A stretch of DNA of 64,000 nucleotides from Candidatus Peregrinibacteria bacterium. Lineage in GTDB: Bacteria > Patescibacteriota > Gracilibacteria > UBA1369 > LOWO2-01-FULL-3. Positions within the stretch are counted from its first letter, which is position 1. Each line of letters opens with the position of its first letter. A program made the position numbers and the translations under genes. The DNA is taken from contig JAPLYN010000005.1 of assembly GCA_026395515.1 (NCBI GenBank), positions 431,938-495,937 of the forward strand, written 5' to 3'. This document shows, in pieces, positions 1 to 64,000 of this stretch. The notes below the pieces were generated by a model. It did not search any database. It saw only the letters and a list, made by a program, of their open reading frames with translations, and was not told where the DNA came from.

Positions 1-1
1 A

Positions 2-1570
2 ATTTTAAAAGCGCTTGAAGAGCTAGGATTTACTACGCCTACACCTATCCAAGAAAAAGCTATTCCCCGCCTTTTAAGTTCTCAAAAAGATTTAATCGCT
101 CTAGCTCAAACCGGAACCGGAAAAACAGCTGCCTACAGCCTTCCAGTTCTTCAACAAATCGACGCTACGTCTCGTGAAACTCAAGCATTAATTCTTTGTC
201 CTACACGTGAACTTTGCATCCAAATTACTAAAGACATCAGAAATTTCATCAAACACTCCAAAGGACTAGCTGTTGCTTCCATCTACGGAGGTGAAAGTGC
301 CTACACTCAAATTCTCGCTTTAAGACAAGGCGCGCAAATTGTAGTAGGAACTCCAGGACGTGTTCTCGATCTTATTAAAAGAAAAAAACTCCTAATCGGA
401 AATATCAAATGGCTCATCATCGATGAAGCTGATGAAATTCTCGATATGGGATTCAAGGAAGATTTAGATGCAATTCTATCTGGAACACCAGAAGAAAAAC
501 AAACCATGCTTTTCTCAGCTACTATGCCACGAAGCATTAGTATGATTGCTCATAAATACATGAAGGACGCCGACGAAATCCGTATCGATAAAGACACTAA
601 AGGTGCAGAAAAAGTTGAGCATAAATTTTATGTCGTGCAGAGCAAAGACAGATACGAAGCACTACGCCGTATTGCAGATATGAATCCATCAATTTACGGA
701 ATCATTTTCTGTCGTACCAGAATAGAAACACAACAAGTTGCCGATCAGTTAATCCAAGATAATTATTCCGCTGAAGCAATTCACGGTGATATTTCTCAGC
801 AACAGCGTACAAATATCATGGAGAGATTCAGAAAGAGACAAATTCAATTACTTATCGCTACTGACGTTGCCGCTCGTGGTATCGATGTAGACGATTTGAC
901 GCATATTATTAACTATCAGCTACCTGACAGCATTGAAACCTACGTACACCGCAGCGGACGTACGGGAAGAGCAGGCAAAAGCGGAGAATCTCTTTCTATC
1001 GTACATGCTAGAGAGTTAAGAAAAATCAGCGCTTTGGAACACAAAGTTGGAAAAAAATTCACAAAAGCAACAGTTCCATCAGTTCAAGATATCTGCCAGA
1101 ATCAAATTCTACATTTCGTAGAAGGATTCATTAATACTGAAGTAAACGAAGAAAAAATTGGTAAATTCTTACCAGCAATTAGTGAAAAATTAGCAGACTT
1201 TGATCGTGAAAAATTGATCAAACATTTTGTTTCTATGAACTTTAATAGCTTCTTAGATTCATACGAAAAAGCTGCAGATATCAATGCTGCCGGTCGTACA
1301 AATGATCGTCCTTTGAGAGAGAAGAATCCGAATATGAAATTCAGCAAATTCAGAATAGAAGTAGGCCGCAAAGACGGATTTGGAATCAAAGAAATGTTCT
1401 CTTTAATCAATAGCGATCGTCGCACCAAAGGCGCAGAGATCGGCCAAATCAATATCTTCGACATTTACACAGAATTCGAATTAGATCAAAGCTACGAACA
1501 AGCAGCACTTTCCGGCTTCAGAAACATCACATTCAGAAGACAGCCGCTTGATATAATCATAATTAAATAA
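2..1570 (+). CDS. deaD: DEAD-box RNA helicase with C-terminal DbpA-type RNA-binding domain (5' end truncated by window edge)
   Basis: Frame is open from nt 2 (ILKALEELGFTTPTPIQ...AQTGTGKT...DEAD...), upstream of the ORF-track start at 446. SAT, ARGID and HRSGRTGRAG motifs present. Confidence 0.9.
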   Translation: MLKALEELGFTTPTPIQEKAIPRLLSSQKDLIALAQTGTGKTAAYSLPVLQQIDATSRETQALILCPTRELCIQITKDIRNFIKHSKGLAVASIYGGESAYTQILALRQGAQIVVGTPGRVLDLIKRKKLLIGNIKWLIIDEADEILDMGFKEDLDAILSGTPEEKQTMLFSATMPRSISMIAHKYMKDADEIRIDKDTKGAEKVEHKFYVVQSKDRYEALRRIADMNPSIYGIIFCRTRIETQQVADQLIQDNYSAEAIHGDISQQQRTNIMERFRKRQIQLLIATDVAARGIDVDDLTHIINYQLPDSIETYVHRSGRTGRAGKSGESLSIVHARELRKISALEHKVGKKFTKATVPSVQDICQNQILHFVEGFINTEVNEEKIGKFLPAISEKLADFDREKLIKHFVSMNFNSFLDSYEKAADINAAGRTNDRPLREKNPNMKFSKFRIEVGRKDGFGIKEMFSLINSDRRTKGAEIGQINIFDIYTEFELDQSYEQAALSGFRNITFRRQPLDIIIIK

Positions 1571-1612
1571 TCACCCACAGATATTATCGGTGGATGATCA
1601 TTTGATTTTTTT
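1570..1612. terminator. Possible bidirectional terminator between the convergent helicase and typA genes
   Basis: Imperfect hairpin atcacccac...gtggatgat with a T-run downstream. Confidence 0.4.
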
Positions 1613-1618
1613 ATATAC

Positions 1619-3418
1619 TTAGTCTCTGCTTTGTCTCTTTCTAGCATTTTCATCCAAGAATTTCTTTCTTAGACGAATGCTCTTTGGAGTAATTTCTACG
1701 TATTCATCTTCCTTAATGTATTCAATAGCCTTCTCCAAAGTCATTTCTACGATTGGAATCAAAGTCAAAGCTTCATCAGCTCCGGAAGAACGCATATTTG
1801 TAAGTTTCTTATTCTTCAAAGCATTTACCACTAAGTCTGATCCCTGGTTATGTTCACCAATAATCATTCCAGTATAAATTTCAGTAGCAGGTTTCACAAA
1901 CAAACCTCCACGTTCCTGCAATTTCCATAGAGAGTAAGCCATAGTAGGACCTGTCTCACCAGAAATCATTGAACCAACTGTACGCTTAGAAATCGTACCT
2001 TTATAAGGAGCAAAACGCTCAAAAGCATGATAAAAAACACCTTCACCACGAGTCATAATCATAAACATCGATCTAAATCCAAGCAGTCCACGAGTAGGAA
2101 TTTCAAACTCCATAAAAGTAGTACCATTTTCAGACTTCATATTCTTCAATTCTCCTTTACGAGTAGAAAGAATTTCAATAACTTTACCAGCCATATCATC
2201 TGGCACATTAATAATTGCCATTTCCAACGGCTCTTCTTTCACTCCATCAACAGTTCTCATCAAAACTTCCGGCTGAGAAATCTGTAATTCAAATCCTTCA
2301 CGACGCATACCTTCAATCAAAACCGCGATGTGCATTTCGCCTCTTCCTGACACTTTAATAGCATCACTGCCTGGAACATCTTCAATTTTCAAACCAACGT
2401 TTGTTTCAAGCTCTCTATTCAACCTATCGCGTATATGTCTGCTAGTAACAAATTTTCCTTCTCTACCAGCAAATGGTGAATCATTAACCATAAATTCAAT
2501 AGCCAAAGCAGGTGGATCAACCTTGATCGCCGCTAAAGGCTCAGCCTTATCATCAGTAGTAATTGTCTCACCTACATAAATATCTGGCATACCAGCCAAA
2601 GCTACGATATCACCGGCACACACTTCCTCCGCTTCCACTCTTTGCACACCACGGTAAGTAAAAACTTTAGAAAGTCTTCCCTGCCTTCTTTCACCTTTAG
2701 CATTAATTATAGTCACAGTTTTATTCACAGAAATTTTACCTTCATTTACTCTACCGATAGCTAAACGACCGATAAAATTATCATAAGCCAAAGTAACCGG
2801 CTGCATTCTAAAAGGTTTCTCCGTATCAGCATCAGCTTTTTTCACATTTTCCAAAACCCAATCCAATAAAGGAGTAATATCTTTTTTCTCATCAGTTAAA
2901 TTTCTGATAGCTACACCATCTCTAGCAATTGTATAAATGTATGGGAAATCCAACTGTTCTGGAGTTGCCCCAAGCTTTGAGAATAGATCAAAAGTAAGGT
3001 CAAGAACCTCATCTGGACGAGCCATTGGCTTATCAATTTTATTAATAACTACCAATACCTTAAGTCCAAGCTCCAAAGACTTTCTCAAAACGAATTTTGT
3101 CTGAGGCATAGGACCTTCGTAAGCATCAATCAAAAGCAAAGTAGCATCTACAGTTCGTAAAATACGTTCTACTTCAGATCCGAAATCGGCATGTCCAGGA
3201 GTATCAACGATATTGATTTTAGTATCCTTATAGAAGATAGCCGCATTTTTAGCGTAAATAGTAATACCTCTCTCCTTTTCTTGATCATTACTATCCATCA
3301 TACGCTCTTCTGTATGCTGATATGATTCAAAAATTCCACCTGCCTTCAACAAGGCATCCACCAAAGTAGTTTTTCCGTGATCTACGTGCGCAATAATTGC
3401 AATGTTTCTGATATCCAT
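1619..3418 (-). CDS. typA: Translational GTPase TypA/BipA
   Basis: IRNIAIIAHVDHGKTTLVD, DTPGHADF and NKID motifs; C-terminal EYVEITPKSIRLRK. Confidence 0.97.
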   Translation of the reverse strand: MDIRNIAIIAHVDHGKTTLVDALLKAGGIFESYQHTEERMMDSNDQEKERGITIYAKNAAIFYKDTKINIVDTPGHADFGSEVERILRTVDATLLLIDAYEGPMPQTKFVLRKSLELGLKVLVVINKIDKPMARPDEVLDLTFDLFSKLGATPEQLDFPYIYTIARDGVAIRNLTDEKKDITPLLDWVLENVKKADADTEKPFRMQPVTLAYDNFIGRLAIGRVNEGKISVNKTVTIINAKGERRQGRLSKVFTYRGVQRVEAEEVCAGDIVALAGMPDIYVGETITTDDKAEPLAAIKVDPPALAIEFMVNDSPFAGREGKFVTSRHIRDRLNRELETNVGLKIEDVPGSDAIKVSGRGEMHIAVLIEGMRREGFELQISQPEVLMRTVDGVKEEPLEMAIINVPDDMAGKVIEILSTRKGELKNMKSENGTTFMEFEIPTRGLLGFRSMFMIMTRGEGVFYHAFERFAPYKGTISKRTVGSMISGETGPTMAYSLWKLQERGGLFVKPATEIYTGMIIGEHNQGSDLVVNALKNKKLTNMRSSGADEALTLIPIVEMTLEKAIEYIKEDEYVEITPKSIRLRKKFLDENARKRQSRD

Positions 3419-3568
3419 TTTTTGATTTAATTATGTCCCGAAGATTCTATACTAAAAAACCGATTTGGCAAATGTAAAATTTTAGATCTCCTTTTCTTTA
3501 AGACCTAAACCGGCTCTTGACAAAAAATGGCTTATGTTATAACCTGACACTCTTGTATTTTTAAACCA

Positions 3569-4195
3569 ATGCTTATGCGTAGCAAATGTTGGCTTGTAGC
3601 AAGCGTTATGACTATATTCATATATGCAGCCCCTGTAACTCACTCACAAGAGCTAAATACTACCAACACCTCTTCAGCGACTACACCTGCTATAAACATG
3701 GAAAACTACTCTCCATGGCAAAGAGTTGAAATAAGCGACTACATCTCTCAAGAAGGCGATTATTTAACTGTTTATATCCCTACTGGAACGGCTTATTTAG
3801 CTAACGATACTACTAAAATCTACGCCCAATTCCCCATTCTTTCAGGCCAACCAAGAAACGTTCACTATATCGGCCGTTACTACTTTGCTGCGACTCCAGA
3901 ACAAGAATGGGAAGTAAAGAGTATGGATACTAAAAAAGACCGTGTCACTTTCGGCAAAACTGGTAGATTCTTCCGTCTTTATGAAGATGGCAACTCTACT
4001 CCATATGGAATTCATGGCTATAAATACGCCGCAAAGCTCATAGAAGGAGGTAAAATTTATGCTAGCATGGGCTGCGTAATCGTTCCTGAAGAAGTGTTGG
4101 ACATTATCGACGCCAGCTTCAAGGCCGACGTTAAAGACATGAAAGTAATCACAACAAGCGATATTCAGAAAATATCAAACTTCATCGTAATCTAA
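3569..4195 (+). CDS. L,D-transpeptidase (YkuD-like) family exported protein
   Basis: Signal-peptide-like N-terminus; YGIHG...ASMGCV catalytic His/Cys pattern. Confidence 0.7.
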   Translation: MLMRSKCWLVASVMTIFIYAAPVTHSQELNTTNTSSATTPAINMENYSPWQRVEISDYISQEGDYLTVYIPTGTAYLANDTTKIYAQFPILSGQPRNVHYIGRYYFAATPEQEWEVKSMDTKKDRVTFGKTGRFFRLYEDGNSTPYGIHGYKYAAKLIEGGKIYASMGCVIVPEEVLDIIDASFKADVKDMKVITTSDIQKISNFIVI

Positions 4196-4198
4196 GGA

Positions 4199-5575
4199 TT
4201 ACCAACCAAAAATCTTACCGACGTCTTCAGGATTCTCACGTTTACGTGCAATCTTGATTTCGCCATTCTGGGCAATCAATTTAGCAGGAGAAGAAAGCAA
4301 ACAGTGATGTGAAGCCAAGGCATCTTGGTAAGCACCAGTGTCATAAACTGCTATATAAAGATCATCACAATCTTCAAAACAAGGCAAAGAAATATATCCT
4401 CCACCAGAAGTATACCTATCATCACTATCACAAGAAGAACCAGCCAACCAAACTTGCTGTAGTCTCTTAGCTCTTAAATGATTCACTGGAGTAACATGCC
4501 ATTTCTGATGAATAGCCCAAGTATCCAATAGGTCATTCATGAAACTTCCATCAATCACATACCATTTCTTCTTATTTTTTTCGCTCACATCTTTCTGCGC
4601 CAATATCTTATATATAGTAATCTGAGCCGGTGCAGCCACATAGCTACCCCATTCCACAATAAGATTAGGATGTTTAAGTCCCAACTTATCACATTCAGTC
4701 TTTGCTGTATTAACAATCTGACGAATTAAACTCTTACCAGTATAAAAATGCTTCTTTTTCTCAAAAGGAACTCCCGCACCGCCACCAATATCTAAAGTAT
4801 CAAGATTAGGATTCTTTTCTTTCATTTGTTGGAATAAAGCCAAAGCCCTTTCCAAAGGTTTCACAAATCCATCAATAGTCTCAATCTGCTTTGAAATATG
4901 ATAATGCAAAGTAGAAAGATTTCTGATTTTTCCAATCTTTAATAATTCAGATTCAGAAAATCCAAAACGATTGTATCTTTTATCCCAGTGAGCTTTTACT
5001 TTAATTTCCAAATCCACTCTTATTCCAACTTCACCCTTAAATTTTTTCAATCTTTCTAATTCTAAATAATCTTCAATAATAGGAACAACAATCAAACCTT
5101 TTCCCCTCAACTCTTCAATCAAACTAATATACTTTTCAGTTTTAGGACCATTACAAATTACTCTGATCTTCGCATTGAATTTATCTTGCTCAATCATTCT
5201 CTTCACCAAAAATAATTCATTCGCACTCGCTACATCCAAATTCGCACCCTCCGCAACTGCAGGCAACACAAACTCTTTTGTTTGATTAGCCTTCATTGCA
5301 TAGTGATAATAAAAACGGCCTTTATAGCCAGAAATCTTTATATACGCATTAAATGTATCAATTAAGTCTCTTACACGGTTTTCCATCACAGTTGGGAAAA
5401 CTATTTCTGTCGGAGTTCCATACTTCTTTATAATATCGTAAACATTGTATTGATAATTTCCTTCACGAACAATTAATTCATCATCCACACCAATATCAAA
5501 ATTCTGAGTGTTAAAATCCTCTAGCCCTAAACGCCAAAACTTTTTAAACCCATTCTTCTTACTTGTTTTTTTCAA
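4199..5575 (-). CDS. PLP-dependent Orn/DAP/Arg decarboxylase family protein (arginine decarboxylase-like)
   Basis: YAMKAN (PLP lysine), CNGPK, DIGGG, SCDSDD and GAYQ motifs; TTG start. Confidence 0.8.
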   Translation of the reverse strand: MKKTSKKNGFKKFWRLGLEDFNTQNFDIGVDDELIVREGNYQYNVYDIIKKYGTPTEIVFPTVMENRVRDLIDTFNAYIKISGYKGRFYYHYAMKANQTKEFVLPAVAEGANLDVASANELFLVKRMIEQDKFNAKIRVICNGPKTEKYISLIEELRGKGLIVVPIIEDYLELERLKKFKGEVGIRVDLEIKVKAHWDKRYNRFGFSESELLKIGKIRNLSTLHYHISKQIETIDGFVKPLERALALFQQMKEKNPNLDTLDIGGGAGVPFEKKKHFYTGKSLIRQIVNTAKTECDKLGLKHPNLIVEWGSYVAAPAQITIYKILAQKDVSEKNKKKWYVIDGSFMNDLLDTWAIHQKWHVTPVNHLRAKRLQQVWLAGSSCDSDDRYTSGGGYISLPCFEDCDDLYIAVYDTGAYQDALASHHCLLSSPAKLIAQNGEIKIARKRENPEDVGKIFGW

Positions 5576-5717
5576 TGATGAAAGTGAGAAAATATTTTAT
5601 ACGAACATAATTTTTATACTCTATTTTCACATGCAATAAAGCCCATTTCTTGTAAAGCCCTTGCAATATTTCGGAAATATTTTCACAATACCGATCACAT
5701 ACTACTAAAAATAATTT

Positions 5718-6347
5718 ATGTGTTTCTCCGCAGCAGCAAGTTTTTCTTCAGGGATTGCCTTAAGTGGCGTCGGTACAGCAGCGCTAATTAAAAATAAAGA
5801 AAAGAGATCCATTCCTCTCGCAAGTATTCCATTATTTTTTGGAATTCAACAACTTTTCGAAGGATTTGTTTGGAGCAGTTTAGCAACATCACAATGTCAC
5901 CAAGTTGCAGTGTATGGATTTTTAGCATTCGCTTTAGTATTTTGGCCATTCTATTCTCCACTCGCATTTTTTCTCGCTGAAAAAAATATTGTTCGCAAAA
6001 AAATTCTTTTGGGATTATTTGCATTAGGAACAATCGTTTCAATTTATTTTCTTGGAATAATGCTCACTCAACCAATATCTTCAGAAGTCACAAAGAACAG
6101 CATCCAGTACATATTAGATGCACCTCTAGTAGTTTTCTTCACCTTAATATACTTCATCGCTACTTGTGCCTCAGCAATTTTGTCTTCACATAAAAGATTA
6201 ACTGTTTTCGGAATTTTTCTTACAATATCTCTAGCAATAGCTTTGTATTTTTATTTTATTACATTTACATCAGTCTGGTGTTTCTTCGCAGCAATTTTAA
6301 GTTTAATAATATTTTCACACATTAATGAAAGCTCTAAAAAAATATAG
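5718..6347 (+). CDS. Multi-pass membrane protein (MCFS-start, DUF6629-like)
   Basis: MCFSAAASF start, QQLFEGFVW, SVWCFFAA; about 7 hydrophobic segments. Confidence 0.65.
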   Translation: MCFSAAASFSSGIALSGVGTAALIKNKEKRSIPLASIPLFFGIQQLFEGFVWSSLATSQCHQVAVYGFLAFALVFWPFYSPLAFFLAEKNIVRKKILLGLFALGTIVSIYFLGIMLTQPISSEVTKNSIQYILDAPLVVFFTLIYFIATCASAILSSHKRLTVFGIFLTISLAIALYFYFITFTSVWCFFAAILSLIIFSHINESSKKI

Positions 6348-7182
6348 AGGAATAAAATCTTTTACATCAACAGTTCTATTCGTTTCAATAATTATTTCAG
6401 GCTGTGGAAACATTGTTAATACAGAAAAAAACAAACCAACTGACAAAACTGCAACAACTCAAATTACAGATCAAAAACCTGTAATAAAAGAAGTGCCAGC
6501 AGTAAAAACAGAACAACTTATAGTAGAACACGGACCACGCGACAAAAAAAATATTGCACTTACTTTTGATGCGGACATGACACCCTCAATGCTAAAAAAA
6601 CTTCAAACTAAAAAAGTTAAAACACTTTACGATAAAAGAATCACCGACACGTTGGAAGAAACTTCTACTCCAGCTACAATTTTCATCACAGGATTGTGGG
6701 CAGAAACTTATCCAGAAGAAACAAAAAACCTAAGCAAAAATCCACTTTTTGAAATTGCCAATCACTCTTTAACTCATGGAAGTTTCACAAAGGAATGCTA
6801 CGGTTTAGGGCTAGTTCCAGATAAAAACAAAGAACTATCTGAAACACAAAAAATTCTCAAAGAACTTACAAATCTCACGCCAAAATATTTTCGCTTTCCT
6901 GGAGGTTGTTACAGAAAAGAAGATTTAAAAATAGTAGCGAATGAAGGACTTATTCCAGTTCAATGGGACGTAATTTCCGGCGACGCATTTCAAAAAGACA
7001 GCAGCAAAATATCCAGCACAGTAATAAATAAAACTACAAACGGATCTATCATAGTAATGCATCTAAACGGTGCTCCAAACGCTCCAGGAACAGCAGAAGC
7101 TCTACCTTCAATCATCAAAGAACTAAAGAAAAAAGGTTATACTTTCGTCAAGATGTCCGAGCTATTAAGCGGTAATCGTTAA
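6325..7182 (+). CDS. Polysaccharide deacetylase (NodB family) lipoprotein
   Basis: ISGC lipobox; ALTFDAD, NHSLTH, FRFPGG and IIVMH motifs. Confidence 0.85.
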   Translation: MKALKKYRGIKSFTSTVLFVSIIISGCGNIVNTEKNKPTDKTATTQITDQKPVIKEVPAVKTEQLIVEHGPRDKKNIALTFDADMTPSMLKKLQTKKVKTLYDKRITDTLEETSTPATIFITGLWAETYPEETKNLSKNPLFEIANHSLTHGSFTKECYGLGLVPDKNKELSETQKILKELTNLTPKYFRFPGGCYRKEDLKIVANEGLIPVQWDVISGDAFQKDSSKISSTVINKTTNGSIIVMHLNGAPNAPGTAEALPSIIKELKKKGYTFVKMSELLSGNR

Positions 7183-8079
7183 GGCTTTTTTAGATTTCAA
7201 AAAGAAATAACCAATTGTTACAAATGTAGCTACAGGAGATGCCCATTGTGGAACTGCAACTCCAAAAGCATCAGTTAACATAATCACACCCAAAAATAAA
7301 ATGGAATACATCGCTCCATTTTTTAAATAAATATATTTTTTAACTCTATCAATATTACCAACAGTTAATTGTCTAACAACCAAAGCTCCCAAACCATTAC
7401 CCAATAAAATCAATGGTACAGACAAGGTAAAAGCGAAAGCACCTAACACTCCATCAATAGAAAAAGTTGCATCGATAACTTCCAAATAAAGAATTTTACT
7501 AATGTCTGATAAATGTTTTTTTGTTAAACTTTTTTCACTCTCTTCAGCATTTTGTTTAAATCCATGTGTAATAAAAAATGCAGATGATCCAACCACCGCG
7601 CCGAATGCCATCATTGGATTTTGCTTCAATGCAAACCAAACTATAACGGCCAAAACCACTGATACTGTAGCGAAAAACCACACTCCGTTTTTAACAAAAA
7701 ATTTTTCAAAACGTGGCAAACCAAAATGTTTTTCTTCCAAAAATAACCAATGCAAAAATAAAAATACTAAAAATATTCCACCACCTGCCATTAAAATTGG
7801 TGCTGCCATTTCAATAGATTCTTTCACATGAGGATCATTACTAAACGTTGCAGTGAGTGCTTCGATAGGACCAAGTGAAGGATTTACAGCCCAAATAATT
7901 AACCAAGGCAAAAGACCTCGTATCAAAAAAACGGCTATTAGAAGCCCCCAAACAAGAAACCATTTTCTAGCTTTTGGTTTCATCGTAGAAAGTACTTCAG
8001 CATTTATCACTGCATTATCAATGCTAGAAATAACTTCAAAAACACAGAGGCCTAAAACAATTAAAATCATCGTCAACAT
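7165..8079 (-). CDS. TerC/YkoY-like integral membrane protein (DUF475-type)
   Basis: EVISSIDNAVINA and EVIDATFSIDGVLGAFA motifs; many TM segments. Confidence 0.85.
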   Translation of the reverse strand: MLTMILIVLGLCVFEVISSIDNAVINAEVLSTMKPKARKWFLVWGLLIAVFLIRGLLPWLIIWAVNPSLGPIEALTATFSNDPHVKESIEMAAPILMAGGGIFLVFLFLHWLFLEEKHFGLPRFEKFFVKNGVWFFATVSVVLAVIVWFALKQNPMMAFGAVVGSSAFFITHGFKQNAEESEKSLTKKHLSDISKILYLEVIDATFSIDGVLGAFAFTLSVPLILLGNGLGALVVRQLTVGNIDRVKKYIYLKNGAMYSILFLGVIMLTDAFGVAVPQWASPVATFVTIGYFFLKSKKALTITA

Positions 8080-8248
8080 ATTTTTTTTAAATAAAAAAAT
8101 TTTCTAAATATTAATCCTAAAAAAAATAAAAATAAACCAAATAGAAATAATGGCTTAGGCAAAAGGAAATAATCATGTCGTAAATTTTAAATAAAAAAAT
8201 AAATAAAAAATTAAACTTCGAAATCATGCTTTGCACTGCGAGAAACAC

Positions 8249-8276
8249 TTGCAATTTAATTTAAAAAAATCATAAT
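8249..8276 (+). promoter_or_regulatory. Sigma70-type promoter for the 28-aa peptide
   Basis: TTGCAA-16-CATAAT. Confidence 0.5.
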
Positions 8277-8302
8277 GAAAACACTCATTAACCTCACTCC
8301 TA

Positions 8303-8389
8303 ATGGCTCCTAAAAAAGGAAAGAAAGTAGTAAAGAAAGCTAAGAAAGTACTTAAGAAAGTTAAGAAAGCAAAAAAAGGAAAGAAATAA
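8303..8389 (+). CDS. 28-aa lysine-rich peptide MAPKKGKKVVKKAKKVLKKVKKAKKGKK (not in ORF track)
   Basis: Translated by hand; bracketed by a promoter motif and an intrinsic terminator; strongly non-random KK periodicity. Confidence 0.75.
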   Translation: MAPKKGKKVVKKAKKVLKKVKKAKKGKK

Positions 8390-8410
8390 ATTCCTTCTTC
8401 TTAGTTTTAA

Positions 8411-8439
8411 AAAGACACTCGTAATTCGAGTGTTTTTTT
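8411..8439 (+). terminator. Intrinsic terminator
   Basis: acactcg-taatt-cgagtgt followed by a T-run. Confidence 0.8.
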
Positions 8440-8492
8440 GTGTCCAAATTAAAACCCGGCAACAAGTAAAATTAATCACCATTTTTTACATC

Positions 8493-8521
8493 TTGACTTA
8501 ATCTGTTAAAAGTCCTAGATT
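8493..8521 (+). promoter_or_regulatory. Sigma70-type promoter
   Basis: TTGACT-17-TAGATT upstream of the 72-aa ORF. Confidence 0.6.
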
Positions 8522-8551
8522 TAAACCAATCTATTCATAACCAACAAAACC

Positions 8552-8770
8552 ATGGCAGTCGCAGCTTATGCACACAAAAACAGCAAAGGTCAGACTTATT
8601 ACCTCCACTCAAAGAACGTAACACTTCGTGGTGGTCGTAAACAGGTTATTTACTACTTCGCTCGTGAAGTAAAACCAGGAGCACTTGAGGCTCTTCCAGA
8701 GGGTAAGTCAGTTGTAGAAAACAAGAGAACTGGTCTTCCACTAGTAAAAGGTTCTGCAAAAAAGAAATAG
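8552..8770 (+). CDS. Small basic hypothetical protein (NSKGQTYYLH...IYYFA...NKRTGLP)
   Basis: 72-aa ORF with its own promoter and terminator; codon choice typical of well-expressed genes. Confidence 0.85.
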   Translation: MAVAAYAHKNSKGQTYYLHSKNVTLRGGRKQVIYYFAREVKPGALEALPEGKSVVENKRTGLPLVKGSAKKK

Positions 8771-8797
8771 TAATCAGAACAAAATCTCAAATCAAAA

Positions 8798-8826
8798 GCA
8801 CCTCGCCAAAAGCGGGGTGTTTTTTT
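8798..8826 (+). terminator. Intrinsic terminator
   Basis: gcacctcgc-caaaa-gcggggtgt followed by a T-run. Confidence 0.8.
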
Positions 8827-8869
8827 GTAAAAAATTAAGCTAAGATAAAAGCATCCTCACCCAAATTCT

Positions 8870-10081
8870 ATGAAAAAAAATAATTTTCTCATAATTGGAA
8901 CAAGTACTTTTTTGCTATTCTCAAATTTATCTTCAGCAAAAATTTTTACAGACATAAAAGAGAATGATAATCATTATATAGCTTCAAGATATCTTTCTGA
9001 GAAAGGCATCATTAACGGATATGGCGATGGTACTTTTAAACCGACCCAAGACATTACTCGCGCCGAATTATTAAAAATAATTTTTGAAGGAAATAAAACT
9101 CAAACATCCAATCCAAATACAAATTGTTTTCCAGATGTTGGATATCAAGAGTGGTACAGCAAATATATTTGCACAGCAAAAGATTTAAAAATTATAAAAG
9201 GATACGATGACGGCAATTTCGAACCAAACAAAACATTAAACAAAGCAGAAGCTTTAAAAATTCTAGGAGAATTCTACAAATGGAATACCTCAGACAAAGA
9301 AAATCAGGCTTGGTACAGCAAATATATAGACTTCGGTAAAAATAAAAATCTATTGGAAAATAGTGATGTATTTGATCCTTCAGCAAACATGAGCCGTGGT
9401 GAAATATCAGAAACTCTTTATAGATTTTTAGCCAACACAGAATATAAATCAGAAAAATTTTCTGATGACATTGAAAATAAAATTGCAATAAAAATAAATG
9501 CAGAAGATATTGCAAATGAAGACTCACCAAATACTGACAAAACTATTTCTCGTAACTTGCCTACTCCAGAAATAGTTCAACTAACTCCTGGAGAGATAAA
9601 GGTAGTTTTCAGCTGGGAGATGCCAATAATTCCACCAGAACAAGAAAAAACAGAATTCAATTCCTACCTATTGGAACCAACTGACGAAGAAATTTCCTAT
9701 CAACATAAAATAGATAGCAAAGTTGATACTATTTTAGAAACCACAAATAATTCCGAAACGTATACTATTCGAAATATAAAATCTGACGCAACTGTAGACG
9801 GACAAATAAAAAATTACGTTTTCTTCGCCCAAGCTTTCAATGGAACAACAACTTTTGCCGATGCAAAAGTAAAAATAGATATTTTCGACAAAAACGGCTT
9901 AGTGAAGACAATTATTGCATATCAAAAAGACGAAAACACAATGCCGATTGGAAACAGAATTTGGAAAATATTCACACTAGATGAAAATTATGAATTGAAA
10001 ATTTTTAATTCAATCGGATCCTGCGACCTCATGAATCAAAGTAGAAATTCTGGTGTCTGCCCTTATGGACTAATAGATTAA
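8870..10081 (+). CDS. S-layer homology (SLH) domain surface protein with C-terminal YfaP-like beta domain
   Basis: Signal peptide; repeats GIINGYGDGTFKPTQDITRAE and IIKGYDDGNFEPNKTLNKAE. The YfaP-like call is by pattern only (IKVVFSWE...YLLEP). Confidence 0.8.
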   Translation: MKKNNFLIIGTSTFLLFSNLSSAKIFTDIKENDNHYIASRYLSEKGIINGYGDGTFKPTQDITRAELLKIIFEGNKTQTSNPNTNCFPDVGYQEWYSKYICTAKDLKIIKGYDDGNFEPNKTLNKAEALKILGEFYKWNTSDKENQAWYSKYIDFGKNKNLLENSDVFDPSANMSRGEISETLYRFLANTEYKSEKFSDDIENKIAIKINAEDIANEDSPNTDKTISRNLPTPEIVQLTPGEIKVVFSWEMPIIPPEQEKTEFNSYLLEPTDEEISYQHKIDSKVDTILETTNNSETYTIRNIKSDATVDGQIKNYVFFAQAFNGTTTFADAKVKIDIFDKNGLVKTIIAYQKDENTMPIGNRIWKIFTLDENYELKIFNSIGSCDLMNQSRNSGVCPYGLID

Positions 10082-10083
10082 AT

Positions 10084-10638
10084 CTATTCCACCCATTTAA
10101 TAGAACATCCCATTGAGGGATGTTGAGGTTCAGAAACTTTTTCGCATTTTAAAATTGTATCAATAGCCTCTGAAAGTTCTTGTTTTGTGACTTTAGATTC
10201 ATCCTTCCAGCTATCATCAATTCGGCCATGGTAAGCCAATTTCCGTTCATTATCATAAACAAAAATATCAGGTGTGCATTGAGCTTCATATTCACGAGAA
10301 ACTTTTTGATCAATATCAATTAGATAAGGGAAATTCATCTTTCTTTCCGCAAATTCTTTTTGCATATTTTCAAAACTATCTTCTCCGTAATTAGAATTTG
10401 CAGCATTAGCATTAATTCCCACAAACTGAACTCCCAATGTTTTAAATTTTTCCTGCAAATTAATTAATCTCTGCCAAACAGCTTTCACATAAGGACAATG
10501 ATTGCACATGAAAACAATCACTAAAACCCTAGCCTCTTTAAATCGATCTAAGGTGTAAATTTCATTATCTACACCTTTAAGTTCGAAGGTCTTAGCTGGC
10601 TCCCCCATGCTGATTTTTAACGATTCTAGCAGTGTCAT
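10084..10638 (-). CDS. Thioredoxin-fold AhpC/TSA family protein
   Basis: FMCNHCPYV, ACTPD-like motif (AQCTPD), YHGRIDD, C-terminal GCSIKW. Confidence 0.9.
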   Translation of the reverse strand: MTLLESLKISMGEPAKTFELKGVDNEIYTLDRFKEARVLVIVFMCNHCPYVKAVWQRLINLQEKFKTLGVQFVGINANAANSNYGEDSFENMQKEFAERKMNFPYLIDIDQKVSREYEAQCTPDIFVYDNERKLAYHGRIDDSWKDESKVTKQELSEAIDTILKCEKVSEPQHPSMGCSIKWVE

Positions 10639-10648
10639 ATTGTTTTAT

Positions 10649-12169
10649 TTAACGACCAATCTTCTCATCATGCATTCTACGAATTTCAATGCGATTCAAA
10701 ACATCAATCAACGCTTTACCTGATGCAATTGTAATGTCTGTATCAGAACCATGTCCATACCAAATTTTTTCGTACTGATCCTGCCATTCAATTTTCACGA
10801 AACCAACCGCCTCTTTATCCGGAGTAAGTGCATTGATATTAAAAGAAGTTAATTTCCCTTTCAAACCAGTAGCTTTAATAATCGCAGCATAAAGAGCAGA
10901 AACCGGACCATCACTCTCACAAACCATATTTATTTTTTCATCACCTATTCTAATAACTGCGTCAGCTTTCGCAGATTTATCTTTTTCAGAATAAATTTTA
11001 GCATCAACCAATTCATATTTTTTCTCAATATCATAATCCATCGCCACCATAATTAAATCCTCATCATAAATATTTTTCTTCTTGTCTGCCAAAGCTTTAA
11101 ATTTAGCAAAAATAATTTCCATTCTCTCTTTAGAAACCTGAATTCCCAACTGAATCAAACGGCTTCCCAAAGCGCTTTTACCAGAATGTTTGCCCAAAAC
11201 TAATTGATTTGTAGATCTACCAACATCCTCAGCTTTCATAATTTCGTAAGTCAAACGATTGGATAAAATTCCATGCTGATGAATTCCAGCTTCATGAGCA
11301 AAAGCATTTTTACCAACAATAGATTTATTTGCTTGAACCTTCTGTCCGGTAATTTGCGACAACAATTTACTAGTCGCATAAAGTTGTTTCGTATCGATAT
11401 TTATTTTTTCTTTAAACAAATCTGGACGCGTCTTCATAGCCATCACCACTTCTTCCAAAGCTGCATTTCCAGCTCGTTCGCCAATACCATTTATAGTACA
11501 TTCAATCTGACGTGCACCATTCATCACGCCAGCTAAACTATTGGCTACTGCAAGCCCTAAATCATCATGACAATGAGTTGAAAAAATCACTTTATCTGCC
11601 CCAATAACTTTCTCTTTCAAATATTTTATCAAAGCTCCATATTCCTCCGGCGTGCTGTATCCCACAGTATCCGGAATATTTAAAGTATCAGCGCCAGCCT
11701 TCACAGCTTCATTCAAAATTTCCACCAAAAAATTCCAATCAGACCTTGTCGCATCTTCCGGAGAAAAATCCACCATGTCCGTAAAAGACTTTGCCATTTT
11801 CACACCCATAATTGCTTTTTTAATTGCCTCGTCACGAGAAATTTTCAATTTATGCTCCAAATGTATATCGCTAGTGGCAATGAACACGTGAATACGAGGC
11901 TTTGCAGCAGTTTTCAAAGCTTTGATAGTAGATTCTATGTCCATTTCGTTACAACGCGCTAAACCGCATATTTCAGCCTTCTGGCAGACTTCGCCAATTT
12001 GCTTCACAGACTCAAAATCCTCAGGCGAAGCAGCAGAAAAACCAGCTTCAATTACATCAACTCCTAAATTTTCCAACTGCTGCGCCATCATTAATTTTTC
12101 TCTCAAATTCATAGAAAAACCAGGCGACTGCTCTCCATCTCTCAAAGTTGTATCAAATATTTTAATCAT
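10649..12169 (-). CDS. leuA: 2-isopropylmalate synthase
   Basis: FDTTLRDGEQSPG, HCHDDLGLAVAN, GIGERAGN and AFAHEAGIHQ motifs; C-terminal regulatory domain. Confidence 0.95.
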   Translation of the reverse strand: MIKIFDTTLRDGEQSPGFSMNLREKLMMAQQLENLGVDVIEAGFSAASPEDFESVKQIGEVCQKAEICGLARCNEMDIESTIKALKTAAKPRIHVFIATSDIHLEHKLKISRDEAIKKAIMGVKMAKSFTDMVDFSPEDATRSDWNFLVEILNEAVKAGADTLNIPDTVGYSTPEEYGALIKYLKEKVIGADKVIFSTHCHDDLGLAVANSLAGVMNGARQIECTINGIGERAGNAALEEVVMAMKTRPDLFKEKINIDTKQLYATSKLLSQITGQKVQANKSIVGKNAFAHEAGIHQHGILSNRLTYEIMKAEDVGRSTNQLVLGKHSGKSALGSRLIQLGIQVSKERMEIIFAKFKALADKKKNIYDEDLIMVAMDYDIEKKYELVDAKIYSEKDKSAKADAVIRIGDEKINMVCESDGPVSALYAAIIKATGLKGKLTSFNINALTPDKEAVGFVKIEWQDQYEKIWYGHGSDTDITIASGKALIDVLNRIEIRRMHDEKIGR

Positions 12170-12208
12170 AATTTTTTAGTTTAATTGTTTTAATAATAAT
12201 TTTAAAAT

Positions 12209-13297
12209 TTATATTTTCCCGCCACGGAGATTTTCTACTATTTTATTTCCCATTTCAGATGTAGAAACAGCTTTTCCACCATCCGCTATATCTCCGGTCC
12301 TCAAACCTTCAGCTAAAGTTTTTTCAACTGCATTTAAAATTGCATCGTGTTCTTCAGTCATACCAAAAGAAAATTTCAACATCATCGCTGCGGATAAAAT
12401 TTGCCCAATTGGATTTGCAATTCCCTTGCCGGCAATATCCGGCGCACTACCGGATGACGGCTCATATAAGCCAAATCCTCGTTCATTCAAAGACGCAGAA
12501 GGAAGCATCCCTAACGATCCAGCAAACACACTTACTTCATCAGAAATAATATCTCCAAACATATTTGGCATTAAAATTACATCAAAATCTCCAGGCCTTT
12601 TAAGCACCTGCATACTCATATTATCCACAAGCACATGTTCTAAAACACAATCAGGATAATTTTTCGCCACATTCGTCACTGCTTCTCTCCACAATTTACT
12701 ACAGTTCAAAACATTGGCTTTATCGACCGAAGTCACCTTTTTCTTGCGTACTTGAGCCGCCTTAAAAGCCGCATGTGCAATAGCCTCAATCACCTTTTCA
12801 TCATAAGACATTTCATCAAAGGCATGACGCATACCGACTTCCCCACTCATCTCATGTTTTCCGAAATAAACATCCTGAGAAAGTTCACGCACACAAAGCA
12901 TATCAATTCCTTTATCCACAATATCCGATCTCAAAACACAAGCATCTTTCAATGCAGAATATAATTTCACCGGTCTTAAATTCACATTGAAATTAAAATG
13001 CTTACGAATTGCCAAAATAGAATTAGTCTCACAATTTTTCCATTTTGGTTCCATCTGCTTATCTACGGGGCCACCGACAGAACCAAATAAAATAGCATCA
13101 GTATTTTCTGAAACACTTACTGTTTCCTCAGGAAAGTGTTCGCCGTATTTTTCCCATGCAGATCCACCAATTAGCCCTTCTACATATTCAAATTTATGCC
13201 CAAAAATTTCCTCAATTTTTCGTAGAACTTTCAAAGCCTCCGCCATAATTTCTGTACCAATTCCATCACCAGCCAAAACTGCTATTTTTTTATTCAT
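12209..13297 (-). CDS. leuB: 3-isopropylmalate dehydrogenase
   Basis: GDGIG, VDKANVL, NMFGDIISDE and GSAPDIAGKGIANP motifs. Confidence 0.95.
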   Translation of the reverse strand: MNKKIAVLAGDGIGTEIMAEALKVLRKIEEIFGHKFEYVEGLIGGSAWEKYGEHFPEETVSVSENTDAILFGSVGGPVDKQMEPKWKNCETNSILAIRKHFNFNVNLRPVKLYSALKDACVLRSDIVDKGIDMLCVRELSQDVYFGKHEMSGEVGMRHAFDEMSYDEKVIEAIAHAAFKAAQVRKKKVTSVDKANVLNCSKLWREAVTNVAKNYPDCVLEHVLVDNMSMQVLKRPGDFDVILMPNMFGDIISDEVSVFAGSLGMLPSASLNERGFGLYEPSSGSAPDIAGKGIANPIGQILSAAMMLKFSFGMTEEHDAILNAVEKTLAEGLRTGDIADGGKAVSTSEMGNKIVENLRGGKI

Positions 13298-13878
13298 AAA
13301 ACTTTTGTATCAAAAAATATATTTTTAGAATGCCTCTTATCAAAACTTTTAATTTCAGACATTTGAGAAACTAAATAAGCCAAGTCATCCATATCTTTCA
13401 AAAGACATTCTTTTCTATATGAATCAATTTCAAAATTAAACACTTCGCCATTCGGCAAAATCACTTTTTGAGCAGCAACATTTACTTCAATTTCACAATC
13501 TTCTTTAGCAAAAATTTCGCTCACAATTTTTTCATCCAAAATAATCGGCAAAATTCCATTTTTCATTGCATTATTAAAGAAAATATCCGCAAAAGACGGA
13601 GCAATCACAACCTCAATTCCCCAGTCTCTAAGCGCCCAAGCGGCATGTTCGCGCGAACTGCCACAACCAAAATTCTTCCCAGCAACTAAAATCTTCGCTT
13701 CCCTATATTTCGCCAAATTAAATGGAAAATTTGACTCCATCATTCTTAATCTCGCAAAAACATGTTCACCTAATCCCTTCTTACTTGTCGTGGTTAAAAA
13801 ATCAGCAGGAATAATAAGATCAGTATCAATATCCTCTCGAGGCAATGGAATAATTTTAGATTTAATAATTTCCCTCAT
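13294..13878 (-). CDS. leuD: 3-isopropylmalate dehydratase small subunit
   Basis: DIDTDLIIPA, NFGCGSSREHA and SFADIFFNN motifs; ATGA overlap with leuB. Confidence 0.95.
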   Translation of the reverse strand: MREIIKSKIIPLPREDIDTDLIIPADFLTTTSKKGLGEHVFARLRMMESNFPFNLAKYREAKILVAGKNFGCGSSREHAAWALRDWGIEVVIAPSFADIFFNNAMKNGILPIILDEKIVSEIFAKEDCEIEVNVAAQKVILPNGEVFNFEIDSYRKECLLKDMDDLAYLVSQMSEIKSFDKRHSKNIFFDTKVL

Positions 13879-13884
13879 AAGTTT

Positions 13885-15255
13885 TTAGATTAATTTTCTT
13901 ACATCTGTAATTTTTCCAGTCACAGCTGCAGCAGCCGCCATAATCGGACTCATTAAATGAGTGATAGCACCCTTTCCCTGACGACCCACAAAATTTCTGT
14001 TACTGGTGGAGGCACATCGTTTTCCTTCCGGAACTTTATCCTCATTCATTGCCAAACACATACTGCATCCAGGATTGCGGAAATCCGCACCAGCATCAGT
14101 AAAAACCTTATCTAAACCTTCCTTAATAGCCGCCTCACGCACAGATTCAGAACCCGGCACTACATACACAATCACACCATCCGCCACTTTTCTTCCCTTA
14201 AAAATCCTCGCAGCTTCTCTCAAATCAGACAATCTCGCATTCGTACAGGAACCAATAAAAACATAATTCACCGGCACACCTTCAATTTTCTGACCTGCTT
14301 CCAGCCGCACGTAATCCAAAGCCTGCACATCTGCATTCTCAGGAATAACTTCACTCACTTCAATTCCTTGCCCGGGATTAAAACCCCAAGTCACCATCGG
14401 CGCCATTTCATCAACATTAACTTCAACAACATTGTCATATTCCGCATCCACATCACTAACTAAGGAACTCCAATATTGAAGAGCCTGAGCCCATTTCTCT
14501 CCTTTCGGTGCACATTCCCTACCTTTCAAATATTCAAAAGTAACCTCATCCGGTGCAATCAATCCAGCACGTGCTCCACATTCAATACTCATATTACAAA
14601 TCGTCATGCGCTCATCCATCGACATCTTCCTCACGACCTCGCCAGTATATTCAATGACATGCCCTCGCGCGCCCGCCACACCAATTTGAGAAATTAATTT
14701 TAAAATTAAATCTTTTGCCGTCACACATTCACCAATCTTCCCAATAAAATTCACTTTCATCGTCTTCGGTTTTTCTTGCAACAAACAACCTGTCGCCATC
14801 ACATGCCCCACTTCCGTCGTCCCAATTCCAAAAGCCAAAGCTCCAAAAGCACCATGAGTCGAAGTATGACTATCTCCACATACAACAGTAATTCCTGGCT
14901 GAGTTAAGCCTAATTCAGGTCCGATCACATGCACAATTCCTTGCCTGCCACTATCCATATCTATCAACTTCACACCAAATTCCTCACAGTTTTTTCTCAA
15001 AGTCATAATTTGTTTTTGAGAACCAGCATCAGTCGCAATTTTTCTATTCACGGCTGTAGAAACATTATGATCCACTGTCGCCACAGCACGATCGCTCGCA
15101 TGAAATTTCAAACCTTTTTCCCTCAACATTTCAAAAGCCTGCGGCGAAGTCACCTCATGTATCAAATGCAAATCTATTGCAAACACATCAGGAAAACCTT
15201 CCTTACTCACCACTACATGTTCATCCCAAATTTTCTGAATTATATTTCTTGCCAT
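13885..15255 (-). CDS. leuC: 3-isopropylmalate dehydratase large subunit
   Basis: HEVTSPQAF, CGDSHTSTHGA, GSCTN, PGCSMC and STSNRNF motifs. Confidence 0.96.
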   Translation of the reverse strand: MARNIIQKIWDEHVVVSKEGFPDVFAIDLHLIHEVTSPQAFEMLREKGLKFHASDRAVATVDHNVSTAVNRKIATDAGSQKQIMTLRKNCEEFGVKLIDMDSGRQGIVHVIGPELGLTQPGITVVCGDSHTSTHGAFGALAFGIGTTEVGHVMATGCLLQEKPKTMKVNFIGKIGECVTAKDLILKLISQIGVAGARGHVIEYTGEVVRKMSMDERMTICNMSIECGARAGLIAPDEVTFEYLKGRECAPKGEKWAQALQYWSSLVSDVDAEYDNVVEVNVDEMAPMVTWGFNPGQGIEVSEVIPENADVQALDYVRLEAGQKIEGVPVNYVFIGSCTNARLSDLREAARIFKGRKVADGVIVYVVPGSESVREAAIKEGLDKVFTDAGADFRNPGCSMCLAMNEDKVPEGKRCASTSNRNFVGRQGKGAITHLMSPIMAAAAAVTGKITDVRKLI

Positions 15256-15281
15256 CGCTATAAAATTTTAAGAATACAAAT

Positions 15282-15309
15282 AAAAAACACCGACCATATG
15301 CGTCAGTGT
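15282..15309 (-). terminator. Attenuator terminator of the leu leader
   Basis: Minus strand acactgac-gcatatg-gtcggtgt followed by a U-run, just upstream of the leuC ATG. Confidence 0.85.
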
Positions 15310-15334
15310 GTAAGTTCTATAGTTATTACAAACA

Positions 15335-15409
15335 CTAACGCAAAATTAGTCTCCCTAGAAGAAGGAGTCCTAAATTCTGTACGTCGTTTGTAATAATTCT
15401 ATTTTTCAT
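15335..15409 (-). CDS. leuL: leu operon leader peptide MKNRIITNDVQNLGLLLLGRLILR (not in ORF track)
   Basis: 24 aa with 7 Leu, including four tandem codons CTC CTT CTT CTA; lies between a promoter and the attenuator hairpin upstream of leuC. Confidence 0.88.
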   Translation of the reverse strand: MKNRIITNDVQNLGLLLLGRLILR

Positions 15410-15421
15410 AATTGTGCCCTC

Positions 15422-15450
15422 AGATTATTCGTGAAGCACAAAAGTGTCAA
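15422..15450 (-). promoter_or_regulatory. leu operon promoter
   Basis: TTGACA-17-TAATCT; the -35 overlaps the TGA stop of the upstream hydrolase gene. Confidence 0.7.
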
Positions 15451-16595
15451 GAAAAGAATTTTCCAAGAGCCGCTTTCACCTGATCTCTTTGAGCATCTCT
15501 CAACCTAAAAGGAATTGAATGAGAAAGATCCGGCAATTCATTAACATCAACCTTATTCTTTAAACCTTTTCTACCAACAAATTCAGGCAAATCCATAATC
15601 GCATTATCTGGAATCAATTTGTCTTTACCACCTTTCCAAACAGTAAGATCCACACCATCACCAGTCCCATCTTTACTAAAAACATCTTTGAATTTTCTAG
15701 TTGGATTTAAAGTTAATTGTAAAAACCTTCTCGCAGAATCCGGCACACTACGAGCATATTGCTCAGCATCTCTAAAACTTTCATCTCCAAACATAATACG
15801 ATGGTAATCTTGTTCATTTAAAGAAAGAGCACCCTTACCAGGAATAGCTTGTTTCAAAGACTCCATTACCTGTTTTCTCACAGCCCATAAAAATCTCGCC
15901 CTCACCATCGCAAAAGGTCCATCCACAGCCGGCATCATGCTTAAAAATTTTCTAACACGCAAATCCTCATCCCTATTTCTTCTTCCAGGCCCTTCTCCAT
16001 AATTCAAACTATCCAAAAAAGATATTGCATCCAAAGACCCCATGGAATGACCCATTACAGCCACATTGGGCACATATCTTTTATCCCCAAAATATCCTCT
16101 CATCATAAGTACATTCGCAATATTAGAAGAATCTTTAACTTCATCCATCATCCCAATAGCGGAAATACGACCTCTACTTTCATCCTGGATATAATCTGGT
16201 GTACCTCTACCAGAAGGATTTATTCCAAGAACTTTAGGATTTTCAAAACCAGCTTCCTGTAATACTTCTAATACCAAATTTAGAAAATCTCCTTCAAACT
16301 GTGCAGAAGTTTCCCCCCAACCAGGCAAAATCGGTACAATCACATCATGCCTAGCATTTGCGCCCAACTGCGGAGCAACCTCTGTAATTGCTCTCTTTTG
16401 AGTTGAAAAAGAAGTCCCCATCTCATCACCTCTCAAATTAAGAAAAGAAACCTTGAATTGATATTGTCTTCCACTAACTTCAATTACTCCATTTTTTTCT
16501 TCATAATGTTTATCTTTTTCATTCCAAGCAGACTGAAAATCATTCAATCTGTGTTCAGGTTGAAGATCTAATTGGGCTTCAGAATTTGATTCCAT
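15447..16595 (-). CDS. Alpha/beta-fold hydrolase
   Basis: LPGWG oxyanion loop, GHSMG nucleophile elbow, GGKD (Asp) and LSH (His). Confidence 0.75.
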   Translation of the reverse strand: MESNSEAQLDLQPEHRLNDFQSAWNEKDKHYEEKNGVIEVSGRQYQFKVSFLNLRGDEMGTSFSTQKRAITEVAPQLGANARHDVIVPILPGWGETSAQFEGDFLNLVLEVLQEAGFENPKVLGINPSGRGTPDYIQDESRGRISAIGMMDEVKDSSNIANVLMMRGYFGDKRYVPNVAVMGHSMGSLDAISFLDSLNYGEGPGRRNRDEDLRVRKFLSMMPAVDGPFAMVRARFLWAVRKQVMESLKQAIPGKGALSLNEQDYHRIMFGDESFRDAEQYARSVPDSARRFLQLTLNPTRKFKDVFSKDGTGDGVDLTVWKGGKDKLIPDNAIMDLPEFVGRKGLKNKVDVNELPDLSHSIPFRLRDAQRDQVKAALGKFFS

Positions 16596-16614
16596 AAATT
16601 TTAAATATTATTAC

Positions 16615-16649
16615 AAAAAAAGAGGCGAAAGCATAACATCTTCCGCCTC
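16615..16649 (-). terminator. glnA terminator overlapping the promoter of the hydrolase gene
   Basis: gaggcggaag...ctttcgcctc followed by T7. A TTGACA-17-TATGCT promoter (16658-16630) overlaps the hairpin. Confidence 0.7.
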
Positions 16650-16675
16650 ATCTGTCAATCGTCTACTGAAAACCT

Positions 16676-18214
16676 TTAGAACTGGTTCCAAATCCACTGA
16701 TTTGCCACTTCATGGTGATAAAGTACTTCACCAGTCTTTACCTTTGTTCCCAAAGATTTCGGAGAACGTTCAGCTGCCATATATTTCAATGCAGCATATT
16801 TTTGTTGATTTTCTTCACCGATAATATCTTTCACGAAATCACTAGCTTCAAAGTGTTCCAAAGCTTCATAGATATTTCCAGGAAGCTTCTTCACTTTTCC
16901 TCCATAAACTTTCTTCTCCATCTTTGCTAATTCCTCCGCACTAGCTCTCATGCCCACCAAACCAGCCTTAATAATGCCGTAGAAAGCCAAATATGGATTT
17001 GCATCTGGAGCTACAGTACGTACTTCAATTCTTGAGCTCTTTTCGTTTCCAATAGGAATACGCACCATTGAACCACGATCTACCGCAGAAACTTTAATTT
17101 CATTTGGTGCTTCAAAGTGTGGATCCAAACGACGATAAGCATTCACACTGGAGTTAATCAAAAGACAACAATCATTCGCGAAATACAAAATTCCAGTAGT
17201 AACTTTACGAGCAGTTTCAGAAAGAGACCATTCACCTGCTTTATCGTAGAACATATTTACGCCATCTTTTGAGAATGACATATTTGTATGCATACCACTT
17301 CCATTCAAACCTTGAATTGGCTTAGGCAAGAAACAAGCTGTGAATCCCATAGAAGCAGCTACCTGACGAGCTAATAATTTATAAATTTGAATCTGATCAG
17401 CTGCATCTAAAGCTACAGAATACCTGAAGTTCAACTCAAACTGTGCAGGTGCAACTTCCGGATGATCTTTTTCATTTTGGAAACCTAGAGCCCTTTGTAC
17501 TTCCGCAAACTTATCAATAAAAAGTCTAAGAGTATCCTGTGGCAATGAGCTAAAATAACCACTCATTGTAGCTAATTCAAAACCAACTTTCTCACTAAAT
17601 TCCTGTTCCACTTTTTCACCTTTGAATAAAAATCCTTCAATTTCTGGAGCAATATTTACAGTAACTCCTTCTTTTGTACGAAGTTCATCGCATAAAGCAG
17701 CAAGATTTGAACGGAAATCAGATTTATACAAAGTACCATCCTTGTCACAAACATTTCCAAATACTAAAACTTTTCCCGCACCAAAAAGATCTGACGGAAG
17801 CCATCTAAAAGTAGACCAATCAGCCTTTAAACGAAGATCAGACTGAGACTGAGCAGTAAAACCACGAATAGAAGATCCATCAAAAGTAAGATTATCTTCA
17901 GAACTCAAAATAAATTTCTTATCATAATCCAACATATGCAAACGTCCTTCTAAATCAGAAAAACACACCACCACAGCTTTAATTCCAGCTTCATTCTTCA
18001 AATAATCCAAAAACTTTCCTTTCAACGCATCACTTGGAGTTCCTTTCAAACGTTCCATTTTTACTTCTAAGTTTTTTTCTTCCAACTCTGAATAAGAAAG
18101 ATCTAACAAATTTGGCTGCTTCCATAACACCGCACCATACTCACGCTCTCTTCCCTTAATTCCTACCCTTTCAGTTGTCTTAGTCCCAACTGCTCCTAGA
18201 ACGTTGTCTGACAT
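16676..18214 (-). CDS. glnA: Glutamine synthetase (type I)
   Basis: FDGSSIRGF, EVAPAQFE, NGSGMHTN, NAYRRL and IEVRTVAPDANPYL motifs. Confidence 0.93.
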   Translation of the reverse strand: MSDNVLGAVGTKTTERVGIKGREREYGAVLWKQPNLLDLSYSELEEKNLEVKMERLKGTPSDALKGKFLDYLKNEAGIKAVVVCFSDLEGRLHMLDYDKKFILSSEDNLTFDGSSIRGFTAQSQSDLRLKADWSTFRWLPSDLFGAGKVLVFGNVCDKDGTLYKSDFRSNLAALCDELRTKEGVTVNIAPEIEGFLFKGEKVEQEFSEKVGFELATMSGYFSSLPQDTLRLFIDKFAEVQRALGFQNEKDHPEVAPAQFELNFRYSVALDAADQIQIYKLLARQVAASMGFTACFLPKPIQGLNGSGMHTNMSFSKDGVNMFYDKAGEWSLSETARKVTTGILYFANDCCLLINSSVNAYRRLDPHFEAPNEIKVSAVDRGSMVRIPIGNEKSSRIEVRTVAPDANPYLAFYGIIKAGLVGMRASAEELAKMEKKVYGGKVKKLPGNIYEALEHFEASDFVKDIIGEENQQKYAALKYMAAERSPKSLGTKVKTGEVLYHHEVANQWIWNQF

Positions 18215-18453
18215 AATATTGTGGTTAAAAAATTAAATATTATGTAATTCTAATACTAAGAGTCCGAACTATTGGCAATATCAATAAAATTAAGACAAAA
18301 ACACTGTCGAAAACTCCAGAAACATCAAAATAGACTGAGACAGTCGCAATTAACATATTCCTCCAAGCTGGGCTTGTCGGAAAAAGCTACAACAATAAAA
18401 GAATTGCATCATTTTCGTAAACATTGTGAAATCAAAATTTCACAACCAACACC

Positions 18454-19722
18454 TTAAATGAAAAATAACGACACAGCACCCACAAAAGAAATCAAAATTG
18501 CTACCAAACTAACCTTTTTTGCCAATTCTTTATCGGCAAAGATGAAAAATATACCAATTTTCAACAAAGTATTCACTATACCACCAAGCACAATAGCTAT
18601 CGCCGCTGCATCTGGAGTTACCTCAGTTTTTGCTAAACTAGACATCGACACCGTAACCGCATCCACATTAAAGAATCCAAAAATCGTACTTACCAAATAG
18701 ACACTGTTGTTACCAACACTTGCCATCGCAACTTTGAAAACCAAAAGAAAAAGTGCAAATAAAGCTCCGAATTTCAAAGCCGGCATCAGACTAAAAGGAC
18801 TTTGCATTCCCATAACATGCTTATCCAAAACATTGCCTTCTTTTTCACTTCTCTTCATCATCAATAACGAAATCAAACATCCTGTAAAAGACATAGCCAA
18901 CAATGGAATCAAAACATGAATTAAAAGTTCCTGATTCAAAACAGCAACCTCAAAAATCATTTTCAAAAACATCGCCGAAATAGCTATCGTAATAGCAGTA
19001 AGATAGGAAGAATTAGCCTTTGAATTCACTCGACTCTGGTTAGATACACTAACAGACAAAGCAGTAGTTGAAATAAAACCAGTCAAAAAACCAGTCAAAT
19101 TAAGTCCTCTCTTTGGACCCAACAGTTTAATTCCGACATAACTTACAAAAGAGATTCCTGAAATAAAAACCACTAAAAGCCAGATTACATAAGGATTAAA
19201 AAAATCATAGGGACCAAAATTGCTATTAGGCAAAAGTGGTAAAACTATGAAGGCAATAAGAATAAATTCCATAGTAGAAAAAAGTTCCTGAAATTTAATT
19301 TTTTTAGCCCATCTATGCAAAGGCTTCTTCAACATCAACAACATCAAAACGATGAATGCCACCGTTGTTGCATCAAAGAAAAGTGCCATTCCGCACAAAA
19401 TTCCAATAATATAAACCAAAATTGAAGCTACTTCAGAAGTAATCCCTAAACTACCATATTTTTCTCCACTGATAACGTAACTAGCAATAATTAATGCCAA
19501 CAAAGCTACGGCAACGACCACAAAGAAAATAATAGAATAAGTAGACAAAATATAAGACAAAGCTCCAGCAAGACTGATCAAAGCAAAAGTTCTTACTCCA
19601 CCAAAGCTATCATTATCCTTATTTGTTGAATGCTCCAACTGATGTTTACGCTCACGCTCCAAACCAATTAAGGCTCCGAGAGCTGTAGCCAAACCCAATT
19701 GCTGCAATATCATTAAATTCAC
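18454..19722 (-). CDS. MgtC/SapB family membrane protein with DUF4010-like C-terminus
   Basis: GALIGLERE, GGVRTFALI and GFISTTA motifs; many TM segments. Confidence 0.85.
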   Translation of the reverse strand: MNLMILQQLGLATALGALIGLERERKHQLEHSTNKDNDSFGGVRTFALISLAGALSYILSTYSIIFFVVVAVALLALIIASYVISGEKYGSLGITSEVASILVYIIGILCGMALFFDATTVAFIVLMLLMLKKPLHRWAKKIKFQELFSTMEFILIAFIVLPLLPNSNFGPYDFFNPYVIWLLVVFISGISFVSYVGIKLLGPKRGLNLTGFLTGFISTTALSVSVSNQSRVNSKANSSYLTAITIAISAMFLKMIFEVAVLNQELLIHVLIPLLAMSFTGCLISLLMMKRSEKEGNVLDKHVMGMQSPFSLMPALKFGALFALFLLVFKVAMASVGNNSVYLVSTIFGFFNVDAVTVSMSSLAKTEVTPDAAAIAIVLGGIVNTLLKIGIFFIFADKELAKKVSLVAILISFVGAVSLFFI

Positions 19723-19778
19723 AAAAAATTCTTAGAAAAATATCTAAGAATTATAGCACAAAATGAGGAAATATCCTA

Positions 19779-19970
19779 CTATTTTGCTTTACAGAAAGTC
19801 TTTAAACCACGAGCTGAAAGTCTCAACTGTACCTTTTTGCCTGTTCTCGGATCGATGAGAGTTCTCTTCATCATGTTTGGCAAATACTTACGGTTTGAAG
19901 CATTCATAGCATGGCTACGAGTGTTACCTGTACCTGTTTTTCTACCTGAAATTTCGCAGATTCTTGACAT
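19779..19970 (-). CDS. rpmB: 50S ribosomal protein bL28
   Basis: MSRICEISGRKTGTGNTRSHAMN...PN...LSARGLKT. Confidence 0.95.
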   Translation of the reverse strand: MSRICEISGRKTGTGNTRSHAMNASNRKYLPNMMKRTLIDPRTGKKVQLRLSARGLKTFCKAK

Positions 19971-20083
19971 AAATTTCTTTAAAAAAGCAGTGGCATTCTA
20001 ACAACTTTATATCAAATAGCAACTGAATTTTGGGTATTTTAAGGAAATATGTTAATTTTAGAACATAAAATAAACTTTGAATC

Positions 20084-21448
20084 ATGAAAAATATACGTCT
20101 AGAAGAAGATTCCATGGGTAAGGTAGAAGTTCCTGCCGAAGCCTATTCCGGCGGCCAAACCGCCCGTGCTCAACACAACTTTCAGATCAGCGGACACATT
20201 GCACCAGCAATTTTCAGACAAGCCTTGGGAATGGTAAAGCTCGCTGCAGCACAAACAAACACTTCTCTCGGGCTCATAGACAAAAAACATTCCAAAGCAA
20301 TTATTCAAGCCTGTGAAGAGTTTATTGCTGGTAAATTCGATGCTGACTTCATTTTAGACGTATTTCAAGCCGGCGCCGGTACTAGCTACAATATGAATGC
20401 CAACGAAATCATTGCCAATCGCGCTAATGAAATTCTCGGAGGTAAAAAAGGCGAATATAAGTTTGTTCATCCAAACAATCACGTCAATATGGCTCAATCC
20501 ACTAATGACGTAATTCCTACAGCCACTAGAATTGCCACACTCCTTTCAATTCCTGGACTTCTCCAATCTCTAAACAATTGCGAAGAAACTTTCGAAAAAA
20601 TCGCTAAAAAACACGCAAAATTGATAAAAGTAGGACGCACACACCTAGAAGACGCTGTACCAATCACTCTAGGCCAAGAATTTGACTCCTACAAAGAGGC
20701 TCTACACAAAGCCGGTGAATTCATCGCAAATCAAAGCGGAGACCTCCAAACGCTCGGAATTGGCGGTACAGCAGTAGGTACAGGTATCAATACTCACGCA
20801 AAATATCGCGAAACAATGGTGAAGAATCTTACTAAACTCATTGGTCTTCATTTTGAATCAGGCAAAAATCTCACAGAAATGGCCAACAATATGAATGGCT
20901 TTTTAAATTTTTCTGCAACACTAAGATCATTAGCTGTAAACACTCTAAACATCTGCAGCGATCTCAAACTAATGAATATGGGTCCAAAGGCCGGAATTGC
21001 CGAAATCACTCTTCCAGGAGTACAACCGGGTTCATCCATCATGCCGGGAAAAGTAAATCCTTCCATTCCAGAATGTCTCGAAATGATTTGTATGCAAGTT
21101 CTCGGCAACGACAAAACTATTGAGATTGCCTGCCAGAAAAGCAATTTCGAACTCAATGTCTTCTGCCCTATCATTATGTGGAATCTTCTTCAATCCATGG
21201 AAATTCTCAGCAACGGATTAAAGATGCTCAATGAATTCGCACTGAAAGATCTTCAAATCAACGAAAAACAAATCAAGAAACTTTTTGAAGAAAGTCTCTG
21301 CACTGCCACTTCCCTCTCTCCAAAACTCGGCTACGCATTAACAGCAGAGATAGTAAAAGAAGCATTGAAAAAAGGTACTACCATACGAGATGAAGTACTT
21401 TCCAGAAAACTCTTGAGCAGCAAAGAAGTAGATGAATTAATTGGCTAA
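20084..21448 (+). CDS. aspA: Aspartate ammonia-lyase (aspartase/fumarase class II superfamily)
   Basis: GSSIMPGKVNP signature. QSTND and DAVP favour AspA over FumC (QSSND, DATP). Confidence 0.75.
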   Translation: MKNIRLEEDSMGKVEVPAEAYSGGQTARAQHNFQISGHIAPAIFRQALGMVKLAAAQTNTSLGLIDKKHSKAIIQACEEFIAGKFDADFILDVFQAGAGTSYNMNANEIIANRANEILGGKKGEYKFVHPNNHVNMAQSTNDVIPTATRIATLLSIPGLLQSLNNCEETFEKIAKKHAKLIKVGRTHLEDAVPITLGQEFDSYKEALHKAGEFIANQSGDLQTLGIGGTAVGTGINTHAKYRETMVKNLTKLIGLHFESGKNLTEMANNMNGFLNFSATLRSLAVNTLNICSDLKLMNMGPKAGIAEITLPGVQPGSSIMPGKVNPSIPECLEMICMQVLGNDKTIEIACQKSNFELNVFCPIIMWNLLQSMEILSNGLKMLNEFALKDLQINEKQIKKLFEESLCTATSLSPKLGYALTAEIVKEALKKGTTIRDEVLSRKLLSSKEVDELIG

Positions 21449-22038
21449 AGCAAAACCATATTCTTGATCATATTTTCAAACACATCCTTTTCTAAAAGGT
21501 AATATTTGCTAGGCAACTTCATATAAACATCGTAAATGATGCTTTTATCTTTGCTCATAGCAAAAAAGTGTATGGTCGCATCTATATAAATTCCATCATT
21601 CACATAAAAACCACTGATTGTCCCATAATCAGCGAACTGAAAAGTATAACCTTTATATTTTCTAGAAATAAAATCATTTAAATCCTTATAATCTTCGATA
21701 TTTTCAAAAGGCGTAATATAAATTTGAACCATATAATTCTCATATGGATCCTTCTTATTCGGATTCTTAGGAGGAACTGTATATTTCTCAAAAACCACAC
21801 CAACATCATCACTTAAATATTTTACTTTGTATCCTTTCGGAAAAGCTCGAAGACCAAAATTATATTTTTTACTTTCATAAACAAAATCAGATTTCGTCTG
21901 AGTATCAGTTTTTTGCTGCAAAGAAGTAGTAGCCGCAATATTACTAGTCGCCAAAGTATCAACTTTTACCGGTTTCACTTCCGGTCCACAACCGACAATA
22001 AAAAGTGCTAAGAGAGGAATAAGAGAAAACTTTTTCAT
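21445..22038 (-). CDS. Hypothetical lipoprotein
   Basis: MKK plus hydrophobic stretch plus IVGC lipobox. Confidence 0.75.
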   Translation of the reverse strand: MKKFSLIPLLALFIVGCGPEVKPVKVDTLATSNIAATTSLQQKTDTQTKSDFVYESKKYNFGLRAFPKGYKVKYLSDDVGVVFEKYTVPPKNPNKKDPYENYMVQIYITPFENIEDYKDLNDFISRKYKGYTFQFADYGTISGFYVNDGIYIDATIHFFAMSKDKSIIYDVYMKLPSKYYLLEKDVFENMIKNMVLL

Positions 22039-22135
22039 GAGAAAACTTTAATCAAAAAACAGCTTTAATGCAAACTTCTCTACAATAAGCCATTCTCTCA
22101 CTTGCCAATTCTTTAAATTATTGTAAATTGATCTC

Positions 22136-22768
22136 ATGCGTATTTCAGAAATTTTTTATAGCATTCAAGGCGAAGGGACAAACATCGGTACACCAGCCAT
22201 TTTTATCAGGCTTGCTGGTTGTCATTTACGTTGTGTTTGGTGCGATAGCAAATTCACTTGGGATATGAAATCAGGAAAAGAAATGAGTACAGCTTCAATC
22301 ATCAAAATTATCAAAAAATATCCCTGCAAACATTTAGTTATTACAGGAGGAGAGCCATTAATTCAACAATCTGGAATTAAAGAATTATTATCAAAACTAC
22401 CAGATTATTACGTGGAAATTGAAACCAGTGGCACTATCGTTTCTTTCATCAACGAATTCATCAACCAGTACAATTGCTCACCTAAATTAAAAAATTCCAA
22501 GAATAGACCAATGGCATTGCAAAAATTTCCCGCAGAAAAAAGTTGGTACAAATTTGTGGTAGATAAAAAATCTGACGTAAAAGAAATTAAAGAAATGATA
22601 AAAAAATATTCTCTACCAAAAGAAAAAATAATTCTCATGCCCCAAGGAATTACTCGAGAAGAAATGACTAAAAAATCGCCATGGATAGCGGAAATTTGCA
22701 AGAAAGAAAACTGGCATTTTTCTACCCGTCTTCATATAGAAATATGGGGAAATAAGAGAGGAGTATAA
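22136..22768 (+). CDS. queE: 7-carboxy-7-deazaguanine synthase (radical SAM)
   Basis: EIFYSIQGEG, CHLRCVWCD, ITGGEP and IETSG motifs. Confidence 0.92.
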   Translation: MRISEIFYSIQGEGTNIGTPAIFIRLAGCHLRCVWCDSKFTWDMKSGKEMSTASIIKIIKKYPCKHLVITGGEPLIQQSGIKELLSKLPDYYVEIETSGTIVSFINEFINQYNCSPKLKNSKNRPMALQKFPAEKSWYKFVVDKKSDVKEIKEMIKKYSLPKEKIILMPQGITREEMTKKSPWIAEICKKENWHFSTRLHIEIWGNKRGV

Positions 22769-22810
22769 CAGGCACCGAAGGTGCCAAATATAAAATAAGA
22801 AAATCCAACA

Positions 22811-23476
22811 GTGAAAATAACTAAATCAACCTCAGCCATCATCCTTCTCTCTGGAGGACAAGACTCCACCACCTGCCTCGCTTGGGCAAAGACAAAATTC
22901 GACAAAGTATATGCCCTCACTTTGCACTACGGACAGCTCCACAAAATAGAATTAGAATCAGCAAAAAAAATTGCCAAATTAAACAAAGTTCCTCTTAAAA
23001 TCTATAAAACAGATCTTTTCAAAGAATTCACAAAAAGCGCTTTAACCAACAAAGAGATAGCCATCAAAGTTCACAAAAATAAACTTCCAAGCACTTTCGT
23101 TCCAGGAAGAAACTTAATTTTCCTTTCCATCGCTGCCATCTATGCAAAACAACTTGGCGTCACAAATATCATCACCGGTGTCTGCCAAACAGATTACAGC
23201 GGCTATCCAGATTGTCGTGATGATTTCGTAAAATCTTTAGAGACAACTATCAGTCTCGCCATGGAAACTCCTTTCAAAATTCACACTCCACTCATGTGGC
23301 TTACCAAGGCTGAGACAGTGAAATTAATGCAGCAGTTAGGCAAAATTGAGCTTCTCAAACACAGCCACACCTGCTATAAAGGAAGCCGACCAGCCTGCGG
23401 CAAATGCCCAGCCTGCCTACTCCGACTCAAAGGTTTCAAAGAAGCCGGAATAAAAGATCCAATACCATACAAATAA
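22811..23476 (+). CDS. queC: 7-cyano-7-deazaguanine synthase
   Basis: SGGQDST, VPGRN, YPDCR and CY...CGKCPAC motifs; GTG start. Confidence 0.95.
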   Translation: MKITKSTSAIILLSGGQDSTTCLAWAKTKFDKVYALTLHYGQLHKIELESAKKIAKLNKVPLKIYKTDLFKEFTKSALTNKEIAIKVHKNKLPSTFVPGRNLIFLSIAAIYAKQLGVTNIITGVCQTDYSGYPDCRDDFVKSLETTISLAMETPFKIHTPLMWLTKAETVKLMQQLGKIELLKHSHTCYKGSRPACGKCPACLLRLKGFKEAGIKDPIPYK

Positions 23477-23895
23477 TGACAAAACTTTACAAAGAAAATC
23501 AGGACTATAAAGAACAAGATGCCAAGAAAATTCGTGAATCAATCAAAAAAATCGCGCCTTTAGAGACTTTTGCCTTCCAATCTCAAGGACCAGGCGAACA
23601 CTGGATTAGCATCAGCAGCCCAGAATTCACCGCTATCTGCCCTTTTTCTGATTGGCCAGATTTTGGTTCTGTAACTATTGAATATATTCCTAGCAAATAC
23701 TGCCTAGAACTCAAATCTTTCAAACTCTACATTAACGCCTTCAGAAGCGTGAAAATCTTTCACGAGACTGTCACTGAAGTCATTTTTCAAGACTTTCTTG
23801 AAGCCGTTAAACCGTTAAAGGCTAAAATTGTTGTAGATATGAACGTTCGCGGTAATGTAAAAACGATCTGTAAAAAGTTCTACAAGTGCAATTAA
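23476..23895 (+). CDS. queF: preQ0 reductase QueF (unimodular type)
   Basis: EFTAICPFSDWPDFG (catalytic Cys/Asp), ELKSFKLY QueF motif, FHE. Start revised to the TAATG overlap with queC. Confidence 0.9.
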   Translation: MTKLYKENQDYKEQDAKKIRESIKKIAPLETFAFQSQGPGEHWISISSPEFTAICPFSDWPDFGSVTIEYIPSKYCLELKSFKLYINAFRSVKIFHETVTEVIFQDFLEAVKPLKAKIVVDMNVRGNVKTICKKFYKCN

Positions 23896-23906
23896 TCGCT
23901 CTTTCA

Positions 23907-23935
23907 TTGACGAAAAGTGATAAAACCCCTAGAAT
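23907..23935 (+). promoter_or_regulatory. Near-consensus sigma70 promoter for the 51-aa ORF
   Basis: TTGACG-17-TAGAAT. Confidence 0.7.
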
Positions 23936-23964
23936 ACCGGCCGATTTAGAAATAATTTACCACT

Positions 23965-24120
23965 ATGACAAACGCACACGCGAGTAAACAGCACTGTCTT
24001 ATCGGCAGACCGTTTCCTCACAGCAAAATGAGAAAGCGCCGCAATAAGGCAAAAGCTAAAGTAAGAAAAGCTGAACAATTAGCTACAAGAATGGCTGCAA
24101 GAGAAGCTGCTATGGCTTAG
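23965..24120 (+). CDS. 51-aa basic protein MTNAHASKQHCLIGRPFPHSKMRKRRNKAKAKVRKAEQLATRMAAREAAMA (not in ORF track)
   Basis: Translated by hand; fills the queF-folC gap; strong promoter directly upstream. Confidence 0.7.
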   Translation: MTNAHASKQHCLIGRPFPHSKMRKRRNKAKAKVRKAEQLATRMAAREAAMA

Positions 24121-24121
24121 T

Positions 24122-25351
24122 CTAAAGCTTTTTCTTAAGTAGTTTTCCAACTAAAAAATGTGAACCGGTTACCACAAGTAACTGGTTCTTTTTTGTCAGA
24201 ATATCAAAAGCCTTCATACAATCACCTATTACCTCAAGTTCACACTTCGCTCCAACCTTCTCTGCAATGGACTTCAATTCTTCAGGTTGAATCCCGCGCA
24301 CTTCATGGGCTGAGGTAAAAACAATTTTCTCCGCAATCGAAGATATCTTTTTCAAAATCGCCTCAACATTCTTTCCCTTCATCAACGCGAATAAAAATAC
24401 GAAATTTTTCTTTGGAAATTTTTCTTTCAAACCATTTACCAAATTATCTATACTATTTTCAGTATGAGCCATATCGAAAACAACAGTTCCCTTAGAGCTT
24501 TTTCTCGCATCAAACCTTCCAGGTAATTTCACTCCATCAGCAATTTTTAGAAATTTCTTCTCTGCCGGAAATTTCTTCGAAAATAATTTCAAAGCAGCAA
24601 AAGCGACGTGAGCATTTTTAAAACGCGCTTCATCAGAAAAATCTTTTCCAGAAAATTTCACTTCAAAATCATTCACAGAATAAACATCTTTTCTTCCTTT
24701 CAACTTCTTTCCAATGATCTTCATTGTTGCCTTACTTTGATATCCAATTAGAACCGGCACTCCATCTTTCACAATTCCCAATTTTTCATTCAAAATTTTC
24801 TCAATCGTATCTCCCAAAACATCAGTGTGTTCCAACTCCACAGTAGTTAAAATACTTAAAATAGGCTTAACCACATTTGTCGCATCCAGACGCCCACCAA
24901 GCCCCACTTCAAACACAGCATAATCCACTTTTTCATCCACAAAATATTTCAAGGCCAAGACCGTCAAAATTTCAAAATATGTAAGCTTAGGACACTCAGT
25001 TTTTTCTATAAACTTTTTTAAACCTTCCACCATCTTCGCAAATTTCACTTTTTCAATATCCTTCCCATTCATCCAAATTCTTTCCGTCACCTCAAAAATA
25101 TGCGGCGAAGTATAAAGTCCCACCTTGTATCCATCTTTCCATAAATAGTTAGCAATAAAAGCACAAGTCGTGCCTTTTCCCTTAGATCCAGCCACATGTA
25201 TGCACTTCAGATTTTCATATTCCACTCCATATAAATGCAAAAAATCCTTCACTTTTTGTAAATCAAAAGTTTTATCACTATATGGAATTTTCGCTACACC
25301 TTCGTAAGAAACGAATGATTGTAAAAACTCTTTGGCTTTTTCAAAATTCAT
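24122..25351 (-). CDS. folC: Folylpolyglutamate synthase/dihydrofolate synthase
   Basis: IHVAGSKGKGTT, YTSPH, EVGLGGRLDATN, DMAH and TGSHFLVG motifs. Start revised to MNFEKA to avoid overlap with the divergent gene. Confidence 0.92.
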   Translation of the reverse strand: MNFEKAKEFLQSFVSYEGVAKIPYSDKTFDLQKVKDFLHLYGVEYENLKCIHVAGSKGKGTTCAFIANYLWKDGYKVGLYTSPHIFEVTERIWMNGKDIEKVKFAKMVEGLKKFIEKTECPKLTYFEILTVLALKYFVDEKVDYAVFEVGLGGRLDATNVVKPILSILTTVELEHTDVLGDTIEKILNEKLGIVKDGVPVLIGYQSKATMKIIGKKLKGRKDVYSVNDFEVKFSGKDFSDEARFKNAHVAFAALKLFSKKFPAEKKFLKIADGVKLPGRFDARKSSKGTVVFDMAHTENSIDNLVNGLKEKFPKKNFVFLFALMKGKNVEAILKKISSIAEKIVFTSAHEVRGIQPEELKSIAEKVGAKCELEVIGDCMKAFDILTKKNQLLVVTGSHFLVGKLLKKKL

Positions 25352-25390
25352 AGCTTCTGATATAACATACCATGCACATATATAGCAAAA

Positions 25391-26278
25391 ATGTTCGGAA
25401 AAAAAAGACGCATACCTACATACAATCTCAAACCAAGACCGGTTACACGTGTACGAGTACAAGGCTCTGTAATAAGCAATACACGAAGCAGGCATTTTGA
25501 AATGTCTAAAAGACGCAACACTTCAATCTTCGGAAAACTAAAAAAAATAATAACATTAATTGTAGCCGTTGGATTCATATCTTTCTGCGTTTACGCCTTC
25601 TTTTTCTCTAGCTTATTCAATGTAAAAGAGATCGCCGTCAGTAACAAAAACTTCGAGAACCAAGCCATTTCCGACCAAATTCAAGAAAATCTAAAAGCCA
25701 ATATTGGCCGCAACATTTTCATGGTTAATACTGTCGAATTAGAAAGCAAAGTTCTAAATGTTTTTCCTGAACTAGAAAGAATAAAAATTTCCAAAAGTTT
25801 TCCTCACGGTCTCACTATCGAATTTTCCGAATTCCCTCTTGTTGCAAATGTAGTAAATGAAAGCAATGTCGTTAAAAAAAGTTACATTATCAATTCAATT
25901 GGATTCTCTATTAAAGAAAACTTAGAAGACCCAAAACTTCCCTATATCAAGATCAAAACAGACGAACCTATCAATCCAAAAGAAGCCGTAATCGAAAGAA
26001 ATAAACTCAATTATATTCTAGATGCAAAAAATTATTTCGAAGATAAATTTGGCATGAAAATTATTGCCAGCCAGTATAAACCAATTGCTCGTGAAGTTCG
26101 TTTTTATACAGAAAAAGGTTTTTACATCTGGCTCGATATCCAAAAACCTTTCGAAGAACAATTCAAAAAACTTAAAAAAGCCATAGTTAAATTAGACATC
26201 TACAAAGAAAATCTCGAATATATTGATCTTAGGATTGCCGGAAGCAGCGGTGATAAGATAATATACAAGAGACGTTAA
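25391..26278 (+). CDS. ftsQ: Cell division protein FtsQ/DivIB-like (POTRA)
   Basis: Basic N-tail, single TM segment, FNVKEIAV...NIF...FP POTRA pattern, C-terminal YIDLR. Confidence 0.75.
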   Translation: MFGKKRRIPTYNLKPRPVTRVRVQGSVISNTRSRHFEMSKRRNTSIFGKLKKIITLIVAVGFISFCVYAFFFSSLFNVKEIAVSNKNFENQAISDQIQENLKANIGRNIFMVNTVELESKVLNVFPELERIKISKSFPHGLTIEFSEFPLVANVVNESNVVKKSYIINSIGFSIKENLEDPKLPYIKIKTDEPINPKEAVIERNKLNYILDAKNYFEDKFGMKIIASQYKPIAREVRFYTEKGFYIWLDIQKPFEEQFKKLKKAIVKLDIYKENLEYIDLRIAGSSGDKIIYKRR

Positions 26279-26288
26279 CCACATCCCC

Positions 26289-26639
26289 ATGCTCTGGGCA
26301 TTAATAGGAATTTTATTAGGAATTATCTTCGGTCTTCTTTCTCATTTCACAATTCCTGTAGAATTCATCAAATACACTGCAGTAATAATTATTGGAATTT
26401 TAGATTCACTTTTTGGTGGTATCAAAGGCGAGCTCACCAAAGAAGATTATGATCCAGTTATCTTTATTACAGGTCTATTTTTCAATATTATCCTTGCTTT
26501 AGGTATTACTCTTCTCGGTGAAAAACTAGGTCTCGACCTATACTTAGCTGTTACCGTTGTTTTCATTTTCAGAATCTTCTCCAATCTTGCTATTTCCCGT
26601 CGTTCTTTATTGGAAATACTCAAGAAAAGAAAAAAATAA
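26289..26639 (+). CDS. Small basic membrane protein Sbp (DUF1290)
   Basis: LDSLFGGIK, FITGLFFN, LGLDLYLAV and RIFSNLA motifs; position after ftsQ. Confidence 0.8.
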   Translation: MLWALIGILLGIIFGLLSHFTIPVEFIKYTAVIIIGILDSLFGGIKGELTKEDYDPVIFITGLFFNIILALGITLLGEKLGLDLYLAVTVVFIFRIFSNLAISRRSLLEILKKRKK

Positions 26640-26719
26640 AACTGTCAATATTCCCTTTTTGCTGAAAAGCCATTTTTCTGGTATAATTCAGTAGTAATAA
26701 AAATATAAACAAAAAATAA

Positions 26720-27286
26720 ATGTCCCAAGCTTCCAAACTCGCTCTTATTAAAGAAATGATCGAATCTGCCGAATCTAATTTACGTTCTGTAAAACAGATC
26801 TTAACTGAGATGTTGGGCACGACTAGCAAAAGTGTTTACACTAAACTAGCTCAAGAACTTTCAGCCAATCATATTGAAGAAGATGATGGTGAGACTAAAG
26901 TTGTTGAAGGTGTCTTCAACGGCGAAACAATGATGTCTAAAGACAAAAAAGAATATCCAGTACCTGCAAACTACGCTAGTAAATCAAAACTTGTACCTGG
27001 AGATGTTCTCAAACTTACAATTAAAGAAGATGGTTCATTCTTATACAAACAAATTGGACCAACAGAAAGAAAACGCGTAATTGGTACTTTGACCTACGAA
27101 GACGGCCAATATAAAGTAATTGCTGCTGCAAAAGCCTACAAGGTTCTTTTGGCTTCTGTAACATACTTTAAGGCTGAAGTTGGCGATAAAATCACTTTGG
27201 TAATCCCATCTATCGAAGACAGCGAATGGGGTTCAATTGAAAATGTCTTACCAAAAGACGCAGAAGAATTATCTATAGATGAATAG
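26720..27286 (+). CDS. Conserved hypothetical protein
   Basis: 188-aa ORF with ordered-looking core VEGVFNGE...YPVPANYASKSKLVPGDVLKLTI...YKQIGP. Confidence 0.8.
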   Translation: MSQASKLALIKEMIESAESNLRSVKQILTEMLGTTSKSVYTKLAQELSANHIEEDDGETKVVEGVFNGETMMSKDKKEYPVPANYASKSKLVPGDVLKLTIKEDGSFLYKQIGPTERKRVIGTLTYEDGQYKVIAAAKAYKVLLASVTYFKAEVGDKITLVIPSIEDSEWGSIENVLPKDAEELSIDE

Positions 27287-27309
27287 TAGTTTATATAAAC
27301 AATAAAAAT

Positions 27310-27882
27310 ATGGAAAATACTCCAATGAATCCTCTCAATACTGGCAATGGCGCTCCTTCAACGAGTCCAGTGGCCCCTGTTGCACCTCAAAATGTACCAG
27401 CTGCTCCTACTCCCACTGTACCAACACCAATCATGCCAACGCCTGTTTCAGCTACTCCAGCACCACAAGCTCCAGCATCTCAAGCAGCAATGATTGAGAA
27501 AATAATGATTTACAAAAAATATATCATCGCCGGAGTTGCAGTAGTTGCTCTTTTAGTCACAATTTACACAGCATATTCATATTTTACTGGAATTAGCAGT
27601 GCAGTGAATGATGTACAGACTGGCGCAATTGATCTAAATAATAAATTATCTGCACCTTCAACAACTACAGACACTACATCTGATAAAACAAAACTAAACA
27701 ACGTTGTTAATGAATTAAAAGATCAATATAAGACTGATAATTCAGCAACAACTCCAACGACTGACACTAAGACTAGCACTCCTCCAGGAATGAACATCGA
27801 AATTACTCCTCCAACAGATACAACTACACCAACCGACACCACTCCAGCTACAACTACTGACACAAGCGGAGTAAAGAGATAA
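27310..27882 (+). CDS. Pro/Thr-rich single-pass membrane protein
   Basis: Pro-rich N-terminus, one TM segment, TTPTDT-type low-complexity C-terminus. Confidence 0.75.
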   Translation: MENTPMNPLNTGNGAPSTSPVAPVAPQNVPAAPTPTVPTPIMPTPVSATPAPQAPASQAAMIEKIMIYKKYIIAGVAVVALLVTIYTAYSYFTGISSAVNDVQTGAIDLNNKLSAPSTTTDTTSDKTKLNNVVNELKDQYKTDNSATTPTTDTKTSTPPGMNIEITPPTDTTTPTDTTPATTTDTSGVKR

Positions 27883-27894
27883 AAAAATCATCTG

Positions 27895-27923
27895 AAAGCG
27901 CCCTCATCCGAGAGCGCTTTTTT
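27895..27923 (+). terminator. Intrinsic terminator
   Basis: aaagcgc-cctcatccgag-agcgcttt followed by a T-run. Confidence 0.75.
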
Positions 27924-27936
27924 CTTGCCCGAGGTC

Positions 27937-27965
27937 TTGTTTAGAAACTAAAAATATGATATAAT
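27937..27965 (+). promoter_or_regulatory. Promoter of the pilT-pilin operon
   Basis: TTGTTT-17-TATAAT with a TG extension. Confidence 0.65.
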
Positions 27966-27990
27966 ATCTAGAAAACAAAAAACAAAACCT

Positions 27991-29034
27991 ATGTTTAAAT
28001 TAGAAAAAATATTTCGTACCGCAGTTCAATATCATGCTTCTGATATTTTTATTTCAACAGGCGTTAAACCAGCTTTGCGTATTAACGGCGACATTATAAA
28101 AATTGAAGATCACCCGCCTCTTACAAAAAAGATGGCAGAAGAATATCTTTTAGAAATTCTCTCGCCAGAACAAAAAAAGAAATTCGAACAAAGTCTCGAT
28201 ATGGATTTCTCGCTTGATATAGAGACAATCGCCCGCTTCAGAGTGAACATGTTCGTACAGAGAAAAGGTATCTCTGCAGCTTTCCGTCTCATTCCAGAAA
28301 AAGTAATGACTATGGATGAACTCGGATTACCTATTCAAATGAAACGCGCAACATCTTTCAAAAACGGTCTCGTAATTGTTACAGGTCCTACAGGTTCTGG
28401 AAAAACCAGCACCTTAGCTTCAATGATTAATGAAATCAATCGCAATCAAAAAAAACATATTATTACAATTGAAGATCCTATTGAGTTCGTTCACCAGGAT
28501 AATCAATCAATTATCGAACAACGTGAAGTTGGTACACATACTCACACTTTCCAAAAAGCTCTACGCGCCTCTGTACGTGAAAACCCAGATGTAATCATGG
28601 TCGGAGAAATGCGTGATTTGGAAACTATTCAGATGGCAATTACCGCAGCTGAAACAGGACATTTGGTATTCGCTACTTTGCATACAATGGGTTGTGCAGA
28701 TTCTATTAACCGTATTATCGATTCCTTCCCTTCAAACCAGCAAAATCAGGTTCGTTCTCAGTTAGCTGAGAGCTTGAAAGCAGTTTTCTGGCAAACTTTG
28801 ATTAAAACAAAAGATGAGAAAGGTCGTGTGGCAGGTCTAGAAATGATGTTCTGCAATAATGCGATCGCCAATATGATTCGTAAAGGAACTACTCATCAAA
28901 TTAATTCAGTTATTGAAACCTCTACAAAAGAAGGCATGCAAACTATGAAAAAATCTCTTACTGATTTATTGCAGGCAGGGCTTATTACAGAGGAAAATGC
29001 TCTATTAAACATGCCGAAAGAATTCGAAGGTTAA
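27991..29034 (+). CDS. pilT: Type IV pilus retraction ATPase PilT
   Basis: ASDIFI, RFRVN, GPTGSGKT, TIEDPIE, GEMRD, AETGHLVFATLH, AIANMIR and GMQT motifs. Confidence 0.92.
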   Translation: MFKLEKIFRTAVQYHASDIFISTGVKPALRINGDIIKIEDHPPLTKKMAEEYLLEILSPEQKKKFEQSLDMDFSLDIETIARFRVNMFVQRKGISAAFRLIPEKVMTMDELGLPIQMKRATSFKNGLVIVTGPTGSGKTSTLASMINEINRNQKKHIITIEDPIEFVHQDNQSIIEQREVGTHTHTFQKALRASVRENPDVIMVGEMRDLETIQMAITAAETGHLVFATLHTMGCADSINRIIDSFPSNQQNQVRSQLAESLKAVFWQTLIKTKDEKGRVAGLEMMFCNNAIANMIRKGTTHQINSVIETSTKEGMQTMKKSLTDLLQAGLITEENALLNMPKEFEG

Positions 29035-29052
29035 TAGCTCTTTAAAAACGAT

Positions 29053-29499
29053 ATGAAAAACTTTAAATCTACAATCAGAACGCTATTCATCAGCACCATA
29101 CTTGCCACATTTTTCGCAACAAGTTTTGCGTATGCGGGAATCAATGATAAAACTACTCCTCCCAATCCAAAAAACGATTTAACAGAAGGAACTTTCAACG
29201 TAAAAGAAAATTTAAAATTAGATAGCGGAGAACAACCTAAAAAATATTTTGCAGACAGTACACAGAGTCCTATTGTTTCTTTGATAATTACAGTAATTGA
29301 CTTTGCAATTACCATTATGGGATCAATCGCTGTGATTCTTTTCATCGTTGCCGGCTTTATGTTCATGGCCTCTCAAGGAAATTCACAAAAACTCGACGAA
29401 GCAAAAGATATTATAAAATACGCCGCAATAGGATTAATAGTAGCCCTATTGTCATACGTAATCACAATTTTCGTCCAATCAATTTTCTCAAATGGTTAA
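29053..29499 (+). CDS. VirB2/TrbC-like (T4SS-type) pilin 1
   Basis: Signal peptide plus two TM helices separated by SQGNSQKLDEAK; IGLIVALLSY. Confidence 0.75.
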   Translation: MKNFKSTIRTLFISTILATFFATSFAYAGINDKTTPPNPKNDLTEGTFNVKENLKLDSGEQPKKYFADSTQSPIVSLIITVIDFAITIMGSIAVILFIVAGFMFMASQGNSQKLDEAKDIIKYAAIGLIVALLSYVITIFVQSIFSNG

Positions 29500-30232
29500 A
29501 AAATTACTCGCGAAATTAGCTTTAGCAATCATGATTGGAGTAATGACTACCCCAATAGTTTTTGCCGGACCTGCTGGAAGCATAGAGGATCTCGGCGCAG
29601 CACTTGACGACATTAAAGATAAACCATGTATTGAAGAAGTTATCCCAAACGCTACTGATCCAAGTAAGCCGACACCAGGACCAGACGATGGTTATGTAAT
29701 TTCTATCATTGAAGAACCCCTAAATGTAGATGCTGACGAAACTAATCCAGATTACAAAATACGTCGTTGCTTCCGCAACACCTTCCAGTATAGAAAAAAT
29801 GAAAAAGTTGCAGACAAAGTTGTTAATGGAAAAGTAACAACAAAAGATAGCTGGGTACCAAAAACTTCAGCCATGCTTGCAAAAACTTGCTCAAACAATG
29901 CTCAAGAATTAATGAAAACCAACAAAGATAATGTTGACCTAAAAGTCTCTTACACATGTAAAGAAGTTCAGGCCATCCTTACAAAAGGAGGCACAAGTGC
30001 AATCTATGGCTACATCAACATGATTTATCGTTGGGGTGCCAGTCTTGTAGGTATTATTGCGGTAACAATTATTATTATCAGTGGAATCCAGATTTCCGCT
30101 TCCGGTGGTGATTCTGAAGCAGTCAATTCTGCAAAAAAACGTATTTTACAATCAGTTGTTGGTATCATCGTTCTATTCCTTTCAAGCTTGATACTTTACA
30201 CAGTCAATCCTACATTCTTCACAAACGGATAA
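29492..30232 (+). CDS. VirB2/TrbC-like pilin 2 with Cys-containing N-terminal domain
   Basis: Signal peptide; C-terminal TM-SGGDSEAVNSAKKR-TM...VNP. Confidence 0.72.
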   Translation: MVKKLLAKLALAIMIGVMTTPIVFAGPAGSIEDLGAALDDIKDKPCIEEVIPNATDPSKPTPGPDDGYVISIIEEPLNVDADETNPDYKIRRCFRNTFQYRKNEKVADKVVNGKVTTKDSWVPKTSAMLAKTCSNNAQELMKTNKDNVDLKVSYTCKEVQAILTKGGTSAIYGYINMIYRWGASLVGIIAVTIIIISGIQISASGGDSEAVNSAKKRILQSVVGIIVLFLSSLILYTVNPTFFTNG

Positions 30233-30726
30233 TGAAAAAAAATATTCTTAAAATTTTAGCACTTATACTTATCACCTTAAACTTAGGTGCCACAGTAGTG
30301 TTTGCCGAAACTCAAGGTGCAGCACAAGATTTCAAGCAAAGTGTAATTCCTAGACCAAGCACTTTACCTGGACCAAACGGAGATAATTCCACAAATGATG
30401 CCCTAAGAAAAACTTTGGTTAGCAATGTACTTCCAAAAATTGCCGTAATTTTAATTGGATCAATTGCTTCATTATCACTAGTTTTCCTCATCATCGCCGG
30501 TGTCAGATTCGCCACAGCCTACGGCAATGACGAGACTGTTCAGAAAGCAAAAAAACAGGCTATTTATGCCATCGTAGGTCTCATTATTTCACTAATGTCT
30601 TACACAATTGTAACTATCGTTTCGAATTTTAAGTATAATGAATTTAGTCCTGCATCGACGACAAATGGACCAATACACAATGAAACACCTGGTGCAGATT
30701 TACCTCAAAAAGATCCAAATCAATAA
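30232..30726 (+). CDS. VirB2/TrbC-like pilin 3
   Basis: Signal peptide; TM-AYGNDETVQKAKK-TM (VGLIISLMSY); TAATG overlap with pilin 2. Confidence 0.75.
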   Translation: MKKNILKILALILITLNLGATVVFAETQGAAQDFKQSVIPRPSTLPGPNGDNSTNDALRKTLVSNVLPKIAVILIGSIASLSLVFLIIAGVRFATAYGNDETVQKAKKQAIYAIVGLIISLMSYTIVTIVSNFKYNEFSPASTTNGPIHNETPGADLPQKDPNQ

Positions 30727-30748
30727 AATTCACAAGCAGCTTAAAACT

Positions 30749-31252
30749 ATGAAAAAAAAATTACTATTAACAATTTGCTTCGCAATAATTTGGACAATCT
30801 CGTTCAACAATTTAGCTTTAGCAGATTTGAAAAAGGGAGAAGGGGCAGTATGTAATTCAGAGGCAGATTGCGGATCAGGACTATCTTGCATTCCAGATCC
30901 ATCAAAATTAGATAAAAGCGGAGGAGCTCTAAAAGTTTGCCGCGACTTAGTTAATGTCCTTACACAACGCCCAACCACTACCAATACCGATGCACAACAA
31001 CTTACAAAACTTCCAGACGTAAGTCTCGAAGGAGGTATGACCTTGGCCATTAAAGCGATCCTACGTTCAGCTATGTATCTCACTATCATTGCCATCGTAG
31101 TCGCTGCAATCTACTACATCATCTCAAGAGGTAAAGACGAAGACATGACCAAAGCTAAAGATATCATTCTTTATCTCGTAATTGGTATGGCAATCATCGC
31201 TGCTGCTTATGGTATCGTAGCCGGTGTAACTCAATTCAATGTATTCAGCTAA
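30749..31252 (+). CDS. VirB2/TrbC-like pilin 4 with small Cys-rich module
   Basis: Start revised to MKKKLL; CNSEADCGSGLSC...C module; TM-SRGKDEDMTKAK-TM. Confidence 0.72.
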   Translation: MKKKLLLTICFAIIWTISFNNLALADLKKGEGAVCNSEADCGSGLSCIPDPSKLDKSGGALKVCRDLVNVLTQRPTTTNTDAQQLTKLPDVSLEGGMTLAIKAILRSAMYLTIIAIVVAAIYYIISRGKDEDMTKAKDIILYLVIGMAIIAAAYGIVAGVTQFNVFS

Positions 31253-31253
31253 A

Positions 31254-31661
31254 ATGATCAAGAAAATTTTTACAACTATACTCCTAGCAACTTCACTGCT
31301 CATCGCAGGAACTGCTGCAGCACAGGCTTACCAAATCGATCCATCTTATAGACCTTCAAACGAACCTTTTGCTTTAGATAAAACTATCAAGGACCAAGGT
31401 GCCTCAGGAGCTACCATAGTCGTTCTACAAATCATCGCTGGTGCCCTACTATACTTCGCCGCTCCAATAGGCATAATTATGATTGCCTGGTCAGGTGGAA
31501 GCATGGTGATTTTCGGCGCAGAGCAAGAAAAATTAGATGCTGCAAAAAAGCATCTTATTTGGTCAATTGTTGGCTTAGTAGTGATCATCCTTTCATACTC
31601 ATTAGTGAAAGTTATCATCACCGCAATCGTCGGCGCAGCCTCAATAGCCACAACTAATTAA
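31254..31661 (+). CDS. VirB2/TrbC-like pilin 5
   Basis: Start revised to MIKK; TM-GAEQEKLDAAKK-TM (VGLVVIILSY). Confidence 0.75.
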   Translation: MIKKIFTTILLATSLLIAGTAAAQAYQIDPSYRPSNEPFALDKTIKDQGASGATIVVLQIIAGALLYFAAPIGIIMIAWSGGSMVIFGAEQEKLDAAKKHLIWSIVGLVVIILSYSLVKVIITAIVGAASIATTN

Positions 31662-33199
31662 ACTTCGATTCTTGGGAAAAGAGGTTGAGTAACCTTGATG
31701 GCACTACCTTCTTTCAACATGCCCCACTTCGTATCAAGCTTCATGTCAGCGGTACTGATGCCCAATTGATCAGCAATCGCCTCAGCGGCACTTGGCAAAA
31801 TTGGCAAAAGCAAAGTGGCAATATACCTCAATAGCTCAAGTAGGTCGTAAAGTATCGGTGGCAAATCTGCCGGATTATTTTTAGCTACAGACCAAGGCTT
31901 TTTATCATCAATATATTTATTGGCAAAATTTGTTAATTCCACCAAAGTTTCACAAGCTTCTTTCAAATTAAAAGCTTCAAAAGAGTCGCAATATTTCTGC
32001 ATGAAATCAGCAACCTGACTAGATACTTCATCATTTGCAGTCTCCGCAGGAACCTTTCCTCCTACGTATCTATCCACCATCATCGTCACACGATTCACAA
32101 GATTACCAAGTGAATTAGCAAGATCACTATTAAATAATTCAATAAATTTTTTATTGCTGAAATCTCCATCATCAGTTGTAGAAATTTCTTTCAAAAGATA
32201 ATAACGCAAAGCATTAGTTCCAAATTTATCGATGTATTCTAAAGGATTCACTACGTTTCCAATGCTCTTGCTCATCTTCTGACCTTCACTAGTCACAAAG
32301 CCATGAACATAAATCGCTTTTGGCACTTTTTCACCTGCAGAAAGCAACATTCCAATCCAAATTCCCGCATGAAAACGCAAAATATCTTTACCAATTAAAT
32401 GCACATCACATGGCCAATATTTCTTAAAATTCGGCTCATCTTTTTCATAACCAAGAGCTGTAATATAGTTTGAAAGCGCATCGCACCACACGTACATCAC
32501 CTGATCTGGATCATTTGGAACATCAACACCCCAAGGTAAAAGATCTTTAGGACGAGAGAAACTCACATCACGCAAACCTTCCTCACCAATAATATTCAAC
32601 ATTTCATTCTTACGACTTTCTGGAAGAATAAGTAGCTCATCTGACTGAATTAATTTCTTAATTTTGTCAGAATATTTTGAAAGCTTGAAAAAGTAATTTT
32701 CTTCTTCTAGAAGTTTTGGTCTCTTTTTGTGAATCAAACAATTTCCTTCTGAATCCAAATCTTTTTCTCCGACATAGGCCTCACAACCCACGCAATAATT
32801 TCCCTTATAAGTATCTTTATAAATGTCACCCGCTTCAAACATTTTAGTCCAAATTTTCTGAGCACCAGCTTTATGGTGAGCTGAAGTAGTACGCACAAAA
32901 TCGTCATTTGAAAGCTGCAAAGTATATTTCAAAGCCATGAATTGTTCTGCATTCTTATCTACAAATTCTTGAGTGCTCATCTTTGCTGCCTGAGCTGCTT
33001 CATAAATTTTCACACCGTGTTCATCAGTACCTGTAAGAAAAAAAGTATCATCCCCTTTCAATCTATGATAACGACAAAGTGCATCAGCCTGAATAAACTC
33101 AAGTGCGTGACCAATATGCGGCGCGGCATTCACGTAAGCGATAGCCGTAGTAAGATAAAATTTCGATGATTTTTCAGATTTTTTTGCAGTTTTTTTCAT
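31658..33199 (-). CDS. metG: Methionyl-tRNA synthetase
   Basis: HIGH, TGTDEHG, YVWCDAL and KMSKS motifs. Confidence 0.97.
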   Translation of the reverse strand: MKKTAKKSEKSSKFYLTTAIAYVNAAPHIGHALEFIQADALCRYHRLKGDDTFFLTGTDEHGVKIYEAAQAAKMSTQEFVDKNAEQFMALKYTLQLSNDDFVRTTSAHHKAGAQKIWTKMFEAGDIYKDTYKGNYCVGCEAYVGEKDLDSEGNCLIHKKRPKLLEEENYFFKLSKYSDKIKKLIQSDELLILPESRKNEMLNIIGEEGLRDVSFSRPKDLLPWGVDVPNDPDQVMYVWCDALSNYITALGYEKDEPNFKKYWPCDVHLIGKDILRFHAGIWIGMLLSAGEKVPKAIYVHGFVTSEGQKMSKSIGNVVNPLEYIDKFGTNALRYYLLKEISTTDDGDFSNKKFIELFNSDLANSLGNLVNRVTMMVDRYVGGKVPAETANDEVSSQVADFMQKYCDSFEAFNLKEACETLVELTNFANKYIDDKKPWSVAKNNPADLPPILYDLLELLRYIATLLLPILPSAAEAIADQLGISTADMKLDTKWGMLKEGSAIKVTQPLFPRIEV

Positions 33200-33267
33200 G
33201 AACCAAGGCTATCAATAAGAAGCCTGCAAGTCAATCTACAGATGGAAAAACACTATTGAGCCAACTT

Positions 33268-34497
33268 TTACTTATCTTTACCGCCATACCAGTACTTCTC
33301 GCCATGCGCATCACCAGCACCTCCATCTGCACCAGTATGTTCCCCCTTTGTATCCATATAAGTGCTATACAAAGAGAAATTAAACACCGGCATAAATGAA
33401 TCACGTTTAATTTTCACATTCACACTCTGCTTACTCTTTCCACTGTACCCATCAGCCGTAATATCAGCATAATCACGCACTGCTTCTGTAGCCTTACCAT
33501 CAGTGAAAAGCTCAACACGATAGTTGATTTTACTTTGCTGATCACTAAGTTTTGGATCATTAAATATAGAAGGATTAATTAAATTAGTTAAAGTCAGATA
33601 ATTTAATTTATGATCGTTAATGAATCTTGATAAAGGCCAACAATGCTTAACCTCATTTGATCTCTCTCCCTCAATAAAACTATATAAATAAAATTCTCGT
33701 GCTTCCGTTTGAGTACAATTTAAAGACTCAGAATAAACCTGATAAAGCTGGCACTTAATTAAATCAGTATAACGCCCAGATCCTTCACATGGCTTTGTAC
33801 CAAACCATGAAGGCTGACTAGCACTGGTAAACGTTCCATCTAAAGTAGATGTTACAGCAGTAAAATCGCTTATACTCTCTGTCACCGGAGCCTTGCCTTT
33901 TATTGAATCATTTAACCCTACTATCTTCCACCTCAAAACATCCCAATCAGACACTGAAGATCCTTTTTGAGTAATCTTTATATCCTTTGGATTAAAATTA
34001 GCATAAAATTCCACATCAAAATCTGTAATTGGAGTAGGCATACCACCATCACCCAATACAAACAAAGGTATGGTAGCAGATTCATTTAAACCAAGTGTCG
34101 CATAGAAAGCTGAAATATCGGGAGCTGTACTCAATTTTCCCTCAACATCATAATCCTTATCAAAACAAGGATAAGCCTTACATTTATTACTGATTTTCAA
34201 TTCCGCTACTGCTTTAGAAGCCTCAATCTTATCCTTAGCGCCATCAATAATAATTGGCACTACGCCGCCTTTTGGCTCCCATCCTGGCAAACTATTTTTC
34301 ACACCATACAAACCAATTTCAGAAGCCGATTCAGCCGCATAAAAAGACTGTCCAGCATCCAAGAATTCACGTGTCACAATTGATTCACGCAAAACCAAAG
34401 TAGATAAAGCCAAAGAAATAGCCATCAACACTCCCATGACCAGCAAGGCCACAATGAGGGCAGTTCCTTTCCTATTTTTAAGCAGTTTGGCTTTCAT
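33268..34497 (-). CDS. PilX-like minor type IV pilin
   Basis: KG|TALIVALLV prepilin-like N-terminus lacking E5; SFYAAESASEIGL. Confidence 0.75.
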   Translation of the reverse strand: MKAKLLKNRKGTALIVALLVMGVLMAISLALSTLVLRESIVTREFLDAGQSFYAAESASEIGLYGVKNSLPGWEPKGGVVPIIIDGAKDKIEASKAVAELKISNKCKAYPCFDKDYDVEGKLSTAPDISAFYATLGLNESATIPLFVLGDGGMPTPITDFDVEFYANFNPKDIKITQKGSSVSDWDVLRWKIVGLNDSIKGKAPVTESISDFTAVTSTLDGTFTSASQPSWFGTKPCEGSGRYTDLIKCQLYQVYSESLNCTQTEAREFYLYSFIEGERSNEVKHCWPLSRFINDHKLNYLTLTNLINPSIFNDPKLSDQQSKINYRVELFTDGKATEAVRDYADITADGYSGKSKQSVNVKIKRDSFMPVFNFSLYSTYMDTKGEHTGADGGAGDAHGEKYWYGGKDK

Positions 34498-35162
34498 TAC
34501 TTAATATTAATATTACTGTATAGATAATTTGTCGGATAAACCTGACTATAAACTCTCGAAGATACTGTCGTCTGCAAATCCATTTTGTAATTTTTCCCAT
34601 TGCCAATATCCTTTGTAAACTCCGCATAAACAGTAACACGCGGCTGAAATTGACTAGTACTAAAATTAACACTCTTTGGATCAAACGGATCAATTTTTGG
34701 AGAATAATAAACTTTAAATTTAGTAACCCTCACACTCTTAGAATCATTCATAGGCACAAAATCTTGATCGCCACATATTTTATCTACAAAATTCTTCATA
34801 TCTACATCTGCTGATAATTTTACAACGTCAATACTCACCACTTCTTTAGCTTGATCATAACAAACGTGAGTACGCGTCATAGCATCCCTAGAAATTATAA
34901 ACATCTCCCCCTCCTTCAAATCATTTTTGGCAATTGTAGGATATCCGTAATCCACCATCCCATCTCTTAATTCCTGAACCAATGTTTCCATCACCTGACG
35001 CGCCTGCACATACATTTCACGATAAGAATTAGCATCGCGTTGTGCACGAATAATTCCAGTATAAGAACTAATTAAAATTCCTGTAAAAGTCATGAATATA
35101 GCCATGGAAATGAGCATTTCCACCAGCGTAAATCCTTTTTGTAATTTTATTTTTTTAAACAT
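34497..35162 (-). CDS. Type IV prepilin (PilW-like minor pilin)
   Basis: KG|FTLVEMLI. Confidence 0.85.
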   Translation of the reverse strand: MFKKIKLQKGFTLVEMLISMAIFMTFTGILISSYTGIIRAQRDANSYREMYVQARQVMETLVQELRDGMVDYGYPTIAKNDLKEGEMFIISRDAMTRTHVCYDQAKEVVSIDVVKLSADVDMKNFVDKICGDQDFVPMNDSKSVRVTKFKVYYSPKIDPFDPKSVNFSTSQFQPRVTVYAEFTKDIGNGKNYKMDLQTTVSSRVYSQVYPTNYLYSNINIK

Positions 35163-35168
35163 AATTTT

Positions 35169-35870
35169 TTATAAAGCTCCACCTTTCCAGTTAGTTAGCA
35201 CTTCAGATAGAACAAGGCTGCGAGGCTTCGCACCAATATTCCAATCGATCTTCGACTGCACCAAAATAAACTTACCAGTAACGCATAAATTGACTGAATA
35301 TTTGCTTAAATATGAGCAATCATATTGGCTAATACCAATTGTTCTTTTAAATCCGGTATCTCCATCAATAACCACATTTGAATCTAAGAAAGGCTTATCT
35401 ACACTCAACATTCCGTGACGATAAATTTTTCCCGCTCCACTACTAATTTCCCAAGGACTTTCAGCTCTAACCTCGCCAGAAGTAGGAGCCTTTGCGAAAT
35501 CTGGAGAATCCTGTTTAACAAAACTTTTTGTTCCAGCCGCATCCACTACATTCACAATATTATCATTCTTACCAACAATCAATTTTCCTCCCCATATCTG
35601 CATTGAATCCTTATCGTTTCCCAACCAATCCTTATTGTGCAACCAATTTGTATCACGAATATTACGCACAATTTCGAGACCTTCTTGAGAAAGATAATAA
35701 GCTTGAAGAGTTGTAAGATTATTTCTATTTGAATCAATAATTCCCGTCAAAAGGTTACTCGCTGAAACAATTGCCACAGTCAAAATCATCATACCAATCA
35801 TGACTTCCGTCAGAGTAAAGGCTTTCACATCCTTACTGATTTTTTTAATTTGTTTTAACATTTGTATCAA
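35169..35870 (-). CDS. Type IV prepilin (PilV-like minor pilin)
   Basis: KA|FTLTEVMI; AYYLSQEGLEIVRNIRD. Confidence 0.85.
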   Translation of the reverse strand: MIQMLKQIKKISKDVKAFTLTEVMIGMMILTVAIVSASNLLTGIIDSNRNNLTTLQAYYLSQEGLEIVRNIRDTNWLHNKDWLGNDKDSMQIWGGKLIVGKNDNIVNVVDAAGTKSFVKQDSPDFAKAPTSGEVRAESPWEISSGAGKIYRHGMLSVDKPFLDSNVVIDGDTGFKRTIGISQYDCSYLSKYSVNLCVTGKFILVQSKIDWNIGAKPRSLVLSEVLTNWKGGAL

Positions 35871-36576
35871 TTGGTTTTACAACAGCCTTAGCATTAGAAA
35901 GATTTAATTCAATTTGACGTTCATAATTTGGATCTAAAGTATCTCCGCTAGAGACAATTATTTTTACAATTTTTGGTTCAAGAATTTTATCAGGACCTTC
36001 AAGATTTCCAACCGCCTCAAGCTTTCCACTTGGAGGCAAAAATCTAAAAACTAATTTATCATAAGTAGTATTTCCATCATAAGAAACACTCAAAATTTTC
36101 ATTTGAGCATCCAAATTCAAAGACTGCTTAGGACTATTATCTTTCAAATCATCACATCCCTTATATCCCCAACTCTGACTTACATGTTTCCACACCTTAG
36201 TATTCACAAAAGGTACTTCAAAACTTTTCACAGTAAAATTACCGACATTTTTATCATTACTTTTTTCAAAAACAATTCCAAAACATTTAGATGTACCACC
36301 GGCAGAATCTTCAATTTTCACAGGATTAGCTGGAGTCTCTGCCCCCAATTCCTTCTTTATATCCTGAAATTTCTTATCTGTACTCGTTCCATACGTCGCC
36401 TTTGCCTTCATAGCATTCAGCTGCGAAACCAAATTATCCGCACCTAAATCAAGCAAAGCACTACGTCTATAAGTGATATAACCATTCACAGCCAAAGTAC
36501 TAAGCATAGCGATGATTCCCATCACCACTAAAATCTCCACCAGAGTAAATCCTTTTTGTGATTTTAGAATTTTCAT
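35845..36576 (-). CDS. Type IV prepilin (FimU/GspH-like)
   Basis: KG|FTLVEILVV. Confidence 0.85.
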   Translation of the reverse strand: MKILKSQKGFTLVEILVVMGIIAMLSTLAVNGYITYRRSALLDLGADNLVSQLNAMKAKATYGTSTDKKFQDIKKELGAETPANPVKIEDSAGGTSKCFGIVFEKSNDKNVGNFTVKSFEVPFVNTKVWKHVSQSWGYKGCDDLKDNSPKQSLNLDAQMKILSVSYDGNTTYDKLVFRFLPPSGKLEAVGNLEGPDKILEPKIVKIIVSSGDTLDPNYERQIELNLSNAKAVVKPIDTNVKTN

Positions 36577-36590
36577 CTCTTCGGATTATT

Positions 36591-37916
36591 TTAATTACCT
36601 ACTGTGCTTCCTAGATTGAAGATCGGCGCCATAATAGCCAAAGCCAAAAGCGCTACAAAAAGACCAACCACTAGAATCATTACTGGTTCAAAAATTGAAG
36701 TTAGCTTTTTCAATGAATTATCAATCTCGCGCTGATATTGCTCAGAGATCTTTTCGCATACCTTCGCCACACTAGCTGATGCTTCACCCACCGCAAACAT
36801 TTCCACAATTTCTCCAGGAAATAAATATGAACTATCCTTTAAACTCTCTGAAATCTTTGAACCTTTCTTCACCTGATTCAAAACTTCCTGAACTTTTAAT
36901 TTATAAATTCTATTACTAAGAGAATTTCCGGTAATTTTCAATGAAGTAATAATAGGCAATCCTGAATCAATCAAAATTCCCAACATACTAATAAAATTAA
37001 ATACCTGAACTCTCTTTATCATCTGTCCAACGATAGGAAATCTCAATTTTGTATAATCCCAACTCACAGCACCATCAGCACTATGAACGTACATATTAAA
37101 CAATCCGTAAATTCCAAAAACTACCAAACCAATCACCCACCAATAGCCAGTAATTGCCGTCTGTAAGCCCATCAAAACACGAGTAGCTAAAGGCAATTTA
37201 TCACCAGCAATACCACCATCTTTAAGTAAAGAAAGTAGACTAGGGAAAATCCAAACCAACATACCAGTAGCCACAAGAACGAGCACTACGAGTACCGCAA
37301 TCGGATACACTGCCGCTCCCCAAAGCTTCATAGAAAGATCATGTTTCTTATCTAATTGATCTGCAAGCTTGAAAAGCATGGTATTCAAATTACCAGTAGC
37401 TTCACCAGACTTGATAATACCAATTTCCAATTCATCAAAAATATCTTCAAAACGAGTCATAGCATCAGATAAATTAGCACCTGAATCACAACTATAACCG
37501 ATAGTATCCAAAACACGTTTAAAGTGTTTGTTCTCTGCACGATCAGCAAGTGATTTCACAGCTTGTACTACAGGAATTCCCGCATCAACCATCACCGCCA
37601 ACATATGAAAAAAATAAGACTTATCCTTAAGTGTAATCTTTGAATGATCAATCAAAAAATCATCAAATTGCACAAAAATTCCTTTATCAGAATTATTGTA
37701 CACGCCATAAATTACCTTTGCGGTAGGGTCACTATTGAAGTGCTTAATTTTATCAAGAATTTCATCACCAGCTTCAAGACCAGAAACTACATCTGACTGA
37801 TCACTCGCCATTTCGTGATTCACCGCTTCATGCTTCATCTCAACAGGTTTAACTGGAGGATTGGCAGGAGCCGGAGTATTTACCGGAGTATTAATTTTTA
37901 AACCATCAAATTCCAT
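36591..37916 (-). CDS. pilC: Type IV pilus platform protein PilC/GspF
   Basis: LAVMVDAGIP, GEATGNL, VYP, GEASA and FEP...APIF motifs. Confidence 0.9.
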   Translation of the reverse strand: MEFDGLKINTPVNTPAPANPPVKPVEMKHEAVNHEMASDQSDVVSGLEAGDEILDKIKHFNSDPTAKVIYGVYNNSDKGIFVQFDDFLIDHSKITLKDKSYFFHMLAVMVDAGIPVVQAVKSLADRAENKHFKRVLDTIGYSCDSGANLSDAMTRFEDIFDELEIGIIKSGEATGNLNTMLFKLADQLDKKHDLSMKLWGAAVYPIAVLVVLVLVATGMLVWIFPSLLSLLKDGGIAGDKLPLATRVLMGLQTAITGYWWVIGLVVFGIYGLFNMYVHSADGAVSWDYTKLRFPIVGQMIKRVQVFNFISMLGILIDSGLPIITSLKITGNSLSNRIYKLKVQEVLNQVKKGSKISESLKDSSYLFPGEIVEMFAVGEASASVAKVCEKISEQYQREIDNSLKKLTSIFEPVMILVVGLFVALLALAIMAPIFNLGSTVGN

Positions 37917-37918
37917 AT

Positions 37919-38488
37919 TTATTTTTGTTGAAAGTAAGTATCAATTGAAAGAGAGAAACTAGCTCTTTCCACATCAGAAATTTCTAATTTATTTACCTGA
38001 ACATTCACAGAATCAACTCTAAAAATACGTCCATTCTGTTCAAGTCCCATCAAGAAATTCGTCAAATCCTGATAGTTTCCTTCAAAAGTAGAAGAAATAC
38101 GAAGACTACCAATGCCATCTTTAGCACCAGCACCTTTCGCAAAACTAATTGAATGCAAAGCCACATTATTCTGCTTCGCAATCTGAATAATATCCTTGAT
38201 TACAGAATCTTCATTCACACCAACCGGAACAGCCTTAATGCTTTCCTGTCTCTGTACTTCACTTGTTAATTGCAACTCCTGCTCAGCCTTATTCAAAGTC
38301 TCAAGCTGAGTCTTCATACCATCAAGAGTAGTAGTTTTTGTTGAAACATCAGCTTTTACCACATCCAAGTTAGTAGAAACTGGTCTAATAATAAAAGTGT
38401 ACCCAGCGATAGCGCATACAATCAACAAAACACCAATTAAAGTAGTTTTATTAGAATTGTCTGCAAAGCGTATTTCTTGTTCGTTCAT
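37919..38488 (-). CDS. pilO: PilO-like alignment protein
   Basis: N-terminal TM segment, coiled coil, GNYQDLTNFLMGLEQNGRIFRVDSV; context next to pilC. Confidence 0.75.
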   Translation of the reverse strand: MNEQEIRFADNSNKTTLIGVLLIVCAIAGYTFIIRPVSTNLDVVKADVSTKTTTLDGMKTQLETLNKAEQELQLTSEVQRQESIKAVPVGVNEDSVIKDIIQIAKQNNVALHSISFAKGAGAKDGIGSLRISSTFEGNYQDLTNFLMGLEQNGRIFRVDSVNVQVNKLEISDVERASFSLSIDTYFQQK

Positions 38489-38514
38489 ATATTTATTTTT
38501 ATTTTTTATTAAAA

Positions 38515-39156
38515 TTAACGAGCTATTGGAGAAGCCGCTTCCACAGGAGCAACTGGTTTCTCATCTGTTTTCACAGTTTTATCTTCAAGTCCCTTATCTA
38601 AAACTGTAGAAAGAGTGTCATTCAAATTTGGTTCATCAGTTTGAGGAACATATTTTGCACTAAGCATAAAACTCAAGACATCTTTACCAGACGCATCCGC
38701 TCCAGAAGAAATTGATGGAACAAAAACATCCACAAACATCTTTGAATCTGTAAAACTCTTAATCACAGCAGCTACATCCAAATATGGACTTTCACTACTA
38801 GAATAAGTTTTCATATTAAGAGAAATTTCATTAGAAGAAGAACCAGAATAAGAAAGAATCTCCGCAATCGGAGAAACTCCACTCTTTGGAACTGTCGCAC
38901 GAATATAAGTAATCACTTTAGACCACTCAACAGTGCCTTTCTTCAGATCATTTACCGTCTGTTTAGCATTAATAGCCTGAGTAATTTGAGCATTTTCTTT
39001 TTCATTTATTTTCGCCTGATACTCAGAAATAGATTTATCCAAAACGGCCACCTGATCAGCAGTAGATGATCTCTGCCAAAAAGCATAACCTGTATAAATC
39101 ACTACCACTAGCAGCACAGCAGCGCCCAAATAGAGAAGAAAGGAAACTCGTTTCAT
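38515..39156 (-). CDS. PilN-like protein
   Basis: N-terminal TM segment, coiled coil, WSKVITYI; upstream of pilO. Confidence 0.6.
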   Translation of the reverse strand: MKRVSFLLYLGAAVLLVVVIYTGYAFWQRSSTADQVAVLDKSISEYQAKINEKENAQITQAINAKQTVNDLKKGTVEWSKVITYIRATVPKSGVSPIAEILSYSGSSSNEISLNMKTYSSSESPYLDVAAVIKSFTDSKMFVDVFVPSISSGADASGKDVLSFMLSAKYVPQTDEPNLNDTLSTVLDKGLEDKTVKTDEKPVAPVEAASPIAR

Positions 39157-39279
39157 ATATTTTTTGTTTTAGTTTTTACTGAACTTTATCTGATAATTAT
39201 ACCAAATTTTACTAAAAAAATCAACCCATCAGTCCTCAGTATCGTTGATGTAATGCCAAAATCCTTCTATAGTCCTCAC

Positions 39280-39606
39280 ATGAGCTTTAAAGTAATCAAC
39301 GAAGAATTCGACTGCAAAAACTGCGGCACCCATAATGGCAAGCTGCCTGGGAGTTGCCGCAACCACTGCACCAAGTGTCTTTTTTCGCTTCATGTAGACG
39401 AAAGTAGCCCTGGTGATCGTCTCAGTCCTTGTCATGGACCAATGACTCCAGAGTCAGTTTATCAAGATGGCAAAAAGGGTTGGATGATTTCTCACAAGTG
39501 CAGCAAATGTAAGAAAATCATGGTAAACAAAGCCGCTCCGGATGATAATTTCGATGAAATCATTAGATTAAGCAGCGAAACTAATCCACCAAAAATACTT
39601 AATTGA
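39280..39606 (+). CDS. RNHCP-domain zinc-binding protein
   Basis: FDCKNCG...RNHCTKCLFSLHVD..PGDR...C.G.M.P...HKCSKC. Start revised to MSFKV on promoter position. Confidence 0.85.
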   Translation: MSFKVINEEFDCKNCGTHNGKLPGSCRNHCTKCLFSLHVDESSPGDRLSPCHGPMTPESVYQDGKKGWMISHKCSKCKKIMVNKAAPDDNFDEIIRLSSETNPPKILN

Positions 39607-39705
39607 CACAACTCTAGAAAACCACATAATTCCCCGGCGCCGGTCCTCTCGGACACTCGCTGCTGCTCAGGACTTTCTGATCTGTAAAAAACTACAAACT
39701 GAAAA

Positions 39706-39723
39706 CTTGCGCCCGGGCGCAAG
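39706..39723. repeat. Perfect GC-rich palindrome CTTGCGCCCGGGCGCAAG (copy 1)
   Basis: 18-bp perfect palindrome; its 14-bp core recurs at 44031-44044. Confidence 0.85.
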
Positions 39724-39757
39724 ATACAAAACCTTAGGAAATTATGTCAAATCGCTC

Positions 39758-40783
39758 ATGAACCCACAAGAATCAAAAAAATTAGAGACTAAAATTCTCA
39801 CAATTCTGAAACAACACATCCAAAATGGAGACACGGTTGTAGCTGGAATTTCCGGCGGCCCAGATTCCATTTTCCTTTTAGAATTGCTAAAGAAACTTTC
39901 AATCAAAATCATCGCTGCCCACGTAAATCATCAATTAAGAAAAGAGGCCGATGGCGATGAAGAATTCGTTTCCAAAATTTGTGTGCACAATTGGCACACA
40001 GATTCCAAGACTAATCCAGCACGAGAAAACACCACTATCATCTTTTCACCCCTCACCTCCGACATCAAAGCCCTAAGCCAAAAATCCAAACAAGGACTAG
40101 AAGAAACCGGACGCAAAGTTCGCTATGATTTTTTCAATAAATTAGCAAAAAAATATAAAGCAAAATTTATCATCACTGCACACCACGCCGACGACAATTT
40201 AGAAACAATTATTTTAAATTTCGCTCGCGGCGCCAGCCTACAAGGACTCGCCGGAATGCAAGAAATTGAAACAACAAACATTTCCACTGCTTCCCTTCTT
40301 CGTCCTCTTCTTACAATTTCGAAAAAAGAAATTATCGATTTTCTGCACTTTAATAAAGTCAAATTTCGTGTCGACAAAAGCAACAACTCTCTCGTCTACA
40401 AACGGAACTTTATTCGCCACAAAATCATTCCACTACTCAAAGAAATTAATCCAAGCATCTCTTCAACACTCTCAAAAAACACTGAAAACCTTCGAGAGAT
40501 AAATGAATTTCTAAAATCTTCGGCAAAAGATTGGCTCAAAAAAAATGCCCAAGAGTCTACCTTTAAAAAATTTGACGCAAAAAACTTTCGCACACTTTCA
40601 CCAGCTCTTCAAAAAAACATTCTCCTCCAACTTCACACACACCACGTGGGCAACACTCAAAACATCCAAAGCTCAAACATCGAAGAAACCCTCATTCTAA
40701 TCAATAAAAACATCGGCAACAAAAAGAAAAAATTCGGCAAACTAACAATCTTCTTAAAAAATAACATCATAACTATAGTTTAA
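39758..40783 (+). CDS. tilS: tRNA(Ile)-lysidine synthetase
   Basis: SGGPDS, HVNHQLR, TAHHADDNLET, RPLL and RNFIRH motifs; adjacent to ftsH. Start revised to MNPQ. Confidence 0.92.
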   Translation: MNPQESKKLETKILTILKQHIQNGDTVVAGISGGPDSIFLLELLKKLSIKIIAAHVNHQLRKEADGDEEFVSKICVHNWHTDSKTNPARENTTIIFSPLTSDIKALSQKSKQGLEETGRKVRYDFFNKLAKKYKAKFIITAHHADDNLETIILNFARGASLQGLAGMQEIETTNISTASLLRPLLTISKKEIIDFLHFNKVKFRVDKSNNSLVYKRNFIRHKIIPLLKEINPSISSTLSKNTENLREINEFLKSSAKDWLKKNAQESTFKKFDAKNFRTLSPALQKNILLQLHTHHVGNTQNIQSSNIEETLILINKNIGNKKKKFGKLTIFLKNNIITIV

Positions 40784-40875
40784 GACCAGCTCTAAGCTCG
40801 TCAAAACTTTGACCACCCGCCCCTTTAAACCTATAATACCCGAGCTCATTCAAAAAAATTTTAAAATATATTTTC

Positions 40876-42756
40876 ATGCCTACATTACCTAATGCGCCTC
40901 GAAGAAAAGGTGGATTACTGACTTTACTTGTTATCGCACTTTTAATAGCAGCAGTCGTATTGATCAGCAGTGCTGGAGATTCTGGAATTAAAGAAATTAC
41001 TCTCAATACATTAGTAGAAAGAGTTCAAGCTGGAAACATTCAACAATTAAGCGTTTCTGACAATAAAGTTAATATCCAATTAGTGGATGGCAGCAAATTT
41101 TTCACTTATAAAGAACCTAGTTCTAGTGTTTATCAATTATTAGAACAAGCTGGAGTAGAAAAAGCCACAATCGCAAAACTTCCAATCACAGTTCAAAACA
41201 CTGAGGGAGGAAAATTTTGGACAGACTTACTAATAGGACTAGTACCTTTCTTACTTATCATCGGATTCTTTGTATTCATGATGCGCTCAGCTCAATCCAG
41301 CAACAACCAAGCAATGTCTTTCGGCAAGAGCAAAGCCAAGCTTTATGACAAAGGTAAGCAAAAAACTACTTTCGAAGATGTAGCAGGATGCAACGAAGCC
41401 AAAGAAGAATTAGTGGAAATCGTAGACTTTTTAAAGAACCCAGAAAAATATCGCGTAATGGGAGCAAAAATTCCTAAAGGTGTAATGCTCGTAGGTTCAC
41501 CAGGTACAGGTAAAACTCTTCTCGCTCGTGCAGTTGCCGGCGAAGCGGACGTACCATTCTTCAATATCTCCGGTTCAGAATTCGTTGAGATGTTCGTGGG
41601 TGTGGGTGCTTCACGTGTACGTGATCTTTTCACTAAAGCAAAGCGCAATGCTCCTTGTATCATTTTTATCGATGAAATTGATGCCGTAGGTCGTCATAGA
41701 GGTGCCGGTATGGGCGGTGGACACGACGAACGTGAACAAACTTTAAATCAGATTCTTACTGAAATGGATGGTTTTGAAACAGGCACAAACGTAATAGTAA
41801 TTGCCGCTACAAATAGACCAGACATTCTCGATCCAGCTCTTCTACGTCCAGGTCGTTTCGATCGTAAAGTAGTAGTAGATTCTCCAGATCTAAAAGCACG
41901 TGAAGAAATCTTAAAAGTTCACAGCCGTAATAAACCAATCGCTAAGAATGTTGATTTCAAAAAAGTGGCCAAAGGAACTATTGGCTTCAGTGGTGCTGAT
42001 CTTGAGAATTTAATGAATGAAGCCGCAATTCTCGCTGCAAAAAATAATAAGAAAACTATTTCTTCTCACGAAGTAGAACAGTCTATTGAAAAGGTTCTTC
42101 TCGGCCCAGAAAAGAAATCTCGCATCATGAGCGACAAAGAAAAGAAACTCACTGCTTATCACGAAGTTGGTCACGCCTTAATTGGTCACTTACTTCCTGG
42201 TTGTGATCCAATTCATAAAGTATCAATCATTTCTCGTGGTAATGCCGGTGGTGTCACTTGGTCTCGTCCAGACGAGGAAAAGAGTTATATATCCAAGAGC
42301 CATTTTGAAGATGATTTAGCGATGATGCTTGGTGGTTACGTAGCTGAAGAAACTTTCTTTGGAGAAACTTCCACAGGCCCTTCCAGCGACCTTCAGCGCG
42401 CTTCAAAAATTGCTCGCGCAATGATTACTAAATACGGAATGAGCAGTCTTGGACCAATTGTGTTCGGAGACAGCAATGATGAAATTTTCCTTGGCCGCGA
42501 CTTTGGTCACACAAAAAATTATTCAGAAGAGAGCGCTGCAAAAATTGATGAGCTAGCAAAGAAGATTCTTGAAAAAGCTTATGACAAAGCCAAAGATTTG
42601 ATTACAAAGCACAAGAAAATTATGATTGAAATTTCCGAAGATTTAATCAAAGAAGAAAATATAAGTGGCGATGAATTAAAGAAATATTTCAAAGGCGTAG
42701 CAGTTCCTGCAAAAGATTCAGCAGTTAAGGTTGATGCCCAAGCAGATGAGGAATAA
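40876..42756 (+). CDS. ftsH: ATP-dependent zinc metalloprotease FtsH
   Basis: Two TM segments; [19 protein letters not shown] and HEVGH motifs. Confidence 0.97.
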
Positions 42757-42765
42757 TATCTAAAC

Positions 42766-43161
42766 ATGAAACCAACAAGTATTAAAATTCATCCACTTCC
42801 GAGCAACGACATGGAACCTCTAAAAAAAGAGGTGGGTCAGCTTTCAGTAGATATCTACCGCACCGATAAAGAGCTAGTAATCATCGCTCCTATCGCCGGC
42901 GTAGGCAAAGACGACGTGAAGCTTTCCATCACTGACGACGTACTTGTAATCAAAGGAGAAAGACCTTCACACGAAAATATTCCTGAAGAAAATTACTATA
43001 CCCAAGAATGTTTTTGGGGAAATTTTTCTCGCGCTATTGTTCTTCCACAAGAAGCCGACACAAAAAATATTTCTGCCTCTTTTGAAAATAATGTCTTAGA
43101 AATTCGCATCCCTAAACAAGATGTAGAACAAACAAAGATCATCAAAATTCAAGCTCCATGA
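42766..43161 (+). CDS. Hsp20/alpha-crystallin small heat-shock protein
   Basis: VDIY, LVIKGER, FSRAIVLP and ASFENNVLEIRIPK motifs. Confidence 0.9.
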   Translation: MKPTSIKIHPLPSNDMEPLKKEVGQLSVDIYRTDKELVIIAPIAGVGKDDVKLSITDDVLVIKGERPSHENIPEENYYTQECFWGNFSRAIVLPQEADTKNISASFENNVLEIRIPKQDVEQTKIIKIQAP

Positions 43162-44024
43162 AGATAAAAAAAGCAATAATTCCAGCAGCCGGACTTGGAA
43201 CCAGATTTCTTCCTGCAACCAAATCTCAGCCTAAAGAAATGCTTCCAATTGTCGATAAGCCTTGTATTCAATATCTCGTAGAAGAGGCTGTAGCTAGCGG
43301 AATTGAAGAGATTATTATAATCACTGCCGAAGGCAAACAATCCATCGAAGACTACTTTGATATATCTTCTAAATTAAATTCTCATCTCGCAAAAAGTGGT
43401 AAACATAAAGCCATTCGCGAGTTAGAAAAAATTGAAAAGATGGCGAAGTTTAGATTTGTCAGACAGCCAGCACCACGCGGAGATGGTCACGCTATTCTTT
43501 GCGCTAAAGAATTTGTAAAAGATGAACCATTTGCCGTACTCTTCGGTGATGATATCTACGACAGCAAAACACCGGCAATCAAACAGCTCATTAAAGAATA
43601 TGAAAGACTAGGCACACCAATCATCGGTCTCCATAAAATAGACAAAAAAGATTCCGAAAAATACGGCATGGTCGACACTAAAGGCAAAGATGGAAAAAGC
43701 CACAAAATAAAAAGTTTAGTAGAAAAACCAAAGCCATCAAAAGCTCCATCAAATCTCGCCATCATCGGCAAATATATTGTTATTCCAGAGCTTCTGAAAG
43801 ACCTAGCAGCAGCAGAATCAGCCACAAAAGACTCCGAAATACGCCTCATCGACGGCATGCGTGAATTCATCAAACATTCCCCTATTCACGGCTTCGAAAT
43901 CGACGGTGAACGATTCGACACTGGTGACAAACTCGGCTACCTCAAGGCCGTCACCCACTTCGCCCTCAAACACAAAGAACTCAGCGGCGAATATTTGAAG
44001 TTTCTGAAGAGTATAAAGAAGTAA
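43158..44024 (+). CDS. galU: UTP--glucose-1-phosphate uridylyltransferase
   Basis: KAIIPAAGLGTRFLPATKSQPKEMLPIVDKP and VEKP motifs. Confidence 0.93.
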   Translation: MKIKKAIIPAAGLGTRFLPATKSQPKEMLPIVDKPCIQYLVEEAVASGIEEIIIITAEGKQSIEDYFDISSKLNSHLAKSGKHKAIRELEKIEKMAKFRFVRQPAPRGDGHAILCAKEFVKDEPFAVLFGDDIYDSKTPAIKQLIKEYERLGTPIIGLHKIDKKDSEKYGMVDTKGKDGKSHKIKSLVEKPKPSKAPSNLAIIGKYIVIPELLKDLAAAESATKDSEIRLIDGMREFIKHSPIHGFEIDGERFDTGDKLGYLKAVTHFALKHKELSGEYLKFLKSIKK

Positions 44025-44030
44025 AAAATC

Positions 44031-44044
44031 TGCGCCCGGGCGCA
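44031..44044. repeat. Perfect GC-rich palindrome TGCGCCCGGGCGCA (copy 2)
   Basis: Identical to the core of 39706-39723; 6 nt after the galU stop. Confidence 0.85.
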
Positions 44045-44185
44045 CTTTAATCTAACGATTCAAACTTCTGTCAACAAGGTTAGTCCAAAAACACTTCCTC
44101 CTACATTGATTTGGAAGGCATTTTTTGGTATACTACCTAGATACGAAAAGTAGAAAACAAAAAAACAAAAATAAAAACAAACCAT

Positions 44186-44794
44186 ATGCAAGACCAGAAA
44201 ATCTCCCACCCTCTAATCGAAGAGGCGGACAAAAAGAAGAATGAAGGAAAACACGTAGAAGCTATCGCCTTATGCGAAAGAGTTCTTTCTAGTGACCTTG
44301 ATTGCGTAGAAGCTTATGAAGAAATTGGTGACAATTATCTCAGTCTTCGCAAATACGACAGAGCTGAAAAGGCTCTAAAGCAAGCACTAAAATTCAATAA
44401 AAATAGTGCTAACGCTAACTATCTTCTTGGATTTGTTTATTCTTGCACAGGAAATTGGCCTGGTTCAGTAGAACTTTTAGAAAAAGCTGACCTAGCATAT
44501 CCTAATCATCCAGAAATTCTTCGCTGCTTAGGATGGAGTATGTACCATTCAGGACAACAGAAAAGAGGTATCATTCTTTTAGAAAGAGCTCTTTATCTTG
44601 CTCCAAATGATCCTTTAATTTTGAACGACCTTGGAGTTTGCCATTTGAATGACAAACAATTCGACAGAGCTGCTCTTTTATTCAAGAAAACTCTCCAAAT
44701 TGAACCTGATAATCAGAAAGCTAAGGAATGCCTTAACGCTGTCAGATTCTTCCAAAGAGAATACGAGAAATTGAGAAACAGCAAAAATGCTTAG
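44186..44794 (+). CDS. Tetratricopeptide repeat protein
   Basis: Repeated A...LG..Y......A...L.AL...P pattern. Confidence 0.85.
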   Translation: MQDQKISHPLIEEADKKKNEGKHVEAIALCERVLSSDLDCVEAYEEIGDNYLSLRKYDRAEKALKQALKFNKNSANANYLLGFVYSCTGNWPGSVELLEKADLAYPNHPEILRCLGWSMYHSGQQKRGIILLERALYLAPNDPLILNDLGVCHLNDKQFDRAALLFKKTLQIEPDNQKAKECLNAVRFFQREYEKLRNSKNA

Positions 44795-44810
44795 AGTTAA
44801 ATAATATTTC

Positions 44811-44881
44811 AATAAAAGGTCTCCCCAAACGGAGGCCTTGGCTAAGGCATAGTGCCGCTGGGAGTCAGCGACCTTTTTATT
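44811..44881. other. Multi-hairpin intergenic element (branched terminator or REP-like)
   Basis: Outer stem aataaaaggt/acctttttatt encloses ctcc/ggag, gcctt/aaggc and cgctg/cagcg hairpins. Confidence 0.55.
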
Positions 44882-44915
44882 TGAATAAATTCAGGAAAAG
44901 CGCCACAATACAACC

Positions 44916-45296
44916 ATGGACAAAAAAGTAATTATCGGAGGTTTGACCGTCTTAGGAATTATTATTTTAATTCTTCTTGGCCTCAAAAGCTGCAACCCTC
45001 GCACCAAAGTAATCAGCTCCGACGCCGAAGAATATTCTGCTTTTATTAATGCAAATATTGAGTTCACTTGCATGGTGATGAAAGATACTACTTTAGCTGC
45101 AAATACTCCTGAAAACCACAAAAAACTCGACGACATTTATGCTAAATATAAGCTTCCAGTAGCTAATAATGAGCAAATGCTCGGCATTCTCAATAAATAC
45201 TCCGACGATGCTGGCGTTGCCACTATCATTCAACAAAATACCGAGAACTGCCTAAAAGGCGGCAGTCCAATTTTCTATCAAGCAGCAGCGAAATAA
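44916..45296 (+). CDS. Hypothetical membrane-anchored protein
   Basis: N-terminal TM segment followed by Cys; 126 aa. Confidence 0.75.
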   Translation: MDKKVIIGGLTVLGIIILILLGLKSCNPRTKVISSDAEEYSAFINANIEFTCMVMKDTTLAANTPENHKKLDDIYAKYKLPVANNEQMLGILNKYSDDAGVATIIQQNTENCLKGGSPIFYQAAAK

Positions 45297-45375
45297 AACC
45301 GCCAATTCACTTTTTTAACACAAAAAACACTCCCCGCAATTGCAAGTTAAAAAATTTCGACTATAAAGTAAAACT

Positions 45376-46302
45376 ATGCAGAAGAAACTTATCGAATGTA
45401 TTCCAAATTTCAGTGAAGGTCGCGACCCGAAAAAAATTAAAAAAATTCAGGACGCAATCAGTCATGTAAAAGGAATCCACATCTTGAATTATACTAGCGA
45501 TACAGATCACAATCGTACTGTCATCACTTTTGTCGGCGAACCGAAAGAAGTCTACAAAGCTGCTTACGAAGCCGTAAAAACTGCAGCTAAAATCATCAAT
45601 CTCAACGATCATATTGGCGTACATCCACGCATTGGAGCTACCGATGTTCTTCCCTTTGTACCACTACAAAACACAAACGTTAAAGAATGTGTAGAACTAG
45701 CCAAAAAACTTAGCGCCCAAATCGGTAAAGAATTAAAAATCCCAGTCTATCTTTACGAAAAAGCTGCTACTCGCCCAGAACGTGAAAACCTCAGCGACAT
45801 CCGCAATGTTGGTTACGAAAAACTCAAAGAAGAAATTGGCACCAATCCAGAAAGAAAACCTGACTATGGACCTGAAAAACTCACTACTGCTGGAGCTATA
45901 GCCATCGGTGTTCGAGAAATTCTCATCGCCTACAATGTAAATCTCAACACAAACGACATCTTCCTCGCTCGCGATATAGCTAGAACAATTCGTCAAAGCA
46001 ATGGCGGACTCTCATACGTAAAAGCGCTAGGACTTGAGCTCGCAGACCGCGGAATTGTTCAAGTTTCCATGAATCTCACAAACTACAAAGAAACTAGCGT
46101 CAAAACTGTCTACGATCTAATTAAAAAAGAAGCTAAAAAAGAAGGCGTAGAAATTCTCGAAAGTGAAGTCATCGGCCTAATTCCACAAAAACCTCTCACT
46201 GAATGTGGTAGTGACTACAAAAAATACCTCAAACTAAACTCCCAATTCAAAGAAAGCCAAATCCTAGAAGTCGCCCTCAAGCAAGCCTCCACTAAAAAAT
46301 AA
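45376..46302 (+). CDS. ftcD: Glutamate formimidoyltransferase (stand-alone FT domain)
   Basis: LIECIPNFSEGR, DHNRTV, HPRIGATDV, LIAYNVNL and QVSMNL motifs. Confidence 0.9.
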   Translation: MQKKLIECIPNFSEGRDPKKIKKIQDAISHVKGIHILNYTSDTDHNRTVITFVGEPKEVYKAAYEAVKTAAKIINLNDHIGVHPRIGATDVLPFVPLQNTNVKECVELAKKLSAQIGKELKIPVYLYEKAATRPERENLSDIRNVGYEKLKEEIGTNPERKPDYGPEKLTTAGAIAIGVREILIAYNVNLNTNDIFLARDIARTIRQSNGGLSYVKALGLELADRGIVQVSMNLTNYKETSVKTVYDLIKKEAKKEGVEILESEVIGLIPQKPLTECGSDYKKYLKLNSQFKESQILEVALKQASTKK

Positions 46303-46327
46303 GCTCCAGATTGCATTTTTCCGCATA
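46301..46327 (+). repeat. 27-bp direct repeat, left copy (aagctccagattgcatttttccgcata)
   Basis: Exact match to 48093-48119. Confidence 0.95.
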
Positions 46328-46368
46328 AAGCCATTCAAAACCGCCATTAAATATGGTATAATTTACCA

Positions 46369-48090
46369 ATGGCAAAAGAACCTACAAAAACAAAAAAAGA
46401 ACCAGGAGAAATAGACGAATTAGAACTAAAATCTCCCCTTCCACCAGAATCAGCACCTCAAGCTGTTGATGCTTCAGCAGCGCCAATCGCAGACATAATT
46501 TCCACTACAACTGCCGAAGCCACAAAAGAAGAATTAGATCTCAAAGCAGTCAGGGATTCAGTAGAAAATTACAGTGGTGAAGGTTTCTCCGAAAGAGCCC
46601 AAGAAAAAGCAGAATTAACAGAATATCTCCAAAGACTAGGCAAAGACAAAGGTCGCTATTTTGGCAATATAGTACATCAAGGAGTAAGAGATCATTTCGG
46701 TAAAGATGATCATATGAGCGGACTAGGACAATATGCAGCAGAAATAAACGCGCTAATAAATGATGATGCCATAAAAAGCAGATTATGTCGCCAAAAAAAC
46801 GACCCGGAATACATAGCAACAGTGAAATTAGCCGTACAAAAATTAATGGAAGAAAAAAATCTTTCAGAAGAAGAAGCTTTTCAATATTTTGCCGAGACAC
46901 AATTATCCCTCAATGAAGATGGCCATCAAGGAATTACAGATGGTTTAGCGGTACATTTTAGTTCAAATAGTATTTTGAATGTATTTTATGGAGCCGAAAC
47001 GGACAATGAAGCCTTTTTAATTGTTCCAGAAAACATTGCCCTCACAGGAAGACAATACTGGTCTAGAGCCGTTGATACAGCCTATAGCAGAGATACTATG
47101 TACAATGATGTTTATATTTGGCCGGAACACGGCGAAGAAAACGGAATTTCTCTTAATGGAAGTCTTATTTTTGTACCAAGAGATAACGAAATAGATGAAC
47201 AAAATGGCTCCCAATACGAAATTGAAAATGGAAAAGTAGTAGTAGATATAGATAAAATTGAAAAATTCTATAAAGCAATCAGTAAATTAGACAAAAGCGA
47301 CTATCAAAATTACCGTAAAGAAGTAATAAAAGTCGGTAAAGCTCTAGGGTTTGATGAAAAAAAAGTAGATGAACTATCTACTCAATATTATGGAAGCCCT
47401 GAGGTAGCAGAAGAAAAAGAAAAATTAGAATCAATATTCGAAGGAGAAGAGTTGGAAGAAATTAAAAAGTATATCAAAGCTGTGCTGCTAGTAGATTCTA
47501 AATATTCAGATATCGGAATAGCCTTAACATACTTTTCAGAACTAGAAGAGCTAAAAGAAAGCTATAGACCTTTGCAAAAAGAAAGACTAATTAGAGCCGG
47601 ATTCAATACTGATATTCTTGATGAAATATTTGCTGATCCAGTAAAAAAATCCGCAATACAAAAATTCGTAGATAAATACGCAGAAAATTATTCATACTTA
47701 GCAAAAAACAGTCATGGATTTTTCTACAAATCAGCCACCAAATCAGTTGCAGCAAAAAAATATTATGAAAAATTAATTCTTGCCGAATTCAAAGACGTCA
47801 AAATAAGAGAAATAAAATCAGCCACTCAAGACATTGTGGAATATAGAGGCCATGATCAGAATGGAAAAGAAAAAGTGCTAAGAGTAGTCTATTATACAAA
47901 CACAGATCCAAACCGGGCCGTTAGAAAATTTTATCAAGATTTAGGAATACAATTTGATGATAGAGTTATAGACGACACATCTGACGAAGCCGACAAAGCT
48001 ACGCGAGACACAAAGCGCACAACTTTCGAAGATGTTAAGTACAGATATGACTACAAACAACTTCGAACCAATGTTCTCAACCAATTTTAA
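46369..48090 (+). CDS. Hypothetical 573-aa acidic protein flanked by direct repeats
   Basis: Long ORF; extended -10 TGGTATAAT 6 nt before the ATG; low-complexity Pro/Ala/Glu N-terminus. Confidence 0.85.
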   Translation: MAKEPTKTKKEPGEIDELELKSPLPPESAPQAVDASAAPIADIISTTTAEATKEELDLKAVRDSVENYSGEGFSERAQEKAELTEYLQRLGKDKGRYFGNIVHQGVRDHFGKDDHMSGLGQYAAEINALINDDAIKSRLCRQKNDPEYIATVKLAVQKLMEEKNLSEEEAFQYFAETQLSLNEDGHQGITDGLAVHFSSNSILNVFYGAETDNEAFLIVPENIALTGRQYWSRAVDTAYSRDTMYNDVYIWPEHGEENGISLNGSLIFVPRDNEIDEQNGSQYEIENGKVVVDIDKIEKFYKAISKLDKSDYQNYRKEVIKVGKALGFDEKKVDELSTQYYGSPEVAEEKEKLESIFEGEELEEIKKYIKAVLLVDSKYSDIGIALTYFSELEELKESYRPLQKERLIRAGFNTDILDEIFADPVKKSAIQKFVDKYAENYSYLAKNSHGFFYKSATKSVAAKKYYEKLILAEFKDVKIREIKSATQDIVEYRGHDQNGKEKVLRVVYYTNTDPNRAVRKFYQDLGIQFDDRVIDDTSDEADKATRDTKRTTFEDVKYRYDYKQLRTNVLNQF

Positions 48091-48092
48091 TC

Positions 48093-48119
48093 AAGCTCCA
48101 GATTGCATTTTTCCGCATA
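48093..48119 (+). repeat. 27-bp direct repeat, right copy; contains the rnpB -35
   Basis: Exact match to 46301-46327. Confidence 0.95.
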
Positions 48120-48130
48120 TGTATTATAAT
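48103..48130 (+). promoter_or_regulatory. rnpB promoter
   Basis: TTGCAT-16-TATAAT, 6 nt before the first base of the P1 helix. Confidence 0.75.
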
Positions 48131-48136
48131 AACTCC

Positions 48137-48604
48137 GCTCTTAAATGAGTTGGAGTGATCACTTTGATTCGGCAAAATTCGGCGCAAGCCAGACAAGTCA
48201 TTATCAGAGAGGAAAGTCCGAACACCAAGGGAAATCGTAGCCGCTAACAGCGCGCCACAAAGGCCATAATTCGCAAGAATAAAACCTTTGAGGGAAAGTG
48301 CCACAGAGACAATACTAACCCAACCGCAAGGAAGGGCAAAAGGTGAAAAGTCCGTTTAAGGCGGAAGGCTACAAGGAATTGCTAGCAGTTGGTAAACCCT
48401 ACGAGGTGCAAGGTAAGATGGAAAAGTCTTCGTTCTCCCAAATGAATGAAACTTTCTCACCGCAACGAGTTGTAAACGTGGTTCCAAAGTCTGAAAGGAC
48501 GATAAAGAATCTCCAAACAGCCAACAGATAGATGATCACATCCGCTCCGGCCTCACGGCCTGATCGTGAAACAAAATTCGGCTTATGAAGATTCATTTAA
48601 GAGC
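48137..48604 (+). ncRNA. rnpB: RNase P RNA (bacterial)
   Basis: GAGGAAAGTCCGAAC and ACAAAATTCGGCTTA (P4 pairing); GAAAGTGCCACAGA; GGTAAACCC; terminal P1 helix gctcttaaatgagtt/gattcatttaagagc. Confidence 0.95.
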
Positions 48605-48625
48605 TTCAAAAACATAAATAGCCTC

Positions 48626-50065
48626 ATGAAGCGTTTCGAAATATCCTTCGGTCTCCTAAAAATCCCAACAGATTTTCTGATGACCGTGCTCGCCTTCATG
48701 GTTGCCTACAAACTTCGTCTTATCACTGAACCAATCGAGGGTTTTTCTAAAGCCATCGATTTTTCCGTATTACCTACTCTCGCTCAATACTTTCTTTTCA
48801 GCTTAAAAGCCGCTGTAGCCCTCATCATAGTCTTCGGTCTCGGCCACATGTACACTTTGAAAACCACTTCTAAATTTACTACAGAAATCAGAAAAAATAT
48901 TATCCTCTGTATAATCTGGGCCACATTAATTATCTCCTATTTTTTCTTTGCCAGAATGTTCCCATTCTCCAGATTAGCCATGGCTTACAGCTGGGGCCTC
49001 ACACTACTTTTTACAATATTTGGTCGCGCCATTATCCGCTTCATTCAAAAAGGTTTTCTCCATATGGGAGTAGGTCAATGCCGTCTAATTTTTATTGGAA
49101 ACAACAGCATCACTCAAGAGATTGCAATGAGTCTCAGCAAAAATCCAAGCTATAAAATAATGGGTCTTATTGGAAATAAAACCCCAGAAGGAAATATAAA
49201 GTGTCTTGGCAATATGTCCGATCTCGAAACTATTCTCAAAAGAAATAAAGTCGACGAAATTATTCAAACTAAATCAGATATCAATGAAGCTCAGGATCAA
49301 AAAATCCTAGAATTTTGCGAACTAAACCAAATCGATTATCGCTTTATTCCTGATCTACTAGAGGTTCGTCGCACAAATATTAACGTAGAAACTATCAGCG
49401 GAATTCCTATCATCAGCTTAAAACCAACACCACTAGACGGTTGGGGTAAAGTCGCAAAAAGACTTCTCGATATTATTGGTGCCACTTTCGGCCTCATCAT
49501 TCTTTCTCCAATTTTTCTTATTACAGCAATTGCCATCAAGCTAGATTCAAAAGGACCAATCATCTTCAGAAAACTCGAAGATGGCTCCCCTGCGCGTCGC
49601 GTAGGACAAAAGGAAAGGCTTTTCACCTGCTACAAATTCCGCTCAATGTTTAAAGATACTCATCACTTGCGCTATGGAGAATTGGCAAAAAAGAATCTCC
49701 GCAAAGATGGACCTCTAATGAAAATCGCTGATGACCCTCGCGTCACCAAAGTAGGAAAATTTATTCGCCGTTATTCTATCGATGAATTACCACAGCTTTG
49801 GAATGTCTTAATCGGCAACATGAGTCTCGTCGGTCCTAGACCTCACCTTCCTGAAGAAGTAGCCAAATATCAAAAACAACACCACTTCGTTTTCAACATC
49901 AAACCAGGCTTAACCGGTATTTCCCAAATAAGTGGCCGTTCCGATCTCAGCTTTGATGAAGAAGCCAAGCTCGACCGTTTCTACATTGAGAACTGGTCTA
50001 TCTTGAGCGACCTCAAAATCATCCTAGGAACACTAGGCGTGATTGCGAAGGGATATAAAGAATAA
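48626..50065 (+). CDS. Polyprenyl-phosphate sugar-1-phosphate transferase (WcaJ/WbaP family)
   Basis: KRLLDI, YKFRSM, DPRVT, SIDELPQLWNV, SLVGPRP and KPGLTG motifs. Start revised to MKRFE, downstream of rnpB. Confidence 0.92.
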   Translation: MKRFEISFGLLKIPTDFLMTVLAFMVAYKLRLITEPIEGFSKAIDFSVLPTLAQYFLFSLKAAVALIIVFGLGHMYTLKTTSKFTTEIRKNIILCIIWATLIISYFFFARMFPFSRLAMAYSWGLTLLFTIFGRAIIRFIQKGFLHMGVGQCRLIFIGNNSITQEIAMSLSKNPSYKIMGLIGNKTPEGNIKCLGNMSDLETILKRNKVDEIIQTKSDINEAQDQKILEFCELNQIDYRFIPDLLEVRRTNINVETISGIPIISLKPTPLDGWGKVAKRLLDIIGATFGLIILSPIFLITAIAIKLDSKGPIIFRKLEDGSPARRVGQKERLFTCYKFRSMFKDTHHLRYGELAKKNLRKDGPLMKIADDPRVTKVGKFIRRYSIDELPQLWNVLIGNMSLVGPRPHLPEEVAKYQKQHHFVFNIKPGLTGISQISGRSDLSFDEEAKLDRFYIENWSILSDLKIILGTLGVIAKGYKE

Positions 50066-50716
50066 TTATCTTCCTCTCCAGGCAGTATAACCTCCAACAT
50101 CAACAAATTCAACAGCCCCAACGTCTGGCTGTTGTTCCTGATAATCAGGTCTTACGACTCTAGCAGCAGCAGCTGTAGCTCTTCTATCAAGAATAACCTC
50201 CAATCCATCTACAGGCTTCTTAGTTCTTCTAGCCTCACGTTCTTGAAAATCAGCAAAAGTTTTAACTGTTTTTGGAATATGTAGAGAATTTTTAGTTTGT
50301 CTAAAGTGATCTTTACCAACAACATGAAAAGTATCTGGAATTCTAAGACCAGCATCAGCAACACTTGTATCAACAAGCATATCTGCACCTTTCACAAAAC
50401 CCTGCTCTCTCAACTGCAATGCATCAACATCTAATAAATCATTAGAAACACCAAAAACTCTAGTTCTCACTCCTTCATGACACAAATGCTGTTCATCAAA
50501 ATCAGTTGGTGAAACATAACCTAAATCAGATAAATGATCAGCAGCACTAGCCGCTTCTAATTGAACATCATCTTCAACTAAATCACTCACTTCATCCATA
50601 TCATCTAAATCCGCATCAACACCATAATTTTTTGTACTTCTAAAGCTTGGATGAACATAAACACCCTTGTGCAATCCAGGCGCTTGTATCCTTTCTCCTT
50701 TGTTTCCATTTTCCAT
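50066..50716 (-). CDS. Hypothetical acidic protein
   Basis: Start revised to MENGNK (the longer ORF overlaps secA); TTGACA-16-TAGAAT upstream. Confidence 0.7.
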   Translation of the reverse strand: MENGNKGERIQAPGLHKGVYVHPSFRSTKNYGVDADLDDMDEVSDLVEDDVQLEAASAADHLSDLGYVSPTDFDEQHLCHEGVRTRVFGVSNDLLDVDALQLREQGFVKGADMLVDTSVADAGLRIPDTFHVVGKDHFRQTKNSLHIPKTVKTFADFQEREARRTKKPVDGLEVILDRRATAAAARVVRPDYQEQQPDVGAVEFVDVGGYTAWRGR

Positions 50717-50849
50717 ACAAATTTTTTTTATAAAACTACGGTCGCTGATTCTAACAACTTTTGAACATATGTCAATGCTAAACCTCCTCTTCTTCTCTAA
50801 AAAGTGATAAAATCTCACCACGATAAAAAATTTCCGAACAACCCCAAAA

Positions 50850-53504
50850 ATGATCTTAAATTTCTTAAATAAAATCATCGGCGATCACAACTCAAAAGTG
50901 CTCAAAAAGATTTATCCAATTGTCACTAAAGTTAATAAATTCTACGCTGAATACGAGACTACAATTACAGATCAAAATGCCGTTCTTGCAAAAACTAGTG
51001 AATTCAAAGAAAGATTAAAAAAAGGTGAAACTGTTGATGACATTCTGCCAGAAGCTTTTGCCCTCGTAAAAATCGCCTGCGTCCAACTCCAAGGTAAGTC
51101 CTGGACCGTTCGCGACAAAGAAGTTACTTGGGATATGGTTCCTTACGACGTACAGCTCATCGGAGGTATAGTTCTCCATCAAGGAAATATCGCCGAAATG
51201 AAAACCGGTGAAGGTAAAACTCTCGTTTGTACCCTACCTATTTATCTCAACGCCCTGACCGAAAAAGGAGTTTTCCTCGTAACTGTAAATGATTACCTCG
51301 CTCATCGTGATTCTGAATGGATGGCAGGTCTTTATAACTATCTCGGCCTTTCAGTAGGTTGTGTAGTTCACGGACAAAGTCCTCAAGAGAAAAAACAAGC
51401 TTACGACTGCGACATCACTTACGGTACAAATAACGAATTTGGTTTCGATTATCTTCGCGACAATATGGTCACTAGAGCCGAAGATGCTGTTCAAAGAAAT
51501 CTATTTTATGCCATCGTGGATGAGGTGGATTCCATCTTGATTGATGAAGCACGTACTCCTCTGATCATTTCCGCTCCAGCAGAAGAATCTACTAGCAAAT
51601 ATCAACAATATGCTCGTTTGATTCCACAACTTCAGGTCAATACTCACTACGTAATCGATGAGAAATTAAAAACTGCAAATCTTACCGAAGAAGGAATTAC
51701 CAAAATGGAACAACTCCTCGGTATTGAAAATATTTATACTGAAGCTGGCTTCTCCGAAGTTCACCACATCGAACAAGCTCTCCGCGCTCAAGCCTGCTAC
51801 AAAGCAGACGTGGATTATATGGTTACAAATGGCGAAATTATCATCATTGATGAATTTACCGGACGTCTCATGCAAGGTCGTCGCTACTCCAGCGGTTTGC
51901 ACCAAGCTATCGAAGCTAAGGAAAACGTAGAAGTAAATCGCGAATCAAAAACTCTCGCGACAGTTTCTTTCCAGAATTACTTCCGCTTGTTTGATAAACT
52001 TGCCGGTATGACTGGTACAGCCGCGACAGAATCCGAAGAGTTTTACAGAATTTATGGCTTAGACACAATCATAATCCCTACTCACAGACCAATTCAACGT
52101 AAAGATAATACTGACGTAATTTACAAAACACACAAAGGAAAATTCTTAAGCATCGTTCAAAAAGTAAAAGAACTTCACGAAAAAGGTCAGCCAGTTTTGG
52201 TTGGTACAATTTCCGTAGAAAAATCTGAAATGCTCAGCCAATTATTGAAACTTGAAGGAGTAAAACATAATGTTTTGAATGCTAAATATCATGAGCGTGA
52301 AGCCGAAATTGTTGCTGGAGCCGGACAAAAAGGCGCCGTGACTATTGCTACAAATATGGCTGGTCGTGGAACTGATATTAAGCTCGGAGAAGGAGTTGTA
52401 GACCTTGGTGGTCTATTTATCCTCGGCAGCGAACGTCATGAAGCTCGTCGTATCGACAATCAGCTTCGCGGTCGTTCTGGACGTCAGGGAGATCCAGGTG
52501 CCAGCGAATTCTTCATTTCCATGGAAGATGATTTGATGCGCCTTTTCGGAGCCGATCGCATCAAGAAAATGATGGACGTTTTGAAGGTGCCAGAAGATAT
52601 GCCAATTACAAACGGAATTATTTCTCGTTCAATTGAAAGCGCTCAGAAAAAAGTGGAAGGACATCATTTCGACATCAGAAAACATCTCGTTGAATACGAT
52701 GATGTAATGAACATTCACCGTAATGTTGTTTACAAGAAGCGCCAAAGATTCCTCAAAACTGAAGATTTGAAATCTGAAATTTTGGAAATGATCACCGAAC
52801 TTGCAGAAAATATTGTACGCAATCATTCTGAGGCTCGCGATCACCGCGAATGGAATTTTAAGGAAATTTGCGACAATTTAAATGCAATTCATAAAGACGA
52901 AAAGAATCTATTAACAGAAGATAATTTAAGAGAACCACGTTCTCAGGATGAGCTAATTGCTTTCGCTCAAAAATATTTACTAGACGCCTACGAAGCAAAA
53001 GAAAAAACTCTACCTACTCCACAAATTCTTCGCCAAATTGAGAGAAATATTTTCCTTCGCAACAATGACAATCTTTGGATGGATCATATCGATGCCATGA
53101 CTCAGCTTAGAGAAAATGTGGCTTTCGCTGGTTACGCGCAAAAAGACCCACTAGTTGAATACAAATCTCTGTCTTATGAAATGTTCATGGAAATGCTCGC
53201 TATGGTGCGCGCAAATACAGTAAACGCTCTATTCAAAATCGACGTTGAAAGAATAATGCCTCAACAAATAGTGATTCAGCCTCAAATCAAAAATATGCAG
53301 ACTAATGAGGCTCAAATTGAAGCAGCTGTTACAAAAGAAGATATTTCTACCGACAATAGCAATCCTGCAATCGTAAAAGTAAGCGCCAATGATTCTAGCA
53401 GACCTTCTTTTGCCAAAGGACCAGACTACAGCAATGTTGGACGCAACGATCCATGCCCATGTGGCAGCGGCAAGAAGTTTAAGAAATGTCACGACCAAGG
53501 TTAA
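50850..53504 (+). CDS. secA: Preprotein translocase ATPase SecA
   Basis: MKTGEGKT, DEVDSILIDEARTP, TNMAGRGTDI, QLRGRSGRQG and CPCGSGKKFKKCH motifs. Confidence 0.98.
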   Translation: MILNFLNKIIGDHNSKVLKKIYPIVTKVNKFYAEYETTITDQNAVLAKTSEFKERLKKGETVDDILPEAFALVKIACVQLQGKSWTVRDKEVTWDMVPYDVQLIGGIVLHQGNIAEMKTGEGKTLVCTLPIYLNALTEKGVFLVTVNDYLAHRDSEWMAGLYNYLGLSVGCVVHGQSPQEKKQAYDCDITYGTNNEFGFDYLRDNMVTRAEDAVQRNLFYAIVDEVDSILIDEARTPLIISAPAEESTSKYQQYARLIPQLQVNTHYVIDEKLKTANLTEEGITKMEQLLGIENIYTEAGFSEVHHIEQALRAQACYKADVDYMVTNGEIIIIDEFTGRLMQGRRYSSGLHQAIEAKENVEVNRESKTLATVSFQNYFRLFDKLAGMTGTAATESEEFYRIYGLDTIIIPTHRPIQRKDNTDVIYKTHKGKFLSIVQKVKELHEKGQPVLVGTISVEKSEMLSQLLKLEGVKHNVLNAKYHEREAEIVAGAGQKGAVTIATNMAGRGTDIKLGEGVVDLGGLFILGSERHEARRIDNQLRGRSGRQGDPGASEFFISMEDDLMRLFGADRIKKMMDVLKVPEDMPITNGIISRSIESAQKKVEGHHFDIRKHLVEYDDVMNIHRNVVYKKRQRFLKTEDLKSEILEMITELAENIVRNHSEARDHREWNFKEICDNLNAIHKDEKNLLTEDNLREPRSQDELIAFAQKYLLDAYEAKEKTLPTPQILRQIERNIFLRNNDNLWMDHIDAMTQLRENVAFAGYAQKDPLVEYKSLSYEMFMEMLAMVRANTVNALFKIDVERIMPQQIVIQPQIKNMQTNEAQIEAAVTKEDISTDNSNPAIVKVSANDSSRPSFAKGPDYSNVGRNDPCPCGSGKKFKKCHDQG

Positions 53505-53513
53505 TCTAAAACC

Positions 53514-54392
53514 ATGAAAAATCACTCAAAAATTCTGCAGCTTTTGCTCCTATCTTTTTTGTTAATTTCTTCCGGCTGTAATAATTCCACCCCAGATATG
53601 AAAAAAATAGATCCATCAACGCTAAAACCAGCACAAGCAAACATCCAATTGGATCAAATCTTATTAACCAGCGTAAACAGTACAAACACTCAATTTTTTC
53701 AAGGTAACACCTTGGAATTCGACGTTTACTTAGAAAGGACCGACCTCAATTTAAAAGAAAATAAAAAATATGACATTGAAATGCCTTTAACCTCAGACCT
53801 TCCTTTGGCACTTCAACCTAAACTTATGTACCTCAGCGACGTAAATGACACCAACCCTGAAAGTGGTTCAATGTGCGATAGGCCCCGCTTCCCACACCGT
53901 TGCAACGAGACTCTCAGCGCAGCTGATATGAAACTCGGCTCAAAAGATTATCTATTAAAAATAACTTTCGAAGACGACAGCTACGTTGCTAAAAAAATTA
54001 GTGTAAAAATTCCGACTCCCCTATCTCAACCTGAGATAACTTTTCCATTAGAAAATACTAAAGTTCAAAACACTAAATTCAATGTGAGCTTCAAGGACGT
54101 TGGAGCAGATACCTATGATGTTTCCGCTACAATGTGTGAAGAGTATAAAAACGACGGTATCAATCCTTGTCTCAACGAAGTAACATACAATTTAAAACGT
54201 AGCGGTAACACTTTCACTGCAGAGAACGCCACCGTTGAAGTCAAAAACGGACAAATTACGGTAAAATCAAACCTACCAATCTCCTTCGCTTTAGATATGT
54301 CCTACACCATCATTGCCACAACAAGCGGCAAAAATTCCGATAGCGTAAAGACTTTGCTCAGAACAAGCGCTACCAAACAATTCAAGAAATAG
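53514..54392 (+). CDS. Hypothetical lipoprotein
   Basis: SSGC lipobox; two Cys pairs; beta-rich. Confidence 0.75.
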   Translation: MKNHSKILQLLLLSFLLISSGCNNSTPDMKKIDPSTLKPAQANIQLDQILLTSVNSTNTQFFQGNTLEFDVYLERTDLNLKENKKYDIEMPLTSDLPLALQPKLMYLSDVNDTNPESGSMCDRPRFPHRCNETLSAADMKLGSKDYLLKITFEDDSYVAKKISVKIPTPLSQPEITFPLENTKVQNTKFNVSFKDVGADTYDVSATMCEEYKNDGINPCLNEVTYNLKRSGNTFTAENATVEVKNGQITVKSNLPISFALDMSYTIIATTSGKNSDSVKTLLRTSATKQFKK

Positions 54393-54411
54393 GCAAAATC
54401 ACAACTAAGGC

Positions 54412-54615
54412 TTAGCCCCTCGAGTCATCTTTTTGTTCCAAGACATCTGGATTAGATCCTGGCACGACGACTGGTTCTTTCAGCATACCTGTAGGAGCAT
54501 TATACTCAGCACCTGGAATAACATTAGTAGGATGGAGCTGTAAATTATCATTAGAAGATTGATCACAAGCACTGAATAACACCACCGATAACAAAAATAA
54601 GAGAATTTTTTTCAT
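54412..54615 (-). CDS. Small lipoprotein
   Basis: MKKILLFLLSVVLFSAC lipoprotein signal. Confidence 0.65.
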   Translation of the reverse strand: MKKILLFLLSVVLFSACDQSSNDNLQLHPTNVIPGAEYNAPTGMLKEPVVVPGSNPDVLEQKDDSRG

Positions 54616-54755
54616 AAAACTTTGAGATCAATCATTAATTTCCCTGCAGAAACTCTATCATACCTGTAAATAGAGAAAAAGTCGCCCAACACTGCAAAAA
54701 ATAAATATTTAAGATTATATTTGCCCCTCAATCTGAAAAATGTTATCTTTCAGGC

Positions 54756-57716
54756 ATGACACATCGCATCGAAGTTTTCACCAAGGTAAATGACAGCAAA
54801 TCTGAATTAATGGCCAAAAAGCTGCAGTCTTGGGGATTTAAAGTATCCGCCACTGCTGTTGTCGAAGCCTACATCATCAACAAAGACTTCAATAAAAACG
54901 AACTCAAAGACATAGCCGAAATGCTTTCCAATCCAGTGAGCCAAAGATATGGCATCGACGAAGCCCAGAAAGAAATTCCTTTTGATTTTGCTTTAGAAAT
55001 TGGCTTCCTGCCAGGTGTTACTGACAATATCGCCACAACTGCCCGCGAAAGTATCGAAGACTTCTTTAAAACTAAATTTGGACCAGATGAAAGCGTTCAC
55101 AGCTCCACTCTGCTTTTCATCAAAGGTGAACTTTCCGAAAAAGATGTTGAAACCATTGGAAACTCCATGGCCAACAGTCTCATTCAAAGAATCACAGTCA
55201 AAACTCACGATAAATTCGCTGCTGATAACGGTATGGACGAAATTGTGCCAACTGTTCACCTCAAGAGTCACCCAGAAACAGACAAAGTTAATTTAAATAT
55301 TCCAGAAGAAGAATTACTAAAACTCGGCAAAGAAGGAATCACAGATAAGGATGGAACACGCCGCGGACCGCTAGCTCTTGAGAAAGATCAGCTCGATGTA
55401 ATCAAAGATTATTTCACCAAAGAAAATCGCGAACCAAACGATATTGAAATCGAATCTCTCGCTCAAACTTGGTCTGAACACTGCAAACACACTATCTTCG
55501 CCGCTAAAATTGATGACAACGAAGACGGCTTATACAAGGGCTATATCAAACGTGCCACGAACGATATCCGCAAAGCAAAAGGAGACAAAGATTTCTGCGT
55601 TTCCGTATTTTCCGATAATGCCGGAGGAATTATTTTCGACGAAAATTGGATAGTTACCGATAAAGCTGAAACTCATAATAGCCCATCCGCTCTCGATCCA
55701 TTCGGCGGTGCCATCACTGGTATCATCGGCGTAAATCGCGACTGTCTTGGCTTCGGAAAAGGCGCAAAACCTGTAATTAATAAATATGGATTCTGCGTCG
55801 GAAATCCTTTTGATAAAGAACCGATTTACCGCGACGCTAAGCTCACAAATGCCGCTCTTTCTCCTCATAGAATTCTCGAAGGCGTCATTGAAGGTGTAAA
55901 CGCCGGTGGTAACTGCAGCGGTATTCCTACTCCTCAAGGTTTCGTTTATTTCAATGATGGATATAAAGGAAAACCTCTGATTTTCGTAGGAACAGTAGGA
56001 CTTATCCCAAGAAAAATTAATGGTAAAAATAGCTGGGAAAAGAAAGCTCAACCAGGAGATAAAATTGTGATTATTGGCGGACGTGTGGGTCTCGATGGAG
56101 TACATGGAGCGACTTTTTCTTCTGAAGCTCTGACCTCGGGAAGTCCAGCAACAGCCGTACAAATCGGCGATCCGATTACCCAGAAAAAATTCTCAGATGC
56201 AATTGTGAAAGAAGCCCGCGACCTAAATCTCTACAACAGCATTACTGATAATGGTGCTGGAGGTATTTCTTGTTCTGTCCCGGAAATGGCTAAAGAATGC
56301 GGCGGATGCGTAGTAGATCTTGAAAAAGTTCCTCTCAAATATCCAAACCTTTCTCCATGGCAAATCTGGATTAGTGAGTCTCAGGAAAGAATGACTCTCT
56401 CCATTCCATCAGAAAAATTAGCCGAATTTGAAGCCCTCATGGCAAAGCGTGGCGTAGAATCCACTGTCATTGGTGAATTCACAGATAACGGACGCTGCTT
56501 AGTGAAATTCAATGGCACTCCAATTATGGACTTGGAAATGAATTTCCTCCATGACGGATTACCTCGCAAGATCCTCAAAACTACTTATACAAAACCAACA
56601 AATCCAGAACCAGAGTTTAATCAGCCATCAGATCTTACTCAGACTTTGACTGAAATGCTTGCTCGTCCAAATATTTGCAGCTACGAAGATATCAGCACTC
56701 AATATGATCATAATGTACAAGGTGGCACGATCGTAAAACCACTTCAAGGAAAGGGTCGTGTGAATGGCGTCGCTTCAGTCACTAAGCCACTTCCAGAAAG
56801 CAATAGAGGTGTAATTTGTTCTCAGGGACTTAATCCAATTTATTCTGAAATTGATACTTACCATATGGCCGCTTGCGCCATCGATACAGCTGTAAGAAAT
56901 GTAATCGCCATCGGGGGAACTCTCGATCACTTAGCACTTATGGATAATTTCTGTTGGTGCAGCTCAAACGAAGCAGAAAGACTCGGACAATTAAAAGCTG
57001 CTTGTGAAGCCGTTTATGAATATGCCGTGGCTTATGGCACACCATACATTTCCGGTAAAGACTCAATGTTTAACGACTTCAAAGGATTTGATAAAGACGG
57101 CAATCCAATCAAGATTTCTGTTCCACCAACACTTTTAATTTCTTCACTCGGCGTACTCGATGATCTCACTCTCGCCGTTTCCTTAGATCCAAAATTTGCT
57201 GGAGATTTAGTTTATATTTTAGGCGAAACAAAAGATGAATTAGGAGGCAGCGAATATTTTGCTTCACAAAAAGTCATTGGAAATTCTGTTCCAAAAGTAG
57301 ACACAAAATCTGCAATTTCACTTTATCGCGCTTTCCGCACCGCCGTAGAAAAACGCCTAATTGCCTCAGCCCTAAGCCCACAATTCGGTGGACTAGGAGT
57401 TACTTTGGCAAAGAAAGCTATAGCCGGACAGCTCGGAATGGAAATTGATTTAGGCAAAATTCCAGGCGCAAAAAATATCACTCGCCTAGATCACCTACTA
57501 TTCTCAGAAACTCAATCTCGCTTCATCGTTACGATAAATCCAAAGAATAAAGAAGAATTCGAAAAGAACTTTGCTGGCCTTACTCTAGCCCAAATCGGCG
57601 TGATCAATGCTGACCAAAATTTCGTTCTAAAAAATGGCGACAAAGTAATTGTAAAAACTAATATTTCAAATCTCGACCAATCTTACCGCAAAACTTTTAA
57701 TCGCTTTGCAGAATAA
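54756..57716 (+). CDS. purL: Phosphoribosylformylglycinamidine synthase PurL with N-terminal PurS-like extension
   Basis: QTWSEHCKH, ETHNSPS, DGVHGATFSS, DNGAGG, SESQERM and SGKDSM motifs; about 170-aa N-terminal extension with PGVTDN. Confidence 0.93.
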   Translation: MTHRIEVFTKVNDSKSELMAKKLQSWGFKVSATAVVEAYIINKDFNKNELKDIAEMLSNPVSQRYGIDEAQKEIPFDFALEIGFLPGVTDNIATTARESIEDFFKTKFGPDESVHSSTLLFIKGELSEKDVETIGNSMANSLIQRITVKTHDKFAADNGMDEIVPTVHLKSHPETDKVNLNIPEEELLKLGKEGITDKDGTRRGPLALEKDQLDVIKDYFTKENREPNDIEIESLAQTWSEHCKHTIFAAKIDDNEDGLYKGYIKRATNDIRKAKGDKDFCVSVFSDNAGGIIFDENWIVTDKAETHNSPSALDPFGGAITGIIGVNRDCLGFGKGAKPVINKYGFCVGNPFDKEPIYRDAKLTNAALSPHRILEGVIEGVNAGGNCSGIPTPQGFVYFNDGYKGKPLIFVGTVGLIPRKINGKNSWEKKAQPGDKIVIIGGRVGLDGVHGATFSSEALTSGSPATAVQIGDPITQKKFSDAIVKEARDLNLYNSITDNGAGGISCSVPEMAKECGGCVVDLEKVPLKYPNLSPWQIWISESQERMTLSIPSEKLAEFEALMAKRGVESTVIGEFTDNGRCLVKFNGTPIMDLEMNFLHDGLPRKILKTTYTKPTNPEPEFNQPSDLTQTLTEMLARPNICSYEDISTQYDHNVQGGTIVKPLQGKGRVNGVASVTKPLPESNRGVICSQGLNPIYSEIDTYHMAACAIDTAVRNVIAIGGTLDHLALMDNFCWCSSNEAERLGQLKAACEAVYEYAVAYGTPYISGKDSMFNDFKGFDKDGNPIKISVPPTLLISSLGVLDDLTLAVSLDPKFAGDLVYILGETKDELGGSEYFASQKVIGNSVPKVDTKSAISLYRAFRTAVEKRLIASALSPQFGGLGVTLAKKAIAGQLGMEIDLGKIPGAKNITRLDHLLFSETQSRFIVTINPKNKEEFEKNFAGLTLAQIGVINADQNFVLKNGDKVIVKTNISNLDQSYRKTFNRFAE

Positions 57717-57718
57717 CT

Positions 57719-58522
57719 ATGAAACCAAAAATTCTCGTCATCACCGGCTACGGCATCAACTGCGAAGAAGAAACCGCAAAGTGTTTTAATTGGGTTGGTG
57801 GCGAATCTGAAATTGTACACGTAAATGACATCATCGATGGCAGCCATAAGCTAAAAAACTATCAAATTATCGCCTTCCCTGGTGGATTCTCATACGGCGA
57901 CGACACCGGTTCCGGCAATGCTCTCGCCAATAAAATCAGAAACAATTTAAAAGAAGATCTACTTACTTATCTCAAAGAAGACAAACTCGTAATCGGCATC
58001 TGCAACGGTATGCAAATTATGGCTAACCTTGGGCTTATTCCAGCCACTGACATGAAATATGGAGAACGCCAAGCCGCCCTCATGCGCAACCAACACGTGA
58101 GCCTCGAATGTCGCTGGATTCACGTGAAAAATGTTTCTCAGAAATGTGTTTGGACTAAGGGAGTAGAAATGATGCACCTCCCAATTTCTCACGGTGAAGG
58201 AAATTTTTATGTAGAACCTGCGACCCTAGAAAAAATGAAAGCCAATGATCAGATAGTATTCAAATTCGTAAACGAAGACGGCACTCCAGCCAACAATAAA
58301 TTCCCTGCTAATCCAAACGGCGCGATGGAAGACATCACCGGCGTTTGCGATCCTACGGGAAAAGTTTTTGCTCTCATGCCACATCCTGAACGTTTCAATT
58401 CTTGGACTAACGAAGACGGCTGGGAACTAAAAAAAGAACAACTTATCCGCGAAGGTAAACCATTCCCAGCTGAAGGAGACGGCCTAAAAATTCTTCGCAA
58501 CGGAATAAACTACTTCAACTAA
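57719..58522 (+). CDS. purQ: FGAM synthase glutaminase subunit PurQ
   Basis: GINCE, PGGFSYGD, GICNG, HGEG and MPHPER motifs. Confidence 0.95.
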   Translation: MKPKILVITGYGINCEEETAKCFNWVGGESEIVHVNDIIDGSHKLKNYQIIAFPGGFSYGDDTGSGNALANKIRNNLKEDLLTYLKEDKLVIGICNGMQIMANLGLIPATDMKYGERQAALMRNQHVSLECRWIHVKNVSQKCVWTKGVEMMHLPISHGEGNFYVEPATLEKMKANDQIVFKFVNEDGTPANNKFPANPNGAMEDITGVCDPTGKVFALMPHPERFNSWTNEDGWELKKEQLIREGKPFPAEGDGLKILRNGINYFN

Positions 58523-58590
58523 AACTCTCCGCCGCTACCAGATTGACAAAACTGCTAGGAGGCCTACAATAGACTCTTTAAGTAAAGTCT

Positions 58591-59577
58591 ATGTCTCTTA
58601 ATATTCCCAATCTAGAAGATATCTCCAAAGGTGCAAACACCTTAAGAAATGCTGAATTGAATGGTGTAAGAGGCGTAATGGAAATCAAAGGGCAAAAGCC
58701 AGGTCCTAGACTCTATCTCGGCACCGGAACTCATGGTGACGAATGGATAGGCAGCGGTTTAGTGGTGCCATTTTTGAAACAAGAACTTCAACTCGTTCGT
58801 GGTTCTATAGTCATTGCTATCAATAATCTTTTAGCTTTCGATAAAAGAGTTAGAAAATTACCAAACGGCCAAAATTTCAATCGTATGCCAGCCGACATTA
58901 TGGAAAGGCCTCGCAAGGAATGGACTGCTATACGTATGCAAGCACTCAAAAATTCTGGTGCTCTCGACGCCACACACGGTTTCGACGCGCACACAGTTGT
59001 AAATCAATGCGACCCAATGACCTTACACATTAAAGGTCGTACAGACTTTGGCAAACTGATAGGTATCCAGGATCATATTACAAATATTGTTGAGCATCAC
59101 TATGTAGAACCAGGATCTGTACCACTTCTAGCTTTCGGTAATTTTATCGGTGGCGTGGAAAATAATGATGTACCAGTAATTGAAGTCGAAGGAGGCGGAC
59201 CACACAATGATCCTAGAATAATAATTGGTTTAATTAATGGATTGGTAGCGACCTTAATGGAATTAGAAATGATAGACGGAAGACACGTTGAAGAAAGCCC
59301 AATAACTAAAAGAGAATACAAAATTATAGGTTCACAAAAACTTTCTACCGATTACGAAGTGGTTCACGAATATGGTCAATACCAACAGATGAAAGTTGGA
59401 GAATTAATTGCTCGCGACACCACAGAAAAAAATTCTGACATTTTAGCTCAACCAAACCGCACCCTAATTTTTCCTTTACCTGAAGGCCGAATCACTACTA
59501 CCAGTGATGATGAATTTTTCTATTCTGAACCTGCGAGAATCACTCAAATCCAAGGAATCAGAGCGAGACTAAAATAA
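58591..59577 (+). CDS. M14 succinylglutamate desuccinylase/aspartoacylase-like zinc hydrolase
   Basis: GTHGDE (HxxE), NFNR, DAH and EVEGG motifs. Confidence 0.7.
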   Translation: MSLNIPNLEDISKGANTLRNAELNGVRGVMEIKGQKPGPRLYLGTGTHGDEWIGSGLVVPFLKQELQLVRGSIVIAINNLLAFDKRVRKLPNGQNFNRMPADIMERPRKEWTAIRMQALKNSGALDATHGFDAHTVVNQCDPMTLHIKGRTDFGKLIGIQDHITNIVEHHYVEPGSVPLLAFGNFIGGVENNDVPVIEVEGGGPHNDPRIIIGLINGLVATLMELEMIDGRHVEESPITKREYKIIGSQKLSTDYEVVHEYGQYQQMKVGELIARDTTEKNSDILAQPNRTLIFPLPEGRITTTSDDEFFYSEPARITQIQGIRARLK

Positions 59578-59613
59578 ACTATGCTATAATCCAAGCATAC
59601 TTTATTTTTCCCT

Positions 59614-59928
59614 ATGGAACCAATTCTCATTTCCCACGAAATCACTAAAACAAACTTCCTCACTAAATTCACTCTCGTACTTTTCGGCATTCTCTCCACT
59701 AGCATTATTTTTGCTATCACTTTGAAACTATTCCAAATTCCGGGAATCTGGATTGGCCTAGCCATCTGTATAATTCTAATTGGATTGGCACTCAAATATA
59801 AAAAACCCGGAAGCTATCTCCGCTTCATAGCCTGGAGCATGCTCGGCACTATTATTGCCTTCACTATCATCTATTTTGTAGGCCTAAACTACGCTCAAAG
59901 CACCCTAGACGGGTTTCAGACGAAGTAA
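59614..59928 (+). CDS. Small membrane protein (3 TM)
   Basis: Three hydrophobic segments; TGCTATAAT upstream. Confidence 0.7.
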   Translation: MEPILISHEITKTNFLTKFTLVLFGILSTSIIFAITLKLFQIPGIWIGLAICIILIGLALKYKKPGSYLRFIAWSMLGTIIAFTIIYFVGLNYAQSTLDGFQTK

Positions 59929-59944
59929 GCAAAAGTTCCACAAC

Positions 59945-60682
59945 CTAATCCGCCCCCAATCTTTTAGATTCATCAACTGAAACAAAAGAATTTTTCAGAT
60001 CAATATTTGCCAATACTTTTTCCCATCCATTTTGAACCACAGCTTTCGCTAACAAAAATAAATTAGATAAATATAATCCAACTAACATTCTCTCATTCTT
60101 AGTTGATGGCTCCTCTTCGCCAAAATTTGAATTCGGATATTTGACCCTACAACTTTGCCCCTGATAACTATTATACTGGGCGCGATCCAATAAATCACCT
60201 GCACTATAATTTGAAACCTCTGGTCTAGCCGACGACTTGTAATCATCACGCATATTATTAGCATCTATCCATTCCTCTAATAATGTAAAATCTATTTCAA
60301 TATCTTCATTATCATCAAAAGCTAATACCCCCTCAATAAACTTAATCATCAAATTTAATTGATAAGCTTCCTGATCCTCCAACGGCTCACCACCCTGTAA
60401 TTTCAAAATTAACCTTTGAGCAGCTTCCATGGCCTCCCTAGTAACACTCTGGTAAATTTCCATTTTATCCAATTCTTCCATCAACTCACTTGATCTATCA
60501 GATATTTCCATATTAATTCCAGATACAGCCAATTCATCCCTCAACCAAGAAACTATTCCTTCAGGTGTATCAAAAGCAGGAGAAACAAAAGAATCTATTC
60601 CCCGAGACCATTTAGAAAACAACACACCCTCATCTGTTTTCAACTTTCTAATTGGCAAATCTAATTCCTCTAAAGCACCCAT
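59945..60682 (-). CDS. Hypothetical acidic protein
   Basis: 245-aa ORF filling the gap; TTGACA-17-TTTAAT upstream. Confidence 0.7.
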   Translation of the reverse strand: MGALEELDLPIRKLKTDEGVLFSKWSRGIDSFVSPAFDTPEGIVSWLRDELAVSGINMEISDRSSELMEELDKMEIYQSVTREAMEAAQRLILKLQGGEPLEDQEAYQLNLMIKFIEGVLAFDDNEDIEIDFTLLEEWIDANNMRDDYKSSARPEVSNYSAGDLLDRAQYNSYQGQSCRVKYPNSNFGEEEPSTKNERMLVGLYLSNLFLLAKAVVQNGWEKVLANIDLKNSFVSVDESKRLGAD

Positions 60683-60740
60683 TTAAGAATCGTTAAAAGG
60701 CACCATTAAATCACATTAATGGAACAGTGTCAAGTCCACA

Positions 60741-62990
60741 CTATTCACTCAATATCTTCCTTGGCTTCGCACCATCTGCCGGACCTACTACTCCGTTCTT
60801 TTCAAGGAGATCAATAAGACGAGCCGCTCTCGCATAGCCCAATTTCAAATGCCTCTGAAGCAAGCTAGCTGAAGCTTTTCTAGTCTGTATCACGAGCTGG
60901 AATGCCTGTTCATACATATCATCTTCTTCCGCACCATCACCAGCTGAAATCTTCGAATTTGGCACACCTACAAGGTTCTGTTTCGCTGTTTCCATACTCG
61001 TAATATTGTCATCATACTTCGGTTCAGTAGTAAGCTTCACACGATTTGTAACCTTTTCAATTTCATCCGTAGAAACGTAAATTCCCTGCACGCGCAAAGG
61101 CTTATTCATTCCCGGTGGCAAATAAAGCATATCTCCTCTTCCAAGCAAATCCTCCGCACCAATTCCATCCAAAATAGTTCTGGAATCGATAGAGCTACTT
61201 ACCGCAAAAGAAATTCTTGAAGGAATGTTCGCCTTAATCAAACCAGTGATTACATCCACAGAAGGCCTCTGCGTAGCAATAATTAAATGCATACCAACAG
61301 CACGAGCCATCTGAGCAATACGACAAATTGAAGCCTCCACTTCCTTACCAGCTGCCATCATCAAATCCGCCAACTCATCAATCACCACAATAATTCTTGG
61401 CAATTTATTTATGCCACTAAGATCATTATATTCTCCAATATTTCTTACACGATGATGTGAAAGTTCACTATATCTACGTCCCATTTCCGCCACCAACCAA
61501 CGCAAAGCAATCGCTGCTTTCTCAGGATCTTGAATCACCGGAGTAAGCAAATGAGGAATACTATTATAAGAACTCAATTCCACTCTCTTCGGATCCACCA
61601 TAATTAATTTCAAATCTCTTGGTGAATTCTGATACAAAAGCGCCATCAAAAACACATTCATCGCCACAGATTTTCCACTACCAGTCGCACCGGCAATAAG
61701 CAAATGTGGCATGAGTTCCAAATTACCAATAATTGGCTTACCTGCAACATCTCTACCCAATGGTAAACTCAATTTAGACTTACATTCTCCAAACTCCGCA
61801 GATTCCAAAATTTCTCGCAAATACACCGTAGCTCTATTCTCACTTGGCACTTCAATACCCACCAAAGATTTACCAGGGATTGGCGCTTCAATACGAATTC
61901 TTTCCGCCGCCAAAGCCAAAGCCAAATCATTTTTCAAAGCAGTAATTTTCGACAACTTCACACCTTCATGCGGCTTCAAAGTATATTGAATTACCGTCGG
62001 ACCAACATTCACTTCATGCATGGTCACCTCAATTCCAAACTGAGACAATTTCTTTTTAATTTTATCCGCATTCGCCATCAGCACATCATCATCCACCGTC
62101 ACATTACTATCTCCAGTCTTGAGCAAATCAAGTGAAGGAAATTCCCACTCATATTCTTCCTGCTCAGCAGCTTTTTCGCTTTCAGAAAGCTCAGCCTCTA
62201 CTTCTTTCGCTTTATCTTCATTAATAACAATTGTTGGCTTCTCATCTTCCTCCTTAGTGTCATTATCTTCAGCCATAATTATTCCACCATTCTTAGCCTT
62301 ATTACCATTTGTAATATGAGATTTTCTAATCATAATTTCTGGCATCTCCTCATCATCTTCAGTATCAGCCACGCCCTTCTTTCCATTGAAAGCAAAACCA
62401 AAAAGACCTCTAGTAGGAGGCTCAATCTTTTTCTTCGATTCCTTCACCATCTCAATTTTAATCTGAGGAATAATGAAACCCATTAACTCTCTCAAAGAAA
62501 GCTCGAAAACCAACATTAAAGAAATCAAAAAAGCTGCAATAAAAATAATTGTCGCAGTCACACGACCCACACCCAATACATCTAAAACCAAAAAGTTCGT
62601 CACAAAACCCACATACCCACCATACTTTCCAAGCGCTGCATAATCATGAATTCTATCTGGTGGAACTGAAAGATGAATAATACTTAAAGCAGAAAAAAGC
62701 ATGATTACCAATCCCACCAATCTCGCTGTACCAAAATTAACTTTCTTTGAGAAAAATAAAATTCCCGCAATCATAAAAAACACTACCGGTACCAAAAACA
62801 CACCCCAGCCAAAAACCGGAGCCAATAAATCAAAAACCCATCCAGTTCCAGGCAAATTAAAATCACTCTTTAAACTCAACACAGAAATAATACCTAAAGC
62901 TAAATAAATTATAGCCCAAATTTCTTTTGCGACTGACGGCTTAACTTTAATAGTCATGGCTGCCCGACGCCTTCTATGCCTTCTACCCAT
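60741..62990 (-). CDS. ftsK: DNA translocase FtsK/SpoIIIE
   Basis: N-terminal TM segments; PHLLIAGATGSGKS, DELADLMM and ATQRPSVDV motifs; gamma domain SLLQRHLKLGYARAARLID. Confidence 0.96.
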   Translation of the reverse strand: MGRRHRRRRAAMTIKVKPSVAKEIWAIIYLALGIISVLSLKSDFNLPGTGWVFDLLAPVFGWGVFLVPVVFFMIAGILFFSKKVNFGTARLVGLVIMLFSALSIIHLSVPPDRIHDYAALGKYGGYVGFVTNFLVLDVLGVGRVTATIIFIAAFLISLMLVFELSLRELMGFIIPQIKIEMVKESKKKIEPPTRGLFGFAFNGKKGVADTEDDEEMPEIMIRKSHITNGNKAKNGGIIMAEDNDTKEEDEKPTIVINEDKAKEVEAELSESEKAAEQEEYEWEFPSLDLLKTGDSNVTVDDDVLMANADKIKKKLSQFGIEVTMHEVNVGPTVIQYTLKPHEGVKLSKITALKNDLALALAAERIRIEAPIPGKSLVGIEVPSENRATVYLREILESAEFGECKSKLSLPLGRDVAGKPIIGNLELMPHLLIAGATGSGKSVAMNVFLMALLYQNSPRDLKLIMVDPKRVELSSYNSIPHLLTPVIQDPEKAAIALRWLVAEMGRRYSELSHHRVRNIGEYNDLSGINKLPRIIVVIDELADLMMAAGKEVEASICRIAQMARAVGMHLIIATQRPSVDVITGLIKANIPSRISFAVSSSIDSRTILDGIGAEDLLGRGDMLYLPPGMNKPLRVQGIYVSTDEIEKVTNRVKLTTEPKYDDNITSMETAKQNLVGVPNSKISAGDGAEEDDMYEQAFQLVIQTRKASASLLQRHLKLGYARAARLIDLLEKNGVVGPADGAKPRKILSE

Positions 62991-63126
62991 TTTTGCAGGA
63001 ACTTAAGGATTTCTTCGACCCTAGTACTATAGCTAAAAAAGCTTTTTTTGGCTAGAGATCTAAGTGCGAATTTACACCTCCTTCAAATCTGTTTGCAGAA
63101 AATACTGTCTTCGCTATACTTGGCGC

Positions 63127-63999
63127 ATGATTAAAACACGTTTTGCACCATCACCTACAGGTTATCTCCACGTTGGAGGTCTCCGCACTGCCCTTTATTG
63201 CTATTTATTTGCTAAAAAAAGCGAAGGAAAATTCGCGCTCAGAATTGAAGACACAGATCAAGAAAGATTCGTTCCGGGAGCTCTCGAAAATCTAATTGAT
63301 ACTCTTCATTGGGTTGGCATCACTTACGACGAAGGTCCATTCAAGAAAGACCCGACAAATAAAGACTCAGAAATCATCGAAAAAGGTGACGTCGGTCCTT
63401 ATATTCAATCTAAAAGAACAGCAATTTATAAAGAACAAGTTCAGAAACTTATTGATGCCGGTCAGGCTTATCACTGCTTCTGTACTAAGGAAAGACTCGA
63501 TGAAATGCGTGAGCGCCAAACTGCCAACAAGCAGGCGCCGATGTATGACAGAAAATGCTTAGACCTTCCAAAGTCTGAAGTAGAAGAGAAAATTAAAGCC
63601 GGCGAGAAATTCGTAATTCGTCAGAAAATGCCCTACGGCACTTTGAAATTCAAAGATTTAATTCGTGGAAATGTACAATTCGACGGAAAAACTATCGACG
63701 ATCAAGTTTTGATAAAATCTGATGGCTTCCCTACTTATCATCTCGCAAATGTAGTCGATGACCATTTCATGGAAATTACTCACGTAATTCGCGGTGAAGA
63801 ATGGCTTCCATCTACACCAAAACACGTTGCTCTCTACCAAGCATTCGGTTGGCAACATCCGGAATTTGCGCATCTTCCACTTCTTTTGAATGCAGACCGC
63901 AGCAAACTTTCCAAACGCCAAGGAGATGTAGCCGTAGAAGATTACATTAAAAAAGGATATCTTCGCGAAGCTATAATCAATTTTGTGGCTTTCTTAGGC
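63127..63999 (+). CDS. gltX: Glutamyl-tRNA synthetase (3' end truncated by window edge; not in ORF track)
   Basis: Translated by hand: [18 protein letters not shown]...RIEDTD...[18 protein letters not shown]...KLSKR. Confidence 0.95.
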
Positions 64000-64000
64000 T

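Follow-up and report, generated by a model that had tools for sequence, protein, structure and literature searches.

A one-gene insert flanked by a 27-bp direct repeat at the RNase P RNA promoter of a Peribacteria genome: a probable scar of an old illegitimate insertion

Results

A single gene between ftcD and rnpB

We analysed a 64-kb stretch of DNA (hereafter the window) on contig C6 of G000, a 1.3-Mb metagenome-assembled genome in six contigs from the Peribacteria, a family of the candidate phyla radiation (CPR). The part of the window considered here carries the following features.

45376-46302, + strand: ftcD, glutamate formiminotransferase (Pfam FTCD_N 1.9e-67, FTCD 6e-27)
46301-46327, + strand: left copy of the 27-bp repeat, with a -35-like TTGCAT at 46311-46316 and no -10 behind it
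46334-46362, + strand: promoter-like site of the cargo gene, TTCAAA-17 nt-TATAAT preceded by TG, matching 10 of 12 consensus positions
46369-48090, + strand: cargo gene of 573 aa, from the list of open reading frames (ORFs), belonging to a sporadic CPR-wide family that has no name
46666-47962, + strand: hypervariable centre of the cargo gene, with 46-76% sliding-window identity to the sister species
48093-48119, + strand: right copy of the 27-bp repeat, forming the upstream half of the rnpB promoter, with TTGCAT at 48103-48108
48125-48130, + strand: rnpB -10 TATAAT, 16 nt past TTGCAT, conserved in the loci of the genus and family
48143-48602, + strand: rnpB, RNase P RNA of bacterial class A (RF00010, 118.5 bits; gathering score 100)

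The left repeat copy overlaps the TAA stop of ftcD (46300-46302) by 2 nt, and the right copy begins 2 nt past the cargo stop. An inverted repeat at 48137-48148 and 48593-48604 supplies the two arms of the rnpB P1 stem. Across the family, a TTGCA-type hexamer followed 17-18 nt on by a TATAAT-like hexamer recurs 5' of rnpB. An earlier sequence-only reading of this DNA had noted that the repeat carries the rnpB -35 TTGCAT, with TATAAT behind the right copy only, so that the promoter of rnpB is preserved. The sequence bears this out: the footprint is that of an insertion with a duplicated target, and the duplication keeps the stop codon of ftcD intact as well as the promoter.

That reading had also described the repeat as exact and as flanking a one-gene insert, and the positions, a mismatch scan, shuffled controls and the whole genome all agreed with it. 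No third copy was present in the window at up to three mismatches, and two matches arose in 0 of 100 shuffles. The search of the genome that it had proposed returned only the same two copies from 1,300,673 bases, again at up to three mismatches; the 27-mer is thus unique to this locus and not dispersed. Among the 54 window ORFs of at least 150 aa, the cargo ORF was the sole one flanked by an exact repeat longer than 11 nt. The first four bases of the insert (AAGC) are also the first four of the 27-mer.

We scanned 58 window ORFs of at least 110 aa and found no recombinase or transposase gene, as the sequence-only reading had stated. It had suggested that recombinases be sought across the genome. 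Three tyrosine recombinases, Xer-like and about 300 aa long, are encoded on contigs C1 and C4, and contig C5 has one serine recombinase-like frame; none lies on the window's own contig. An inverted-repeat scan detected no terminal inverted repeats at the insert ends. In contigs from four sequencing runs covering 45000-49500, no joint between 46327 and 48120 or between 48092 and 46301 was present; contigs drop rare variants, and this result weighs on neither side of the question of mobility.

G000 was assembled from a metagenome, so we considered whether the duplication could reflect a misassembly or a chimeric contig. A 34.8-kb contig from the probable source run spans the locus with 0 differences, and contigs from a second sample of the same study bridge 45209-46602 and 47897-49209, also with 0 differences. 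The same architecture is present in the sister species. As far as contigs can show, the artefact explanation is refuted, since independent contigs bridge both junctions; we regard it as extremely improbable.

The cargo gene

The promoter-like site of the cargo ends 6 nt ahead of the ATG, so the cargo mRNA is probably leaderless; the layout of the site is identical in the sister species, G004. An extended -10 promoter belonging to the insert itself had been predicted, and this site, with its TG, answers that prediction. The by-eye impression that the cargo favours A-ending codons was likewise confirmed by counting: its third-position A of 0.49 (z +2.8) ranked first among 636 ORFs of at least 250 aa, and its GC3 of 0.23 fell at the 3rd percentile of the same set. 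The description of the gene as an orphan did not stand, because it belongs to a CPR-wide family of 581 representative clusters. The family is sporadic, and the cargo was found in 3 of 61 relatives and in 6 of 301 genomes of the phylum. Atypical codon use and sporadic occurrence together argue for a foreign origin of the gene.

Nucleotide identity to the sister species was 90-98% in the flanks and 93-95% near the cargo ends, against 46-76% in the cargo centre. Over codons 121-480, dN was 0.44 and dS 1.41 (NG86). The variability of the centre was assessed from three alleles; the allele P0002 was 68% identical.

Pfam, PHROG, PADLOC and NCBIfam returned no sequence match for the cargo protein, and a PDB sequence profile gave nothing usable. 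We therefore turned to predicted structure. A structure search (VIA) with the AF2 model of the 573-aa protein (pLDDT 83) returned DarT, the toxin of DarTG that ADP-ribosylates DNA, as the top matches (Z 6.8-7.4), and this ranking was reproduced with a second family member of 445 aa that is 22% identical to the cargo. Both models placed the same four DarT chains at ranks 1-4 of 48,161, followed by yeast Tpt1. Across the two models the DarT and Tpt1 (KptA) matches scored Z 6.2-7.4, below the tool's reliability bar of 8, and the alignments covered 134-147 of about 210 residues. A Foldseek search of the PDB had no hits at E <=0.001, and the ESM Atlas gave only scores below 0.9 with TM below 0.3. 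The Pfam DarT profile (PF14487) did not match any of five cargo-family members even at E <=10; it also matched neither G000 nor any of the 301 phylum genomes, in a search that likewise missed all 14 control genomes. The cargo protein has roughly three times the length of DarT and contains a helical insert of some 160 aa; its family has invariant His and Glu residues. The locus differs from DarTG in having no macrodomain (DarG-like) partner beside the cargo. The resemblance of the predicted core to DarT/Tpt1 ADP-ribosyltransferases, the nearest folds in these models, is a lead only. On this lead, the cargo would be an NAD-dependent transferase of the ART fold, and its fast-evolving helical centre may set the target.

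Empty and occupied junctions in relatives

We compared 30 loci of the family. In 16 of them, from eight genera, rnpB directly follows ftcD: no gene intervenes, and the ftcD-frame stop is within 218 nt of the P4 motif of rnpB. The sequence-only reading had suggested looking for an empty site in which the repeat occurs once, and G003, a species of the same genus, has one: its site is uninterrupted, with one copy of the sequence right after the ftcD stop, the left flank running into ftcD and the right flank into rnpB. In G003, G005 and G001 the sequence occurs once; it aligns with the right copy of G000 and runs on into the -10. The left copies of G000 and G004 break off exactly past CGCATA. In G002, the ftcD-frame stop abuts the rnpB -35. 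Judged from these loci, the empty ftcD|rnpB junction is the ancestral state of the family. Inside the genus the ancestral state is ambiguous, with G003 empty and an M23 peptidase gene after ftcD in G001 and G005.

Different cargo between the same repeats had also been anticipated. Other cargo does occur at the junction, in the form of the M23 peptidase gene of G005 and G001, but no repeat flanks the G005 cargo. Three further occupied loci (L065, L080 and L082) likewise had no flanking repeat. These loci show the junction to be a hotspot whose cargo varies from one relative to another. Elsewhere in the CPR, none of 34 cargo-family loci had a flanking exact repeat of at least 18 nt. JGI metagenome scans yielded 0 loci with the rnpB 5' pattern and 0 relatives with the cargo protein, and IMG/VR yielded 0 relatives. 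In the portions of the literature available to us, rnpB as an integration site or genomic island received nothing beyond incidental mention.

Age of the insertion

G004, the sister species, shares the insertion, down to the left junction, the promoter of the cargo and both of its ends. In the FtcD tree, G000 and G004 are sisters (support 100/98). Between them, dS at the two cargo ends was 0.47 and 0.69, matching the flanks (ftcD 0.39, sugar transferase gene 0.59). Because G004 shares the insertion and its left junction, and because the cargo ends have diverged as far as the flanks, the comparison dates the insertion to before the G000/G004 split, with vertical inheritance since. In G004 a second gene has been added at the edge of the right copy; it did not bring the 27-mer in a third time, and the two inserted genes have no repeat between them.

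Within G000 the left copy is identical to the right (27/27), and between G000 and G004 it is conserved at 26/27, the single change in G004 being deletion of the G of TTGCAT. Synonymous sites of the flanking genes differ at 0.31-0.41, which gives a probability of 7e-4 to 1e-5 for at most one difference in the left copy. Measured against other intergenic spacers (13% mismatch), the left copy was not unusual (P = 0.11), and another promoter-bearing spacer was equally conserved between the species (74/80). Judged by synonymous sites, the left copy is not decaying as a neutral scar would, which counts against a simple scar; some constraint or gene conversion is possible.

A second duplication in the same genome

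Downstream of ppnK, a 1908-aa gene of G000 is flanked by a different duplication, which covers the ppnK 3' end over 60 bp (34 bp exact, 57/60 overall) and is unrelated to the 27-mer. In G003 the site is single; on its left it corresponds to the DNA before the left copy, and on its right to the DNA after the right copy. By this alignment, the G000 genome holds a second, unrelated long target duplication.

Two other repeat pairs were considered. A 36-nt pair at 59132 and 61134 of contig C1 was rejected as a target duplication because it is a dispersed repeat, with 19 genome matches in both orientations, and because the glycosyltransferase gene that it encloses is present in all five same-genus genomes. 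A 42-nt pair at 83732 and 84383 of contig C5 encloses an ORF6N gene; the comparison with G004 does not show the pattern of a simple insertion.

Discussion

We consider it reasonably probable that the locus is the scar of one old illegitimate insertion, an "insertion with long target duplication", and not an att footprint or a live cassette. Scars of this kind are known but poorly understood. On this reading, a foreign gene of about 1.77 kb with its own promoter would have been joined into the very short stretch that separates the ftcD stop from the rnpB -10, and the 27 bp of target between the two joints would have been left on both sides. Because the ftcD stop ends in these 27 bp, with its last two bases, and the rnpB -35 lies in them too, only an insertion that duplicated the target could survive. 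The ppnK insertion, with its unrelated 60-bp duplication, favours a process that is independent of sequence. The route that we favour would begin with uptake of foreign DNA and continue with staggered-break joining, template switching or a one-sided crossover. G000 encodes ComEC and DprA, and type IV pilus genes lie in the window; the control search for ComEC and DprA matched 10-11 of 14 control genomes. ComEC and DprA occur also in bacteria without natural competence.

The sequence-only reading had proposed Campbell-type integration of a small circle, with the two repeats as an attL/attR-like footprint. In such an event a tyrosine or serine recombinase acting in trans would have used the rnpB promoter region as attB. 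The recombinase might possibly be of Xer type, by analogy with IMEX elements. Exact direct repeats of att-like length around a single cargo beside a stable-RNA gene would suit such an event, and the genome does encode Xer-like and serine-like candidates. A length of 27 bp also lies within the range of att core identities, which counts against the reading that we prefer. We nevertheless judge integration of this kind unlikely: the insert and its surroundings have no integrase, the 27-mer has no dyad symmetry by eye and was not reused elsewhere in the genome, other cargo entered the junction without a repeat, the second G004 gene came without an extra copy, the event is ancient, and at ppnK the genome has an insertion whose repeat is unrelated and differs in length. 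The related proposal of an excisable cassette mobilised in trans is unsupported on these grounds too, as well as by the position of the Xer-like recombinases on other contigs. Nothing shows that the insert is still mobile, and we infer that it is immobile.

An origin in two steps, or by import of the promoter copy, seems to us fairly unlikely. In the first form, the 27 bp would have been duplicated in tandem and the gene would then have entered the second copy with a 4-bp AAGC duplication; in the second, the incoming DNA would already have carried a copy of the rnpB promoter and been anchored in rnpB by homology-facilitated illegitimate recombination. The left junction is indeed tandem-like for four more bases (CGCATA, then AAGC), and this match leaves room for a two-step or microhomology origin, but four nucleotides may match by chance and a tandem 27-bp duplication without cargo is absent from the relatives. 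As an anchor, rnpB is well conserved: almost the entire gene aligns with those of G004 and G003 at 81-89% identity, and parts of it align with the other three species at 75-88%. Against import, however, among 38 cargo-family loci in other genomes rnpB adjoins the gene in the sister species only, with one more locus about 3.9 kb away from it. A further view concerns maintenance and is compatible with any model of origin: the left copy may have been kept by function, for example because it serves the cargo promoter as an upstream element or gives an rnpB regulator a second site to bind. Its conservation at 26/27 between species at dS 0.4-0.6 and its end 7 nt ahead of the cargo -35 speak for this view, but the -35-like hexamer itself was lost in G004 and the conservation is no greater than that of the other promoter-bearing spacer. 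We think such a function quite unlikely.

The preferred reading, an insertion with long target duplication, has its closest parallel in the work of Furuta et al. 2010 (PMC2853133). That paper describes insertions whose target duplications are long, of variable length and genome-unique, with which no other mobile element is associated; most of them are in naturally competent species. The search there required restriction and modification genes in the insert and used a working cut-off of 30 bp, meant to exclude typical site-specific cores. The same paper credits the first description to work on Helicobacter pylori (their reference 37) and suggests DNA breakage by the restriction enzyme as the trigger. 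The present case is alike in being a small gene unit that has no transposase, integrase or inverted repeats, in a genome-unique direct repeat of which a genome lacking the insert has one copy, in an insert of lower G+C than its surroundings, and in a host with DNA-uptake genes. The last 2 bp of the upstream gene lie within the repeat, as they do in one of their Haemophilus cases, with a repeat of 46 bp. By contrast, the cargo here has no restriction-modification match (Pfam, PADLOC, NCBIfam), the target is the RNase P RNA promoter, the host is a CPR bacterium, and the event is old and fixed in two species and is not a strain polymorphism. The 27-bp repeat falls under their cut-off, which the 60-bp ppnK duplication exceeds. 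Their nuclease trigger has no evident counterpart here, unless the putative ART-like cargo acts on DNA.

Other systems resemble the locus in part. Integrative elements at tRNA and tmRNA genes also place direct repeats around cargo beside a stable-RNA gene, which stays functional since the element supplies the part that it displaced, but there the duplicated part is the RNA 3' end and here it is the promoter; the present locus also has no integrase or remnant, its core was not reused, and the repeat of the second insertion is unrelated. Integron cassettes are single-gene units added successively at one place, as the second G004 gene might recall. Here, by contrast, no integron integrase or attI lies nearby, no attC-like imperfect palindrome marks the ends, the cargo has its own promoter, and no repeat separates the two G004 genes. 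An insertion sequence or transposon would differ in its terminal inverted repeats, its transposase and a short duplication in place of 27 bp.

Read in this way, the locus is a case of "insertion with long target duplication" in which the cargo is no restriction-modification system, the host genome is that of an ultra-small CPR bacterium and the target is the promoter of an essential ribozyme. It weakens the idea that such insertions need a nuclease of the cargo's own. It offers a natural example of a compact genome taking a gene into a spacer of about 40 bp with both neighbours undamaged, and it marks the ftcD|rnpB junction as a recurrent site of gene gain in the family. The cargo family itself, sporadic in the CPR and nameless, with an ART-like predicted core and a hypervariable centre, merits biochemistry. 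More tentatively, and with the odds against it as a whole, CPR bacteria such as this lineage of Peribacteria may routinely gain genes by a recombinase-free route of uptake through pili and ComEC that leaves 15-60 bp duplications, with the junction as a long-lived multi-cargo hotspot and the cargo as a DNA- or RNA-directed ADP-ribosyltransferase with a swappable target centre. If true, this would parallel the link between DNA-damaging restriction-modification genes and such insertions, and the recombinase-free route would automatically spare gene ends and promoters in very compact genomes.

An exact 27-bp duplication brackets one gene at the rnpB promoter

We found the 27-mer AAGCTCCAGATTGCATTTTTCCGCATA at 46301-46327 and 48093-48119, and nowhere else in the window even with three mismatches allowed; none of 100 shuffled controls gave two matches. 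In the whole genome (G000; 1,300,673 bases in 6 contigs, 99.9% complete), a search for further copies returned the same two only. As the sequence-only reading had proposed, the pair encloses a single gene, hereafter the cargo, which alone among the 54 ORFs in the window that reach 150 aa is flanked by an exact repeat longer than 11 nt.

Features of the locus
45376-46302: ftcD (Pfam FTCD_N and FTCD), whose TAA stop shares 2 nt with the left copy
46369-48090: cargo ORF, 573 aa; the right copy begins 2 nt past its stop
48143-48602: rnpB (RF00010, 118.5 bits)

The right copy leads into TTGCAT-16 nt-TATAAT immediately 5' of rnpB. The cargo has a promoter-like site of its own (TTCAAA-17-TATAAT with an upstream TG), which ends 6 nt before the ATG. 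Its G+C content falls to 0.31-0.35, compared with about 0.38-0.42 outside, and its GC3 is 0.23. The impression that it favors A-ending codons held up, A occupying 0.49 of third positions (z +2.8), the highest value among 636 long ORFs. Misassembly was ruled out, since one contig from the likely source run, 34.8 kb long, covers the locus, and contigs from a second sample of the same study span 45209-46602 and 47897-49209 with 0 differences.

The ftcD-rnpB junction in the family and the genus

We compared 30 ftcD loci across the family, counting that of G000. In 16 of them, from eight genera, the rnpB P4 motif lies within 218 nt of the stop of the ftcD frame, and ftcD adjoins or overlaps the rnpB promoter; a tight junction is thus the ancestral state of the family. 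In four loci, 0.6-0.9 kb separates the two genes. In the remaining ten, rnpB is not within the fetched flank; these include G000 and its sister species G004, whose inserts displace rnpB past the flank, three loci with a longer fused ftcD frame and one close to a contig end. At loci L072, L074, L076 and L077, from several genera, the ftcD stop overlaps the rnpB -35 or the ftcD frame enters the rnpB 5' end, so that ftcD and rnpB have sequence in common. Loci L065, L080 and L082, from other genera, carry 0.6-0.65 kb of other DNA at the junction.

State of the junction in five same-genus genomes
G001: related M23 peptidase gene immediately after ftcD; rnpB on a different contig
G002: stop of the ftcD frame adjoins the -35
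G003: uninterrupted ftcD-rnpB site; single copy of the repeat sequence
G004: ftcD, left copy (1-nt deletion), 563-aa homologue, extra 167-aa ORF, 24-nt right copy, rnpB
G005: ftcD and rnpB separated by a gene for a 210-aa M23 peptidase; flanking repeat absent

The looked-for empty site exists in G003, with its one repeat copy, and the earlier view of the duplication as the footprint of an insertion into an unusual target, the rnpB promoter, was right. Different cargo between the same repeats was found in part: G005 has other cargo at the junction, and the repeat is missing there. The M23 genes (210-213 aa; L011 847-1479 in G005, L057 2423-3064 in G001) occur in two non-sister species with different left junctions, which makes the ftcD-rnpB junction a multi-cargo hotspot. 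The FtcD tree, built without the partial G002 sequence, was (G001,(G003,(G005,(G000,G004)))), with support of 92-100%; presence or absence of an M23 gene in the genus ancestor is ambiguous. Because the left copy directly follows the ftcD stop, the junction must have been empty immediately before the cargo arrived.

Two side observations concern these relatives. The rnpB of G005 (L009/L011/L014; contig C42 2903-3547) matches that of G000 in three pieces (query 1-54, 85-351 and 407-491), which suggests that this lineage has acquired insertions in its RNase P RNA or had helices replaced. The G004 cargo ORF lies between two exact copies of a 15-nt sequence, TATAATTACACAATG (L004 1483-1497 and 3231-3245; chance expectation about 2e-4), comprising a -10 box, a 6-nt spacer and ATG. 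The second copy precedes the extra 167-aa ORF, and the pair may stem from a further, nested duplication of the target or from copying of a promoter.

Age of the insertion

Left junction and cargo promoter are common to G000 and G004, with 61 of 66 spacer positions identical. Synonymous divergence at the cargo ends (0.47 for codons 31-120, 0.69 for codons 481-573) resembles that of neighboring genes (ftcD, 0.39; a downstream sugar transferase gene, 0.59). Together, these data indicate that the insertion predates the G000/G004 split and has been inherited vertically since. The cargo center (46666-47962) shows 46-76% DNA identity to G004 versus 90-98% in the flanks, with dN 0.44 and dS 1.41, and a third allele, P0002 (68% identity), likewise has conserved ends and a variable center. 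Either very fast evolution or recombination of divergent alleles into the gene would account for this pattern, and on either view the exchange boundaries are not the 27-mers.

Some observations count against a purely neutral scar. The left copy has changed less between G000 and G004 than synonymous sites have, with 26 of 27 positions identical (P between 7e-4 and 1e-5 if it changed at the synonymous rate), although its conservation is not higher than that of other spacers (P = 0.11); in G004 the one difference is loss of the G from TTGCAT. In addition, the insert and the 27-mer both begin with AAGC, so a microhomology-guided or two-step origin is conceivable.

The cargo family

The cargo is not an orphan. 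A profile built from 38 members retrieved 581 representative clusters at E <=0.001 (413 at E <=1e-30), the best 150 being mostly 500-650 aa. The host is a CPR bacterium, and homologues are scattered over many CPR lineages (38 loci), sporadically: 3 of 61 relatives and 6 of 301 phylum genomes carry the family. None was found in IMG/VR, and no library searched supplied a family name. Seventeen columns are invariant, including R107, D108, H109, H115, D191, H196, Y207, G208, E210, N213 and E214.

The AlphaFold model (mean pLDDT 83), searched against 48,161 chains, gave four DarT chains as top matches (Z 7.4, 7.1, 6.8 and 6.8; alignments of 139-147 residues), followed by yeast Tpt1 (Z 5.8). A model of another member (445 aa, only 22% identical to the cargo) had the same five leading matches (Z 7.0 down to 5.5). 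As all these values fall below the tool's stated bar of Z = 8 and a Foldseek search found no match, we regard the predicted fold, an ADP-ribosyltransferase-like core plus some 160 aa of helical insert, as a reproducible lead rather than a result.

Mechanism of insertion

The sequence-only reading had favored Campbell-type integration of a small circle, or an excisable cassette mobilized in trans. Its remark that the window lacks a recombinase was correct (0 of 58 ORFs). G000 does encode three tyrosine recombinases, which are Xer-like and about 300 aa long, on contigs other than the window's, and one serine recombinase-like frame on a further contig. The 27-mer is not reused elsewhere in the genome, no flanking repeat was found around other cargo at the junction, and no third copy accompanied the gene later added in G004. 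We thus see no evidence for a dedicated recombinase as the agent, and neither Campbell-type integration nor a trans-mobilized excisable cassette is supported, given this lack of reuse and an insertion that is older than the species split.

A screen of G000 for short exact direct repeats at spacings of 0.3-8 kb revealed a second clean case: a 1908-aa gene 3' of ppnK, between copies of an unrelated duplication (34 nt exact, 57/60 overall) that takes in the final codons of ppnK and its stop (C1 16284-22208, beyond the window; L088 1785-7708). The one site in G003 can be aligned on its left with the DNA preceding the left copy and on its right with the DNA following the right copy, and DNA searches found the gene in none of the five same-genus genomes. 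By eye, its N-terminus resembles an HExxH peptidase. Two unrelated duplications of different lengths in one genome argue for a sequence-independent insertion process.

Two other repeats in G000 were noted. An exact 42-nt direct repeat surrounds an ORF6N-domain gene (C5 83732-84424; L089 1233-1925); we rejected it as a simple flanked insertion, since the extra DNA relative to G004 is the neighboring 361-aa gene, whose start coincides with the right copy. An AT-rich repeat, about 25-36 nt long, is dispersed over G000 (C1 59120-59185 and 18 other places, 19 matches in all, none in the window); it occurs in both orientations, is mostly intergenic, folds weakly alone (-9 kcal/mol for 66 nt) and has many matches in the five same-genus genomes.

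The pattern matches what Furuta, Abe and Kobayashi (PMC2853133) report for restriction-modification genes as "insertion with long target duplication". In their cases the repeats are genome-unique and occur once where the insert is missing, and other mobile elements are absent; in one case, from Haemophilus, the repeat measures 46 bp and overlaps the end of a gene by 2 bp (PMC2853133). The duplication at rnpB, at 27 bp, is below their working cut-off of 30 bp (PMC2853133). The authors offer no mechanism beyond a suspected role of double-strand breaks, and place most cases in naturally competent species (PMC2853133).

The window carries a type IV pilus gene set of a kind usual for CPR bacteria, which bears on DNA uptake:

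27991-39156: T2SSE-family ATPase, four T4SS_pilin-domain ORFs, two N_methyl prepilins, T2SSF/PilC and PilO

With ComEC, DprA and type IV pilus genes all present in G000, uptake of DNA by this bacterium is plausible.
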